A stretch of DNA of 64,000 nucleotides from an uncultured Thermoleophilia bacterium (GCA_963717285.1 CAVQVW010000002.1:516783-580782); one strand, 5' to 3'; shown: positions 1 through 64,000, numbered from the stretch's first letter. Notes: generated by a model not told the origin, from the letters alone. Numbers and translations are program-made.

Positions 1-141
1 GAGTTCGGAGCACTGAGGGAGCCGGGAAGGACCACCACGACGTTGGCCGTGGAAGTTCGTGACCAGGCTGAGCTCCAGGGGATCCTGCGGCGCATCGAGG
101 CCTACGGACTGAGTCTTGTCGCGGCAGGACCGCGCCGCTGA
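1..141 (+). CDS. 3' fragment of an unidentified protein (gene starts upstream of the window)
   Basis: Frame 1 is open from base 1 to TGA at 139-141, translating ...TLAVEVRDQAELQGILRRIEAYGLSLVAAGPRR*. Composition is balanced. No family recognised. Confidence 0.3.
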   Translation, partial: EFGALREPGRTTTTLAVEVRDQAELQGILRRIEAYGLSLVAAGPRR

Positions 142-323
142 GAGGGAGCGGGAGACCCCCTGCGCCACGAGGCCCGGGGAACGAGAAAGCCCACCTCGTC
201 TCCCTGGGGCTCGTTGCGTGTGGCGGCGCCACAGACACGAGCGCGCGGCACCGACGCAGATGGAAGTACGACGGCCGCATTCGCCGGCCGCGTCGTACGA
301 GAGCATCTCTGGCAGCGCGACGC

Positions 324-833
324 TCAGAAACCCCCTCGCCGGCGAGCACGGCGACGCGACCGGCGATGCACCCCTGCGATAGAGACCGGGGAGAGCGGCC
401 TGCCGAGCGGATCGATGAACAACGTGCACGGGCCCGAGGTGAGGGGCGGAGAACCCTCGAGCAGATCGCGTGCGTACGCAAGGCTGTCACCCTGCATCGT
501 TGGGTCGCGCAGAGCGACTACGGCATCTTCGGGGACGTCGTCGCCAGACTCAAGTAGCGCCAGCACGGCGTTGGGCGGATTTTCGGCGAAACCGTTCTCG
601 CCCTCGCCCCACAGGCCGACGAAGTCCTCCGCGGTCACGTAGCCCACCACTCGCTCCGGTCGATCTGAGAAGTACAGCGTCGAGGGAGCGATGCCGTCGA
701 GTGTCAGCGTGGAGCCTTCGAAGCTCGACCCTCGCGCCGTCTGCACGTACATCATCTCGACTTCCTGCGAACGGTCCTTCCTGTCTGGACTCATCAGCTC
801 GCCTACCTTCCTCATCGCGTTTGCATCGACCAT
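324..833 (-). CDS. hypothetical protein
   Basis: Minus-strand ORF with a non-repetitive segment (LYFSDRPERVVGYVTAEDFVGLWGEGENGFAENPPNAVLALLESGDD...). Candidate ATG starts at 833 and 794; AGGAAGG lies upstream of the 794 ATG. Divergent from the DUF2252 gene. The N-terminal extension of the 315-aa track ORF is Pro/Arg-rich and probably not coding. Confidence 0.3.
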   Translation of the reverse strand: MVDANAMRKVGELMSPDRKDRSQEVEMMYVQTARGSSFEGSTLTLDGIAPSTLYFSDRPERVVGYVTAEDFVGLWGEGENGFAENPPNAVLALLESGDDVPEDAVVALRDPTMQGDSLAYARDLLEGSPPLTSGPCTLFIDPLGRPLSPVSIAGVHRRSRRRARRRGGF

Positions 834-1089
834 GGGCAGCACACCTGGAGGTCGACCGGTGAACCTCACCCGAACGGGGTGGTCATCAGGCGGCTCCGCG
901 CCCTGAGGTAGGGTGTCGGGCGACCACTGCACGGGGGATGGCTGCGCCGGGGGCGCGAGCACGCGAGCGGGCATTGACGCGGGAGCGTCAGCATCGTTCA
1001 ATGGGACTGCACGGCCCGCAGCATGCAGAGGCGGCCCGGCACAGCGGGGATGACCTCCAGGCGTGAACGACATCGGAGAGGATCGAGCC

Positions 1090-2460
1090 ATGACGACAGA
1101 CGCCACACCAGCCGAGCGCCACAGCCTGGGCAAGGCGCTGCGCCAGGCCACGCCCCGCTCCAGCCACGCCGAGTGGACGCCGGCCGCGACGCGTCCCGAC
1201 CCCGTCGAGCTGATCAGTGGCCAGGACGCCGCCCGCCTGCCGTGGCTCGTGCCGATCCGCCACGGGCGCATGGCGGTCTCGCCCTTCAGCTTCTACCGCG
1301 GCGCCGCGCGCATCATGGCCGCCGACCTGGCGGGCAGCCCGGCGAGCGGCCTGCCGGTGCAGCTCTGCGGCGACGCCCACCTCTCGAACTTCGGCTCCTA
1401 CGCCTCGCCCTCGCGCGCCCAGGTCTTCGACGTCAACGACTTCGACGAGACTCTGCCCGGCCCCTGGGAGTGGGACCTGAAGCGGCTCGCGGCGAGCGTC
1501 GTCGTGGCCGGCCGCGAGTGCGGCTTCGAACAGCAGCAGATCGCGGCCGCGACCATGAGCTCGGTGGCCGCTTACCGCGAGGCGATGGCGCGCTTCGCGC
1601 AGGCCGGCACCCTCGAGCTCTGGTACTCGTACCTGACCCTCGAGCAGATCCGGGCGGTGCTGCCCAAGAAGGCCGACCAGAAGCGCTTCGAGAAGACCCA
1701 GCACAAATGGGCCTCCAAGGACAGCCTGAAGGCCCTCGCCAAGCTGGCCGAGCCGGTCGGCGAGAGCTTCCGCATCAGGAGCGAGCCGCCCCTGCTCGTG
1801 CCCCTGCGCGAGCTCGCCGCCGAGCAGCACCCGGAGGCGCTGCGCGAGGAGGCCGAGGCCAGTCTGGCCGCCTACGCGCACACGATGAACAACGACCGCA
1901 AGCGCCTGCTGCAGCGCTTCCACCTCGTCGATGTGGCCCTCAAGGTGGTCGGCGTGGGCAGCGTCGGCAGCCGCTGCCTGGTCGTGCTGCTGCAGGGCAA
2001 GGACTCAGGCGACCCGCTCTTCCTGCAGGTCAAGGAGGCCGGCGAGTCGGTGCTCGCCGAGCACCTGCCGAAGAGCGTCTACGCGCAGCAGGGGCGGCGC
2101 GTCGTCGAGGGCCAGCGCCTCATGCAGGCCGCCAGCGACATCTTCCTGGGCTGGTCGGAGGCCCGCTCGGGCATCCACTACTACTGGCGCCAGCTGCACG
2201 ACATGAAGGGCTCGGTCGACATCGAGGCGATGGACGCGCGCCGCCTGAGCGCCTACGCAGGGCTCTGCGGCTGGACCCTGGCCCACGCCCACGCACGCTC
2301 CGGCGACGCCCTCGCCATCGCCGGCTACCTCGGCTCCGGCGAGAGCTTCGACCGGGCGCTCAGCGAGTTCGCCGAGCGCTACGCCGACCAGAACCAGCGC
2401 GACTACGAGGCCTTCACGGCGGCCATCGCGGCCGGCACCATCGCCGCCCAGACGGGCTAG
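1090..2460 (+). CDS. DUF2252-family protein
   Basis: N-terminus ERHSLGKALR...PRSSHAEW...PDPVELI...VPIRHGRMAVSPFSFYRGAARIMAADLA matches the DUF2252 signature as recalled. GGAGAGGA sits 7 nt upstream of the ATG at 1090, which is preferred over the ATG at 1063. Confidence 0.7.
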   Translation: MTTDATPAERHSLGKALRQATPRSSHAEWTPAATRPDPVELISGQDAARLPWLVPIRHGRMAVSPFSFYRGAARIMAADLAGSPASGLPVQLCGDAHLSNFGSYASPSRAQVFDVNDFDETLPGPWEWDLKRLAASVVVAGRECGFEQQQIAAATMSSVAAYREAMARFAQAGTLELWYSYLTLEQIRAVLPKKADQKRFEKTQHKWASKDSLKALAKLAEPVGESFRIRSEPPLLVPLRELAAEQHPEALREEAEASLAAYAHTMNNDRKRLLQRFHLVDVALKVVGVGSVGSRCLVVLLQGKDSGDPLFLQVKEAGESVLAEHLPKSVYAQQGRRVVEGQRLMQAASDIFLGWSEARSGIHYYWRQLHDMKGSVDIEAMDARRLSAYAGLCGWTLAHAHARSGDALAIAGYLGSGESFDRALSEFAERYADQNQRDYEAFTAAIAAGTIAAQTG

Positions 2461-2532
2461 GCACCGGCGGGGACCTGCCGGCGCCGGGGGCGTGGACGGC
2501 GAAGGGCGCCTACAAACGAAGGATCGGATCCT

Positions 2533-3180
2533 ATGTCCGAGGACGAGACGACCGAGACGAGCAGAGATGCACCACGCGCCCGGCTTCTGCCCAAGTCGAG
2601 GCTGGACGCGTTCACCGACGGCGTCCTGGCGATCGTCATCACGCTGCTCGTGCTGGAGCTGGAGGTACCCGAGGAGTCGACGGAGCTGCTCGCCGCGCTC
2701 GCGGAGCAGTGGGCCTCCTACCTCGCCTACATCGTCAGCTTCGTCTTCGTCGGCGGCATCTGGCTGGCGCACGTCGATCTCACGCGCTTCATCAAGCGCA
2801 GCGACAGCGTCTTCATGCGCCTCAATCTCGTGATGCTGCTCTTCGTCTCCTTCCTGCCGTTCACCACCACCCTCGCGGCCACGCATCTCACCGACGCCGG
2901 CGAGCGCGTCGCCGTCGTCATCTTCGGTCTCGACCTTCTCCTCGCGTCGCTGATGATGAGCGCGCTGGCCGTCTACGTCGCCAGGCACCGCGACCTTGTC
3001 GCCGACGAGGTCGACACCGAAGAGGCACACGCCTTCGTCCGCAGGCGCTGGGTCGGGGTGGTGGTGATGGGTGCTGCGACCGCCATCGGCCTGGTCGCGC
3101 CGAGCCTCGCCGTGGCCTTGTACGTCATCGCTACCCTGACGTTCGTCGTTGAGCCTCTGGTGCGTCTGCAGCGTTCATAG
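2533..3180 (+). CDS. TMEM175/DUF1211-family putative K+ channel membrane protein
   Basis: Signature RLDAFTDGVLAIVITLLVLELEVPE followed by several hydrophobic helices. GAAGGA RBS 9 nt upstream of the ATG. Confidence 0.7.
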   Translation: MSEDETTETSRDAPRARLLPKSRLDAFTDGVLAIVITLLVLELEVPEESTELLAALAEQWASYLAYIVSFVFVGGIWLAHVDLTRFIKRSDSVFMRLNLVMLLFVSFLPFTTTLAATHLTDAGERVAVVIFGLDLLLASLMMSALAVYVARHRDLVADEVDTEEAHAFVRRRWVGVVVMGAATAIGLVAPSLAVALYVIATLTFVVEPLVRLQRS

Positions 3181-3522
3181 CCTCGTCGGCGAGCAGGAGA
3201 AGACGATCCCGGCCGCCGCTCTACGCAATGGCGGGAGCGCCACACGACCATTGCGCTCACAACTTGTGCAGTGCTAGTCTTGCCCACGTTTTTCGGCAGT
3301 TCGGCGGACGACATCGGCGCCGACCCAACTCGCGGGCCCGAGGCCACGGGCGTTTGGCTCACGCGAGGCAGGGGGCGGCCCACGTGACGCCGGCTGACCC
3401 ACCCGCATGGTAGTGCCCGTCCGGCAGGGCCAGCGGCAAGTCGCCCGCGTACTCGCGAGAACCTTGTTGCGGGGGCGTCCAGTCCGGCAAGGACCGATGA
3501 GTGACACAGGGAGGTAGTCAGG

Positions 3523-5475
<1,953 letters not shown>

Positions 5476-5529
5476 GAGACATCGGACCCGAGCCGCTCCA
5501 CGGCGAGCGGCGGCAGGCTTCGAGATGAC

Positions 5530-5568
5530 AGAGAGGGCGGGCCGCCGAACAGGCGGCCCGCCCTCTCT
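5530..5568 (+). terminator. GC-rich hairpin terminator downstream of acs
   Basis: AGAGAGGGCGGGCCGCC-GAACA-GGCGGCCCGCCCTCTCT followed by CCTTTCTCCCCC. Perfect 17-bp stem. Confidence 0.5.
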
Positions 5569-5648
5569 CCTTTCTCCCCCAACGCATGACCGGCGACGTG
5601 CGGAGGTACCTAGGGAGTGAGGGCAGTCGTCAGGCGGGACCGGCGTAC

Positions 5649-8336
5649 ATGAGCACACGCAACCTGCGCGGGTTGTTCGACCCGAGAAGCATCGCCGTCG
5701 TGGGCGCGTCGGAACGAGCGGGATCCGTCGGCTGCGTCTTGCTCCAGAATCTTCTGGATGCTCGGTATGAGGGCAACATCTACCCGGTGAACGTCTCTGC
5801 CGAGTCAGTGCAGGGGCTGCCGGCATGGCCCTCGGTCGCCCAACTCCCCGAGCAGGTCGACTTGGCTGTGCTCGCCGTGCCGGCATGGGCGGTGCCGGCC
5901 GCGATGCACGAGTGCGGGGAGGCCGGCGTCCTCGCCGCTCTCATCGTCAGCGCCGGGTTCCGTGAGACCGGCGAGGAAGGCAGGTTCCTCGAAGACGAGG
6001 TGCGGACGCTCGCGCGACGCTACGGGGTGCGCATCCTCGGGCCCAACTGTCTCGGCTTCGTCCGGCCGGCGCACCACCTCAACGTGACCTTCGCGAGCAC
6101 GGCCCCACCAGACGGCCACATCGCCTTCTTCAGTCAATCGGGAGCGCTCGGCGCGGCGATCCTGGACTGGGCGACCGCGCACCAGGTCGGCTTCAGCGTA
6201 TTCGTCAGCGTCGGCTCGATGGCGGACGTCGACTTCGGCGACCTCATCGACCACTTCGGCGCCGACGCCCATACCTCGAGCATCATCCTCTACATCGAGT
6301 CCGTCGGCGACGCGCGCAAGTTCATGAGCGCCGCCAAGCATTTCGCCACGAGCAAGCCGATCATCGCCGTCAAGAGCGGCCGCACGGTCCGCGGCGCGGA
6401 GGCGGCGGCCAGCCACACCGGCGCCATAGCCGGCGACGATGCCCTTTACAGCGCGATGTTCCGCCGCGCTGGCGTCGTACGCGTCAACGAGATCGAAGAC
6501 CTGTTCGACGCCAGCGAGGCGCTCAGCCTCGCGAGCCGACCGCGTGGCCCACGCCTGGGCATCGTCACCAACGCCGGCGGGCCGGGAGTCATGGCCTGTG
6601 ACCGGCTACTCGAACTCGGCGGCGAGCTGGCCGACCTCTCCGCCAGGACGGAGGCCAGACTCAGGGCCACCCTCCCCGAGTTCAGCAGCCGCGGCAACCC
6701 GGTCGACGTCCTCGGCGATGCCAGCGCAGCCCGCTACGCAGACGCCGCACGGGCGCTCATGGACGACCCCAACTGCGACGGCGTCCTCGCCATCCTGACA
6801 CCGCAGGCGATGAGCAATCCCACCGGCACCGCTCAGGCCCTCGCCGAGGCATCGAAAGCCCACCCGCACAAGCCGCTGCTGGCCTCGTTCATGGGCGAGA
6901 CCGCGGTCGCCGACGGCTTGGCCGTGCTCGAGCGCGCCCACGTGCCGACCTTCGGCACGCCCGAGCAAGCGGTACGGGCCTGCATGTACATGTGTGAGTA
7001 CGCGCGCAACCTCGCGAACATCTACGAGACGCCTGTCGATATTCTGCCCGACTTCGAACCCGACCGCGACGCCGTCGCGGCGCTCTTCGCCACAGTCGCG
7101 CAGTCGGGTCGCTCGATCCTCAGTGAGCCCGAGGCGAAGAGCGCTCTCGCCGCGTACGACATCCCTGTCAACACCACCACCGTGGCGACGAGCCCAGGGG
7201 AGTGCGCCGCCGCTGCCGAGAGGATCGGGTTCCCAGTAGCTGTGAAGATCCTAAGCCACGACATCACGTACAAGAGCGACATCGGCGGCGTCGCCCTCGA
7301 CGTTCGCTCAGCGATCGAAGCGGCGGCGCAGTTCACGGCGATCACCGAGCGGGCGGTGGAAGCCGCGCCGACGGCCAGTATCGTCGGCGTGACCGTCCAG
7401 CCGATGGTGCGCGGCGGCTGCGAGACGATCATCGGCGCGCGGCACGACGCCACCTTCGGCCCTGCCATCCTCTTCGGGATGGGCGGCACCAACGTGGAAC
7501 TGCACCGCGACGTCACCCTCGACTTCCCACCTCTCAACGAGGCCCTGGCGCGGACCATGATCGAACGCACGAGGGTCTCGCGGCTGCTCAAGGGCTACCG
7601 CAGCGCCGCCCCGGCGGACATGGTCGCCCTCGAGCGCGCACTGGTGAAGGCCAGCTACCTGCTCGTCGACTTCCCGGAGATCCTCGAGATGGACGTGAAT
7701 CCACTGGTGGTGCGAACCGACGGCGTCTGCGCTCTCAACGCGCGCATCGCCCTCCAGCCTGCGGAAGCAGGCAAGGCCAAGCCGCCTGGCTCGCATCTCA
7801 TGATCCCCGTCTACCCCACCAGGTACCAGCGAGAGTTGGATCTCGGCGGCGAGAAGGTCCAGATCCGCGCCATCAAGCCGGAGGACGAGCCACTCTGGAA
7901 GGAGATGGTCGCGTCATTCTCCGAGGCGACTGCCGACCACCGCTTCTTCGGGCACGTCGGGGCGGTCACCAAGGCGATGCTTGTGCGCTACTGCCACATC
8001 GACTACGACCGCGAGGTCGCCCTCGTTGCGATCCGTACGGACGAGGGCGACGACGCGAAGGAGACAATGCTCGGCGTCGCCCAACTGACGCTCGAGACGG
8101 CCAGCGCCCTCACTGGCGAGTTCGCCATCGTCGTGCGTGACGCCTGCCAGGGCAAGGGCCTCGGCCACACGCTCATGGCCACCCTCATCGATGCTGCCCG
8201 CGAGCGCCACATGAACGAGATCACGGGTGACGTGCTGACGGCCAACCGGGGCATGCTGCGCTTCGCCGAGAGCCTCGGCTTCGACGTCCTTCCGGGCGAT
8301 GAATCGAGAGTGCGCCGGGTCGTCCTCCGTCTCTGA
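5649..8336 (+). CDS. Pat/PatZ-type protein lysine acetyltransferase (NDP-forming acyl-CoA synthetase-like domains + C-terminal GNAT), copy 1
   Basis: N-terminal CoA-binding module LFDPRSIAVVGASERAGSVG...YPVN. Motif KSGRT...AAASHTGAIAG. ATP-grasp region. C-terminal GNAT (FAIVVRD..QGKGLGHTLM). Start set at MSTRNLRGLF by alignment with copy 2; the track ORF begins 21 codons earlier at 5586. Confidence 0.75.
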   Translation: MSTRNLRGLFDPRSIAVVGASERAGSVGCVLLQNLLDARYEGNIYPVNVSAESVQGLPAWPSVAQLPEQVDLAVLAVPAWAVPAAMHECGEAGVLAALIVSAGFRETGEEGRFLEDEVRTLARRYGVRILGPNCLGFVRPAHHLNVTFASTAPPDGHIAFFSQSGALGAAILDWATAHQVGFSVFVSVGSMADVDFGDLIDHFGADAHTSSIILYIESVGDARKFMSAAKHFATSKPIIAVKSGRTVRGAEAAASHTGAIAGDDALYSAMFRRAGVVRVNEIEDLFDASEALSLASRPRGPRLGIVTNAGGPGVMACDRLLELGGELADLSARTEARLRATLPEFSSRGNPVDVLGDASAARYADAARALMDDPNCDGVLAILTPQAMSNPTGTAQALAEASKAHPHKPLLASFMGETAVADGLAVLERAHVPTFGTPEQAVRACMYMCEYARNLANIYETPVDILPDFEPDRDAVAALFATVAQSGRSILSEPEAKSALAAYDIPVNTTTVATSPGECAAAAERIGFPVAVKILSHDITYKSDIGGVALDVRSAIEAAAQFTAITERAVEAAPTASIVGVTVQPMVRGGCETIIGARHDATFGPAILFGMGGTNVELHRDVTLDFPPLNEALARTMIERTRVSRLLKGYRSAAPADMVALERALVKASYLLVDFPEILEMDVNPLVVRTDGVCALNARIALQPAEAGKAKPPGSHLMIPVYPTRYQRELDLGGEKVQIRAIKPEDEPLWKEMVASFSEATADHRFFGHVGAVTKAMLVRYCHIDYDREVALVAIRTDEGDDAKETMLGVAQLTLETASALTGEFAIVVRDACQGKGLGHTLMATLIDAARERHMNEITGDVLTANRGMLRFAESLGFDVLPGDESRVRRVVLRL

Positions 8337-8584
8337 TCAGCGGGGCTTCGGCTCGGCTGCCCCTTCGGGAGTCTGACTCCCCCCGGCCACCCCAGAGTTC
8401 GTAGCTACAGGAAGCGGGTGCGTCAGTTCACGGACGTCACCGAGCGCGCCGCGAGGTCGGACAACGCCCCCAGAGGCGGGGCGCCACGCCGCTTCAACGC
8501 ACGCTGCCGGCGCGGGATGATTGTCGCCTACTCGCGTCGTAGAGTACTCACGAGAACGACGAGCGAGAGGCAACGCAGAGGGCC

Positions 8585-11269
8585 ATGGGCACACGCAACC
8601 TCAAGAGGCTGTTCGATCCGAGAAGTGTCGCGGTGATCGGCGCCTCCAACAAGAAGGGGACCGTCGGCCATACTCTCTTGCACAACCTCATCAGCGCCGA
8701 GTACGACGGCGTTGTCTACCCCGTGAGCACCTCTTCCCCATCGGTCCAGGGCATCCATGCCTACACCTCGATCGCGCAGATCCCCCGAAAGGTCGACCTC
8801 GCCGTCGTAGCTGTGCCCGCGAGGTCCGTCCCGGACGCCATGCGCGAGTGCGGCGAGGCCGGCGTCGGCGGCGCCGTGATCGTCAGCGCGGGCTTCAAGG
8901 AGGCGGGCGAGGCCGGCAGGCGTCTCGAGCGGCAGGTGAGCGAGATCGCAAGAGCTCACGGCGTACGCATCCTGGGACCCAACTGCCTCGGCTACATCCG
9001 TCCAGCCCATCATCTCAACGTGACGTTCTCTCACCTGATCCCGCCGTCAGGCAACGTGGCCTTCTTCAGCCAGTCGGGGGCTCTCGGGACGGCCATCCTC
9101 GATTGGGCGACCGCCAACGACATCGGCTTCAGTGCCTTCGTCAGCGTTGGCTCGATGGCCGACATCGACTTCGGCGATCTCATCGACTACTACGGCGCCG
9201 ACCAGCACACGACGAGCATCATCCTCTACATCGAGTCGATCACGGACGCACGCAAGTTCATGAGCGCCGCCCGCCACTTCGCGAAGAGCAAGCCGATCAT
9301 CGTCGTGAAGAGCGGCCGCACGGCGCGCAGCGCACTGGCGGCCGCCAGCCACACTGGCGCCATGGCCGGAGACGACACCTTGTACAGCGCCGTGTTCCGG
9401 CGCGCGGGAGTGGTGCGTGTCGACAAGATCGAAGACCTGTTCGACGCCAGCGAAGCGCTAAGCCGCGTCGGCAGCCCCCGCGGCCGCCGGCTCGGGATCG
9501 TCACGAATGCCGGTGGGCCCGGCGTGATGGCCTGCGACCGGCTGCTGCACCTCGGAGGCGAGCTCGCCGAGCTCGCGCCCGAGACAGACGCACAACTCGC
9601 AGCCTGCCTGCCTGAGTTCAGCGCGCGCGGCAATCCGGTCGACGTCGCGGGAGACGCCGACGCCGAGCGTTTCGCGCTGGCGACTCAGGCGCTCATGGAC
9701 GACCGCAACTGCGACGGCGTCCTCGCGATCCTGACGCCACAGGCGATGAGCCAGCCGACCGCCACCGCCAACGCGCTGGTTCGGGTGTCCCGCACCCACC
9801 AGCTCAAACCCCTTCTCACGGCGTTCATGGGCGAGACCAGGGTCGCCGAGGCCATCCGGGTCCTGCACAAGGCTCGCGTGCCCGCGTTCAACACACCCGA
9901 GGACGCGGTGGGGGCCTACATGTACATGTGCCAGTACACGCGCAACCTGGCGAACCTCTACGAGACGCCGGCGGACATCCTGCCGCACTTCGAACCAGAC
10001 CGGGACGTCGTCAAGAAGACCTTCCTCGATGTTGCCCGTGCAGACCGAGCGATCCTCACAGAGCCGGAAGCCGATCGCGTCATACAGGCGTACCAGATTC
10101 CCGTCGTATCCACGCTGGTGGCCACGACCCCAGAGGAGTGCGCGGCCGCGGCTGAGAAGATCGGCTTCCCCGTGGCCGTCAAGATCCTCAGCCGCGACAT
10201 CAGCCACAAGGTCGACGTCTCCGGCGTCAGTCTAGGCGTGTCGTCCGCCGCGGACGCCGCCGAGCAGTTCACCGAGGTCATCGAGAGGGTGAAGAGGGCG
10301 CGACCCAAGGCGAGGATCGAGGGCGTCGTCGTGCAGCCGATGCGAAGCAAGGGCCACGAACTGATCATCGGCTCCAAGAAGGATCCCACGTTCGGACCGG
10401 CTCTCATCTTCGGCATGGGAGGAACCAGCGTGGAATACCATCACGACGTGGCCGTCGACTTCCCCCCGCTCAATCAAGCTTTGGCGCGGTCGATGATCCA
10501 AAGCACCAAGGTGAGCCAGCTGCTCGACGGCTACCGCGGCACGGAGCCCGTCGACATGGTGGCGCTCGAGCAGGCCATGGTGAAGGTGAGCTACCTTCTC
10601 GTCGACTTCCCCGAGATCCTCGAGATGGACATCAACCCGTTGCTCGTGAACCAGGACGGCATCCTTGCCCTCAACGCACGCATCGTCATCGACCCCCGAG
10701 CCGTGCGCAAGATCACCCTTCCCGGTTCCCATCTCATGATCTCGATGTACCCGAGCAAGTACCGGTGGGAGATGCCCCTCGGGGACGACAAGATCCTCAT
10801 CCGCGCCATCAGGCCCGAGGATGAGCCACTCTGGACGGACATGATGGCCTCGCTCTCACCAGACACCGCGCAGTATCGTTTCTTCGGTCCGCTGCGTGAG
10901 ATCACGAAGGCGATGCTCATCCGCTACTGCCACATCGACTACGACCGCGAGATCGCCCTCGTCGCCGTCCGCAAGGGCAAGGCGGCTGGAAGCGACATGA
11001 TGCTGGGCGTCGCACGGCTGACGATCGAGACGGCCAACCCCTCTGAGGGCGAGTTCGCGATCCTCGTACGCGATGACTTCCAGCGAAAGGGCATTGGCAC
11101 GAAGCTCATGGAGACGCTCATTCAGGCAGCACGCGACCGCCACGTCCTCAAGGTCACCGGTCAGGTGCTCACCGTCAATCTCGGCATGACGAACTTCGCC
11201 GAGAATCTCGGCTTCGACGTGCAGGCGAGCGACGAGCACGATATCCACAGCCTGACGCTCAGGCTCTGA
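8585..11269 (+). CDS. Pat/PatZ-type protein lysine acetyltransferase, copy 2 (tandem paralog)
   Basis: 894 aa, collinear with copy 1 across all domains (MGTRNLKRLFDPRSVAVIGAS..., SHTGAMAG, C-terminal GNAT FAILVRDDFQRKGIGTKLM). Separated from copy 1 by a 248-nt spacer. Confidence 0.75.
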   Translation: MGTRNLKRLFDPRSVAVIGASNKKGTVGHTLLHNLISAEYDGVVYPVSTSSPSVQGIHAYTSIAQIPRKVDLAVVAVPARSVPDAMRECGEAGVGGAVIVSAGFKEAGEAGRRLERQVSEIARAHGVRILGPNCLGYIRPAHHLNVTFSHLIPPSGNVAFFSQSGALGTAILDWATANDIGFSAFVSVGSMADIDFGDLIDYYGADQHTTSIILYIESITDARKFMSAARHFAKSKPIIVVKSGRTARSALAAASHTGAMAGDDTLYSAVFRRAGVVRVDKIEDLFDASEALSRVGSPRGRRLGIVTNAGGPGVMACDRLLHLGGELAELAPETDAQLAACLPEFSARGNPVDVAGDADAERFALATQALMDDRNCDGVLAILTPQAMSQPTATANALVRVSRTHQLKPLLTAFMGETRVAEAIRVLHKARVPAFNTPEDAVGAYMYMCQYTRNLANLYETPADILPHFEPDRDVVKKTFLDVARADRAILTEPEADRVIQAYQIPVVSTLVATTPEECAAAAEKIGFPVAVKILSRDISHKVDVSGVSLGVSSAADAAEQFTEVIERVKRARPKARIEGVVVQPMRSKGHELIIGSKKDPTFGPALIFGMGGTSVEYHHDVAVDFPPLNQALARSMIQSTKVSQLLDGYRGTEPVDMVALEQAMVKVSYLLVDFPEILEMDINPLLVNQDGILALNARIVIDPRAVRKITLPGSHLMISMYPSKYRWEMPLGDDKILIRAIRPEDEPLWTDMMASLSPDTAQYRFFGPLREITKAMLIRYCHIDYDREIALVAVRKGKAAGSDMMLGVARLTIETANPSEGEFAILVRDDFQRKGIGTKLMETLIQAARDRHVLKVTGQVLTVNLGMTNFAENLGFDVQASDEHDIHSLTLRL

Positions 11270-11454
11270 CGCCCGGAGCGTCTCTCGCGCATCAGCGCCC
11301 ACTCATGCGCAGCTTGCTTCGCAGCCCGACGGGCCTTAGTATCTTGCACCGGTCGCGCTAGGCGGGGAGCTAGCGGTGCCCTGTACCCGCAATCCGCTAC
11401 AGCGGGGCTGAATCCCCGCCCGAGGGACCGCTCTGCGAGGCTGTCAGTCGTGTG

Positions 11455-11570
11455 CGGTGTTGAAGGTCGGGTCCTGCGCAATGGAACCCTGCAAACCCCG
11501 TCAGGTCCGGGAGGAAGCAGCGGTACACAGGCCATTCCATGTGCCGCAGGGTCGCCTGACCGGAGCTTGC
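11455..11570 (+). ncRNA. ffs: signal recognition particle RNA (small/4.5S type), boundaries approximate
   Basis: Contains GUCAGGUCCGGGAGGAAGCAGC (11500-11521), the near-universal SRP RNA domain IV apical motif. Flanks are complementary (GGTCGGGTCCTGCGCA / TGCCGCAGGGTCGCCTGACC; CAATGGAA / TTCCATG). Located immediately upstream of dnaX, as in many bacteria. Confidence 0.5.
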
Positions 11571-11661
11571 GCCCGGCGAGGACGCTCGGAAAGCGCGTTT
11601 CGACGGCGGGTGCGCGACCGACTCCCTGCCCTCCTCACCAGGGGACGCACACGGACCACCA

Positions 11662-13449
<1,788 letters not shown>

Positions 13450-13458
13450 GGAGAACCG

Positions 13459-13785
13459 ATGTCCAATCCCCAGTACAACAAGATGATGAAGCAGGTCCAG
13501 GAGATGCAGGCCAAGATGGCTCTCGCCCAGGAGGAGCTTGCCAGCCAGACGGTCGAGGCCAGCGCCGGCGGCGGCATGGTGACGGTCGTCGCGACTGGGG
13601 CGCTCGAGGTCCGCGACGTGCGCATCAAGCCCGAGGCCGTCGATCCCGACGATGTCGAGATGCTGCAGGACCTCGTGACCGCGGCGACAAACGAGGCGCT
13701 GCGCGCGGCCCAGGACCTTGCGTCGCAGAAGCTCGGCGGGGCCACCAACGGACTCGACCTGCCGAACATCCCCGGCCTGTTCTAG
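13459..13785 (+). CDS. ybaB: nucleoid-associated protein YbaB/EbfC
   Basis: 108 aa with [39 protein letters not shown]. Canonical position between dnaX and recR. Confidence 0.85.
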
Positions 13786-13931
13786 GACGGGTGCCCGGGC
13801 CGGGATGACTCGAGCGGTGATCCTTGCCGTCGTGTTCGGCGCGGGGCTGGATCGGCGCTCTGGACAGCCCGCCCGTCCTGGCCTTGCGACAGGAAGTGCA
13901 GCGGGACGAATGCTGATACGATCGCGCAGAC

Positions 13932-14534
13932 GTGTACTCGCCAGCGGTTGAACACCTGATTGTGGAGCTTGCTAAGCTCCCCGGCATCGGTCCCCGCACC
14001 GCCCAACGCCTCACCTTCCACATCCTCAAGCTCCCGCCGGCCGAGATCCTGCCTCTTGCGGCGGCGATCGCCCAGGTCAAGGAGAAGATCGGCTTCTGTC
14101 GCCGCTGCTTCAACCTTGCGGAAGGCGAGCTGTGCACGATCTGCGCCGATGCCCGCCGCGACCCCACCCTCCTCTGCGTCGTCGAGCAGCCGTTCGACAT
14201 CGTGACCATCGAGCGCACGCGAGAGTACCGCGGGCTGTACCACGTCCTCGGCGGAGCATTGAGCCCGATCGACGGCGTCGAGCCGGGCGACCTGCACATC
14301 GCAGAACTCACGGCGAGAACGAGGGATGGCGTCGAGGAGGTCATCCTCGCGACGAACCCCACAATGACTGGTGAGGCGACGGCGCTACACATCGCCGAGC
14401 TGCTTCCCGCAGACGTCCGGGTCACCCGCCTGGCGAGCGGGCTTCCCGTCGGGGGAGATCTCGAGTACGCCGACGAACTCACGTTGGGCCGGGCGTTGGC
14501 CGGAAGGCGCAGCCTGCGACCGGGTGAGGAGTGA
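13932..14534 (+). CDS. recR: recombination protein RecR
   Basis: HhH LIVELAKLPGIGPRTAQRL, C4 zinc finger CRRC...CTIC, and Toprim domain. Confidence 0.9.
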   Translation: MYSPAVEHLIVELAKLPGIGPRTAQRLTFHILKLPPAEILPLAAAIAQVKEKIGFCRRCFNLAEGELCTICADARRDPTLLCVVEQPFDIVTIERTREYRGLYHVLGGALSPIDGVEPGDLHIAELTARTRDGVEEVILATNPTMTGEATALHIAELLPADVRVTRLASGLPVGGDLEYADELTLGRALAGRRSLRPGEE

Positions 14535-14654
14535 CCGACAAGCAGCTCGACGGCCGGGCGCCTCAAGCCGCAGGTCTCCCCCATGCGCCCACCATCTGAA
14601 CGACGGGCAGGGGTGACGAACGCTGTGTAGACTGATCCTGGCTACCAGCCGCAC

Positions 14655-14695
14655 GAAGAGAGGGACGCCCGACGCGTGTCGGCGGCCCTCTCTTC
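14655..14695. terminator. bidirectional GC-rich hairpin between convergent recR and lipoprotein genes
   Basis: GAAGAGAGGG-ACG-CCCGAC-GCGTG-TCGG-CGG-CCCTCTCTTC. Outer arms are 10 bp. Shares the AGAGAGGG/CCCTCTCT arms with the acs terminator. Confidence 0.45.
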
Positions 14696-14753
14696 TCCGT
14701 ACGTCCGGGGTGGCGGATGACCTCCGGCTCCGCAGGCCGCTTCCCGCGACGTT

Positions 14754-15986
14754 CTACCTCACGGCGTAGACACGGATGATGGTGACCCGGTCGCTCTGTT
14801 TCTCCGCCATGAGGGTGCGATCGAGACAGGCGATGTAGGTTCGCATGAGTGCTGGCGTGCCGACCGTCCCGGACCACCAGTCACCCTGGTCGGGGTCGCC
14901 ACTCTCGAGCACGAAGCTCACCATGTCGCTGAGGCGCAGCGCCCGCACCTCCACCGTCGTCCCCCTTCCGTCAGGTCCCTGCCGACTCGCCTGGTAGAAC
15001 AGGTAGGGGCCCACGAAGCAGGGATCGACGGCAGATCCGCCCTCCGCGAAGACGCGTCCCGAAGGGTCCCGCAGGTACAGCAGAGGATACGTGGCCTCCT
15101 CGGCGGGGAACGGCGCCCACGCGAGCCAGCCGTCGCGCCACGCCGGCCAGTGCGCCAGCGAGTGTTCGCTCGCCACGTCGAAGCCCGTCGCCCGCTGCCT
15201 GCGTTCGAGGTCGAGCACCGCAAGGCGCGTCCTCGATGCCTTCTGGCGACGGATCTCTCCGACGATCGCGCGGTCCTCCATGATGTTGACCGTGTTCAGG
15301 AGGCCTCCCGAGCGCAAGAGGATTCGCTGCCGGTCGGAGGCGAGATCGCGCATCATGAGCCGGGAACTGCCGACGGACCCAGAGCTCGTCCACGCAGTCG
15401 CTATCCAGACGAGGCGCGACCCGCGGAGATCGAACATCGGGCGCGCCGCCTCGGTGGTGACAGCGGATGCGATGAGCACGGGCTGACCGATCTTCAGAGA
15501 GGGTTCGCGCAGCGGGGCCGCGTAGAGCTTCCAGTCGACAGCCTCGACGAGGTCGTCGCCGGGACCGACCTCCTCCCACGCCAGCCACGAATCCGAGAGA
15601 TGGACGGTGCCGATCCAGAATCCGGCGTCGGCGTTGGCAGCTCGAGCGAGGACTTGCCGGCTCCTGCCGCTGGCGACGTCCATCAACCAGAGCTGCTCAT
15701 GCTCGCCGGCGTTCCTCATGAGAGCTGCTGTGCGGTCGGTGAGATCGGCAACGCGCCACGATCCAGACCGCCGATACTCCCGGTAGGGAAGCGAGAGGCG
15801 CTGAGAGGACCGGTGCACTACCTCCGCCGCTCCGACCTCGACCTTCGTCCACGCCGTCGCCGCGGCAGGATCCGACGGGACTCCCAAGCGAGACGAAGAT
15901 GGCGACGAATAGGGTGTCGATCGGCCGTCGCAACTCGATATTGAGCCGACCAGGACCAGCAGAGGCAAGAGCACGGCCCAAGCCAT
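14754..15986 (-). CDS. putative lipoprotein (unknown function)
   Basis: N-terminus MAWAVLLPLLVLVGSISSC has a signal peptide and a lipobox-like ISS|C. The remainder is a balanced-composition domain rich in W/G/D, possibly a beta-propeller. Start chosen at the internal Met of the track ORF. Confidence 0.5.
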   Translation of the reverse strand: MAWAVLLPLLVLVGSISSCDGRSTPYSSPSSSRLGVPSDPAAATAWTKVEVGAAEVVHRSSQRLSLPYREYRRSGSWRVADLTDRTAALMRNAGEHEQLWLMDVASGRSRQVLARAANADAGFWIGTVHLSDSWLAWEEVGPGDDLVEAVDWKLYAAPLREPSLKIGQPVLIASAVTTEAARPMFDLRGSRLVWIATAWTSSGSVGSSRLMMRDLASDRQRILLRSGGLLNTVNIMEDRAIVGEIRRQKASRTRLAVLDLERRQRATGFDVASEHSLAHWPAWRDGWLAWAPFPAEEATYPLLYLRDPSGRVFAEGGSAVDPCFVGPYLFYQASRQGPDGRGTTVEVRALRLSDMVSFVLESGDPDQGDWWSGTVGTPALMRTYIACLDRTLMAEKQSDRVTIIRVYAVR

Positions 15987-16047
15987 CCCCCATCGCCGAC
16001 GGTATGGCCACACTGGCCTCATGCCTCAGCCTCCTCCGCGCAAGGGT

Positions 16048-16824
16048 TCAGTACACGACCTGCTGGCTTGCGCTGGCCACGACGCCGGCGGCCACGACCG
16101 ACTTGGCGTAGGTCTTGCGGCCGTACGTGGAGCCGCCCGCCCCGCCATAGCCGAGGGGTGGCGCCGCGTTCTCCGGGTAGGGGTCATCGATGTAGATCCT
16201 GCCGTACCGCCAGTCGAAGCCACGGCCGCTGACGATGTGGCCGAGGTGATTGATCCGGTAGTTGGGCCACTTGCTCGCGTAGATCCTCAGGCCATAGGCA
16301 ACAGGCCGACCCTTCACCTTGATCCCGTACTCCGTGCGGCTGTAGACGGACGTCCCCGTGTTGCCGCTCGAGTACGTGTAGCCCTTGCCGGTCTTGACCT
16401 TCAGGCCCATCGCCATGACCCACATGCTGCCGCCGTACGCGTCTGTCCACAGCCGGGCGCCGTTGTACCGGTACGCTGCCCACCTGTTCTGGGACCAGTG
16501 CCGGCCCGCGCCGCGCAGGTAGTGGTCGATGATGGTCGTCGTGGCCGGAACGCAGTAGTCGTTGCGAAGCTGCTTATGACTGGTCGTGCCCAGAACGCGG
16601 TGAGGAGCGTCGACGGCCATCGCGAGGCGCCTCGTGCCGCTCTGGCCGGCGCGCCACTTCTCGTACGCGGCCTCTCTCTTCGCGAAGTATGACTTTGCCG
16701 AAGCCGGGATCTGATCGACGACGGCTGGGTCGTCGATCACTGCCGTGGCCGACGCGGCCGCCGGCAGGCAGAGCAGGATCAGCGCGCCTGCCAACATGGG
16801 GGGTAGAACTCGACGCGTCTTCAC
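16048..16824 (-). CDS. secreted protein with Cys/His motifs (possible papain-fold peptidase-like)
   Basis: GAAGGAG followed 5 nt later by a GTG start at 16824. Signal peptide VKTRRVLPPMLAGALILLCLPAAASATA. Candidate catalytic Cys (NDYCVPATT) and His (NHLGHIVSG). Gly/Tyr-rich C-terminus. Confidence 0.4.
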   Translation of the reverse strand: MKTRRVLPPMLAGALILLCLPAAASATAVIDDPAVVDQIPASAKSYFAKREAAYEKWRAGQSGTRRLAMAVDAPHRVLGTTSHKQLRNDYCVPATTTIIDHYLRGAGRHWSQNRWAAYRYNGARLWTDAYGGSMWVMAMGLKVKTGKGYTYSSGNTGTSVYSRTEYGIKVKGRPVAYGLRIYASKWPNYRINHLGHIVSGRGFDWRYGRIYIDDPYPENAAPPLGYGGAGGSTYGRKTYAKSVVAAGVVASASQQVVY

Positions 16825-17199
16825 GGGCGCTCCTTCACTCGAATGGACGGGGATCACCGTGTGCTCGCCGCCCGTTCTGATGGCCCGCCTCCTCAGCGCC
16901 GCCGGGGTGCACGGCAACGACACCCGGTACGTGCGCAGGGAGGACGCCGTGCAGGTCACGCCTCGGCCTCGCGCCGTCACGATACCCGGAGCCGACCTCA
17001 CACGGTCAAGACCCCCCAGGGGTCACGATCCGCCGACAGGCTCGGGGCTCCCGGAACGTCAACCGACGGGCCACCGCTCTGCCGGTAGGGACAGAGATCG
17101 CCCGAGGGGTCCACGCCCGACCGTTGGGAGCATCCGTGGCAGCAGGGCCCGGCGGCGACCGCCCACCGCTCACGACCCTGGTCGTCCCGCCGCGCCGGC

Positions 17200-18195
17200 T
17201 CAGCCTGCCGCCAGCTCGCCCCGGTCGTTCATGGCCTCGATGCCGGCATGCGCGCCGGCACCCTCGAAGAGCGTGACGGCGCGCCAGCCCCTCAGCTCGC
17301 GAAGACGCACCCACAGCTCTCCGCCGATCGACTCGACGGCGCGCCCGCCCATGGCGCCAAGGACCGGCGCCTGCAGGACGCCGGCGGCGGCGCCGGAGCC
17401 GCGGATCTCGAGCTCCTTCGATCGGTCGCGAAGCACGACCCGGAAGGAGCCTGCCGTGCCCGTTTCGATCACTGCCAGCCAGGCGCCCGTGTAGGTCGCG
17501 AACCGATGCAGCCGCCCGTCGATCAGCATGCCCGCGATATGGCCCACGAAGCTTCCCGATACCCAGGGGATCCTGGCCACCGAGCAGGTGACTGACACGC
17601 CGGCCCGGGAGAAGTGGTTGGACTGGGCCCACACCCAGGAGCTGGGGAAGCTGCGTCCCCAGTCCTTCTCGATGTAGCCGCGTCCGCCGTGGAAATCGAT
17701 GTCCTCCCCATCGATGCTGAGCCTGCCGTCCAGGGAATGCTCCATGGAGAGCACGCCGTGATAGCACTCCATGCGCGGAACGTAGCGGTACCAGCCCATG
17801 ATGCCGGGGGAGCGCGCCGTCACCGGCCACGGGGCCCACGGTCCGAATCCCACGTGGCCGGACACGGTGCCGGCGTCGTCCCCCAAAGCGAGGCTCATCC
17901 CCTTCTCGGTAAACGTGCTGCCGCCGACGGTGACGGCGAACGGCGGCCGCAGTGCGAAACGGAAGGCGGCGGCCGGATACGAGAAGAAACGCGTACGACC
18001 TCCCTCATGGATGAGCTGGACGAACGACTGAGAGACACGCCCGTCCTCAGAGAACGACACGCCGGGGATGACGGCGACAGCGCGGCGCGACTCCCCGTCC
18101 ACGGCCTTGAAGTACCACCCCTCGAAGTAGCGGCGCTGCGTATCGCCGCCTTGATACAGGGCCGGGTTCCGCAGTCTTGTCAACGCGTCGAGCAT
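17200..18195 (-). CDS. tocopherol cyclase-family (PF14249-like) protein
   Basis: N-terminal RRYFEGWYFK motif characteristic of the tocopherol cyclase family, as recalled. GGAAGGA RBS 6 nt before ATG(MLDALTRL). The upstream 105 codons of the track ORF are Arg/Cys-rich and probably untranslated. Confidence 0.5.
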   Translation of the reverse strand: MLDALTRLRNPALYQGGDTQRRYFEGWYFKAVDGESRRAVAVIPGVSFSEDGRVSQSFVQLIHEGGRTRFFSYPAAAFRFALRPPFAVTVGGSTFTEKGMSLALGDDAGTVSGHVGFGPWAPWPVTARSPGIMGWYRYVPRMECYHGVLSMEHSLDGRLSIDGEDIDFHGGRGYIEKDWGRSFPSSWVWAQSNHFSRAGVSVTCSVARIPWVSGSFVGHIAGMLIDGRLHRFATYTGAWLAVIETGTAGSFRVVLRDRSKELEIRGSGAAAGVLQAPVLGAMGGRAVESIGGELWVRLRELRGWRAVTLFEGAGAHAGIEAMNDRGELAAG

Positions 18196-18446
18196 GGCGT
18201 CCTTCCCGAGTCGTGGAGTCGAGTCCTGGCTCCGTATTCCCACGGCACACATCGGCCTACCCCCGGGTCCGTGTGGGCCTCGAGAAGGAGCACCAGACGA
18301 CGCCCCGCAGGTGGACCCCCACCATAGCTGCTTGATACCGTGAACGGACCTACGCCCGTGGGAGGTCCGTGGACACCCGAGCAAGCGACGAGCCGGACGA
18401 TCAAGCACTCCCAACCGGCGATCCGACACCCGCCAGCAGCAACGAG

Positions 18447-21107
18447 ATGAAGCTCCAGGAAGCCGCTCAGTCCGCAGACACGGCGGGCGCGTGGAGCAAC
18501 GCCCCACCGCCACCCTCGCCCGGCCTCTCGTCCGACGAGGCGGCGCGCCGCCGGGCCGCCGGGGAAGGCAACGACGCGCAGATCCGTACAGGGCGCACGT
18601 ACGGGCAGATCGTCCGCGAGAACGTCTTCAACTTCATCAACAACCTCTTCTACGTCATGGGCACGCTGCTGCTCATCCTGGGGAAGCCCCTGGACGCCTT
18701 CGTCGTCGTCTCGGTGATCACAGCGAACACCGTGATCAGCCTGGTGCAGGAGATCCGCGCCAAGCGCGTCATGGACCGGATCGCCATCCTCATGAGGCCC
18801 AAGGCGACCGTGCTGCGTGACGGGGAACTCCACGACCTCGATCCGTCTCTGGTCGTCCGCGGCGACATCCTCTACCTTCACCCCGGCGATCAGGTGGTCG
18901 TCGACGGGCCCATACTGGGCGTCGCGCGCATGGAGGTGGACGAGTCCCTGCTCACAGGCGAGTCTGACCTCGTGCTCAAACATCCCGGCGACCCGCTGCT
19001 CTCGGGCAGCTTCTGCGTGACGGGCGGAGGCTACTACGAGGCCGAGCAGGTCGGGCTGTCCAGCTTCGCCAACAAGCTCATGGCGAAGGCCACGACGTTC
19101 AAGCGCGAGCTCACCCCGCTGCAGTTGCAGATCACGAGGATCATCCGCGTTTTGCTGCTCGTCGTCGTCGTCTTCGAGATCCTCGTGTGGGTGCGCAACA
19201 TCGCCGGCGGGATCCCCTTCGTCGAGAGCGTGAGGATGAGCACCGTCATCCTGGCGCTCATCCCCAATGGTCTCGTCCTCTCGATCGCGCTCACCTACGC
19301 ACTGGGGGCCGTCCGTCTGCTCGGGCAGAACGTTCTCGTACAGCGGTTCAACGCCATCGAGTCTCTGAGCAACGTCGACGTCCTCTGCACCGACAAGACC
19401 GGCACCCTCACATCTGGTGTGATCACCATGGAGGACGTGCTGGTCCTGGGAGACGCCGACCAGACGAGTGTCGAGCGTGCTCTCGGCGCCTTCGGCGCCA
19501 GCACGAGCGATGCCAACAAGACCATCGAGGCGATCCGCCACGCCCTGCCGACGGCCCGTTCGCCGGTGCTCCACGAGGCTCTCTTCAGTTCCGCGCGCAA
19601 GTGGAGCGGTCTCGCCTTCGCGGGCAACGGCGACGGCGCTCCGCGCGGCAGCTTCGTCTTCGGAGCGCCGGAGATGGTGGCGCCGGCGCTCACCGCCGGA
19701 CCGGGCGAGTGGCAGACTCAGGCGGATGCCTGGGCGGCGCAGGGCCTGCGGGTGCTCATCCTTGCGGGTGTGCCGGAGCCGACGCCCTTCGCCGAAGGTG
19801 AGGACCCTCCGGAGCTGCCCGAGGGGCTCGCAGCTCTCGCCCTCATCAGCTTCAGCGACGAGCTGCGACCCGGCGTCCGCACGACACTGGAGGAGTTCTC
19901 CGCGGCGGGGATCGAGGTCAAGATCATCTCCGGGGACAACCCCAAGACCGTCAGCGCCCTGGCGACACAGGCCGGCGTCAAGACCAAGGAACGCGACCCC
20001 GACGCCGCGAGATCGTCGGATGGCGACGACCCTGCGGAGACGGTCGTCGCCATCTCCGGCGCCGACCTCGAGGGCCTCTCCTCCGAGGACGTGGCCGACG
20101 CCGCCGATAGGGCCACCATCTTCGGCCGGGTGACGCCCGAGCAGAAGGAGGACCTGGTCCAGGGGCTGCGCAGTCGCGGCCGCTACGTGGCGATGATCGG
20201 CGACGGTGTCAACGACGTAATCGCCCTCAAGCAGGCCAACGTCGCCGTCGGCATGCAGGGCGGCAGCCAGGCGGCGCGCGGTGTCTCCGACCTCGTACTG
20301 CTCAACGACACCTTCGCACCCCTGCCCTTCGCCTTCCGCGAAGGACAACGCATCATCAACGGGATGAACGACATCCTGCACATCTTCATGGTCCGCATCC
20401 TCTACAAGACGACGATCATCGCGGCGATCGCCGCCCTGGGCGGCTTCCCGTTCGCGCCCCGGCAGGCCGCCCTCTTCACGTTCGTGAATGTCGGCGTGCC
20501 GGCGGTCGCCTTCGCCACATGGGCCAAGCCCGGACCCACGCCCAAGGTCGGGCTGTTCAAGTTGCTGGCTCGCTTCGTCTTGCCCACCGCGACCCTGTTG
20601 CTGCTCTCGTCGATCGCCGTCTACCAGATCTTCGCGGTCCCTGCCACGAGCACCTATCTGACGGCTCACCCGGGAGCCAGCGCCACCGAGTTGCTCGAGA
20701 ACGCCCTTCCGGCGGCGCAGACGGCCCTCACGCTGTACGCGTGCTTCTGCGGCATCATCCTGGTCCTGTTCGCGGTGCCGCCGACGAAGTGGTTCGCCGG
20801 AGGAGCCAAGCTGCGGGGCGACTGGCGCATGGTCGGCGTCGTCGCGGCGCTCTTCGCCTGGATGGTCGGCGTCCTCGCCATCCCCCAAGGACGTCTCCTC
20901 TTCGAACTCGAGGAGCTGCCGGTGTGGCAGTACTTCGCGCTCTTTGGAGCCTCCCTCGTCTGGATGCTCCTCTGCCACCTCGTATGGCGAAGTCGCATCC
21001 TCGACCGCTGGCTCGGCACCGTCGATGACCCCGGCAACCTGATCGCCAAGGAAGAGGCTGCGGAAGCGCTCGCAAGAGTCAGCGAGGAGAAGGCCGACGC
21101 CGCCTGA
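18447..21107 (+). CDS. cation-transporting P-type ATPase (type II, CtpF/PacL-like)
   Basis: TGESDLV, DKTGTLT, KIISGDN and GDGVNDVIALKQANVAVGM motifs, with about 10 TM helices. Start taken at MKLQEAAQ. Confidence 0.85.
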   Translation: MKLQEAAQSADTAGAWSNAPPPPSPGLSSDEAARRRAAGEGNDAQIRTGRTYGQIVRENVFNFINNLFYVMGTLLLILGKPLDAFVVVSVITANTVISLVQEIRAKRVMDRIAILMRPKATVLRDGELHDLDPSLVVRGDILYLHPGDQVVVDGPILGVARMEVDESLLTGESDLVLKHPGDPLLSGSFCVTGGGYYEAEQVGLSSFANKLMAKATTFKRELTPLQLQITRIIRVLLLVVVVFEILVWVRNIAGGIPFVESVRMSTVILALIPNGLVLSIALTYALGAVRLLGQNVLVQRFNAIESLSNVDVLCTDKTGTLTSGVITMEDVLVLGDADQTSVERALGAFGASTSDANKTIEAIRHALPTARSPVLHEALFSSARKWSGLAFAGNGDGAPRGSFVFGAPEMVAPALTAGPGEWQTQADAWAAQGLRVLILAGVPEPTPFAEGEDPPELPEGLAALALISFSDELRPGVRTTLEEFSAAGIEVKIISGDNPKTVSALATQAGVKTKERDPDAARSSDGDDPAETVVAISGADLEGLSSEDVADAADRATIFGRVTPEQKEDLVQGLRSRGRYVAMIGDGVNDVIALKQANVAVGMQGGSQAARGVSDLVLLNDTFAPLPFAFREGQRIINGMNDILHIFMVRILYKTTIIAAIAALGGFPFAPRQAALFTFVNVGVPAVAFATWAKPGPTPKVGLFKLLARFVLPTATLLLLSSIAVYQIFAVPATSTYLTAHPGASATELLENALPAAQTALTLYACFCGIILVLFAVPPTKWFAGGAKLRGDWRMVGVVAALFAWMVGVLAIPQGRLLFELEELPVWQYFALFGASLVWMLLCHLVWRSRILDRWLGTVDDPGNLIAKEEAAEALARVSEEKADAA

Positions 21108-21135
21108 CGTCGCTGGGTCGGCAGGACCGAGGTGC

Positions 21136-21810
21136 TCAGGCGACTCCGGCCGACGGACACAGGCCAGCAAGGGGACACGCTTCGCAGCGAGGCCGGCGCG
21201 CGCGGCAGACGCGGCGTCCGTGCCGCACGAGACCCACGTGCGCCGCGTACATCTGCCCGGGATCGTGCCCGACCATCTCCGTCAGCAGCGGATGAGCCTG
21301 CTCCGCAGTCGTCGTCCTCGGGATGAGCGAGAGCCGGCGCGCGACCCTGTGCACGTGCGTATCGACCGGCATCACAGGGCGGCCCAGCGAGAACAGAAGG
21401 ACGCAGGCCGCGGTCTTCGGCCCGACCCCCGGCAGACCCGTCAGGAAGCGAGCCGCCTCGTCGTCGCTCAGCGCGTCGAGCGCGCCCAGTTCCGGCGCTC
21501 CGGCGCCCGGGCTCAGCGCCTCGAGGATCCGTTTGATGCGGGGCGCCTTCGTGTGCGCCAGTCCCCCGAGGGCGATCGCCTCCTCGATCTGCGCGACGTC
21601 GGCGTCGCGCGCCAGATCCCAGCGGGGAAAGCGCGCCTTGAGCGCCGCGAAGGAGCGCTCCGTGTTCACATCGGCGGTGTTCTGCGAGAGCACGGTGAAC
21701 ACCAGCTCGTCCAGGGGAGGATAGCGCGCTGCGAGCACTGGACGACCGTACTCGCCGTCGAGGATCTCGACGACCCGCTGAAAAGCCCCCCCCTCAGACT
21801 CCCTGGCCAT
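21136..21810 (-). CDS. nth: endonuclease III (HhH-GPD DNA glycosylase with [4Fe-4S])
   Basis: HhH-GPD region LTGLPGVGPKTAACVL...VDTHVHRV. C-terminal C-x6-C-x2-C-x5-C (CRARRPRCEACPLAGLC). Confidence 0.8.
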   Translation of the reverse strand: MARESEGGAFQRVVEILDGEYGRPVLAARYPPLDELVFTVLSQNTADVNTERSFAALKARFPRWDLARDADVAQIEEAIALGGLAHTKAPRIKRILEALSPGAGAPELGALDALSDDEAARFLTGLPGVGPKTAACVLLFSLGRPVMPVDTHVHRVARRLSLIPRTTTAEQAHPLLTEMVGHDPGQMYAAHVGLVRHGRRVCRARRPRCEACPLAGLCPSAGVA

Positions 21811-21891
21811 GGCGGCAGCTTACCACCGCGATTCGCCGTCCTCACGAGGGGGGATAGTACGGTCAAGCCACTGCGGAGGGGGTGAGCCACG

Positions 21892-22206
21892 ATGAAGGGT
21901 GTCCTCGTCTACGGCGCGGCAGGTCCGCTCCTGCTCCTGAGCTCGTACCCGACGGTAGATCACCCCGAACTGCTCATGAAGCTCAGGGCGAAGGGTATCG
22001 ACAAATTCATGGCTTGGGAGGTCCCCGTCGAGCGCTGCCACGACCTGTACGGGTACTCCTTCCGGGACGATGCCGCCGACCTCGAGACGCACAACGATAT
22101 CCACGTCCTCGACACCGACGGTCACCGCATCTTCCTGAACTTCTCGTTGCGCGAACTGGGCCCGGGGATCGCCTGCGAGGATGGTGCGATCTCGGCGATC
22201 GCTTGA
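21892..22206 (+). CDS. hypothetical small protein
   Basis: 104-aa ORF of balanced composition in the nth/oxoprolinase intergenic region. N-terminus MKGVLVYGAAGP. No family recognised. Confidence 0.3.
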   Translation: MKGVLVYGAAGPLLLLSSYPTVDHPELLMKLRAKGIDKFMAWEVPVERCHDLYGYSFRDDAADLETHNDIHVLDTDGHRIFLNFSLRELGPGIACEDGAISAIA

Positions 22207-22287
22207 CGCAGCGCGTGCGGACGACCCCACGACGCTTGGCGACGCTTGCCGGCGAGCGTCACGCGGGGGCATGGTAGCCTCACCGGC

Positions 22288-26012
<3,725 letters not shown>

Positions 26013-26025
<13 letters not shown>

Positions 26026-26309
26026 GCGCGGCGGCGCGCCTGTTGCCGCCGGCGCCGGCCGAGGAATGCGCCGACAGCCAGGCCGAGGAGGACACCGACG
26101 ACTACGGTGAAGACAAGCATCACCCAAAGGGCGAGGGTGAAGTGCCAGAACAGGAACGTGAACTCGACGCGGTAGGAATTCTGGAGGATGAAGACGATCA
26201 CTGCGAGGACGACCAGGGCGAGCACGACGAGCTTGATGATGCCGCCGGGAGAAGGGCCGGACCTCTCCTGAGTCGTACGCACTTGGACGGGCGGCTTCGT
26301 CGTGCTCAT
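26013..26309 (-). CDS. small two-TM membrane protein (DUF1049/LapA-like)
   Basis: 98 aa with two hydrophobic helices ([19 protein letters not shown]; [23 protein letters not shown]) and a basic C-terminus. Its 3' end overlaps the convergent oxoprolinase gene by 13 nt. Confidence 0.45.
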
Positions 26310-26420
26310 GCTGACCCCCTGGAAGTAGATGCCATCTGATTCGCCGCGCGGCCCCGCTCACCTTGCTGCTGCACGAGCTCCACGGCCTGCAAGAGAGTTT
26401 CCGGACCGAGTCACCCCTGA

Positions 26421-26451
26421 TTGGACTCGGGCGAGGGCGGACCGATATAAT
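26421..26451 (+). promoter_or_regulatory. candidate sigma70-type promoter of the hdr/met cluster
   Basis: TTGGAC (26421-26426), 19-nt spacer, TATAAT (26446-26451), about 85 nt upstream of the GAAGGAG RBS and the ATG at 26535. Confidence 0.3.
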
Positions 26452-26534
26452 CCGCGTGCACAGATGCATCGCAGCGTCTCGCGATCGCCCACCGTTCATG
26501 GGCCTGCTGCTGCGCAGTCTGCTGAAGGAGTGGT

Positions 26535-29500
26535 ATGTCGGGCACACCCCCGAAGTCCACCGGAGCCGCTCTCGTGCTGGGCGGAGGCGTCGCCGGGATC
26601 CAGTGTTCACTCGACCTGGCCGAAGGCGGCTACAAGGTCTACCTCGTCGAGCGCGCTCCTGCTCTCGGCGGGCACATGGCCCAGCTGGACAAGACGTTCC
26701 CGACCAACGACTGCTCGATGTGCACGCTGGCGCCCAAGCTGGTCGAGGCCGGCCGGCACCTGGACATCGATATGATCACGAACTCCGAGCTCATCGGCCT
26801 CCAAGGCGAACCCGGCCACTTCGAGGCCAACGTCCTCCATCACGCCCGCTACGTCGACCCGGATCTCTGCACGAGCTGCGGAGAATGCGTGCCCGTCTGC
26901 CCCGTGACCGTGCGCGACAGGTACAACGAGGGCCTGAGCGAGCGCAAGGCGATCTACAAGCTCTACCCCCAGGCCATCCCCAATGCCTACGCGGTCGACA
27001 AGCTCGGCTACGCGCCCTGCAAGAGCGCTTGCGCCGTGCAGACCTCGGCCCAGGGCTACGTCGCCCTGATCCGCGAGGGCAAGTTCGCCGAGGCCTACCG
27101 CGTGGCCGCGGAGCCCAATCCCTTCCCCTCGGTCTGCGGCCGCATCTGCGCCCACGCCTGCGAGACCGACTGCACGCGCGGCAAGGTCGACGAGCCGATC
27201 GCCATCGCCAGCCTCAAGCGCTTCGTCTGCGACGTCGCCGGCCCGACGGAGCTCCCGGAAGCGCTGCCGGTGCAGCACGCCGAGAAGATCGCGATCGTCG
27301 GCGGCGGCCCCGCCGGCCTCTCGGCCGCCCGCGACCTCGCACAGTACGGCTATGCGACCACCGTCTTCGAAGCGCTGCCGGTCGCCGGCGGCATGCTGCG
27401 CGTCGGCATCCCCGATCACCGCCTGCCGCACGACGTGCTGCAGCGCGAGATCGACCAGATCTGCGCCCTGGGCGTCGACCTGCGCCTCAACCAGCGCTGT
27501 GGCGCCGACTTCACCGTCGACTCGCTGCTGGCCGACGGCTACAGCGCCGTCTTCCTCGGCGTCGGACTGCAGAAGGGCCTGCCCTCTCCGGTGCCCGGCG
27601 ACGATCTCAGCGGGACCCTGCAGGCCGTCGACTTCCTGCGCGAGGTCAATCTCGAGCGCCCGCCGGCGGTCGGCGAGCGCGTGGTCGTGATCGGCGGCGG
27701 CGACGTGGCCTTCGACGCGGCGCGCAGCGCACTGCGCATCCAGACGCCCTCAGGCGGGCTTCCCGAGGTCACGATCGCCTACCGGCGTAGTGCCGCCCAG
27801 ATGCCTGCCTCTCCCGAGGAGATCGAGGAGGGCCTCGAGGAGCAGCTCAAGATCGAGTACCTGGTCGCTCCGGTCGAGATCCTGGGCACCGACGGCAGGG
27901 TCACCGCCATCAAGCTGCAGCGCATGGAGCTGGGCGAACCGGACGAGCGCGGCCGTCGTCGTCCCGTGCCCATCGAGGGCGCCTTCATCGAGATTCCCTG
28001 CGACACGGTGATCATGGCCATCGGCCAGGCCCTCGTGGACGACTTCGCCAAGGACCTCGAGGGCGTGGTCCTCGAGCGCGACCAGATCGCCGTCGACCCC
28101 GCCACGCTGGCCACCGGCCGCAAGGGCGTGTTCGCCGGCGGGGACGTCGCCGCGATCGGACCGCTGACGGCCATCGAGGCGATCGCCGCCGGCCGGCGCG
28201 CCGCCGCCGCCATGCACAACCACCTGCGCGGTGAGAGCCTCGTCAGCCTCTGGGAGGACTCCCTGCCGGTCGCCGAGCCCGACCCGGAGATCGTCGCCAG
28301 GACCGCCGCCCAGGGCCGCGTGCCCATGCCCGTGCACGACGGCGTCACACGGCGCACCAGCTTCGACGAGGTCCGCACGGGCTACACCGAGGAGCAGGCC
28401 GTGCAGGAAGCCTCGCGCTGCCTCGACTGCGCCATCTGCAGCGAGTGCATGGAGTGCGTACACGCCTGCGGTCCCGGCGCCCTGCTGCACGAGGAGCGCG
28501 ACCAGGAGATCGAGCTCGACGTGGGAGCGGTCGTGCTGGCCACGGGCTACGACCTCCACGACCCCGGCGCGAAGAGCGAGTACGGCTACCGGCGCTACCC
28601 CAACGTGTTCTCCGCGTTGGAGTACGAGCGCCTGCTCAGCGCCAGTGGCCCGACCATCGGGGCGCTCAAGCGGCGCAGCGACGGCGCGCACCCCAAGAGG
28701 ATCGCCTTCATCCAGTGCGTCGGCTCACGCGATCAGGAGCACGAGTACTGCTCCAGCGTGTGTTGCACGTTCGCCAACAAGCAGGCGATGCTCACCATCG
28801 ATCACGAGCCGGACTGCCGGCCCGAGATCTTCCTCATGGACATGCGAGCCCAGGGCAAGGGCTTCGACGCGTTCTACCAGCGCGCCGTCGCCAAGGGTGT
28901 GAGTTTCATCCGCTCACGACCCTCATACATCAAGGAAGACCCGCTGAGCCGCGACCTCCTGATCAGCTGGGAGGACGAAGCCGGCGGGCTGCACGAGTCT
29001 CGCTACGACATGGTCGTGCTCTCTGCCGGCCTGGAGCCCGCGCGCAAGGCGCAGGAAGCCGCCGGTCACGTCGGCATCGCGCTGAACCGCCACGGCTTCT
29101 GCCGGCTCAAGGAGTTCGCGCCGCTGCAGACGAGCCGTGAGGGCGTCTTTGTCGCCGGGCCGTTTGGCGAGCCCAAGGACATCCCCGACTCTGTCGCCCA
29201 AGCCTCCGCCGCAGCGGCGAAGGTGATGACCAGCCTCGCCGACGCACGCGGCACGCTGACCATAGAGCCCGCCCACCCGACAGAGCGCGACGTCAGCGAG
29301 GAGGAGCCGCGGGTCGGCGTCTTCGTCTGCCATTGCGGCACCAACATCGCCGGCGTAGTCGATGTCGAGAACGTGGCCGACTACGCGCATGGTCTCGCCA
29401 ACGTGGTGTACTCCACAGACTCGATCTACTCGTGCTCGAGCGACAGTCTGGCGCAGATCCGCGAGAAGATCGCGGAGCACGACCTCAACCGTGTCGTCGT

Positions 29501-30980
29501 GGCCAGCTGCACGCCGCGCACGCATGAGCCCATCTTCCAGGACACGCTGCGCGAGGCCGGCCTCAATCCGTACCTCTTTGAGATGGCCAACATCCGCGAC
29601 CAGGCGAGCTGGGTGCACAACACCGAGCCGGAGAGGGCGACCGACAAGGCCCGCGATCTCGTGCGCATGTCGGTCGCCCGCGCGCGCATGCTCGAACCTC
29701 TCTACAAAGTCGACGTCCCGCTCTCGCACGCCGCCGTCATCATAGGCGGCGGGATCGCCGGCATGACGGCCGCCGACGCGCTCGGCGAGATGGGCCACGA
29801 GGTGCATCTGGTGGAGCGCGGGCCGCGGCTCGGCGGCCACGCGCTGGAGCTCAGCCGCACGATCCGCGGAGGCGATCCCGCGGAGTACGCAGGGCGACTC
29901 GAGCAGAAGCTGGTCGAGAACCCCCGTGTGCGCATCCATCTCGAGTCGGAGCTGGCCGACTTCCAGGGTTTCATCGGCAACTTCTCCGGTGTCATCGTAG
30001 CCGCCGACGGCCAGCGCACGACGGTCGACCACGGCGTCGTGGTCGTGGCCACCGGGTCCCGCGAGGAGCGCCCCGCCCTCTATGGCCTGGGCGACAACGA
30101 GCGCATCGTCACGGGCATGGACCTCGAGAGCATGCTGAAGAACGAGGACCCGGCTCTCGACGAGGTCCGATCGGTCGGCTTCGTGCTCTGCGCCGGCTCG
30201 CTCGACGAGAGCCACCCCTACTGCTCGCGCACCTGCTGTCAGCAGAGCATCAAGAACGCCATTACCCTCAAGGAGCGCGACCCGGAACGGCCCGTCTACG
30301 TGTGGTTCAAGGAGATGCGCACCTTCGGCTTCCTCGAGGAGTACTACACGAAGGCCCGCGAGCTGGGCGTCATCTTCACGCGCTACGACAACGATCAGCC
30401 GCCGCAGGTGAGCTCGAACGGCAACGTCCGCGTCGCCCATCGCGACCCGCATCTCGGGCGCGACGTCGAACTGCCTCTGGACCTCCTGGTGCTGGCCACG
30501 CCGAGCGCGCCCGCCGACGGGGCCGCCGAGCTCAGCAAGCTGCTCAAGGTGCCGCTCACCAGCGAGGGCTTCTACCTCGAGGCGCACGTCAAACTGCGTC
30601 CCGTGGACTTTGGCAGCGAGGGCATCTTCCTCTGCGGCGCGGCGCACTACCCCAAGGGCCTGGACGAGGCGATCAGTCAGGGCTGCGCTGCGGCGGCGCG
30701 TGCGGCCGCCGTCCTGGCCAAGCCCGTCATCAAGGCCGGCGGCGTCGTCGCCGAGGTCGACGAGGACAAGTGCGCAGCCTGTCTGACCTGCGTGCGTATC
30801 TGCCCCTACGACGTCCCGCTCATCGACCCCGAGACGAAGAAGGCCAAGATCGAGTCGGCCGCCTGTCAAGGCTGCGGCATCTGCGTGAGCGAATGCCCGG
30901 TGAAGGCCATCGTCCTGCATCACTACACCGATGCGCAGGTCTTCGCCAAGGAAGACGCGCTCTTCATGGAGGTGAGCTGA
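26535..30980 (+). CDS. giant HdrA-like flavoprotein with inserted GltD/NfnB-type NAD(P)H-binding module and a second HdrA-like module (HdrL-like)
   Basis: 1481 aa. HdrA N-terminus VLGGGVAGIQ...LGGHMAQLDKTFPTNDCSMC plus CTSCGECVPVCP. GltD-family module NPFPSVCGRICAHACETDC, IAIVGGGPAGLSAA and VVVIGGGDVAFDAA. HdrA hallmarks CVGSRD, YCSSVCC and VFVCHCGTNI. A second FAD module VIIGGGIAGMTAADALGEMGHEVHLVERGPRLGGH with YCSRTCC. C-terminal 2x[4Fe-4S] ferredoxin CAACLTCVRICP...CQGCGICVSECP. Confidence 0.8.
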   Translation: MSGTPPKSTGAALVLGGGVAGIQCSLDLAEGGYKVYLVERAPALGGHMAQLDKTFPTNDCSMCTLAPKLVEAGRHLDIDMITNSELIGLQGEPGHFEANVLHHARYVDPDLCTSCGECVPVCPVTVRDRYNEGLSERKAIYKLYPQAIPNAYAVDKLGYAPCKSACAVQTSAQGYVALIREGKFAEAYRVAAEPNPFPSVCGRICAHACETDCTRGKVDEPIAIASLKRFVCDVAGPTELPEALPVQHAEKIAIVGGGPAGLSAARDLAQYGYATTVFEALPVAGGMLRVGIPDHRLPHDVLQREIDQICALGVDLRLNQRCGADFTVDSLLADGYSAVFLGVGLQKGLPSPVPGDDLSGTLQAVDFLREVNLERPPAVGERVVVIGGGDVAFDAARSALRIQTPSGGLPEVTIAYRRSAAQMPASPEEIEEGLEEQLKIEYLVAPVEILGTDGRVTAIKLQRMELGEPDERGRRRPVPIEGAFIEIPCDTVIMAIGQALVDDFAKDLEGVVLERDQIAVDPATLATGRKGVFAGGDVAAIGPLTAIEAIAAGRRAAAAMHNHLRGESLVSLWEDSLPVAEPDPEIVARTAAQGRVPMPVHDGVTRRTSFDEVRTGYTEEQAVQEASRCLDCAICSECMECVHACGPGALLHEERDQEIELDVGAVVLATGYDLHDPGAKSEYGYRRYPNVFSALEYERLLSASGPTIGALKRRSDGAHPKRIAFIQCVGSRDQEHEYCSSVCCTFANKQAMLTIDHEPDCRPEIFLMDMRAQGKGFDAFYQRAVAKGVSFIRSRPSYIKEDPLSRDLLISWEDEAGGLHESRYDMVVLSAGLEPARKAQEAAGHVGIALNRHGFCRLKEFAPLQTSREGVFVAGPFGEPKDIPDSVAQASAAAAKVMTSLADARGTLTIEPAHPTERDVSEEEPRVGVFVCHCGTNIAGVVDVENVADYAHGLANVVYSTDSIYSCSSDSLAQIREKIAEHDLNRVVVASCTPRTHEPIFQDTLREAGLNPYLFEMANIRDQASWVHNTEPERATDKARDLVRMSVARARMLEPLYKVDVPLSHAAVIIGGGIAGMTAADALGEMGHEVHLVERGPRLGGHALELSRTIRGGDPAEYAGRLEQKLVENPRVRIHLESELADFQGFIGNFSGVIVAADGQRTTVDHGVVVVATGSREERPALYGLGDNERIVTGMDLESMLKNEDPALDEVRSVGFVLCAGSLDESHPYCSRTCCQQSIKNAITLKERDPERPVYVWFKEMRTFGFLEEYYTKARELGVIFTRYDNDQPPQVSSNGNVRVAHRDPHLGRDVELPLDLLVLATPSAPADGAAELSKLLKVPLTSEGFYLEAHVKLRPVDFGSEGIFLCGAAHYPKGLDEAISQGCAAAARAAAVLAKPVIKAGGVVAEVDEDKCAACLTCVRICPYDVPLIDPETKKAKIESAACQGCGICVSECPVKAIVLHHYTDAQVFAKEDALFMEVS

Positions 30981-30981
30981 G

Positions 30982-31551
30982 GTGGCCGAGGAACCGCAGG
31001 CCGTCGCGGCCGAAGCGCCACAGAGACCGGTGGACCCGGACTTCGAGCCGGAGATCATCGTCTTCGCCTGCCACTACTGCGCCTACGCCGCCGCCGACCT
31101 GGCGGGCAGCATGCGATTGCAGTACCCATCCAATATCCGCATGATCAAGCTTCCCTGTACGGGCAAGCTCGAGATCATCCACCTGCTGCGCGCCATCGAG
31201 GGCGGCGCCGACGGCGTCTACGCCGCCGGCTGTCTCGAGGGCGAGTGCCACTATCTCAAGGGCAACCTGTGGGCCCGCCGACGCATCGACTACGTCCGGG
31301 GCCTGCTCGCCGAGCTCGAGCTCGAGCCCGAACGCGTCGCCATGTACAACATGTCGTCGGCCATGGGTGCGAAGTTCGCCGAGTCGGCGACCGAGTTCAC
31401 GGAGCGCATCAAACAGCTCGGTCCCAGCCCCGCAAGGCGGCCCGGCGTCAGTCCGCACCTCGCCGCTCGCGCAGCGTTCGGCGACATTGCCATGACCGAC
31501 GAGCAAGAGCCGGCCGCCGCAGCCACCGCCGAGGAAGGAACGCGCCCATGA
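30982..31551 (+). CDS. mvhD: MvhD/FlpD-like hydrogenase delta-subunit family iron-sulfur protein
   Basis: IIVFACHYCAYAAADLAGS...IKLPCTGKLE...GADGVYAAGCLEGECHY is the MvhD signature. The GTG start is 1 nt after the hdrA-like stop, with GGAGGTG 7 nt upstream. Confidence 0.75.
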   Translation: MAEEPQAVAAEAPQRPVDPDFEPEIIVFACHYCAYAAADLAGSMRLQYPSNIRMIKLPCTGKLEIIHLLRAIEGGADGVYAAGCLEGECHYLKGNLWARRRIDYVRGLLAELELEPERVAMYNMSSAMGAKFAESATEFTERIKQLGPSPARRPGVSPHLAARAAFGDIAMTDEQEPAAAATAEEGTRP

Positions 31552-32231
31552 TCACCGCTGAACGCAAACCCTTCGACGAGATCCTGTCGCTCGTTGAGGG
31601 CAAGAAGAAGGTCCTCGTCGCCGGCTGCGATACGTGCGTTGCCATCTGCCTCAGCGGCGGCGAGAAGGAGGCCGAGATCCTCGCCAGCGAGTTGCGCATC
31701 AAGGCGCAGCAGGAGGGCCGCGAGGTCGAGGTCGAGCACACCGCCGCCATCCGCCAGTGCGAGTGGGAGTACCTCGAGATGATCGCGCAGAAGATCGAGG
31801 CTGCCGATGTCGTGCTCAGCATGGCCTGCGGCATCGGCATCCAGAGCCTGGCCGAGAAGTTCGCCCCCAAGCTGGTCATGCCGGCCGTGAACACGAACAT
31901 GCTCGGCATGCCGCAGGAGCACGCGGTATGGCTCGAGCGCTGCGTCGCTTGCGGCGAGTGCCGCATCGGCCTCACCGGAGCCATCTGCCCCGTGGTGCGT
32001 TGCAGCAAGAGCCTCATGAACGGCCCGTGCGGCGGCTCGCATGACGGCCTCTGCGAGGTCACAGGTCCGGAGAAGGAGGAGCTCGAGTGCGCCTGGGCCC
32101 TCATCTGGGAGCGTCTCAAGGCCCAGGGCCGTGAAGAACTGATGTTCGCCGACCGGCCGCCGAAGGACTGGAGCAAGAGCAGCTCCGGCGGCCCGCGCAA
32201 GATGGTGCGTGAGGAGGCGAAGCCGGTATGA
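31548..32231 (+). CDS. metV: MetV-like small subunit of acetogen-type methylene-THF reductase (Cys-rich)
   Basis: Cys clusters CDTCVAICLSGGEKE...MACGIGIQSL...CVACGECRIGLTGAICPVVRCSKSLMNGPCGG. ATGA overlap with the mvhD stop. Confidence 0.6.
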   Translation: MITAERKPFDEILSLVEGKKKVLVAGCDTCVAICLSGGEKEAEILASELRIKAQQEGREVEVEHTAAIRQCEWEYLEMIAQKIEAADVVLSMACGIGIQSLAEKFAPKLVMPAVNTNMLGMPQEHAVWLERCVACGECRIGLTGAICPVVRCSKSLMNGPCGGSHDGLCEVTGPEKEELECAWALIWERLKAQGREELMFADRPPKDWSKSSSGGPRKMVREEAKPV

Positions 32232-33172
32232 CCGCAAGCGCGCTGAAGGCGGGCAGCAATCTCGAGAGGATCCTCGCGGCGGGCGGGTTCGCGGTCACCG
32301 GCGAGTGCGGTCCCCCCAAGAGCGCCGACGGCAGCGTCATCGAGGAGAAGGCCAAGCTCCTCAAGGGCTACGTCGATGCCGTCAACATCACCGACAACCA
32401 GACGGCCGTCGTCCGCGTCTGCTCCATGGCGTCCGGCTACGCGGCCCAGCAGAACGGCCTCGAGGCGATCATGCAGATGACCTGCCGCGATCGCAACCGC
32501 CTCGCCATGCAGGCCGATATCCTAGGCGCCTCGACCCTGGGCATCAAGAACATCCTCTGCCTCACCGGCGACCACATGAGCTTCGGCAACCACCCGCAAG
32601 CCAAGGGCGTGCACGACCTCGACGCTATCAACCTGATCAAGATGTACAGAGATATGCGCGACGAGAGCAGGTTTCAGTGCGGCGACGAGATGGCGGTCGC
32701 GCCGCAGCTCTATATCGGCTGCGCCGAGAACCCCTTCGCCGACCCGTTCGAGCTGCGCGCCCTGCGACTGAAGAAGAAGATCGAGGCGGGCGCCGACTTC
32801 ATGCAGACGCAGTGCATCTTCAACCTCCCCAAGTTCAAGAAATGGATGGAAGAGGTGCGCGCCCTGGGCCTGCACCAAGAGATCAAGATCCTCGCCGGCA
32901 TCACTCCGATCAAGGGCGCCGGCATGGCCAACTACATGAAGAAGTTCGTGCCCGGAATGGACGTGCCCCAGGAGATCATCGACCGCATCGCCGCTCAGGA
33001 GAAGGGCGCCCCACAGCAGGCGGAGGGCAAGAACCTCGCCGTCGAGATGATCAAGGAGATCGCCGAGATCGAGGGCGTCGCCGGGGTGCACATCATGGCA
33101 GTGGAGTGGGAGGCGGCGGTGCCGGAGATCGTGGAGGCCGCCGGACTCATGCCGCGGCCCGCCGTGGCGTGA
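32228..33172 (+). CDS. metF: 5,10-methylenetetrahydrofolate reductase (MetF, acetogen/Hdr-associated type)
   Basis: TIM-barrel MTHFR family: FAVTGECGPPKSADG...VDAVNITDNQTAV...LCLTGDH...FMQTQCIFNL. ATGA overlap with the metV stop. Confidence 0.8.
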   Translation: MTASALKAGSNLERILAAGGFAVTGECGPPKSADGSVIEEKAKLLKGYVDAVNITDNQTAVVRVCSMASGYAAQQNGLEAIMQMTCRDRNRLAMQADILGASTLGIKNILCLTGDHMSFGNHPQAKGVHDLDAINLIKMYRDMRDESRFQCGDEMAVAPQLYIGCAENPFADPFELRALRLKKKIEAGADFMQTQCIFNLPKFKKWMEEVRALGLHQEIKILAGITPIKGAGMANYMKKFVPGMDVPQEIIDRIAAQEKGAPQQAEGKNLAVEMIKEIAEIEGVAGVHIMAVEWEAAVPEIVEAAGLMPRPAVA

Positions 33173-33182
33173 GGAGCCAGGC

Positions 33183-33770
33183 ATGACCACCTGTACCCCG
33201 AACACCACACTGGCAGCGACCGTCAGCGACGGCTGCGGAGAGAACGTCTTCAAGTGCTACCAGTGCAAACGCTGCACCTCCGGCTGCCCCGTGGCACGGT
33301 ACACAGCGATGCATCCGGCGACGATCATACGCGCCGTCCAGCTCGGACAGCCGGACATGATCTTCGACGACAAGTTCCTTTGGCTGTGCACGGGGTGCGA
33401 GACGTGCACGACGCGGTGTCCGCAAGGCATCGATGTAGCTGCCGTGATTGACCAGCTCAAGATCATCGGCCGTCGCGACGGCCGCATCCCGGCCGACGCG
33501 CCGTTCGCCAACATGGTCAAGCTCAACTTCGAGTCGATCAGGCGCTGGGGCCGGCTCTTCGAGGTAGAGATGCTGATGCGCGACAAGATGACCCGCCCGA
33601 GCTCACTGTTCGACGACGTGGGAATGGGCCTCAAGATGCTGCGCAAGGGCAAGCTCGCCCTTCTCCCGGCGCGCGGCGCCGACAGGGCGGCCGTGGACCG
33701 CATGGTCAAGGCATCCGAGGCCATCAACAAGGCCAGGGCGCAGCCCCAGCAGGGGCAGGGAGAACGATGA
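33183..33770 (+). CDS. hdrC: heterodisulfide reductase subunit C-like (2x[4Fe-4S])
   Basis: CYQCKRCTSGCP and CTGCETCTTRCP ferredoxin motifs. GAGGAG RBS. Confidence 0.75.
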   Translation: MTTCTPNTTLAATVSDGCGENVFKCYQCKRCTSGCPVARYTAMHPATIIRAVQLGQPDMIFDDKFLWLCTGCETCTTRCPQGIDVAAVIDQLKIIGRRDGRIPADAPFANMVKLNFESIRRWGRLFEVEMLMRDKMTRPSSLFDDVGMGLKMLRKGKLALLPARGADRAAVDRMVKASEAINKARAQPQQGQGER

Positions 33771-34636
33771 TGGGCGCGAGGACGATGGCCTACTATCCCG
33801 GCTGCTCGCTGCACAGCACGGCTCGCGAGCTCGACGAGAGCTTCCGGGCCACGGCCGTCGCGCTCGGCCTTCAGCTGCAGGAGATCCCCGGCTGGGTGTG
33901 CTGCGGCAACACCGCCGTGCACTCGAGCAACCGGCTGCTGGCCGCTGCCCTGCCGGTGAGCGAGCTCGCCAAGGTCGAGCAGCTCATGGGGCTCACGAGC
34001 GTCGCCGTCCCGTGCGCCGCCTGCTTCAGCCGATTCATGGCCGGGGCCCATGCGATGCAGGACCAGGAGGCCGCAGCCGACATCGCGGCTGTGGTCGGCC
34101 ACCCCTACGAAGGCACCGTGACGATCCGCAACCTCGTCGACGTGTACTACGACGAGATCGGTCTTGAGGCCCTCAAGGAACGGGCGGTCCGGCCGTTCGG
34201 CGGGCTCAAGGTCGCCTCATACTACGGCTGCCTGTTGGCCCGACCGCCGAAGGTCACCCTCGCCGAGGACCCGGAGTACCCGACACACATGGACGATGTC
34301 GTCGAGACCCTGGGGTGCGCGCCGATCCAGTGGAACTACAAGACCGACTGCTGCGGCGCCAGCCTGGCTGTCTGTGAGCAGGACATGGTGATAGACCTCA
34401 CTCACAGGATCCTGCGCGACGCCCGAGACTGCGGTGCCGAAGCCGTCGCCGTCGCCTGTCCGCTCTGCCAAGTCAACCTCGACACGCGCCAGGACGGGGT
34501 GGCCAAGAAGTACGGCGACTGGCAGCGAATGCCCATCATCTACCTGAGCCAGCTGGTCGGCCGCGCGATCGGCGTCGACGACGCCCGGCTCGGACTCAGC
34601 AAGCACATGGTCGACGTCACTGCGGCGATGCGCTGA
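33767..34636 (+). CDS. hdrB: heterodisulfide reductase subunit B-like (CCG domains)
   Basis: AYYPGCSL...WVCCGNT and YYGCLLARPP...CCGASL...ACPLCQVNLD are duplicated CCG cysteine-rich domains. ATGA overlap with the hdrC stop. Confidence 0.8.
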   Translation: MMGARTMAYYPGCSLHSTARELDESFRATAVALGLQLQEIPGWVCCGNTAVHSSNRLLAAALPVSELAKVEQLMGLTSVAVPCAACFSRFMAGAHAMQDQEAAADIAAVVGHPYEGTVTIRNLVDVYYDEIGLEALKERAVRPFGGLKVASYYGCLLARPPKVTLAEDPEYPTHMDDVVETLGCAPIQWNYKTDCCGASLAVCEQDMVIDLTHRILRDARDCGAEAVAVACPLCQVNLDTRQDGVAKKYGDWQRMPIIYLSQLVGRAIGVDDARLGLSKHMVDVTAAMR

Positions 34637-34646
34637 CGGCTGCCGC

Positions 34647-35024
34647 TCACGCCTGCGTCGTCGCCTGGTGCACGCCGATGCGATTGCCCTCGCTGTCTTT
34701 GAAGAAGCCGATGCTGCCGATCATCTCCCCCATGAAGGTGACCGGCGTGAGCACCTCACCGCCGGCCGCGAGCGCCCGAGCCATCATGCCTGCGGCGTCG
34801 CCGTTGCTGTTGAGGTAGATCGTGCAGCCGTCGGCACTCGGCCGCCGGCCCTCGCTGAGCTCAAGATCGCCGGTCACCTCGTCCGTCCCCCCAGGTAGCA
34901 GCGCCACGGTGCCGTCGGTGCCGTCCATGAGCGCGATGTCCGCCTGGAGCACAGCGCCGTAGAAGGCGCGAGCGCGGTCCATATCCGTGACTGGGATATC
35001 CGCCCAGACTATCGTGTTGGCCAT
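34647..35024 (-). CDS. VOC-family (glyoxalase/bleomycin-resistance fold) protein
   Basis: 125 aa with IVWADIPVTDMDRARAFYGAVL...GFFKDSEGNRIGVH, typical of the VOC fold. Confidence 0.6.
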   Translation of the reverse strand: MANTIVWADIPVTDMDRARAFYGAVLQADIALMDGTDGTVALLPGGTDEVTGDLELSEGRRPSADGCTIYLNSNGDAAGMMARALAAGGEVLTPVTFMGEMIGSIGFFKDSEGNRIGVHQATTQA

Positions 35025-35203
35025 GTCGTCCTCCTTGCTCGCCGGTCTGATGGGAAGAGCATCACCGCGCCTCAGCCCCTCGAAACGCCGGTCCCCCCGA
35101 TCGCCTCTTTCCCTCCGTCAGCCCCTGCGTCCTGCCCGCAAGAGCACGCGGCGAGTATGATGTGACCCGACGGAGGACGACATCCAGAAGCGAGGGAACC
35201 GCC

Positions 35204-36388
35204 ATGGTGGATATCCAGATCTACACACGAGAGTGGTGCCCGTACTGCGCCAAGGCCAAGGCCCTTCTGCGCGCGAAAGGGCTCGAGTGGCGCGAGTTGG
35301 ATGTGACCCGCAACAAGGAACTGCAGCGCGAGATGCTCGAGCGCTCCGGACGCCGCACCGTGCCCGAGATCTTCCTCGGCGGCAAGCTTCTCGGCGGCTA
35401 CGACGACCTTGCCCGCCTCAACGCCTCCGGCGAACTCGATGGCCTGCTCGGCCTGGCCCCGGCCGAATTCAAGACCATCTACGATGTCGCGATCATCGGC
35501 GGCGGGCCGGCCGGACTCACCGCGGCCATGTACGCGGCGCGCAAGAGCCTCAGCACGATCCTCGTAGCCGCAGACATCGGCGGGCAGCTCAGCACGTCGC
35601 ACGAGGTCGCCAACTACCCGGGCTACGAGAGCATCACTGGTCCGGATCTTGTGCAGAGGCTGTTCGCGCAGGCCAGGCAATACGGCGTGACCGAGCTCGT
35701 CGGCGAACGGGTGGCCAGCGTGCGCGTCGACGGCCGGGCCAAGGTCCTCGAGCTCGAGTCCGGACGCGAGATCTGCTCGCTGACGCTGATCATCGCCAGC
35801 GGCGTGCAGAAGCGGCACCTCAACGTGCCCGGCGAGAAGGAGCTCTCCGGCGTCGGTGTCTTCTACTGCTCCACGTGCGACGGACCGCTCTTCCAGGGAC
35901 TCGACGTCATGATCGTCGGCGGCGGCAATTCCGCCATGGAGGCCGCTCTTGAGCTGAGCGCCATCGCGCACAAGGTCTACCTGGTAGCCCTCGAGGGCCT
36001 CACCGGGGACGGCGTCCTGCAGGACAGAGTCAATGCCAGCCCAGACATCGAGGTCCTGCCGCACCACAAGGCGAAGGAGATCCACGGTACCAGCCGGGTG
36101 GACGGCGTCACGGTGTTCGATCGTGAGACAGGCGAAGAGACGCGGCTCGCCGCCGACGGCGTGTTCGTCGAGGTCGGCTTCTTCCCCAACACCGGCTTCG
36201 CCCTCGATCTGGTGGACACGAACAAGGTCGGAGAGATCGTCGTCGACCGCCGCTGCCGAACGGGCGTGCGCGGCGTGTTCGCAGCGGGCGACTGCACGGA
36301 CATCGAAGACAAGCAGGTCGTGATCTCCGCCGGCGAGGGTGCCAAGGCGGCGCTCGTGGCCTTCGAGTACCTGATGCTCCAATACTGA
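35204..36388 (+). CDS. glutaredoxin-thioredoxin reductase fusion protein
   Basis: N-terminal Grx (IQIYTREWCPYCAKAK...TVPEIFLGGKLLGGYDDL) fused to a low-Mr TrxR (YDVAIIGGGPAGLTAAMYAAR, redox CSTCDG, MIVGGGNSAMEAA, GVFAAGDC). Start taken at MVDIQIY. Confidence 0.75.
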   Translation: MVDIQIYTREWCPYCAKAKALLRAKGLEWRELDVTRNKELQREMLERSGRRTVPEIFLGGKLLGGYDDLARLNASGELDGLLGLAPAEFKTIYDVAIIGGGPAGLTAAMYAARKSLSTILVAADIGGQLSTSHEVANYPGYESITGPDLVQRLFAQARQYGVTELVGERVASVRVDGRAKVLELESGREICSLTLIIASGVQKRHLNVPGEKELSGVGVFYCSTCDGPLFQGLDVMIVGGGNSAMEAALELSAIAHKVYLVALEGLTGDGVLQDRVNASPDIEVLPHHKAKEIHGTSRVDGVTVFDRETGEETRLAADGVFVEVGFFPNTGFALDLVDTNKVGEIVVDRRCRTGVRGVFAAGDCTDIEDKQVVISAGEGAKAALVAFEYLMLQY

Positions 36389-36484
36389 GAGTGGGCCGCG
36401 CCGCCGTCCGCCACCGGAGACGGACGTTCCACCCATGAGACCGTCGGGTAGGGTGTAGGCGAACGACGACAAGGAGCCCGACTC

Positions 36485-36898
36485 ATGACCACCATCCCGC
36501 AAGAGTTGCACGACCTTCTGGCCGGCGGGCACAACGTCTGGATAGCTACGGTCGGTCCAGACGGCATGCCGAACGTCTCCATCAAGAGCAGCGGCGCCTT
36601 GCTCGACGACGAGCACCTGTACTTCGCCGACATGTTCTCTCACAAGACGCGGGAGAACCTCGAAAACGACAACCGCGTCGCCGTCGGCATCCACGACCCG
36701 GAGAGGAAGGTCGCGATGCAGGTCAAGGGCCATGCGGACCTCATCGACCACGGCGAGGTCTTCGACCAGGTCAACGAGCAGCTCAAGCCGACCAGCGCCG
36801 CACAGCATCTTCCGCCAATGAAGTACGTGGTGCGCATCACCGTGGACTCCGTGTGGGACATGGGCCCCGGGCCACACGCCGGCGACGAGCTCCGCTAG
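36485..36898 (+). CDS. pyridoxamine 5'-phosphate oxidase-family (FMN/F420-binding split-barrel) protein
   Basis: 137 aa with ELHDLLAGGHNVWIATVGPDGMPNVS...LYFADMF, the PPOX split-barrel pattern. Confidence 0.6.
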   Translation: MTTIPQELHDLLAGGHNVWIATVGPDGMPNVSIKSSGALLDDEHLYFADMFSHKTRENLENDNRVAVGIHDPERKVAMQVKGHADLIDHGEVFDQVNEQLKPTSAAQHLPPMKYVVRITVDSVWDMGPGPHAGDELR

Positions 36899-36996
36899 TG
36901 GCCCAAGCCGGGTCAAGTCCCCGGTGATCCCCGAGCGAAGGAGCAGGCCAGATCGCCGCCCTGAGTCTCGACCCAGCCTGGTACGACGCGATCGCC

Positions 36997-37851
36997 GTGC
37001 GCCGTTCACGCCGCCGGTTCTCCCGTCGCGACGTCGAGCCGGCGGCGATCGACGCCCTGCAGACCTTCTGCCAGACGTTCCAGCTCTCTCCCGGCGTGCG
37101 CGTCACCCTCATCGAAGGCGGCGCCGACGTCTACACGGGGATCCTCGACCGCAGAGTGGGGGCATACGGCCGTGTCGAGGGCGCCCCTTGGACGGCGGCC
37201 TTCGTCGGACCTGAGGGCAGTGAGGTCGAGGTGGGCTACGTCGGCGAGGCCTTCATCCTCGAGGCCACACGCCTCGGACTCGGCACCTGCTGGGTCGCCG
37301 GGATGTTCGACCGCAAGACGGTGGAGCCATTGGCCTCCCTTCGGACAGGAGAGCAGGTCGTGGCGGTCACTCCGGTAGGCCACCCCGTCGAACGCAAGCA
37401 GATCATGGAGCGCATGATGAGCGCCGCCGTGCGCTCCGCCGCTCGCCGGCAGGTCGAGGAGATAGCCCCCGGACTGAAGCGCGGATTCGGCCCGGACCAC
37501 GAGGCTTGGCCCGACTGGGCCGTGACGGCGGTGGAGGCCGCGCGGCTGGCGCCCTCAGGTGCCAACCGTCAACCGTGGCGCTTCCATCTTCGAGACGACT
37601 CCCTGGTCATGAGCCGAGCCGAGGAGGTGTACTGGACCGCGCCCATCGACTTCGGAATCGCCATGTTGCACGTGGAGCTGGGCGCCGGCCACCAGGGCAT
37701 CTGCGGCGCCTGGGAGCGTCTACCCGATCCGAAGGTCGCCCGCTTCTTCCCCGTCAACGATTGGCCGGAGGCGAGCCAGGCCGAGGAACAGGGGAAGACA
37801 CCCGTTCCACCGGGGTCCTCGCCGGAGCCACAGACCTCACCCTCCAGCTGA
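36997..37851 (+). CDS. nitroreductase-family protein
   Basis: RRSRRRFSRRDV at the N-terminus (typical RRSxRxF), and GLGTCWV...PSGANRQPWRF. The true start may be an upstream non-canonical codon: GAAGGAG at 36937 and ATC at 36952 are in frame. Confidence 0.6.
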   Translation: MRRSRRRFSRRDVEPAAIDALQTFCQTFQLSPGVRVTLIEGGADVYTGILDRRVGAYGRVEGAPWTAAFVGPEGSEVEVGYVGEAFILEATRLGLGTCWVAGMFDRKTVEPLASLRTGEQVVAVTPVGHPVERKQIMERMMSAAVRSAARRQVEEIAPGLKRGFGPDHEAWPDWAVTAVEAARLAPSGANRQPWRFHLRDDSLVMSRAEEVYWTAPIDFGIAMLHVELGAGHQGICGAWERLPDPKVARFFPVNDWPEASQAEEQGKTPVPPGSSPEPQTSPSS

Positions 37852-37953
37852 GCCTGACCTCGGACGACGCCGCAACTCGCCCTCGAGGGACAGTCGAGAC
37901 ATGGGATCGAGGAGGGCGGCGGTCCTCGCCCGAAGACGCAGATCCGATGCGCC

Positions 37954-39414
37954 TCACGCCCGCCCGTGCGACCCCCGTGTGAGAGACACGGCGGCACCTA
38001 CGAGCGCCAGCAAGACGCCGACGAGCATGGCGTAGCGATAGCCGCGCACGTACCCTTCAGCGGCCTGCGCGGCCAAGGCCGCCCCCTGGCCCTGCAGCGA
38101 GAAGAGCAGGCGTCCGCCCTGTTCCCCCAGTTGGCTCGCGGCGACGCCCCCCAGCACGGCGAAGCTGAGCGTCATGCCGGTCACTCGCATCGTCCCGAGA
38201 AAGGCGCTTGCCAAACTGAGTTGGTCGTTGCGCACGGCGCCCATGACCGCGGAGCTGTTGGGCGCGCTGAAGGCAGCCATGCCCAGGCCGACGACCGCAA
38301 GACCGACGACGACTCGCTCGACCCCCGCCTCCTGCCCCAGAGTCGCGAGCACGCCCATGCCGAGAGCGATCGTGAGCATCCCCGTGGTGGTGAGCACACG
38401 TGAACCGACACGATCGCTCAACCGGCCGCTCAGGGGGCTCAGCAGGGCCATGATGAGCGGCTGGCTGAGCATCAGCCAGCCGGTGACTGCGGGCGATCGC
38501 CCCTGCACCACCTGGAGGAAGATGGCGGTCAGGATGCCGATCGCCGCAAGGGCCATGTAGTTGATGAAGGCGGCGAGATTGGCGGATGCGAAGAGGCGGT
38601 TGTGCCGAAGCAGGTCGAGATCGAGAACGGGGTCCCGGACGCGCAGCTCCGTCATCACGAACGCCGCCAGGGCGAGACCCGAGACTGCCAACAGCGCGAC
38701 GCTCTGCGACGCCATCCAGCCCCACTCCGCGCCGAAGGTCAGGGGCACGAGAAGACACACGAGGAACAGGCTGAGCAGGATCGTCCCGAGGGCATCGGGG
38801 CGCGACGCCTCCCTGCGGACCGAATCCCGACGCGGCAGCAGGAACCAGCCCCAGAGGAGAGAGATGACCCCGACCGGCAGATTCACGAGGAAGACCCAGC
38901 GCCAGCCGAGGCCGCCGGCAAGGAACCCTCCGAGCGGTGGACCGATGCTCAGTCCGAGATAGATGGCCATCACATTGATGCCGAGCGCGCGACCGCGCTC
39001 GTGCGGTGGGAACACGGCAGTGACGATCGCCGCCGATGTCGCGCTGAGCAGCGCCGCCCCGGCGCCCTGCACGATGCGACTGCCGATCATCCAGCTGGCG
39101 TTCATGCTCAGTGCCGCCAGAAACGACCCCACCGTGAACACCGCGATGCCCAGCAGGTAGTAGCGCACGCGGCCACGGTGGTCGGCGACCCTTCCCATGG
39201 GGATCAGAAGCACCGCCATGGTCAGCAGATACGCGGCTTGCACCCACATCGACGTCGCGAAGCTGAGGTCCAGGTCGGGGCTCATCACCGGCAGCGCGAC
39301 CGCGACGATAGCGCTGTCCAGGGGGCTCATGAAGGCCCCGATGGAGGTCAGGGCGAGAAGCCCCCACCGGCGCCGGTGCAAGTCCTCCGACGTGATACGG
39401 CGCAAGGGCAGCAT
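37954..39414 (-). CDS. MFS transporter, DHA2 (EmrB/QacA-like, 14 TMS) family
   Basis: 486 aa, 14 predicted helices. MFS motifs GRVADHRGRVRYY and LGINVMAIYLGLSIGPPLGG. Confidence 0.8.
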   Translation of the reverse strand: MLPLRRITSEDLHRRRWGLLALTSIGAFMSPLDSAIVAVALPVMSPDLDLSFATSMWVQAAYLLTMAVLLIPMGRVADHRGRVRYYLLGIAVFTVGSFLAALSMNASWMIGSRIVQGAGAALLSATSAAIVTAVFPPHERGRALGINVMAIYLGLSIGPPLGGFLAGGLGWRWVFLVNLPVGVISLLWGWFLLPRRDSVRREASRPDALGTILLSLFLVCLLVPLTFGAEWGWMASQSVALLAVSGLALAAFVMTELRVRDPVLDLDLLRHNRLFASANLAAFINYMALAAIGILTAIFLQVVQGRSPAVTGWLMLSQPLIMALLSPLSGRLSDRVGSRVLTTTGMLTIALGMGVLATLGQEAGVERVVVGLAVVGLGMAAFSAPNSSAVMGAVRNDQLSLASAFLGTMRVTGMTLSFAVLGGVAASQLGEQGGRLLFSLQGQGAALAAQAAEGYVRGYRYAMLVGVLLALVGAAVSLTRGSHGRA

Positions 39415-39654
39415 GACGAGAGTCTAGCTTCGTGCGCACGACCCCGCGACCTCCCTCCCCCTCTGCCTCGCCCAGTCACCGCACCGACCTCCGGGTCAGC
39501 CCGGCGGACGGCGCCACGGACTCGCACGAGGCGCGGCCGGCCCAGCAGCCTGTGCCAGGGCGACGCTTGACAGGCGCGCGCCACTGCCCTAGCGTTCATC
39601 CATCGTCAGAGCAAGGTCGGCGAGCGAGCAACGCTGGGTCGTGTTCACCGGGAG

Positions 39655-41241
39655 GTGTCACATGCTTGGCCCGTGGCAAAGGACATACGCGTCACACCGC
39701 AGCTAGTCGAGGCGCAACGCCTCGCACTGGCTCATAACGTCGTTCCCGTCACCCACTCGTTCGTCTCCGACCTCGAGACCCCCGTCTCGGCATTCCTCAA
39801 GCTCGGTGCCCCGCGGCGCGCCTTCCTGCTAGAGAGCGCGGAACAGGGCCAGCACATGGGCCGCTACTCGTTCCTTGGCGTGGGCGCCCGTGCCCTCGTC
39901 ACCTACGCGAACGGGCGCCTGACGATCCAGGAGAACGGTGACCGCCTCGAGGTCGAACACGACGATCCCTTCGCCGCGGCTGCCGAGCTCCTCACCAGCT
40001 ACCGCCCGCCGGCGAACGACGACCTGCCGCCCCTGGCGGGCGGCCTCGTCGGCTACTTCGGCTACGACCTCGTTCGTCACCTCGAGCCGCTGCCCGACGC
40101 CCCTCCGGACGACCTCGGCCTTCCCGAGATGGCCTTCCTGCTCGCCGATACGGTCCTCGTGTTCGACCATCTCAAGCACACGATCACGGTGGTCGCCAAC
40201 GCCTTCGTCGAGGGACGCGACATCGATGGACCGTACGGGCGCGCCGTCGAGCGGATCGCCGACGTCAAGACCAAGCTCGATCAGCCCCTTCCGTCGCCCG
40301 CCTGCGGTCAGCCTGGGCTCGCCGATCGAGGCGCGGGAGGCGAGGAAGACCTGCGGGGTGATGCCTCGCGCCCCGTGACCTCGTCGATGAGCCGCGAGGA
40401 GTACGAGGCTGGCGTCGAGCGTGTCCGCGAGTACATCTACGCCGGCGACGCGTTCCAGGTGGTCCTCAGCCAGCGCTTCCGCACGCCCGTCGACGTCTCG
40501 TCGTTCACGGTCTACCGCGGCCTGCGGGCAGTCAATCCGAGCCCCTACATGTACTACATCGCCTTCGACGACTTCGCTCTCTGCGGCTCGAGCCCCGAGC
40601 CCCTCGTCACCGTACGCGACGGGCACGTCGAGACGCGACCAATCGCTGGCACGCGCAGGCGCGGCGCGACCGCGGCCGAGGACCGCAAGCTCATGGCCGA
40701 CCTGCGCGCCGACGAGAAGGAGTGCGCCGAGCATCTGATGCTCGTCGATCTGGGGCGAAACGACCTCGGCCGAGTGTGCGTGCCGGGCAGCGTCACGGTC
40801 GACGAGTTCATGGGTATGGAGTCGTACTCGCACGTCATCCACATGGTCTCGAACGTGAGCGGCACCCTGAGCGAAGGGATGACCCCGACCGACGCCCTCA
40901 AGGCGGCCTTCCCCGCGGGCACGGTGAGCGGCGCCCCCAAGGTGCGGGCCATGCAGATCATCGACGAGCTCGAGCCCCTGCGCAGGGGTCCCTACGCCGG
41001 CGCCATCGGCTACCTGAGCTACGGGGGCGACCTGGACACCTGCATCTGCATCCGCACGATGATCGTGAAGGATGGCGTCGCCTATCTGCAGGCCGGCGCG
41101 GGGATCGTCGCCGACAGCAATCCCGGGCGAGAGTACGAGGAGACGCAGAGCAAGGCCGCAGCCTTGCTGCGCGCCATCCAGCTGGCACACGAGGAGTTCG
41201 CCGGGTCTGCTCATCCAGAGACCGTGGGACGGGGGGAGTGA
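39655..41241 (+). CDS. trpE: anthranilate synthase component I
   Basis: HNVVPVTHSFVSDLETPVSAF...LLESAE, catalytic LVDLGRNDLGRV, and GAIGYLSYGGDLDTCICIRT. Start ambiguous: GTG 39655 or GTG 39673. Confidence 0.85.
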   Translation: MSHAWPVAKDIRVTPQLVEAQRLALAHNVVPVTHSFVSDLETPVSAFLKLGAPRRAFLLESAEQGQHMGRYSFLGVGARALVTYANGRLTIQENGDRLEVEHDDPFAAAAELLTSYRPPANDDLPPLAGGLVGYFGYDLVRHLEPLPDAPPDDLGLPEMAFLLADTVLVFDHLKHTITVVANAFVEGRDIDGPYGRAVERIADVKTKLDQPLPSPACGQPGLADRGAGGEEDLRGDASRPVTSSMSREEYEAGVERVREYIYAGDAFQVVLSQRFRTPVDVSSFTVYRGLRAVNPSPYMYYIAFDDFALCGSSPEPLVTVRDGHVETRPIAGTRRRGATAAEDRKLMADLRADEKECAEHLMLVDLGRNDLGRVCVPGSVTVDEFMGMESYSHVIHMVSNVSGTLSEGMTPTDALKAAFPAGTVSGAPKVRAMQIIDELEPLRRGPYAGAIGYLSYGGDLDTCICIRTMIVKDGVAYLQAGAGIVADSNPGREYEETQSKAAALLRAIQLAHEEFAGSAHPETVGRGE

Positions 41242-41243
41242 CG

Positions 41244-41880
<637 letters not shown>

Positions 41881-41891
<11 letters not shown>

Positions 41892-42927
41892 CGTCATCAC
41901 CGCCGCCCTGAAGACGCTGACCGCCGGTCGCGACCTCACCGAGGACGAGGCGCGCGGTGTCCTGCTCGAGATCATGGCCGGCCGCGCCGGCGATGCGCAG
42001 ACGGCCGCCTTCCTCAGCGCTCTGCGCGTCAAGGGCGAGACCGCGGCCGAGATCGTCGGCATGGCGCGAGCCATGATCGAGCTGGCTGAGAAGGTCGAGG
42101 TCGACGCCGACGTCATCCTCGACACCTGCGGCACCGGCGGAGACGGGGCCAACACGTTCAACATCTCGACGGCGGCAGCCATCGTAGCCGCCGGCGCCGG
42201 TGTGACGGTGGCCAAGCACGGCAACCGCTCGGCCACCAGCAAGTGCGGCAGCGCCGACGTCCTCGAGGCGCTCGGTGTCGCCATCGACATCGAGCCCCCG
42301 CTGGTGAGTCGTTGCATCGCCGAGGCCGGGATCGGGTTCATGTTCGCACCACGCCACCACCTGGCCATGCGGCACGTGGCGCCGGTTCGCCGCGAGCTGG
42401 GCATGGCCACGACCTTCAACCTCATCGGCCCTCTCACCAACCCGGCCGGCGCCCGGCACCAGCTCATCGGTGTCGCCGACCCCCGCTACGTCCGGCGTGT
42501 CGCCCAGGCGGTTCGCCTGATGGGGTCGGCGCGCAACCTCATCGTGCACAGCGAAGACGGCCTCGACGAGATCTCGACCACCTGTCGCACCGACGTCGTC
42601 GAGGTGTTCGCGGACAAGGGGCTCGACGCGTTCTACGAGCTCCAGCCCGAGGCATTCGGGATGCGCCGCGCCCGGCTCGAGGAGCTGCGCGGCGGTGACG
42701 CCGACGAGAACGCGGGGTACCTTCGCGAGGTGCTGCACGGCGTCGACGGGCCGCGCCTCGACATCGTCCTGCTGAACGCCGGCGCTGCCCTCTACATCGC
42801 CGAGACCGCCGCGACAATCGCCGAGGGTGTCGAGACGGCACGGAGCGCCGTCGCTTCCGGCGCCGCCCGCGCCAAACTCGAAGCCCTCATCGCGACGACG
42901 AACCGCCTCAAGGCGGCGTCCGCATGA
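41881..42927 (+). CDS. trpD: anthranilate phosphoribosyltransferase
   Basis: DTCGTGGDGANTFNISTAAAIVAAGAGVTVAKHGNRS. GTG start overlaps the trpG 3' end by 11 nt. Confidence 0.85.
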
Positions 42928-43754
42928 GCGACTTCCTCGCAGAGATGGTCACCGGCGCCCGCGAACGCGTCGCGGCGGCGCGCGAGGCGGTGCCGCTGGC
43001 GCGCCCGGCCGGGGAACGCCCCGGCGGCGGCCTGCTCGCCGCGCTCGCGGCGCCGGCCGCCAGGGACGGCGTCGCAGGACCGCCGGCATCCCTGGCCCTC
43101 GTCGCCGAGGTCAAGCGCCGCTCCCCGAGCAAGGGCGCCATCGCGCCCGATCTCGACGCCGTCGCCCAGGCCCGCGCCTACGAGGCGGCAGGCGCCGATG
43201 CCGTCTCGGTGCTCACCGAGCCCTCGCGCTTCGGCGGCTCGCTCGAGGACCTGCGCGCCGTCGCCGCGGCCGTCAGTCTGCCGGTGCTGCGCAAGGACTT
43301 CATCGTCGACCCGTACCAGGTGTGGGAAGCGGCCGCCGCAGGCGCCGCAGCCGTTCTGCTGATCGTCGCGGCACTGTCGGACAGACGGCTGGGCGACCTC
43401 CTGGAGGAGTGCGCGCTCTGTGGGCTCGACGCACTGGTCGAGGTGCACGACGAGGCCGAGATGGAGCGTGCTTTGGCGAGTGGGGCTACACTGATCGGTG
43501 TGAACAACCGCGACCTGCGCACCCTGACCGTCGATCTCGGCGCCACTGAGCGCTTGGCGCACCGAGTCCCGCCGCACGTGCTGCTCGTGAGCGAGAGCGG
43601 CATCTCAGACGCAGCCGACGCGCGTCGCATGGCGCTCGCCGGCGCGCGAGCTCTCCTCGTCGGCGAGACGCTGGTGCGCGCGGGCACCGGAGACCTCTCG
43701 GGGCGAGTTCACACCCTGCGCAGTGCCGGCGCATCTTCTGGAGGCGCGCGATGA
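42924..43754 (+). CDS. trpC: indole-3-glycerol phosphate synthase
   Basis: LALVAEVKRRSPSKG...LRKDFIVDPYQV...LVEVHD..IGVNNRDLRT. Overlaps the trpD stop (ATGA). Confidence 0.85.
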   Translation: MSDFLAEMVTGARERVAAAREAVPLARPAGERPGGGLLAALAAPAARDGVAGPPASLALVAEVKRRSPSKGAIAPDLDAVAQARAYEAAGADAVSVLTEPSRFGGSLEDLRAVAAAVSLPVLRKDFIVDPYQVWEAAAAGAAAVLLIVAALSDRRLGDLLEECALCGLDALVEVHDEAEMERALASGATLIGVNNRDLRTLTVDLGATERLAHRVPPHVLLVSESGISDAADARRMALAGARALLVGETLVRAGTGDLSGRVHTLRSAGASSGGAR

Positions 43755-44389
43755 CCCTCGTCAAGGTCTGCGGCCTCACCCGCGAGCGCGACGTGCGCCA
43801 CGCCGTCGAGAAGGGCGCCGCCGCTTGCGGTTTCGTGCTCAGCGCGAGTCCCCGTCAGGTGGCGCCGGCACGTGCCGGCGAGCTGTCCGCAGAGGCCCGC
43901 GACGTTCTCACGGTCGCCGTAGTCACAACGGAATCCGGCGAGTGGATCGCGGCCGCGCTGGTCGAGAGCGGCGTGCGCGCCGTCCAGCTCTCAGCGGGCG
44001 CGGACGGACCCTCGGTCGCGGCGGTGCGGGCAGCCGCCGGGCGAGAGGGACTGCGGCCCTTCGTGATCGCTGCGGCAGACACGCCCGACGCAGCCTCGGC
44101 CGACCTCACACTGCTCGACGCGCGCCGCCCCGGCGTCTACGGAGGCACCGGCGCCGCGCTGGACTGGCGAGCCCTTGCGCAGACTGCACTACCCCCCAAG
44201 GAGCGCCTCGTCGTAGCGGGCGGCCTTGCACCAGCCAACGTCGGTGAGGCGGTCGCCGCCTTGCAGCCGTCCATGGTCGACGTGTGCAGCGGGACGGAGG
44301 CAGCCCCCGGCGTCAAGGACGAGGGCCTGCTCGCCGGGTTCTTCGCGGCCGTCGCCGAAGCGGACGACGCGCGAGGTGGCAGCGCATGA
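43751..44389 (+). CDS. trpF: phosphoribosylanthranilate isomerase
   Basis: [15 protein letters not shown]...AACGFVL. Position between trpC and trpB. ATGA overlaps at both ends. Confidence 0.75.
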
Positions 44390-45588
44390 GTATCCAGTCC
44401 CACTTCGGTCCCTACGGCGGACGCTTCGTGCCGGAGACGCTCATCCCGGCGCTGGACGAGCTCACGGCGGCCTACGAGGAAGCCCACGCCGACGCCGCCT
44501 TCCAGTCCGTGCTCGCGGGCCTCCTTGCCGACTACGCCGGGCGGCCGACGCCCCTGTATCACGCCGGCAGGCTGAGCAAGCTCTGCGGAGCCACCATCCT
44601 CCTCAAACGCGAGGACCTCTGCCACACCGGCGCCCACAAGATCAACAACGTCCTCGGGCAGGCGCTTCTGGCAAGGCGCATGGGCAAGCACCGTGTGATC
44701 GCCGAGACGGGTGCCGGTCAGCACGGCGTCGCCACGGCGACCGCCTGCGCCCTGCTCGACCTGGAGTGCGTTGTCTACATGGGCGCCGAAGACATCCGCC
44801 GGCAAGAGCTCAATGTCGTGCGCATGGGACTGCTCGGCGCGCGCGTCGTCCCCGTGGAGAGCGGCTCACGGACGCTCAAGGACGCGATGAACGAGGCGCT
44901 GCGCGACTGGGTGACGAACGTCGCGACCACCTTCTACGTCATCGGCTCGGTCGCGGGCCCCGCGCCGTACCCAGCGATGGTACGCGACTTCCAGGCCGTG
45001 ATCGGCGACGAGGCGATCGGACAAGTGAGGGAGCGCTTCGGCTGCCTCCCCGACGAGGTCGTCGCCTGTGTCGGCGGCGGGTCCAACGCCATCGGGCTCT
45101 TCCATGCGTTCCGCGACCTCCCGGTGCGCTTCACGGGCGTCGAGGCGGCCGGCGAGGGCCTCGACGGTCGTCACGGAGCGCCACTCGCGAAAGGCAAGCC
45201 TGGCGTACTGCACGGCTCATTCAGCTACCTCCTGCAGGACGCCTGGGGCCAGGTGGCAGAGGCTCACTCGATCTCCGCGGGGCTCGACTACCCCGGAGTC
45301 GGCCCCGAGCATTCGTGGCTCAGGGACTCCGGGCGAGCACGATACGCAGCGGCCACCGACGCAGAGGCCTTGGCCGCCTTCCGCACGCTCGCCCGCATGG
45401 AGGGCATCATCCCGGCGCTCGAGAGCGCCCACGCCATCGCCTACGTGCTGCGCGGGCCGGCGAGCGGACCCGCGTTCACCCCGTCGGGCACCCGTTTCTC
45501 CTCCGGCGACATCGTCGTCGTCAACCTATCCGGCCGAGGAGACAAGGACGTCCACGAAGCAGTCCACCTGATTGAGGAGGCGACGTGA
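44386..45588 (+). CDS. trpB: tryptophan synthase beta chain
   Basis: [13 protein letters not shown]...GRPTPLY...[16 protein letters not shown]...ETGAGQHG (PLP-lysine motif). Confidence 0.9.
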
Positions 45589-46424
45589 GCCTCCCCCTCA
45601 CCCCGCGCCTGGACCAGGCCTTCGCCACACCGCGCGCGCAGCGCGCGGCGCTCATCCCCTACCTCACCGGTGGGCACCCCGATCTCAAGACCAGCCACCG
45701 TCTGATCGAGACGTTGATCGACTCCGGCGCCGACATCGTCGAGCTCGGCATCCCGTTCTCGGACCCGATCGCCGACGGGCCCGTCGTGCAGCAGTCCACC
45801 CACCAAGCGCTGCTGGCCGGGGTGACGGCCGACGACGTGCTGCAGCTGGCGGCCGCATACAGTCCGCACGTACCTTTCGTCTTGCTCACCTATCTGAACC
45901 CAGTGCTCGCCTACGGACCTGAGCGTTTCTTCGCCAACGCGGCGGAGGCGGGCGTCGAAGCCCTGGTCATCCCCGACCTGCCGCTGGACGAAGCGCTCGC
46001 GCCCGGCGGCGACACGGCCGCTGCGCAGGGCGGGTTGATGGCACTGGCCGCGACGCATCGCATCGGCCTCGTGCCGATGGCCACCCCGACGAGCACCGAT
46101 GCACGCCTCGACATGCTCGCCGAGGCGGCCACGAGCTTCGTCTACTGCGTCGCCGTGACGGGCGTGACGGGAGTGCGGCGGGACGTAGGCACGGACCTCC
46201 CTGGCCTCATCGGACGCCTACGGACCCGCACGGGAGCACCGCTGGCCGTCGGTTTTGGGATCTCGACGCCCGAGCAGGCCAGAGGCGTCGCCCGCCTCGC
46301 AGACGGCGTCATCATCGGCAGCGCCCTCATCGACCTGATCGCGCGAAGCGACGACGCCGACAGCGCCTGCGCCGCCGTGGAGAAGCTCATGAAGGCCGCG
46401 AGCAGCGCCATCCGCCGCGGCTGA
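45585..46424 (+). CDS. trpA: tryptophan synthase alpha chain
   Basis: [12 protein letters not shown]...[24 protein letters not shown] start overlaps the trpB stop (GTGA). Confidence 0.85.
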
Positions 46425-46481
46425 GCCCGGCCAACCGAGTCGGCAGCCGGAGCCACGATCCCCTCCGGTCCGCTCGCGCCC

Positions 46482-46820
46482 TCAGCCGCCGGCATGCCGG
46501 TAGGCGATCACCCTCACTTGCTCGACCGTGATCATGCCGCTGTCCATCATCGCGTCGACGATCGGCAGAAAGGCCTCGACCTTCTCGGGTGAATCGACGA
46601 TCTCGACGACGACCGGCAGGTCCTCGGACAGTCGCAGGATCTTCGCAGTGCGAATGCCGCTGTTGGCGCCATACCCCAGCGCGCCGCGAAGCACCGTAGC
46701 ACCGGCAAGACCATGCTCGCGAGCCGCCGCGACGATCGCTTCGTAGAGCGGCTTCCGATGGTGCTTATGCTCGGCGCCGATGAAGACACGCAACAATTCG
46801 GCGCTCTCGGTCAGATGCAT
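46482..46820 (-). CDS. DUF190-family protein (PII-like, CrcB-associated)
   Basis: 112 aa with LLRVFIGAEHKHHRKPLYEAIV...GATVLRGALGYG. Immediately downstream of crcB. Confidence 0.7.
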   Translation of the reverse strand: MHLTESAELLRVFIGAEHKHHRKPLYEAIVAAAREHGLAGATVLRGALGYGANSGIRTAKILRLSEDLPVVVEIVDSPEKVEAFLPIVDAMMDSGMITVEQVRVIAYRHAGG

Positions 46821-46838
46821 CCTTCCTCACCCCCTCCC

Positions 46839-47216
46839 TTACACCAGTCGCGAGATAGCGAGCCCGGCGAAGACCGCCGCCGCCCCGAGACCGTTCTGCA
46901 GAAGCAGGTTGCCGGCCATGCTGAACCACTGAGCGTCGCGTGCGAAGTTGGCCGTCTCGACCATCACGCTGGAGAAGGTGGTGAAGGCTCCGAGGAAGCC
47001 GATGAAGACGACGACGCGCGCCTCGTTGCTCAACGCCCATCGGGTCTCGAAGAGCCCGAAGAGGACACCGGCCGCAAGGCAACCCACCGTGTTCACGACC
47101 ATCGTGCCCCACGGGAACTGCGCGCCCAGGCTACGCTGCGCGAGACCGGAGAGCCCGTAGCGGCAGAGCGCCCCGAGGGAACCGGCCACCGCCAGCAGCA
47201 GCAATCTGGTGGCCAT
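46839..47216 (-). CDS. crcB: fluoride-specific ion channel CrcB/Fluc
   Basis: 125 aa, 4 TM. GSLGALCRYGLS...GTMVVNTVGCLAAG...GFLGAFTTFSS. Confidence 0.8.
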   Translation of the reverse strand: MATRLLLLAVAGSLGALCRYGLSGLAQRSLGAQFPWGTMVVNTVGCLAAGVLFGLFETRWALSNEARVVVFIGFLGAFTTFSSVMVETANFARDAQWFSMAGNLLLQNGLGAAAVFAGLAISRLV

Positions 47217-47582
47217 TCCTCTCCCCCCCTAGAGCTGGACCTGGCGCGCGAGGCCGGTCGGGACGGCTCCATCTAATCACGGCCATGCAGGGCCGCCAAG
47301 CGCTCGCGGACCTAGGAGGCGAAGGAGACACCGAGCGCCGTGGAGCAAAGGCCGCCCCAGAACCCGGGTTCGGCATTCGGACCGGCCGCCCAGCGCATGG
47401 CCGCGCGTATAGTATGCCAAACAGCTGATTGACGTCCCCTTTGCCCCGATGCTGCTGGCCATGGCCGTGCCCGGCTCCGATCGCCCCGAGGCCCAATTGG
47501 CCCTGAGTGGCGGTGTGGAGGCTCTCCTCTCCACGGTGATGTGCACTCGCGGCCCAGAGGCACGAGGTGTGGGAGTCTGGGA

Positions 47583-47660
47583 TGGTGGGCGACGTTGGAA
47601 TTGAACCAACGACCTCCAGCTTGTCGAGCTGGCGCTCTCCCAACTGAGCTAGTCGCCCAC
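47583..47660 (-). tRNA. tRNA-Val (anticodon GAC)
   Basis: Minus-strand cloverleaf GGGCGAC-TA-GCTC-AGTTGGGA-GAGC-G-CCAGC-TCGACAA-GCTGG-AGGTC-GTTGG-TTCAATT-CCAAC-GTCGCCC-A-CCA. Arms resemble actinobacterial tRNA-Val(GAC). Position 33 reads C rather than U. Confidence 0.75.
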
Positions 47661-47754
47661 GCAGAGACGGCAGTATAGCAGAGGCCCCGGTGGGGATTCC
47701 AGCGACCGGCGCGCGGCGATTCGCGCGCCGGTCGTGCGTGTGAACACCCTGCCG

Positions 47755-49347
47755 TCAGCGCGCCGCGGAACGACGCGGCGGGCGGCGCCTGATGCCCTGC
47801 GCTGCAGAGCGACGGGCACCGCCGTTCCACACGAGCTTGCCTTGGCGCGACTGCACTTGGTGGGACTCCGGGATGGCGCGCTTCTCGTACTCGAACTCGG
47901 GCAGGTCGTGGCGCGTGATCGTGGCGCCGATGAGACGCTCGATCGCCTTGAGCTCGTGCACGTCCTCCCCGGTGAGCAGGCTCACCGCGATGCCGCTTGT
48001 GCCGGCGCGGGCGGTGCGCCCGATGCGATGCACGTAGTCCTCGGGATTGGTCGGGATGTCGAAGTTGATGACGTGTGTGATGTTGTCCACGTCGATCCCG
48101 CGAGCGACCACGTCGGTAGCCACGAGCACGGCCGTCTTGCCTCTCTTGAAGCTGTCCAGTGCCCTCTGCCGCTGCCCCTGCGTGCGATCGCCGTGGATGG
48201 CCTCGCAACTGACGCCGGCCCTGTTCAGTGTGGTCGCAAGACGCTCTGCGCGCCGCCGCGTCCGCGTGAACACGAGCGTACGATCGGGATCGTGATGGCG
48301 GAAGTACTCGACGAGCAGGTCGACCTTCTGCTCGTTGTTCACCGGCAGGATCCTCTGGTCGACGTTGTCGACCGGCCTGGCGCTGCCCCCGAGCTCGATG
48401 AAGACGGGCTCATGCAGAGTATCCTCGATGATGCTGAGCACCTGCTTGCTCATCGTCGCCGAGAACAACAGATTCTGACGCTTCTTCGGCACGGCGTCGA
48501 TGATGCGCTTCACATCTGGCCAGAAGCCCATGTCGAGCATGCGATCGGCCTCGTCGAGCACCAGGGTATCGACACGATCGAGGAGGACATCACCCTGCCG
48601 CAGCATATCGAGCAGGCGGCCGGGGGTGGCGACGAGGAGATCAGTTCCTCTGCGGACCCGCTTCGCCTGTGGATCGTAGGGAACTCCGCCGAAGACGGCG
48701 GCGACGCTGCGACTCGTGTACGTCCCGAGCGTCTCGCCGACCTCCTCGATCTGCCCGCACAACTCGCGAGTGGGTGTCACAACGAGAGCCGTAGGACGCG
48801 CCGTACGACCGTCGGCGACCGTCGATTGCGTCATGCGCTGCAGGATAGGCAGCACGAAGGCGGCCGTCTTGCCGGTACCGGTCTGTGCACAGCCGACGAT
48901 ATCGCGCCCGGCCAGAGCGCGAGGGATCGCCTGCTCCTGGATGGGCGTCGGAGCCTCATAGCCCATGGCCGACACACCGGCGAGCAAGTCGGCACTGAGG
49001 CCGAGCTCGGCGAATTTGGGCAGACTGACCTCGGGCGTCGGACCGTCAGGGCGCTTGACGCTCTTGCGCGGCACGTAGCCCGTGTCGACCCCAGAGCCCT
49101 TGCGGGCATCCCGGTCGCGGCGCGGACCGCGGCTGCGGCCGCGATCGCCGCGCCGTGATCCGCCGTTGCGGTCCGTGCGGCTTTGCTGCTTCCCGCTACC
49201 AGACCTGGCTTCGCTTGTGGTGCTCGTACGGCCAGATTTCTGGGAGTTCGCGGTCTTCGTGTCCTTGGTGGTGGTGTCGCTGACTTGTTTCACTGATGAT
49301 CTCTTTTCTGACGAATCCGCACGCGGCAGCACATCGAACGCCCCCAT
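47755..49347 (-). CDS. DEAD-box ATP-dependent RNA helicase
   Basis: Q motif FAELGL...PTPIQ, AQTGTGKT, VLDEADRMLDMGF, SAT, HGD, HRIGRTAR. Basic RG-rich N-terminal extension and C-terminal basic tail. An alternative GTG start near 49074 would remove the N-terminal extension. Confidence 0.85.
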   Translation of the reverse strand: MGAFDVLPRADSSEKRSSVKQVSDTTTKDTKTANSQKSGRTSTTSEARSGSGKQQSRTDRNGGSRRGDRGRSRGPRRDRDARKGSGVDTGYVPRKSVKRPDGPTPEVSLPKFAELGLSADLLAGVSAMGYEAPTPIQEQAIPRALAGRDIVGCAQTGTGKTAAFVLPILQRMTQSTVADGRTARPTALVVTPTRELCGQIEEVGETLGTYTSRSVAAVFGGVPYDPQAKRVRRGTDLLVATPGRLLDMLRQGDVLLDRVDTLVLDEADRMLDMGFWPDVKRIIDAVPKKRQNLLFSATMSKQVLSIIEDTLHEPVFIELGGSARPVDNVDQRILPVNNEQKVDLLVEYFRHHDPDRTLVFTRTRRRAERLATTLNRAGVSCEAIHGDRTQGQRQRALDSFKRGKTAVLVATDVVARGIDVDNITHVINFDIPTNPEDYVHRIGRTARAGTSGIAVSLLTGEDVHELKAIERLIGATITRHDLPEFEYEKRAIPESHQVQSRQGKLVWNGGARRSAAQGIRRRPPRRSAAR

Positions 49348-49561
49348 GCGAGCGCGGTGGCTCGCCGGGCACGAAGGGGTGCGCGAGGAATCGTCGAGGA
49401 TGGGCCACAGTAGGAGTGGCCGAACAGACTACGGACGAGTGTTCCTTTCCATCAAACACTGCCCGGTATTCACAGAGTCTGGGTCTGAGGGGGGAGGATA
49501 TCGCGGCGCATCATCATGCTGCGCAGGCGGAGAACCGGCTCCCGTGACGACGAAACACACC

Positions 49562-50551
49562 CTAACAGGTCTCCTTGGGGCTGACAAGTCCCTGAACCCC
49601 TGCAGCCCGCCCTTCGGCGGCGCCCCAGTCATGCCGGTCAGCGTGCGCGCGCAGCCGCGCCTTCAGTCCCGCGTCGCAGAAGGCGCCGTCCAAAGCATGC
49701 GCGTACATGTCCCTCGAGTTGTGTCCCAGGCGTGTCGCCACCTCGCACTCGTGGGCAAGGTCGGTGTCCATGAGGGCGGGGTCGTCGGTCGAGATCGAGC
49801 ACTTCACGCCTGCCGCCAGCATGTGTGGGAGCGGGTGCACGCCGAGCGACGGCACGACGCCGAGGCGCAGGTTGCTCGTCGGAGTGACGTCGCAAACGAT
49901 GCCTCGCGACGCGATCTCTCGCAGCAATCCAGGGTCCTCGACGGCACGCACGCCGTGACGCAGCCGCTCGGCGTGCAGAACGTCGAGCGCCCCGCGCAGC
50001 GAGGCCGACCCCTGCGTCTCGCCGGCGTGCGGCGCGGCCCTGAGCCCGCCCACACGTGCGATGGCGAACGGTCCCGCGTATAGCTCGGGTGGGTACAGAC
50101 ACTCGCTACCACCCAGACCGAGCCCGACGACCCCGCGTTCGCGGAACCTGACCGCCCATCGCGCCACGCTCTCCGCGATGTCCAGGGGGAAGTCGCGCGT
50201 GATGTCGGGGGTGAACCGGACCTCGACGCCGTGCAGATCGCGCGCTTCGTCCGCACCGGAGCAGTAGCCCTCGAAGACCTCTTCCCACGGCGTCCCTCGA
50301 CGCACCGGTTCGGCCGGCGAGAAGATGGCCTCGATGTAGACGCAGCCCTGGGCCGCCGCGGCAGCCGCGTAGTCCACGACCACCTGGCGGAAGTCACGCT
50401 CGCGCTGCAGGACGGCTGAGGTGGAGATCCAGACCTGGATGAACTGCGCGAAGTCCGTGAATCTGCGAGCCGCATGCAACTCTGTCTCGCCGACGCCCGG
50501 CAGGGCCACCTGATTGCGCTCGGCGATCTCACGCAAGCGCGCGGGGTGCAC
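49562..50551 (-). CDS. adenosine/adenine deaminase-family metallohydrolase (N-terminus likely extends upstream to about 50640)
   Basis: SISTDDPALMDTDL (the SxDD active site), HAGE... The in-frame upstream segment 50552-50674 encodes PKIELHVHLEATV (the metal-binding HxH motif) but holds no ATG/GTG/TTG. The track start GTG at 50551 would delete that motif. Confidence 0.65.
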   Translation of the reverse strand: MHPARLREIAERNQVALPGVGETELHAARRFTDFAQFIQVWISTSAVLQRERDFRQVVVDYAAAAAAQGCVYIEAIFSPAEPVRRGTPWEEVFEGYCSGADEARDLHGVEVRFTPDITRDFPLDIAESVARWAVRFRERGVVGLGLGGSECLYPPELYAGPFAIARVGGLRAAPHAGETQGSASLRGALDVLHAERLRHGVRAVEDPGLLREIASRGIVCDVTPTSNLRLGVVPSLGVHPLPHMLAAGVKCSISTDDPALMDTDLAHECEVATRLGHNSRDMYAHALDGAFCDAGLKARLRAHADRHDWGAAEGRAAGVQGLVSPKETC

Positions 50552-50604
50552 GGTCGCTTCGAGATGGACGTGCAGTTCGATCTTCGGGTGGAGCGTGGCC
50601 TCTC

Positions 50605-51766
50605 CTACTTGCGTGCCTTGCTGCCGCCCGCGCGCCAGACGAGATACGAGTGGACGAAGCCGTCCAGTTCGCCGTCAAGCACGCTCTGGGCATTGCCGAC
50701 CTCATGGCCGGTGCGCAGGTCCTTGACCATCTGGTACGGGTGGAGGACGTAGCTGCGGATCTGGCTGCCGAAGTCCACGTTCAGCACCTCGCCGCGCTCG
50801 CGCGCGAGCTCGTCGGCGAGCTTGCGCTCCTCGAGCTCGACCAGCCTCGACTTCAGCATGCCCATCGCCACCATCTTGTTCTGCAACTGTGAGCGTTCGT
50901 TCTGACACTGGACGACGATGTTCGTGGGAAGGTGTGTGATGCGGATCGCGGAGCTCGTCTTGTTGACGTGCTGGCCACCCGCTCCGCTCGAGCGGTAGGT
51001 GTCGATGCGCATGTCATCGTCGTTGATTTCGACGTCCACGTCCTCCGTGAGGAGAGGGGAGGCATCTACCGAGACGAAGCTCGTGTGACGGCGATTGGCC
51101 GAATCGAACGGGCTCATGCGGACCAGTCGATGGACACCCTTCTCGCTGGCCAGCAGGCCGTAGGCGTTCTCGCCCTCCACGGTGAGCGTCGCGCTCTTGA
51201 GGCCAGCCTCCTCACCCTCCTGCATGTCGTTGATCGCGACCTTGAAGTCGCGCTTCTCGAACCAGCGCAGGTACATCCGCAGAAGCATCTCCGCCCAGTC
51301 CTGCGATTCGGTGCCGCCGGCCCCGGGGTGGATCGTCAGGATCGCCCCGCCCTCATCGTACCGGCCGCTGAAGAACCGCTTCTCTTCGCCGCGTCGGAGG
51401 TCGCCCTCGAGCTGGGCAACGCCGCTCACCAGCTCCTCCAGGAGCTCGTCATCGATCTCGTCACCAGCGGTCTCCTCGCGCAGGAGCTCCTCGGTGGATT
51501 CGAGATCGACGAAGCGTGCCTCCAGGGCACCGAACTCCTCGAGTCGCCGCTTGAGCCGGCTGTACTCAGCGGAGACCTTGGACGCCCCCACCTGATCGTC
51601 CCAGAAGCCCGAGGCGCGCATGCGCTCCTCGAGAGCCTCCAAGTCGGCTGTCAGTTTGGGGGGGTCAAAGATAGCTCCGCAGCCAGCCAAGGCGCCCACG
51701 GGCTTCCTTGAGCCGCTCACGGAGCGAATCGAGTCGAACGATGGCTTCTGATGCTGTGGGACTCAT
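50605..51766 (-). CDS. prfB: peptide chain release factor 2, expressed by programmed +1 frameshift (join 51766..51668, 51666..50605)
   Basis: SPF tripeptide, GGQHVNKTSSAIRITH (GGQ). A 33-codon leader ORF starts at the ATG at 51766 and ends ...LRSYL-CUU-UGA. GGAGC-UAU-CUU-UGA-C at 51665-51679 matches the E. coli site (AGGGGG-UAU-CUU-UGA-C). The main frame continues DPPKLTADLEAL. Confidence 0.8.
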
Positions 51767-51876
51767 GACGACGTAGTGTACCCGAAACGATACGAGTCCG
51801 TAGCCGCGAGCACCACACGAAGCGACTCACGTGGTGAGCGGCGAATGGGACGGTGCAGTGTGGAACTCGCCCGGGC

Positions 51877-54540
51877 TCAGGCCCCGTGGCACCGCTTGTA
51901 CTTCTTCCCGCTCCCGCAGGGACAGGGGTCGTTGCGCCCGACCTTCTCCTCCGTGACGCGCTGCTGCACCGCGACGCCGCCGGCGGCTTGCCCCGCGCTC
52001 GCGGCGGAGCGACCGCCGGACGCAGCCAGATTGCGCGGCGGAGCGTCCGTGAGACCCTCGTCCGGAACGTCGAACTCGCCGGCGGCCTGGGCGGCTCCCG
52101 AGAACGAAGTCTGTGTGATCAGATCGTCGCCGCTCGTGTAGTTGACGCGCACGAGCGGCTCGTCGAGGGTGACCGAAGTGAACACGGCGAGATCCGCAGC
52201 GCTGTTCTTCATCAAGGTCGTCACAGTGCTGGTCTTGATGGAGTTCATCATGTCCCGGAACAGCTCGAAACCCTCGCCCTTGTACGCGACGAGCGGATCG
52301 CGCTGACCGAGAGCCCGCAGATGTATGCCCTCTTGGAGATAGTCCATGTCGAGGAGGTGGTCTTTCCAGCGCGAATCGATCACCTGAAGCATGACGGCTC
52401 GCTCCACGATGCGCATCTGCTCCGTTCCGATGAGCCCCTCGCGCTCTTCGTACTGCGCGACGGCGTCGTCGACCAAGAGATCGACTACGTTCTCGGCAAT
52501 CGCGGACTCAAGGTCGATCTCGCTCTTCGTGACCGTCGGGTCGTAGGTCTGCTTGAGTCCGATGAAGAGCGCATCGAGGTCCCAGTCCTCGGCGTACTGC
52601 ACGTCCTCGAGGCGCGCCCGCACCGTCTCCTCGACGGTCTCGGCGATCATCTCGCGCACCTGTTGACCGAAGTCCTCGCCCATGAGGATACGCTGGCGCT
52701 GGTCGTAGACGACACGCCGCTGCTCGTTCATGACCTCGTCGTACTTGAGGACGTTCTTGCGGCGCATGAAGTTGAGTTCCTCGACCTTGACCTGCGCCTT
52801 CTCGACGACGTTGCTGAGCATCTTGGCCTCGATGGGTTGACCCTCCTCAGGGCCGAGGCGACTGAGGACCCGATACATGCGGTCGCCGGCGAACAGGCGG
52901 ATGAGTTCGTCCTCCGCCGACAGGTAGAACCGCGTCTCCCCCGGGTCTCCCTGGCGACCGCTGCGCCCACGAAGCTGGTTGTCGATACGTCGGCTCTCGT
53001 GGCGTTCCGTGCCCAGCACGTAGAGGCCGCCGGTCTCTCGCTCGGCCTCACCGAGCTTGATGTCTACACCACGGCCGGCCATGTTGGTGGCGATCGTCAC
53101 CGAGCCCTTCTGGCCGGCGTTCATGATGATCTCGGCCTCGCGCTCGTGCTGCTTGGCGTTGAGGACGTTGTGCGGGACCCCGTGTCGGTCGAGCAGCCGG
53201 GAGAGCATCTCGCTGACCTCGACCGAGACCGTGCCCACGAGCACCGGCTGCCCCTTCTCGTGGCGAGCCACGATGTCGTCGACGACCGCCGCGAACTTCT
53301 CCTTCGCCGTCGTGAAGATGAAGTCGTTCTCATCGAGGCGGATCATCGGAGCGTTGGTGGGGATCTGGACGACTTCGAGGCCGTAGATCTGGCGGAACTC
53401 GTCCTCTTCAGTCTTGGCGGTCCCGGTCATGCCGGCAAGAACGTCGTACATGCGGAAGTAGTTCTGCAGCGTGATGGTCGCGAGCGTCTGGTTCTCCTCG
53501 CGGATGGGCACCTTCTCCTTCGCCTCGATGGCCTGGTGGAGGCCCTCTGAGTAGCGACGCCCCTCGAGGATGCGGCCCGTGAACTCGTCGACGATGAGCA
53601 CCTCGCCGTTCTGGACGACGTACTCCACGTCCTTGTGGTAGAGCGCCTCGGCCCGCAACGCCTGCAAGAAGTGGTTGACGAGACCGCCGTTCGAGTCCTT
53701 GTAGAGGTTGTCGATGTTGAGAGCGCGCTCGACTTTCGCCACGCCGCTCTCGGTGACGGCCACCGTGCGCTGCTTCTCGTCGACCTCGTAGTCCTCTTCC
53801 GGAAGCAGGCGAGGCACCACCCGTGCGAACTGCCGATACGTATCGGCGGCCGTTTCGGGAGCGCCGCTGATGATCAGCGGCGTGCGCGCCTCGTCGATGA
53901 GGATGGAGTCGACCTCGTCGACGATGCAGAAGGCATGGCCGCGCTGGACCATGTGCTCGCGCCGCATCGTCATATTGTCGCGCAGGTAGTCGAAGCCGAA
54001 CTCGGAGTTCGTGCCGTACGTCACATCGGCGGCGTACTGCGCGCGTCGTTGCGCCGGATTCATGCCCGCCTGGATGATACCCACGTCGAGGCCGAGGAAG
54101 CGGTAGACCTGGCCCATCCATTCCGCATCGCGTTTGGCGAGGTAATCGTTGACGGTGACCAGATGAGCGCCGTTTCCGGCCAGCGCGTTGAGGTACATGG
54201 GCATCGTCGCGACAAGGGTCTTGCCTTCGCCAGTCTTCATCTCGGCGATGTCTCCCTCATGAAGGACGATGCCTCCCATCACCTGGACGTCGAAGGGCCG
54301 CATGCCCAGCGCACGCTGGGACGCTTCACGAACGACGGCGAACGCCTCGAACAAGAGGTCGTCGAGCAACTCCCCGTTCGCGTAGCGCTGGCGGAACTCG
54401 GCCGTCTTGGCCTGGAGATCGGCGTCGCTCAGCCCGACGAGATCGGCCTCGAGTGGACCAACCTGGGTCATCTGCTCCTGGAGAGCCTTCGTGCGCCGAC
54501 CCTCGCCGGCGCGCAGCAGCTTGTTGACGATCTTGATCAC
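51877..54540 (-). CDS. secA: preprotein translocase ATPase SecA
   Basis: N-terminus [20 protein letters not shown], Walker [13 protein letters not shown]-like [13 protein letters not shown]-terminal zinc motif [17 protein letters not shown] start at 54540 with GGAGCGGGAG upstream. The track ORF adds 57 Arg/Ser-rich codons upstream. Confidence 0.9.
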
Positions 54541-54613
54541 GGTCGTGGCACTCCCGCTCCTGGGTTCTCGGTGGTCATCGCCGCGCACGGCGCGGCGCCG
54601 CCGGCCGCGAAGG

Positions 54614-55228
54614 TCAGCTGTCGCTCGGCTCGATGAGGCCGTAGTGGCCGTCGTTGCGACGGTAGACGACGTTCGTGCGACTCGACTCCACGTTCGTGAA
54701 CACGAAGAAATCATGTCCGACCAGCTCCAGCTGGAGGGTCGCCTCCTGAACCGACATCGGCTTCAGTGCGAACTGCTTCGACTTCACGACTTGTCCATTG
54801 TCGCCGACAGCCTCGAGATCGTCCTCGTGAGCGGCGGCGACAGCCACCGGCTCGAGGTCGGGGATCATCGCGGCCTCGATGGGCATCTTCTCGTGGCCCC
54901 TGCGAGTCTTGCCGTGCACCTTGTCGTGGTACTTCTTGGCGCGGCGGGTGAGCTTGTCCATGACCAGGTCGATAGCCGCATACATGTCGGCGGAGGACTC
55001 GCGCGCGCGCAGCACCGGACCACGCGTGAAGATAGTTGCCTCCGCGAGGCAAGGCTCGGGGATACTCGGGTTCTTCTCGACCATGAGCTCGAGCTCCACT
55101 CGCGTGACCTCGTCGATGCGCCGCTGCATGAGCAGCTTGTGGACACGCTCGAGCTTCTCTTCGGCATACTGCCTGAGAGGCTCGGTGACAGTGACGTTGC
55201 GACCTTTGATCTGGGTTTTCATCGACAT
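54614..55228 (-). CDS. hpf: ribosome hibernation promoting factor (long HPF/RaiA)
   Basis: [26 protein letters not shown] is the HPF N-domain; the long-form C-terminal dimerisation domain follows. Sits upstream of secA, as in actinobacteria. Confidence 0.8.
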
Positions 55229-56025
55229 CGCTCCTTCCGGACGGCGTCGTCTAGCGATGCTTGGGACGGGACGGCACGCACGGTGCGCGCAAATGCAAAG
55301 ACGTGGGGTTCGAGATCGGCTCTGATGAGTACTTCCGCACCCTGGCTCAATGTCTCGCCTGTGGTGTACACATCGTCAACTATCATAACCCGCTTGAACC
55401 TTCTTAGTACCCGGTCGGCATCCTCCTTCAACGCGAACGAACCGTGCACGTTGGCCGCGCGAGCGGCGCGGGCGAGGCCGCTCTGGCGCGCGCCGTGGCG
55501 CACGCGGCGCAGCAGCGGCGCAGAGGCGACGCCCGCATGGCGGGCCAAACCCCTCGCGAGCAACTCCGCCTGATTGAAGCCCCTCTCGAGCGTGTGCTCC
55601 CGATGACCCGGCACCCACGTGACGACCATATCCTCGCAGCCTGGCGACGCTCCTGAGACGCGACCCAGGTCCTCACACGCAGCCACGAAGGCGGACGCCG
55701 AGCGGATCACCATCTCGTCCGCAAGGGAGCGGTAGGCGCGGAACTTGCAGGCCGTGACGAGGGCGCGCGCCGCTCCCTCGTAGGTGAAGGCCGCCGAGGC
55801 GGAGACGAACCAGAGACCTCGGCCGCGGCACTCGCGACAGCTCGGTGTCGCGGAGCGACTGGGCGCTCCGCAGTGTCGACAGTGCTGGGCGGGCAGCGCA
55901 CAGAGGTCGCTCGCGCAGACCGCGCACAACCACTCCCCAGGGGCGCTGCACTGCACGCAGCGCTTGGGCAGGACGATGTCCAGCAGGCCGCCGAGGACGG
56001 AGCCAAGGCGTGGCTGCTCACGCAT
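55219..56025 (-). CDS. ComF-family phosphoribosyltransferase-domain protein
   Basis: N-terminal Cys-rich zinc region (CVQCSAPGEWLCAVC...CRHCGAP...CRECRG). PRT motif VMIVDDVYTTGETL near the C-terminus. Confidence 0.65.
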   Translation of the reverse strand: MREQPRLGSVLGGLLDIVLPKRCVQCSAPGEWLCAVCASDLCALPAQHCRHCGAPSRSATPSCRECRGRGLWFVSASAAFTYEGAARALVTACKFRAYRSLADEMVIRSASAFVAACEDLGRVSGASPGCEDMVVTWVPGHREHTLERGFNQAELLARGLARHAGVASAPLLRRVRHGARQSGLARAARAANVHGSFALKEDADRVLRRFKRVMIVDDVYTTGETLSQGAEVLIRADLEPHVFAFARTVRAVPSQASLDDAVRKERCR

Positions 56026-57139
56026 CGCGAGACACGCCGTCGGCGGCGCTCGGCTCGATCGAGCTGCCTGGCTCGAGGCGTGCTCCGGCACCCACGACCG
56101 TGCCGACTCCCACACTCGATCTCTCGCCGATGACCACATCTTCGTGGACCACGGCGTGCTCGCGGACGATGACATGGCGGCCGATGATGCTCCCCATCAT
56201 GCGGGATCCCTGGCCCGCCTTGACCCCGTCCCAGTGGATGACCCCGTCGAGGATCGCGGCGCGCTCGATGACACTCCCGTCACCCACGATCAGGGGTCCG
56301 ATGAGCCGCGCCTCTGACTCCACCAGGCAGCCAGCTCCGATGAGCACCGGCGGCTCAAGGTAGGCTCCCGGTTCGATCACCGTCCCCTCCCCCGCCCACA
56401 CACTGGGAGCGATCTCGCGCCCCGGCTTGTCGAGAGCGACGCGGCCCAGCAGGGCATCGAAGTTGCTCAGCCTGTACTGCTCGATATTGCCGACGTCGTT
56501 CCAATAGCTGCATAACTCCCAGCGGTGAAAGCGGACGCCGTCGGCAAGCAGCGCCGGAAAGACGTCTCGGGCCCAATCGCTGAAGGCTCCCGCCGGGACG
56601 TAGTCGAAGATCTGTGGCTCGAACGCGTAGATGCCGCAGTTGCACCATCGCGAGAGGGCCTCCGCGACCGGCGGCTTCTCCTGAAAGCCGATGATCCGGC
56701 TCTCGCCGTCAGCCACGACCACGCCGTAGAGCGAGGGGTCTGCCACCTCTTTGACGGCCATCGTCGCGATTCCCCCAGAGGCACGATGGGCGGCCACGAA
56801 GGCCGTGAGGTCGATGTCGGTCAGCCCGTCGCCACTGACGACCACGAAGGTGCCATCCGCGAACAGGTCGCGAAACGCGCCGACGCCGCCGGCCGTGCCG
56901 AGCAGTTCGTCCTCCACGTTGTAGCGAAGGTGCACACCGAACGCCGACCCGTCGCCGAAGTAGGTCCTGATCATGTCCGGGTGATAGTGGAGGTTGGCCG
57001 CCACGTCGAGGGCGCCATGACGACGCAGCAGGTGCAGCATGTGCTCCATCACGGGTCGATTCAGGATCGGCACCATGGGCTTGGCCGTAAGGCCCGTCAG
57101 CGGGTGCAGCCGTGTGCCCAGGCCGGCGGCCATGATCAT
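56018..57139 (-). CDS. sugar-phosphate nucleotidyltransferase (ManC/GlmU-like) with left-handed beta-helix C-domain
   Basis: MIMAAGLGTRLHPLT..KPMVPI, GTAGGV, then hexapeptide repeats (IGAGCLVESEARLIGPLIVGDGSVIE...). Start at ATG 57139 or ATG 57133. The upstream 168 codons of the track ORF are Arg-rich artefact. Confidence 0.7.
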   Translation of the reverse strand: MIMAAGLGTRLHPLTGLTAKPMVPILNRPVMEHMLHLLRRHGALDVAANLHYHPDMIRTYFGDGSAFGVHLRYNVEDELLGTAGGVGAFRDLFADGTFVVVSGDGLTDIDLTAFVAAHRASGGIATMAVKEVADPSLYGVVVADGESRIIGFQEKPPVAEALSRWCNCGIYAFEPQIFDYVPAGAFSDWARDVFPALLADGVRFHRWELCSYWNDVGNIEQYRLSNFDALLGRVALDKPGREIAPSVWAGEGTVIEPGAYLEPPVLIGAGCLVESEARLIGPLIVGDGSVIERAAILDGVIHWDGVKAGQGSRMMGSIIGRHVIVREHAVVHEDVVIGERSSVGVGTVVGAGARLEPGSSIEPSAADGVSRDA

Positions 57140-57195
57140 CGCCTTCCAGGGCGAGGCCGGCCGCGCCGTTGCCTGGTCCGCGAAGGGTCGGGTCG

Positions 57196-58302
57196 TCACG
57201 CCTGACACTCCGCGTCCCGGCAGACCGCCGCCAGAGCCGCGCCGTACGGCGGCCGCAGCACGCCGGCGTCGGTGATGATGGCTGTGATGTTGGCCGCCGG
57301 AGTGACGTCGAAGGCCGGATGACGCGCTTGGGCCCCGACCGGTGCCACCTGCAAGCCGCGGAACGACGTGACCTCCGAGGGGTCGCGTTCCTCGATGGGG
57401 ATGTCGTCCCCGGACGAGATGCTGGTATCGACCGTGGACAGCGGCGCGGCGACGCAGAACGGCACACCGTGCTCCTTGGCGAGCACGGACACGGTGTAGG
57501 TCCCGATCTTGTTCGCGGTGTCGCCGTTGGCGGCGATCCTGTCGGCGCCGACGACGACGCCGCTGATCTCGCCACGGCTGAAGAAGTGCCCCGCCATGCT
57601 GTCGCTGATCAGATGGTAGGGGATGCCCTCGACGCCGAGTTCCCACGCGGTGAGGCGCGCGCCCTGGAGCCAGGGACGGGTCTCGTCGACGAGCACAGTG
57701 ATGTCGGGGTGCAGCGCGTACGCCGAGCGGATGACGCCGAGCGCCGTGCCATAGCCCGCCGTCGCCAGCGCGCCGGCGTTGCAGTGCGTTAGGATGCGGT
57801 CGCCGGCGGCGAACAGCGAAGCGCCGTACTCACCGATGCGCAGGCAGCGCTCGACGTCGTCGAGCAGAATGGCCTGCGCCCGCTCCAGCAGTTGAGCCGC
57901 GCAGACCGCCGGCGCATCGGCACACGATGTCCACACGGTGCGCATCTGTTCGACCGCCCAACGGAGGTTCACAGCGGTCGGGCGCGTCGCCAGCAGCCCC
58001 TCGGCGGCCCCCTCCAGCGCGGCCTTGAACTGCGCCGGATCGCGCTGCCCGTCGGCCGCGGCCCGCGCCGCGAGGGCCAATCCACCAGCCGCCGTGACGC
58101 CGATCGCCGGCGCCCCTCGGACGGTCATGTCGCTGATGCTCCGCGCGACCTCCCGCCACGTACGACAGTGCACGTAGCGTTCCTCGGAGGGAAGCGCCAC
58201 CTGATCGATGAGCACGACCTCGTCGGCGAGGATGTCTACCGTGCGTACGCGAAGCCGCGAGACACCGGAGGGCGACTCTGTCTTCAGATGCTGCTCAGTC
58301 AA
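57196..58302 (-). CDS. mtnA: S-methyl-5-thioribose-1-phosphate isomerase (eIF-2B-like)
   Basis: VRGAPAIGVTAAGGLAL..., ILTHCNAGALATAGYGTALGVIR, and GADRIAANGDTANKIGTY. Consistent with the IF-2B/MtnA family. Confidence 0.7.
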   Translation of the reverse strand: MTEQHLKTESPSGVSRLRVRTVDILADEVVLIDQVALPSEERYVHCRTWREVARSISDMTVRGAPAIGVTAAGGLALAARAAADGQRDPAQFKAALEGAAEGLLATRPTAVNLRWAVEQMRTVWTSCADAPAVCAAQLLERAQAILLDDVERCLRIGEYGASLFAAGDRILTHCNAGALATAGYGTALGVIRSAYALHPDITVLVDETRPWLQGARLTAWELGVEGIPYHLISDSMAGHFFSRGEISGVVVGADRIAANGDTANKIGTYTVSVLAKEHGVPFCVAAPLSTVDTSISSGDDIPIEERDPSEVTSFRGLQVAPVGAQARHPAFDVTPAANITAIITDAGVLRPPYGAALAAVCRDAECQA

Positions 58303-58317
58303 GGGTCGCGCCAGGGC

Positions 58318-60166
<1,849 letters not shown>

Positions 60167-60170
60167 GGGG

Positions 60171-61319
60171 TCAGACGTCGGCGACGCCGGCCAGCCTCGC
60201 CTTGAAGTCCTCGATGGCCGCGACCGGCGTGGGGTCGACGCCGTAGAGCAAGGCGAGGTAGAAGGAGGCGTAGTCGCCCAATTGGACGAGCGAGAAGAGA
60301 CGCGCCAAGCGGGAGCGGCCGTGCGCCCAGACGTGTTCCACAGCGACGCCGCGCTCCGTGAGGACCGCGGCCGTGAGCTCGGCCCGCAGCATCAGGCGCG
60401 GATCGAGCTCCTCGTCGTTGAGGAACACGGCGAGAGTCTGCGCAGACAGTGAGGGAAGGCTCGTCCACCCCATGAGCTCGTTGTGATCCAGCTCGGGCAG
60501 CTCGTTCCAGAAGGCCGGCGCCTTGGCGTTCTCGTTGATCTGACCCTTCCAGCGGCGGGCCACCGCCACCGTGGGCGCCGACCCATACGCGACGACCTGG
60601 CGACGGTGCATCAGGTGTGCCAGCCCTTTGGCCGTGGGGCCCCCCGGAGCCGGCTCGGCGCCGGTCGCGGCTGCGGCAGCCGGAGCCTCGGGGGCATGAT
60701 CCGCGTTGCCGCGGCGCAGCACAGCAGCCGCCTCCTCGACATTGCGCTGTTGAACGGCACACAGGCGGGCTGTCTCAAGGACGGCGAGCAGCGGCGCCGA
60801 CAGATAGCCGAGCGACGCGCGAGGTTGTTGGCCGCCGGGGACACGCACGTGCGGCAGACCCCCGTCGACGGCCAGGGCCGCGAGTCGCCCCCCGGACGAC
60901 ACGCAGACCGGTGTGCAGCCCCGAGCAAGGGCCGACTCCGCACAGGAGATAGTCTCCTCGGTGCCGCCCGAGTAGCTCACCGCGACGACAAGAGTCTGCG
61001 GACCGACCCAGCTCGGAAGCGCGTAGCCACGCACGACGGCTGACGGCACCTTCAGCTCAGGCAGGGCGGCGAGCACGATGTCCGCGCCGATCGCCGAGCC
61101 TCCCATGCCACAGATCACCAGGCCGGTCGGCGCGACGGAAGGGAACGGTCGGTCGGCCTCCGCTTGTCCAACAGCTCCATCCAGACTCTGGCGCGCCGTC
61201 GCATAGGCCGTCGTCAGCTGCTCGGGCAGGGCGGCGATGGCCCTGAGCATGTTCCCACGGTCGAGTGCTGCGACCGTCTCGGTCTCGAGACCGGTGCTCT
61301 CTGCCCCACCCGTGTCCAA
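60171..61319 (-). CDS. bifunctional phosphoglucose/phosphomannose isomerase (SIS-domain, PGI/PMI family)
   Basis: Two SIS-like segments (LVICGMGGSAIGADIV; VAVSYSGGTEET). Sits with the manB/manC genes. Confidence 0.6.
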   Translation of the reverse strand: MDTGGAESTGLETETVAALDRGNMLRAIAALPEQLTTAYATARQSLDGAVGQAEADRPFPSVAPTGLVICGMGGSAIGADIVLAALPELKVPSAVVRGYALPSWVGPQTLVVAVSYSGGTEETISCAESALARGCTPVCVSSGGRLAALAVDGGLPHVRVPGGQQPRASLGYLSAPLLAVLETARLCAVQQRNVEEAAAVLRRGNADHAPEAPAAAAATGAEPAPGGPTAKGLAHLMHRRQVVAYGSAPTVAVARRWKGQINENAKAPAFWNELPELDHNELMGWTSLPSLSAQTLAVFLNDEELDPRLMLRAELTAAVLTERGVAVEHVWAHGRSRLARLFSLVQLGDYASFYLALLYGVDPTPVAAIEDFKARLAGVADV

Positions 61320-61320
61320 C

Positions 61321-62667
61321 TCAGACCTCCCGGATGGTCCCGAGGACCAGATCGCGCTTCTCCTCCATCAACTCCTCGTTGTCCGCACCGAGGTTGAGGC
61401 GCAGAAGCGGCTCCGTGTTCGAAGGACGCACGTTGAAGTGCCAATGGTCGTAGTCGACGGAGATGCCGTCCAGATGAGTGATCTCACCGTCGCCGAAACG
61501 CGCCTCGAGGCGTCGCAGCGCTCCGTCGACATCGGCGACCGTCGAGTTGATCTCGCCGCTCATGAAGTACTTGGTACGCAGCGGCTCGAGCAGTTCGGCG
61601 AGGGTGGCCTTCTTGCGTGAGAGAAGATCGAGGATCAGCAGTACGGGGATGAATCCGGAATCGACGTTGTAGTTGTCGCTGAAGTAGTAATGCCCCGACA
61701 CCTCGCCGCCGAACAGGGCTCCCTCGCGCCGCATGCGCTGCTTGAAGAACGCGTGCCCGACGCGATTGAGCAGCGGGACTCCGCCGTTGACGCTGATGAC
61801 GTCGGGCACGGCGCGGCTGGCGCGCAGGTCGTAGAGGATGGCCGCACCGGGCCTCTCAAGCAACAGCGCCTCGGCGAGCAGGGCGGTGACGAAGTCGCCG
61901 GGCACGAAGTCGCCGGCTTCGTCGATGAAGAAGCAGCGGTCGGCGTCGCCGTCCCAGGCGATGCCGAGATCGGCCTTCTCGGCCTTGACGCGCTCGCGAA
62001 GCTCGCGGCGGTTCTCCTCGAGCAGCGGATTCGGCTCGTGGTTGGGGAACGTGCCGTCGACCTCGAAGTACATCTCCACCCTGTCGATCGGGGTGTCATC
62101 GAAGAGCCGCTGGGCGAGCTTGCCGGCCACCCCATTGGCCGCGTCCATGACGACACGGTAGGGTGCAAAGGCGGTGACGTCGACGAGCCTGTTCAGATGG
62201 TCCACATACGCGGGATACAGGTCGACCCCGTCCTGCGTGACCTCTAGGCTCGTCGCGGGGAGGCCGGCCATGGTCTGGCAACGCTGCTTGAGCTCGGGAA
62301 TGCCGGCGTCGCCGCTGAGCGGCAGCGCCCCGGCGGCGACGAGCTTCATCCCGTTGTACTGCGGCGGGTTGTGAGACGCGGTGATCATGGTCCCCCCGTC
62401 CAGCGCCCGCGAGGCCACGCCGAAGTAGAGCATCTCGGTCGGCACCAGCCCGAAGTCGGCGGTCCTGACCCCGGCTGCGGCGGCGCCCGCGGCGAATGCG
62501 TCGAGGAGCCCCCGCGACGAGGGCCGCGGGTCCATGCCGGCGCCGAACGCGGACGCGCCCAGCTGCTGGGCCAGCGCCACCCCGACAATGTAGGCCGTCT
62601 CCTCAGACAGCTCCTGGGGATAGAGACCTCGCACGTCGTAGGCCTTGAAGATGCTGTCGGGGATCAT
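61321..62667 (-). CDS. manB: phosphomannomutase/phosphoglucomutase
   Basis: Active-site TASHNPPQYNGMKL, metal loop WDGDADRCFF, sugar-binding GGEVSGHYYF. Confidence 0.85.
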   Translation of the reverse strand: MIPDSIFKAYDVRGLYPQELSEETAYIVGVALAQQLGASAFGAGMDPRPSSRGLLDAFAAGAAAAGVRTADFGLVPTEMLYFGVASRALDGGTMITASHNPPQYNGMKLVAAGALPLSGDAGIPELKQRCQTMAGLPATSLEVTQDGVDLYPAYVDHLNRLVDVTAFAPYRVVMDAANGVAGKLAQRLFDDTPIDRVEMYFEVDGTFPNHEPNPLLEENRRELRERVKAEKADLGIAWDGDADRCFFIDEAGDFVPGDFVTALLAEALLLERPGAAILYDLRASRAVPDVISVNGGVPLLNRVGHAFFKQRMRREGALFGGEVSGHYYFSDNYNVDSGFIPVLLILDLLSRKKATLAELLEPLRTKYFMSGEINSTVADVDGALRRLEARFGDGEITHLDGISVDYDHWHFNVRPSNTEPLLRLNLGADNEELMEEKRDLVLGTIREV

Positions 62668-63827
62668 CGTCCCTCTCTTCCACGAAGCCCGTCCGAGAAC
62701 TGGACGGCATTGTCCGGCACGACCGTGCCCGGATAGAGGCAGATGCCTCCGGCAAGGCGATTCCCGGCACCGACCGAACAGTCCTCGCCCAGGACGGCGC
62801 CGCTCAACTGAGTCCCTGCGCCGACACTGCTGCGCCGTACCATGACGCTGCGGTCGACCTGCGCATGCGGGCCGATCGAGACACCCTCCTGAACCACCGA
62901 CTCAAGCACCGACGCGCCCTCGGCGACCACAGCGCCGGCGCCCAGTACGGCGAGCGGTCCGACCTTGGCCCCCGGCCCCACGGAGACGCCCTCCCCCACA
63001 TAGCACGGCGGGACCAGATGCGCACTGGGATCGAGTCTCGCCGAAGGCGCCACGTACAGGTACTGCTCGCCGAGGATGCCGGCGATCGTGGTGTCGACGG
63101 ACCGCTCGAGGATGTCGAAGTGAGCCTGCAGGTAGCTGTCGGGGGTGCCGATGTCGCGCCAGTATCCGCCATCCACGTAGCCGTACAGCGAGCCCGCCCT
63201 AGCCAGCTTGGGGAAGACGCCCCGTTCTATCGAGAAGAGGCGGCCGCGAGGTACCATCTCGAGGACCTCCGGCTCCAGCACGTAGACGCCGGCGTTGATC
63301 AGCGCGGCCCCCTGCCACTCCCCTGGCTTCTCCAGGAAGTCCGCGACGCTGCCGTCCTCGCGCAACTCGACCAAGCCGTAGCGGCGCGGATCATCGACCG
63401 GTGTCAGGAAGATCGTCGCCATGCCGCCCTTGGAGGCGTGCAGTTGCGCCAGCGCCGTAAGATCCACATCGCTGAGCACGTCGCCGTTGAAGACCAGGAA
63501 TGGGCCATCGTCCAGCAGCTCTTCGCAGTTGGCGATCGCACCCGCGGTGCCGAGGGGTTCCGCCTCTACGGCGTAGTCGACCTGGAGACCGTAGGCGGAC
63601 CCGTCACCGATCTCCGCCTCGATGGCCGCCGCCAGGAAGCCAGTCGAGAAGATGGCGCGGCGCACCTCGTGGCGAGCCAGAAGGTCGAGGATGTACGCGA
63701 CGAAGGGGCGCTCCACGACCGGCGCGACCGGCTTGGGCGCTCTCGAGGTGATCGGCCGCAGACGAGTTCCCGCCCCCCCGACGAGGATGACCGCCTGCTC
63801 GGGGAGTCCTTCGCTCTTCCTGCTCAC
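62664..63827 (-). CDS. manC: mannose-1-phosphate guanylyltransferase-like nucleotidyltransferase
   Basis: AVILVGGAGTRLRPITSRAPKPV, GTAGAI, and a C-terminal hexapeptide-repeat domain. Paralogous to 56018..57139. Confidence 0.75.
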   Translation of the reverse strand: MSRKSEGLPEQAVILVGGAGTRLRPITSRAPKPVAPVVERPFVAYILDLLARHEVRRAIFSTGFLAAAIEAEIGDGSAYGLQVDYAVEAEPLGTAGAIANCEELLDDGPFLVFNGDVLSDVDLTALAQLHASKGGMATIFLTPVDDPRRYGLVELREDGSVADFLEKPGEWQGAALINAGVYVLEPEVLEMVPRGRLFSIERGVFPKLARAGSLYGYVDGGYWRDIGTPDSYLQAHFDILERSVDTTIAGILGEQYLYVAPSARLDPSAHLVPPCYVGEGVSVGPGAKVGPLAVLGAGAVVAEGASVLESVVQEGVSIGPHAQVDRSVMVRRSSVGAGTQLSGAVLGEDCSVGAGNRLAGGICLYPGTVVPDNAVQFSDGLRGREGR

Positions 63828-64000
63828 ACCACGACCTGGGCAGGCTCGCCGGCCGGCAGCGGCTCGTCCTCCGAGACCCCGATGGCCTCGTACTCCATTC
63901 CGGCCGCCGCAGCCACGGCAGGGTCGATGCAGTTGCGGCCATCGATCACGATCGGGCGCCGCATCGCCGCCGCCGCGGCGACCCAGTCGAGGCGCACGTA
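63824..64000 (-). CDS. nucleotide-sugar (UDP-glucose/GDP-mannose) 6-dehydrogenase, C-terminal fragment (gene continues beyond window)
   Basis: Minus frame reads ...YVRLDWVAAAAAMRRPIVIDGRNCIDPAVAAAAGMEYEAIGVSEDEPLPAGEPAQVVV*. The IVIDGRN..D......GxEYxGIG pattern is typical of UDPG/GMD dehydrogenase C-termini. Its stop overlaps the manC start. Confidence 0.45.
   Translation of the reverse strand, partial: YVRLDWVAAAAAMRRPIVIDGRNCIDPAVAAAAGMEYEAIGVSEDEPLPAGEPAQVVV

What the first reader, a model, noticed from the sequence alone, without database searches (positions are those of the whole stretch)
26421..34636. Hdr/MvhD/MetFV six-gene cluster: putative NAD(P)H-linked, possibly electron-bifurcating methylene-THF reductase
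Six co-directional, translationally coupled genes: hdrA-like, mvhD, metV, metF, hdrC, hdrB. Stop/start junctions are 1-4 nt, with ATGA overlaps at 31548, 32228 and 33767. This reproduces the subunit set of the MetFV-HdrABC-MvhD methylene-THF reductase described from the acetogen Moorella thermoacetica. The gene order differs from the Moorella order as recalled (hdrCBA-mvhD-metVF). The HdrA position is taken by a 1481-aa fusion protein carrying its own GltD/NfnB-like NAD(P)H module. If functional, the complex could draw electrons directly from NAD(P)H, the donor that was left unresolved for the Moorella enzyme. Finding it in a high-GC genome with otherwise ordinary aerobic-looking housekeeping genes is unexpected. 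It implies C1/THF-linked redox metabolism: Wood-Ljungdahl-type CO2 reduction, reverse methyl oxidation, or a bifurcating NADH sink.
Basis: partly seen in the sequence, partly recalled or inferred. Interest (0 to 1): 0.78.

Follow-up and report, generated by a model that had tools for sequence, protein, structure and literature searches.

The report
Moorella-type Hdr-linked methylene-THF reductase operon
This is a real six-gene operon for the already described Hdr-type (type IV) methylene-tetrahydrofolate reductase, here in an uncultured Thermoleophilia actinobacterium; the kind is known, but its NAD(P)H-binding module looks NADPH-type and has been copied between two paralogous hdrA genes.

Summary
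Six co-directional, tightly packed genes (hdrA, mvhD, metV, metF, hdrC, hdrB) lie at 26535-34636 behind one promoter-like site, and every cofactor motif is intact.

The 1481-aa HdrA fusion does not differ from Moorella. Moorella thermoacetica HdrA, retrieved here, is 1487 aa, collinear and 46% identical, with the same GltD/NfnB insertion and the same E/K flavin signatures. The other five subunits are 39-61% identical to their Moorella counterparts. For Moorella, NADH is the known donor; the unresolved partner is the third one. The gene order hdrA-mvhD-metVF-hdrCB is already published for Actinobacteria and recurs in Chloroflexota. Large HdrA genes followed by mvhD-metV-metF occur in about 30 of 80 genomes from many anaerobic phyla.

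Two further points emerged:
- The window's nucleotide site reads AYRRS, as in NADPH-binding NfnB structures. Moorella and 74%-identical Thermoleophilia orthologues read C(L/I)E, the NADH-like form.
- Residues 118-669 are 100% identical to a second large HdrA, apparently on the same contig. That paralogue's close relatives sit in Hdr-Mvh [NiFe]-hydrogenase clusters, while the rest of the protein is only about 50% identical. This points to recurrent gene conversion of the module.

Whether the genome has a Wood-Ljungdahl pathway could not be tested.

The parts
26422..26451 (+). Promoter-like site TGGACT-18 nt-TATAAT, 84 nt upstream of the hdrA ATG.
   Evidence: It is the only sigma-70-type match in 25900-35200. 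A -10-like hexamer aligns in L001 and L085. No Rfam riboswitch lies in the leader.
26535..30980 (+). hdrA: a large, 1481-aa tandem HdrA with an inserted GltD/NfnB-like NAD(P)H:FAD module. The E698/K749 and E1198/K1240 flavin signatures are present.
   Evidence: Pfam. Four collinear stretches align to methanogen HdrA 5odc_A. It is 46% identical and collinear with Moorella thermoacetica HdrA P0168. Cofactor cysteines are invariant in alignment A1.
27003..28433 (+). GltD/NfnB-like module (aa ~157-633), inserted between the two CxxCxxCxxxC motifs of the first unit's inserted ferredoxin domain. The FAD site is GGGPAG (aa 256-261). The NAD(P)H site is GGGDVA (aa 387-392), followed by Y416-R417-R418.
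   Evidence: PDB hits: 4ylf_B NfnB at E=2e-91, plus 9bov_A and 9n5u_A. The YRR motif aligns with YRR(T/S) in five solved NfnB/GltD-type proteins. Moorella reads ACLES at this position.
26886..28541 (+). Putative gene-conversion tract (aa 118-669). It is 552 aa exactly identical to paralogue P0128 aa 106-657.
   Evidence: Longest exact shared stretch. Domain-wise identities. Nucleotide mosaic against L003, L002 and L001.
29301..30977 (+). Second HdrA unit (aa 923-1481): an MvhD-like N-terminal domain, a TrxR-like FAD domain without an inserted ferredoxin domain, and a C-terminal 2x[4Fe-4S] domain.
   Evidence: Alignment to 5odc_A residues 2-152 and 497-652. The boundary matches Moorella aa 922-1487 as described in PMC9430772.
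30982..31551 (+). mvhD ([2Fe-2S] electron-transfer subunit). GTG start 1 nt after the hdrA stop. It has an Ala/Pro/Glu-rich C-terminal tail.
   Evidence: Pfam FlpD, E=4e-47. 61% identical to Moorella MvhD. Five Cys at 30, 33, 59, 84 and 89.
31548..32231 (+). metV (iron-sulfur subunit of MetVF).
   Evidence: Pfam DUF5981/MTHFR_C, E=7e-31. 50% identical to Moorella MetV. All 13 Cys are conserved in 37-39 of 39 homologues.
32228..33172 (+). metF (flavin-binding catalytic subunit).
   Evidence: Pfam MTHFR, E=2e-47. 56% identical to Moorella MetF. E26, D115 and Q194 align with conserved residues of Thermus MTHFR 1v93. E. coli-type NCBIfam models score far below cutoff.
33183..33770 (+). hdrC (2x[4Fe-4S]).
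   Evidence: Pfam Fer4_8/Fer4_17. C25xxC28xxC31xxxC35 and C69xxC72xxC75xxxC79 are conserved in 19 of 19 homologues. 39% identical to Moorella HdrC.
33767..34636 (+). hdrB (two CCG motifs for noncubane [4Fe-4S] clusters).
   Evidence: Two Pfam CCG domains. C13...C45C46...C83xxC86 and C155...C195C196...C231xxC234 are conserved in 20 of 20 homologues. 40% identical to Moorella HdrB.

Best explanation
The locus is one operon encoding a type IV (Hdr-type) methylene-tetrahydrofolate reductase, MetFV-HdrABC-MvhD. This is the same kind of complex proposed for Moorella thermoacetica.

**Shown here**
- All six subunits are full-length homologues of the Moorella subunits.
- Every predicted cofactor ligand is present.
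- HdrA is a tandem of two HdrA units. A GltD/NfnB-like NAD(P)H:FAD module is inserted into the ferredoxin domain of the first unit.
- Both thioredoxin-reductase-like flavin sites carry the Glu/Lys signature that the literature associates with bifurcating HdrA flavins.

**Inferred mechanism**
1. A pyridine nucleotide is oxidised at the GltD module.
2. Electrons pass through its two [4Fe-4S] clusters and the split ferredoxin-domain clusters to the HdrA flavins.
3. They continue through MvhD and HdrC/HdrB to MetV, and then to the MetF flavin, which reduces methylene-THF to methyl-THF.
4. As for Moorella, a third, still unknown redox partner is probably co-reduced or co-oxidised by flavin-based bifurcation or confurcation.

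**Inferred from a motif only**
This enzyme prefers NADPH (AYRRS at aa 415-419). Moorella and many orthologues carry the acidic C(L/I)E motif, and the Moorella HdrA oxidises NADH.

**Inferred from mosaic identity**
The nucleotide module is exchanged by gene conversion with a paralogous hdrA. That paralogue's close relatives lie in Hdr-Mvh [NiFe]-hydrogenase clusters, so both complexes would share one nucleotide specificity.
For: - ORFs, junctions and domains.
- Direct comparison with the Moorella locus L087 (acsB-acsC-RACo-cooC-acsD-acsE-hdrC-hdrB-hdrA-mvhD-metV-metF): HdrA 46% identical over 8-1480 against 10-1487; MvhD 61%; MetV 50%; MetF 56%; HdrC 39%; HdrB 40%.
- Architecture against the 5odc_A HdrA structure.
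- E698/K749 and E1198/K1240 align with Moorella E696/K750 and E1204/K1246.
- Cysteine ligands are conserved across 19-39 homologues from many phyla.
- MetF catalytic residues are conserved.
- The cluster is conserved as a unit in Thermoleophilia relatives (L001, L084, L085, L086).
- The same order occurs in Chloroflexota and one other genome (L008, L016, L017, L048).
- The literature defines type IV and NADH oxidation by Moorella HdrA (PMC9430772; PMC13040438).
- NADPH-type motif.
- Mosaic identity.
Against: - No biochemistry exists for this organism. Even for Moorella the complete reaction has never been reconstituted.
- Moorella HdrA is about equally similar (44-52%) to the window HdrA and to the Mvh-linked paralogue. 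Assignment to the MTHFR complex therefore rests on operon context, not on HdrA sequence.
- No Wood-Ljungdahl genes lie in the 64-kb window or within 10 kb of the cluster in four relatives, so the physiological direction and role are open.
- The NADPH prediction rests on a short motif.
Its DNA could not be retrieved.
Confidence: 0.8

Rival explanations
1. The enzyme is the same, but the role is not acetogenic. The complex would be the cell's housekeeping or anabolic methylene-THF reductase supplying methyl-THF for methionine and SAM. Alternatively it would run oxidatively, taking methyl groups from demethylation or from acetyl-CoA cleavage. Either way it would not be a catabolic step of CO2 reduction.
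For: - No fhs, folD, acs or cooS genes lie in the 64-kb window, nor within 10 kb of the cluster in L001, L084, L085 or L086.
- In Moorella, by contrast, the cluster directly follows acsB-acsE.
- No other metF is present in the window.
- MetFV has anabolic roles in Methanosarcinaceae according to PMC9012536.
Against: - No SAM or THF riboswitch and no met genes flank the operon.
- A six-subunit, roughly 30-iron-sulfur-cluster complex is costly for a purely anabolic step.
- The lineage also carries Hdr-Mvh hydrogenase clusters, and in one relative a group-4-like hydrogenase sits next to the operon. These are typical of anaerobic energy metabolism.
- Thermoleophilia MAGs with near-complete Wood-Ljungdahl pathways exist.
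Confidence: 0.3
2. The HdrBC module is catalytic rather than a wire. The complex would couple methylene-THF reduction, or NAD(P)H oxidation, to reduction or oxidation of a thiol/disulfide pair such as a protein or low-molecular-weight disulfide. That pair would be the missing third partner.
For: - Both CCG motifs, which form the heterodisulfide-reducing noncubane clusters in methanogen HdrB, are fully conserved.
- A dithiol co-reductant was raised as a possibility for the Sporomusa enzyme (PMC9430772).
- A glutaredoxin-thioredoxin-reductase fusion gene lies about 500 bp downstream on the same strand (35162-36388).
Against: - Dihydrolipoate and glutathione had no effect in Sporomusa.
- About 20 hdrA-mvhD-metVF loci in other phyla have no hdrCB detected within the retrieved flanks.
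- A divergent glyoxalase gene separates the Grx-TrxR gene from the operon, and it is not conserved next to the cluster in relatives.
Confidence: 0.15
3. The cluster, or the identical 1.66-kb tract inside hdrA, is an artefact of a metagenome assembly: a chimera, or repeat homogenisation during polishing.
For: - The source is an uncultured-organism assembly.
- An exact 552-aa identity between paralogues is unusual.
- The DNA of the second copy could not be inspected.
Against: - The same six genes in the same order, with shared flanking genes (P-type ATPase, HhH-GPD glycosylase, LapA-domain gene), occur in independent assemblies.
- Composition and GC3 are uniform.
- The mosaic pattern recurs in other assemblies with a different module type. 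L001 against L002 is 85-95% nucleotide-identical inside the tract and 42-73% outside. The window against L003 is 89-97% inside.
- No assembler would convert a 60%-identical segment into an identical one.
Confidence: 0.04

Closest known systems
Moorella (Neomoorella) thermoacetica MetFV-HdrABC-MvhD, the type IV / Hdr-type MTHFR (Mock et al. 2014, as summarised in PMC9430772 and PMC13040438)
   Same: - Same six subunits, all full-length homologues at 39-61% identity.
- Same HdrA length and domain order, 1487 against 1481 aa.
- Same GltD insertion point and the same E/K flavin signatures.
- Same tight operon packing.
   Different: - Gene order is hdrCBA-mvhD-metVF in Moorella and hdrA-mvhD-metVF-hdrCB here.
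- The Moorella cluster directly follows the acs genes. Here the operon stands alone among housekeeping genes.
- The nucleotide site reads ACLES in Moorella, which oxidises NADH, and AYRRS here, which is NADPH-like.
Hakuba hot-spring Actinobacteria hdrA-mvhD-metVF-hdrCB cluster (Merino et al. 2020, PMC7325909)
   Same: Same phylum and the identical published gene order. It was likewise interpreted as a Moorella-like MTHFR.
   Different: It comes from other actinobacterial clades (UBA1414 and relatives) with a Wood-Ljungdahl pathway in the same genomes.
Sporomusa ovata Hdr-type MTHFR (Kremp et al. 2022, PMC9430772)
   Same: MetVF plus HdrCBA and MvhD, with physical interaction shown by pulldown. 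It poses the same open question about the co-substrate.
   Different: S. ovata HdrA is 101 kDa, lacks the GltD module, and has one E/K flavin site. Its complex is partly membrane-associated and H2-driven.
HdrL of Desulfobacterium autotrophicum (PMC2702500) and the HdrA-NfnB fusions HdrA9-11 of ANME-1 (PMC9012536)
   Same: HdrA fused to a glutamate-synthase/NfnB-like NAD(P)H module and followed by mvhD. In ANME-1 the roughly 500-aa insertion interrupts the inserted ferredoxin domain, as it does here.
   Different: Different partner genes: dsr or fdh genes, or none. They are not linked to metVF in those descriptions.
Methanogen HdrABC-MvhAGD (5odc, 8rvu)
   Same: HdrA, HdrB, HdrC and MvhD folds and cluster ligands are shared.
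   Different: There is no MvhAG hydrogenase in this operon, no CoM-CoB substrate is expected, and HdrA is duplicated and carries the NAD(P)H module. A paralogous hdrCB-hdrA-mvhD-mvhGA cluster exists in close relatives.

Membership tests
Type IV (Hdr-type) MTHFR, MetFV-HdrABC-MvhD | metF, metV, hdrA, hdrB, hdrC and mvhD encoded together in one co-directional cluster. | tested here: met
   Six ORFs at 26535-34636 with spacers of -4 to 10 nt, each with its Pfam domain.
Type IV (Hdr-type) MTHFR, MetFV-HdrABC-MvhD | Each subunit is a full-length homologue of the Moorella thermoacetica subunit. | tested here: met
   HdrA 46%, MvhD 61%, MetV 50%, MetF 56%, HdrC 39% and HdrB 40% identity to proteins of locus L087.
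Type IV (Hdr-type) MTHFR, MetFV-HdrABC-MvhD | Moorella-type large HdrA: two TrxR-like units, a GltD/NAD(P)H module interrupting the first, no inserted ferredoxin domain in the second, and E/K signatures in both. | tested here: met
   Alignment to 5odc_A, alignment to P0168 and the description in PMC9430772. The signature residues are E698/K749 and E1198/K1240.
Type IV (Hdr-type) MTHFR, MetFV-HdrABC-MvhD | Intact cofactor ligands: HdrB 2x CCG, HdrC 2x CxxCxxCxxxC, the MetV Cys clusters, and the MetF catalytic Glu/Asp/Gln. | tested here: met
Type IV (Hdr-type) MTHFR, MetFV-HdrABC-MvhD | The six proteins form a physical complex with NADH:viologen and viologen:methylene-THF activities. | not testable with these tools
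   This needs biochemistry. Only the Moorella and Sporomusa enzymes have been examined.
Type IV (Hdr-type) MTHFR, MetFV-HdrABC-MvhD | Context features of the Moorella locus, which are not defining: the order hdrCBA-mvhD-metVF, adjacency to acs genes, and an NADH-type nucleotide motif. | tested here: not met
   The order here is hdrA-mvhD-metVF-hdrCB, with no acs genes in 64 kb. The motif is AYRRS rather than ACLES. Other loci show both orders and both motifs, so these features vary within the family.
E. coli-type (type I) MetF, NAD(P)H-dependent, no partner subunits | Scores as a member of the bacterial MetF equivalog models and stands alone without metV. | tested here: not met
   PRK09432 scores 42.8 bits (cutoff 382). 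TIGR00676 scores 87.7 bits (cutoff 293.7). E. coli MetF structures score only about 35 bits. The metV stop overlaps the metF start by 4 nt.
Methanogen heterodisulfide reductase HdrABC-MvhAGD | HdrABC associated with the MvhA and MvhG [NiFe]-hydrogenase subunits. | tested here: not met
   No hydrogenase genes are in the operon or the window. HdrA scores below the NCBIfam equivalog cutoffs. A separate paralogous cluster in close relatives does have mvhGA.
HdrA-NfnB/GltD fusion proteins (HdrL; ANME-1 HdrA9-11) | A roughly 500-aa NfnB/GltD-like module inserted in the inserted ferredoxin domain of HdrA, with mvhD downstream. | tested here: met
   The insertion lies between 5odc_A residues 290 and 292 and is flanked by C112-C122 and C635-C645. 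NfnB 4ylf_B matches at E=2e-91. Literature.

The most novel reading that the evidence does not exclude
The NAD(P)H-entry module of the large HdrA behaves as an exchangeable cassette. In this Thermoleophilia lineage a 1.66-kb segment (aa 118-669) has been repeatedly copied by gene conversion between the MTHFR-linked hdrA and an hdrA of the type found in Hdr-Mvh hydrogenase clusters.

As a result, both complexes in a genome carry the same module. That module switched from an NADH-like (CIEDD) to an NADPH-like (YRR) type between relatives whose HdrA proteins are about 74% identical.

If real, this implies selection for a shared pyridine-nucleotide pool linking H2 oxidation to methylene-THF reduction. 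It also provides natural NADH and NADPH variants of the type IV enzyme.
Probability: 0.4. Interest if true: 0.55.

Novelty: new member of a known kind. Interest (0 to 1): 0.33.

Why it matters
The type IV methylene-THF reductase is the least understood step of the Wood-Ljungdahl pathway. Its third redox partner, and hence its contribution to energy conservation, is still unknown after more than ten years.

This locus does not solve that. It does show that the enzyme is a conserved, stand-alone operon in soil or sediment Thermoleophilia, away from any acs genes.

It also shows that close orthologues differ in the predicted nucleotide specificity of an otherwise conserved HdrA. Such natural NADPH-type and NADH-type pairs, together with the apparent module sharing with an Hdr-Mvh hydrogenase, could guide experiments on electron flow through these complexes.

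For annotation, the practical point is that a large HdrA with a GltD insertion is the normal Moorella-type subunit, not a new fusion.

Tried and rejected
- **Source contig.** Exact-sequence look-ups of the window HdrA (P0001) and of the paralogue P0128 returned nothing. The source contig beyond the window and the DNA of the second hdrA copy could not be read.
- **Genome scan.** It gave neither the source genome nor an organism name. The class-level assignment to Thermoleophilia rests on source names of 66-84% identical proteins.
- **Primary paper.** Mock et al. 2014 is not held. Its content is cited through PMC9430772 and PMC13040438.
- **Wood-Ljungdahl genes.** A genome-wide search for CODH/ACS, fhs and folD was not possible with these tools. 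Using contig-length coincidences in protein searches was considered and dropped, because no closely related AcsB query was available.
- **Riboswitch.** None was found upstream: Rfam at the gathering threshold over the whole window, and at E<=5 over 25950-26650, gave only chance-level hits. Aligning five upstream regions showed only a -10-like hexamer and the ribosome-binding region.
- **HdrA orthology.** Using HdrA sequence alone to assign it to Moorella was rejected. Moorella HdrA is equally close to the Mvh-linked paralogue.
- **Solved structures.** No MetV and no Hdr-MetFV complex is in the PDB.
- **Structure prediction.** Not attempted, because HdrA exceeds the 1200-aa limit.

Full report
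**Observation.** Six co-directional ORFs occupy 26535-34636 on the + strand.
- The junctions are a 1-nt spacer (hdrA/mvhD), a 10-nt spacer with a GGAG (metF/hdrC), and ATGA overlaps at 31548, 32228 and 33767.
- Pfam assigns the ORFs as follows:
  - ORF 1: a GltD-like Fer4_20 plus Pyr_redox_2 segment, a second Rossmann fold and ferredoxin motifs.
  - ORF 2: FlpD/MvhD.
  - ORF 3: DUF5981 (MTHFR_C, MetV).
  - ORF 4: MTHFR.
  - ORF 5: Fer4_8/Fer4_17.
  - ORF 6: two CCG domains.
- The only sigma-70-like match in 9.3 kb is TGGACT-18-TATAAT at 26422-26451.
- GC3 of 0.86-0.92 matches the rest of the window, and composition is flat.

The description is therefore correct apart from the 10-nt spacer.

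**Surroundings.** The rest of the 64 kb is housekeeping:
- acs followed by two Pat-like acyl-CoA-synthetase/GNAT genes;
- SRP RNA, dnaX, ybaB and recR;
- a P-type ATPase, a fused oxoprolinase, and a glutaredoxin-thioredoxin-reductase fusion;
- a trp operon, secA, prfB, ahcY and mtnA.

There are no Wood-Ljungdahl genes and no respiratory genes of any kind. 'Aerobic-looking' is therefore not an observation the sequence supports. The leader carries no known riboswitch.

**Source organism.** The HdrA protein is identical to a public protein on an 871,685-bp contig. More than 100 full-length relatives at 66-88% identity exist, and those that carry names are mostly labelled Thermoleophilia or Actinobacteria.

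The six-gene cluster is conserved in the same order in relatives at 70-74% HdrA identity; a 66% relative on a truncated contig shows only the first four genes (L001, L084, L085, L086). L001 and L084 also share the upstream P-type ATPase and HhH-GPD glycosylase genes, and L084 the LapA-domain gene. This argues against a chimera.

**Comparison with Moorella.** Kremp et al. 2022 (PMC9430772) describe Moorella HdrA as follows:
- 162.8 kDa and 1487 aa;
- an N-terminal extra ferredoxin domain and TrxR-like domain, interrupted by a [4Fe-4S]/FAD/NAD(P)H GltD domain;
- a C-terminal part (aa 922-1487) lacking the inserted ferredoxin domain;
- Glu/Lys signatures at E696/K750 and E1204/K1246;
- robust NADH:benzyl viologen activity.

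I retrieved that protein (P0168) by searching with a Thermincola homologue, and then its locus L087, which reads acsB-acsC-RACo-cooC-acsD-acsE-hdrC-hdrB-hdrA-mvhD-metV-metF.
- The window HdrA aligns collinearly with it at 46% identity over 8-1480 against 10-1487.
- E698/K749 and E1198/K1240 sit at the equivalent positions.
- MvhD, MetV, MetF, HdrC and HdrB are 61, 50, 56, 39 and 40% identical over full length.
- Against the methanogen structure 5odc_A, the window protein is two HdrA units. The GltD module is inserted between residues 290 and 292 of the inserted ferredoxin domain. This is the arrangement described for ANME-1 HdrA-NfnB fusions (PMC9012536) and, more generally, for HdrL (PMC2702500).

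The fusion is therefore the normal Moorella-type subunit and not a departure from it. For Moorella, NADH is the accepted donor; the unknown is the third partner.

- MetF is not E. coli-type. PRK09432 scores 42.8 against a 382-bit cutoff and TIGR00676 scores 87.7 against 293.7, and E. coli structures score about 35 bits. MetF still keeps the catalytic Glu, Asp and Gln.
- The HdrB CCG cysteines (10), HdrC cysteines (8) and MetV cysteines (13) are all present. They are conserved in 19-39 homologues from many phyla.
- Chimerism is excluded by the synteny described above.

**Distribution.**
- A scan of species-representative genomes found at least 597 loci with a large HdrA. The 80 kept span Desulfobacterota, Chloroflexota, Bacillota, Acidobacteriota, Planctomycetota, Bathyarchaeia, Thermoplasmata, ANME-2 and others.
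- About 30 of these have mvhD-metV-metF immediately after hdrA.
- Four show exactly the window's order (L008 Thermoflexus, L016 and L017 Anaerolineae, L048).
- Three show the Moorella order (L035, L041, L071).
- Merino et al. 2020 already reported hdrA-mvhD-metVF-hdrCB in Actinobacteria.
- Thermoleophilia MAGs with near-complete Wood-Ljungdahl pathways are published.

The cluster is a new member of a known and widespread kind.

**Nucleotide site.** After the second Rossmann glycine motif (GGGDVA, aa 387-392), the window reads VTIAYRRSAAQMPAS.
- All five best-matching solved NfnB/GltD-type proteins read YRR(T/S)xxEM(P/T)A at the aligned position: 9bov_A, 9n5u_A, 5jca_L, 4ylf_B and 8oh5_C.
- Moorella reads HLACLESREEMPA.
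- Thermoleophilia orthologues at 75% identity or less read TINCIEDDxSVPAS.

An acidic residue at the end of the second beta-strand is the classical NAD(H) discriminator, and Arg-Arg is the NADP(H) signature. That is established Rossmann-fold knowledge, applied here by inference. The Moorella enzyme, which carries the acidic motif, oxidises NADH, consistent with the rule.

I therefore predict NADPH preference for the window enzyme. Both motif types occur among metVF-linked hdrA genes of other phyla, and one Desulfobacteraceae MAG has one of each (L030, L031).

**Mosaic evolution.** A cluster look-up showed a second large HdrA, P0128 (1493 aa), on a contig of the same length of 871,685 bp.
- Its 90%-identity cluster mate P0112 and the relative P0118 lie in hdrC-hdrB-hdrA-mvhD-mvhG-mvhA-hycI-hyp clusters (L003, L002).
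- Window HdrA residues 118-669 are exactly identical to P0128 residues 106-657, a run of 552 aa corresponding to window DNA 26886-28541.
- Residues 1-117 are 57% identical and residues 670-1250 are 49% identical.

The same pattern holds in a lineage with the other module type. P0025 (metVF-linked) and P0118 (Mvh-linked) are 92% identical in the module and 49% in the core. Yet the Mvh-linked cores of P0128, P0112 and P0118 are 96-98% identical to each other, while their modules are only 61% identical.

At the DNA level:
- window against L003: 89-97% identical over gene nucleotides ~450-1950 (85% in the 301-450 boundary bin), and 46-72% elsewhere;
- L003 against L002: the reverse pattern;
- L001 against L002: 85-95% inside the tract.

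The simplest reading is recurrent gene conversion of the nucleotide module from the resident metVF-linked hdrA into the Mvh-linked hdrA.

Two caveats apply:
- the same-contig inference rests on contig length alone;
- the DNA of P0128 could not be fetched.

**Mechanism.**
- *Shown:* subunit homology, cofactor ligands, domain order and operon structure.
- *Inferred:* NAD(P)H, predicted NADPH, donates to the GltD FAD. Electrons then run through the split ferredoxin-domain clusters to the first HdrA flavin, on through the MvhD-like domain or MvhD to the second flavin, and through the C-terminal clusters, HdrC and HdrB to MetV and the MetF flavin. A third partner is coupled by flavin-based bifurcation or confurcation, as proposed for Moorella.
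- *Undetermined:* whether the physiological role is CO2 reduction, methyl oxidation or anabolic supply. In Moorella the cluster abuts the acs genes. Here and in four relatives it does not.

**Verdict.** It is a type IV MTHFR, but the claimed differences from Moorella and the claimed surprise come from mis-recollection. Novelty is a new member of a known kind. Interest is modest, raised slightly by the NADPH-type motif and the module exchange between paralogues.

Noticed in passing
window 26886-28541 (hdrA aa 118-669); L001, L002, L003: The GltD/NfnB module is 100% identical in protein sequence to a second large HdrA (P0128), apparently on the same 871,685-bp contig. The flanking parts are only 49-57% identical. 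In other assemblies the module type also tracks the lineage rather than the paralogue, which suggests recurrent gene conversion.
   Followed up: partly
L002 8611-17395 and L003 8611-17012: Close relatives carry hdrC-hdrB-large hdrA-mvhD-mvhG-mvhA-hycI-hypFCDE clusters. This amounts to an Hdr-Mvh [NiFe]-hydrogenase whose HdrA also has the NAD(P)H module. The cores of these hdrA genes are 96-98% identical between assemblies whose metVF-linked hdrA cores are only about 81% identical, which hints at recent horizontal spread of the hydrogenase cluster.
   Followed up: partly
L030 and L031 (same Desulfobacteraceae MAG, JASFEQ01): One genome holds two hdrA-mvhD-metV-metF clusters. One has the YRR (NADPH-like) nucleotide motif and the other the CLE (NADH-like) motif.
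   Followed up: no
L084 1-5940: In a 71%-identical Thermoleophilia relative (GCA_040776965.1), a group-4-like membrane hydrogenase or complex-I-like gene set lies about 4 kb upstream of the operon. It comprises Proton_antipo_M, NADHdh, Complex1_30kDa/49kDa and Oxidored_q6 genes. This recalls the Ech coupling proposed for Moorella. It is absent from the window.
   Followed up: no
window 3523-11269: An acetyl-CoA synthetase gene is followed by two tandem ~900-aa genes. Each fuses an ADP-forming acyl-CoA-synthetase-like region to a C-terminal GNAT domain. They look like Pat-type protein acetyltransferases, duplicated.
   Followed up: no
window 11353-11617 and 47586-47658: A bacterial large SRP RNA (196.8 bits) lies directly upstream of dnaX-ybaB-recR. 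A tRNA gene lies on the minus strand.
   Followed up: no
window 35162-37851: Downstream of the operon, beyond a divergent glyoxalase-family gene, lie a glutaredoxin-thioredoxin-reductase fusion, a PNPOx-family flavoprotein and a TM1586-type nitroreductase, all on the + strand. This possible thiol/redox-stress group is not conserved next to the operon in relatives.
   Followed up: partly
window 22246-26025: A 1259-aa fused HyuA-HyuB (oxoprolinase/hydantoinase) gene sits between the HhH-GPD glycosylase gene and the LapA-domain gene. Those two genes are adjacent in relative L084, so this is probably a lineage-specific insertion just upstream of the operon.
   Followed up: no
window 14754-18513 (minus strand): Three ORFs with high GC3 (422, 317 and 437 aa). 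The first two have no Pfam match at E<=1e-5. The third has only a partial tocopherol-cyclase-like match.
   Followed up: no
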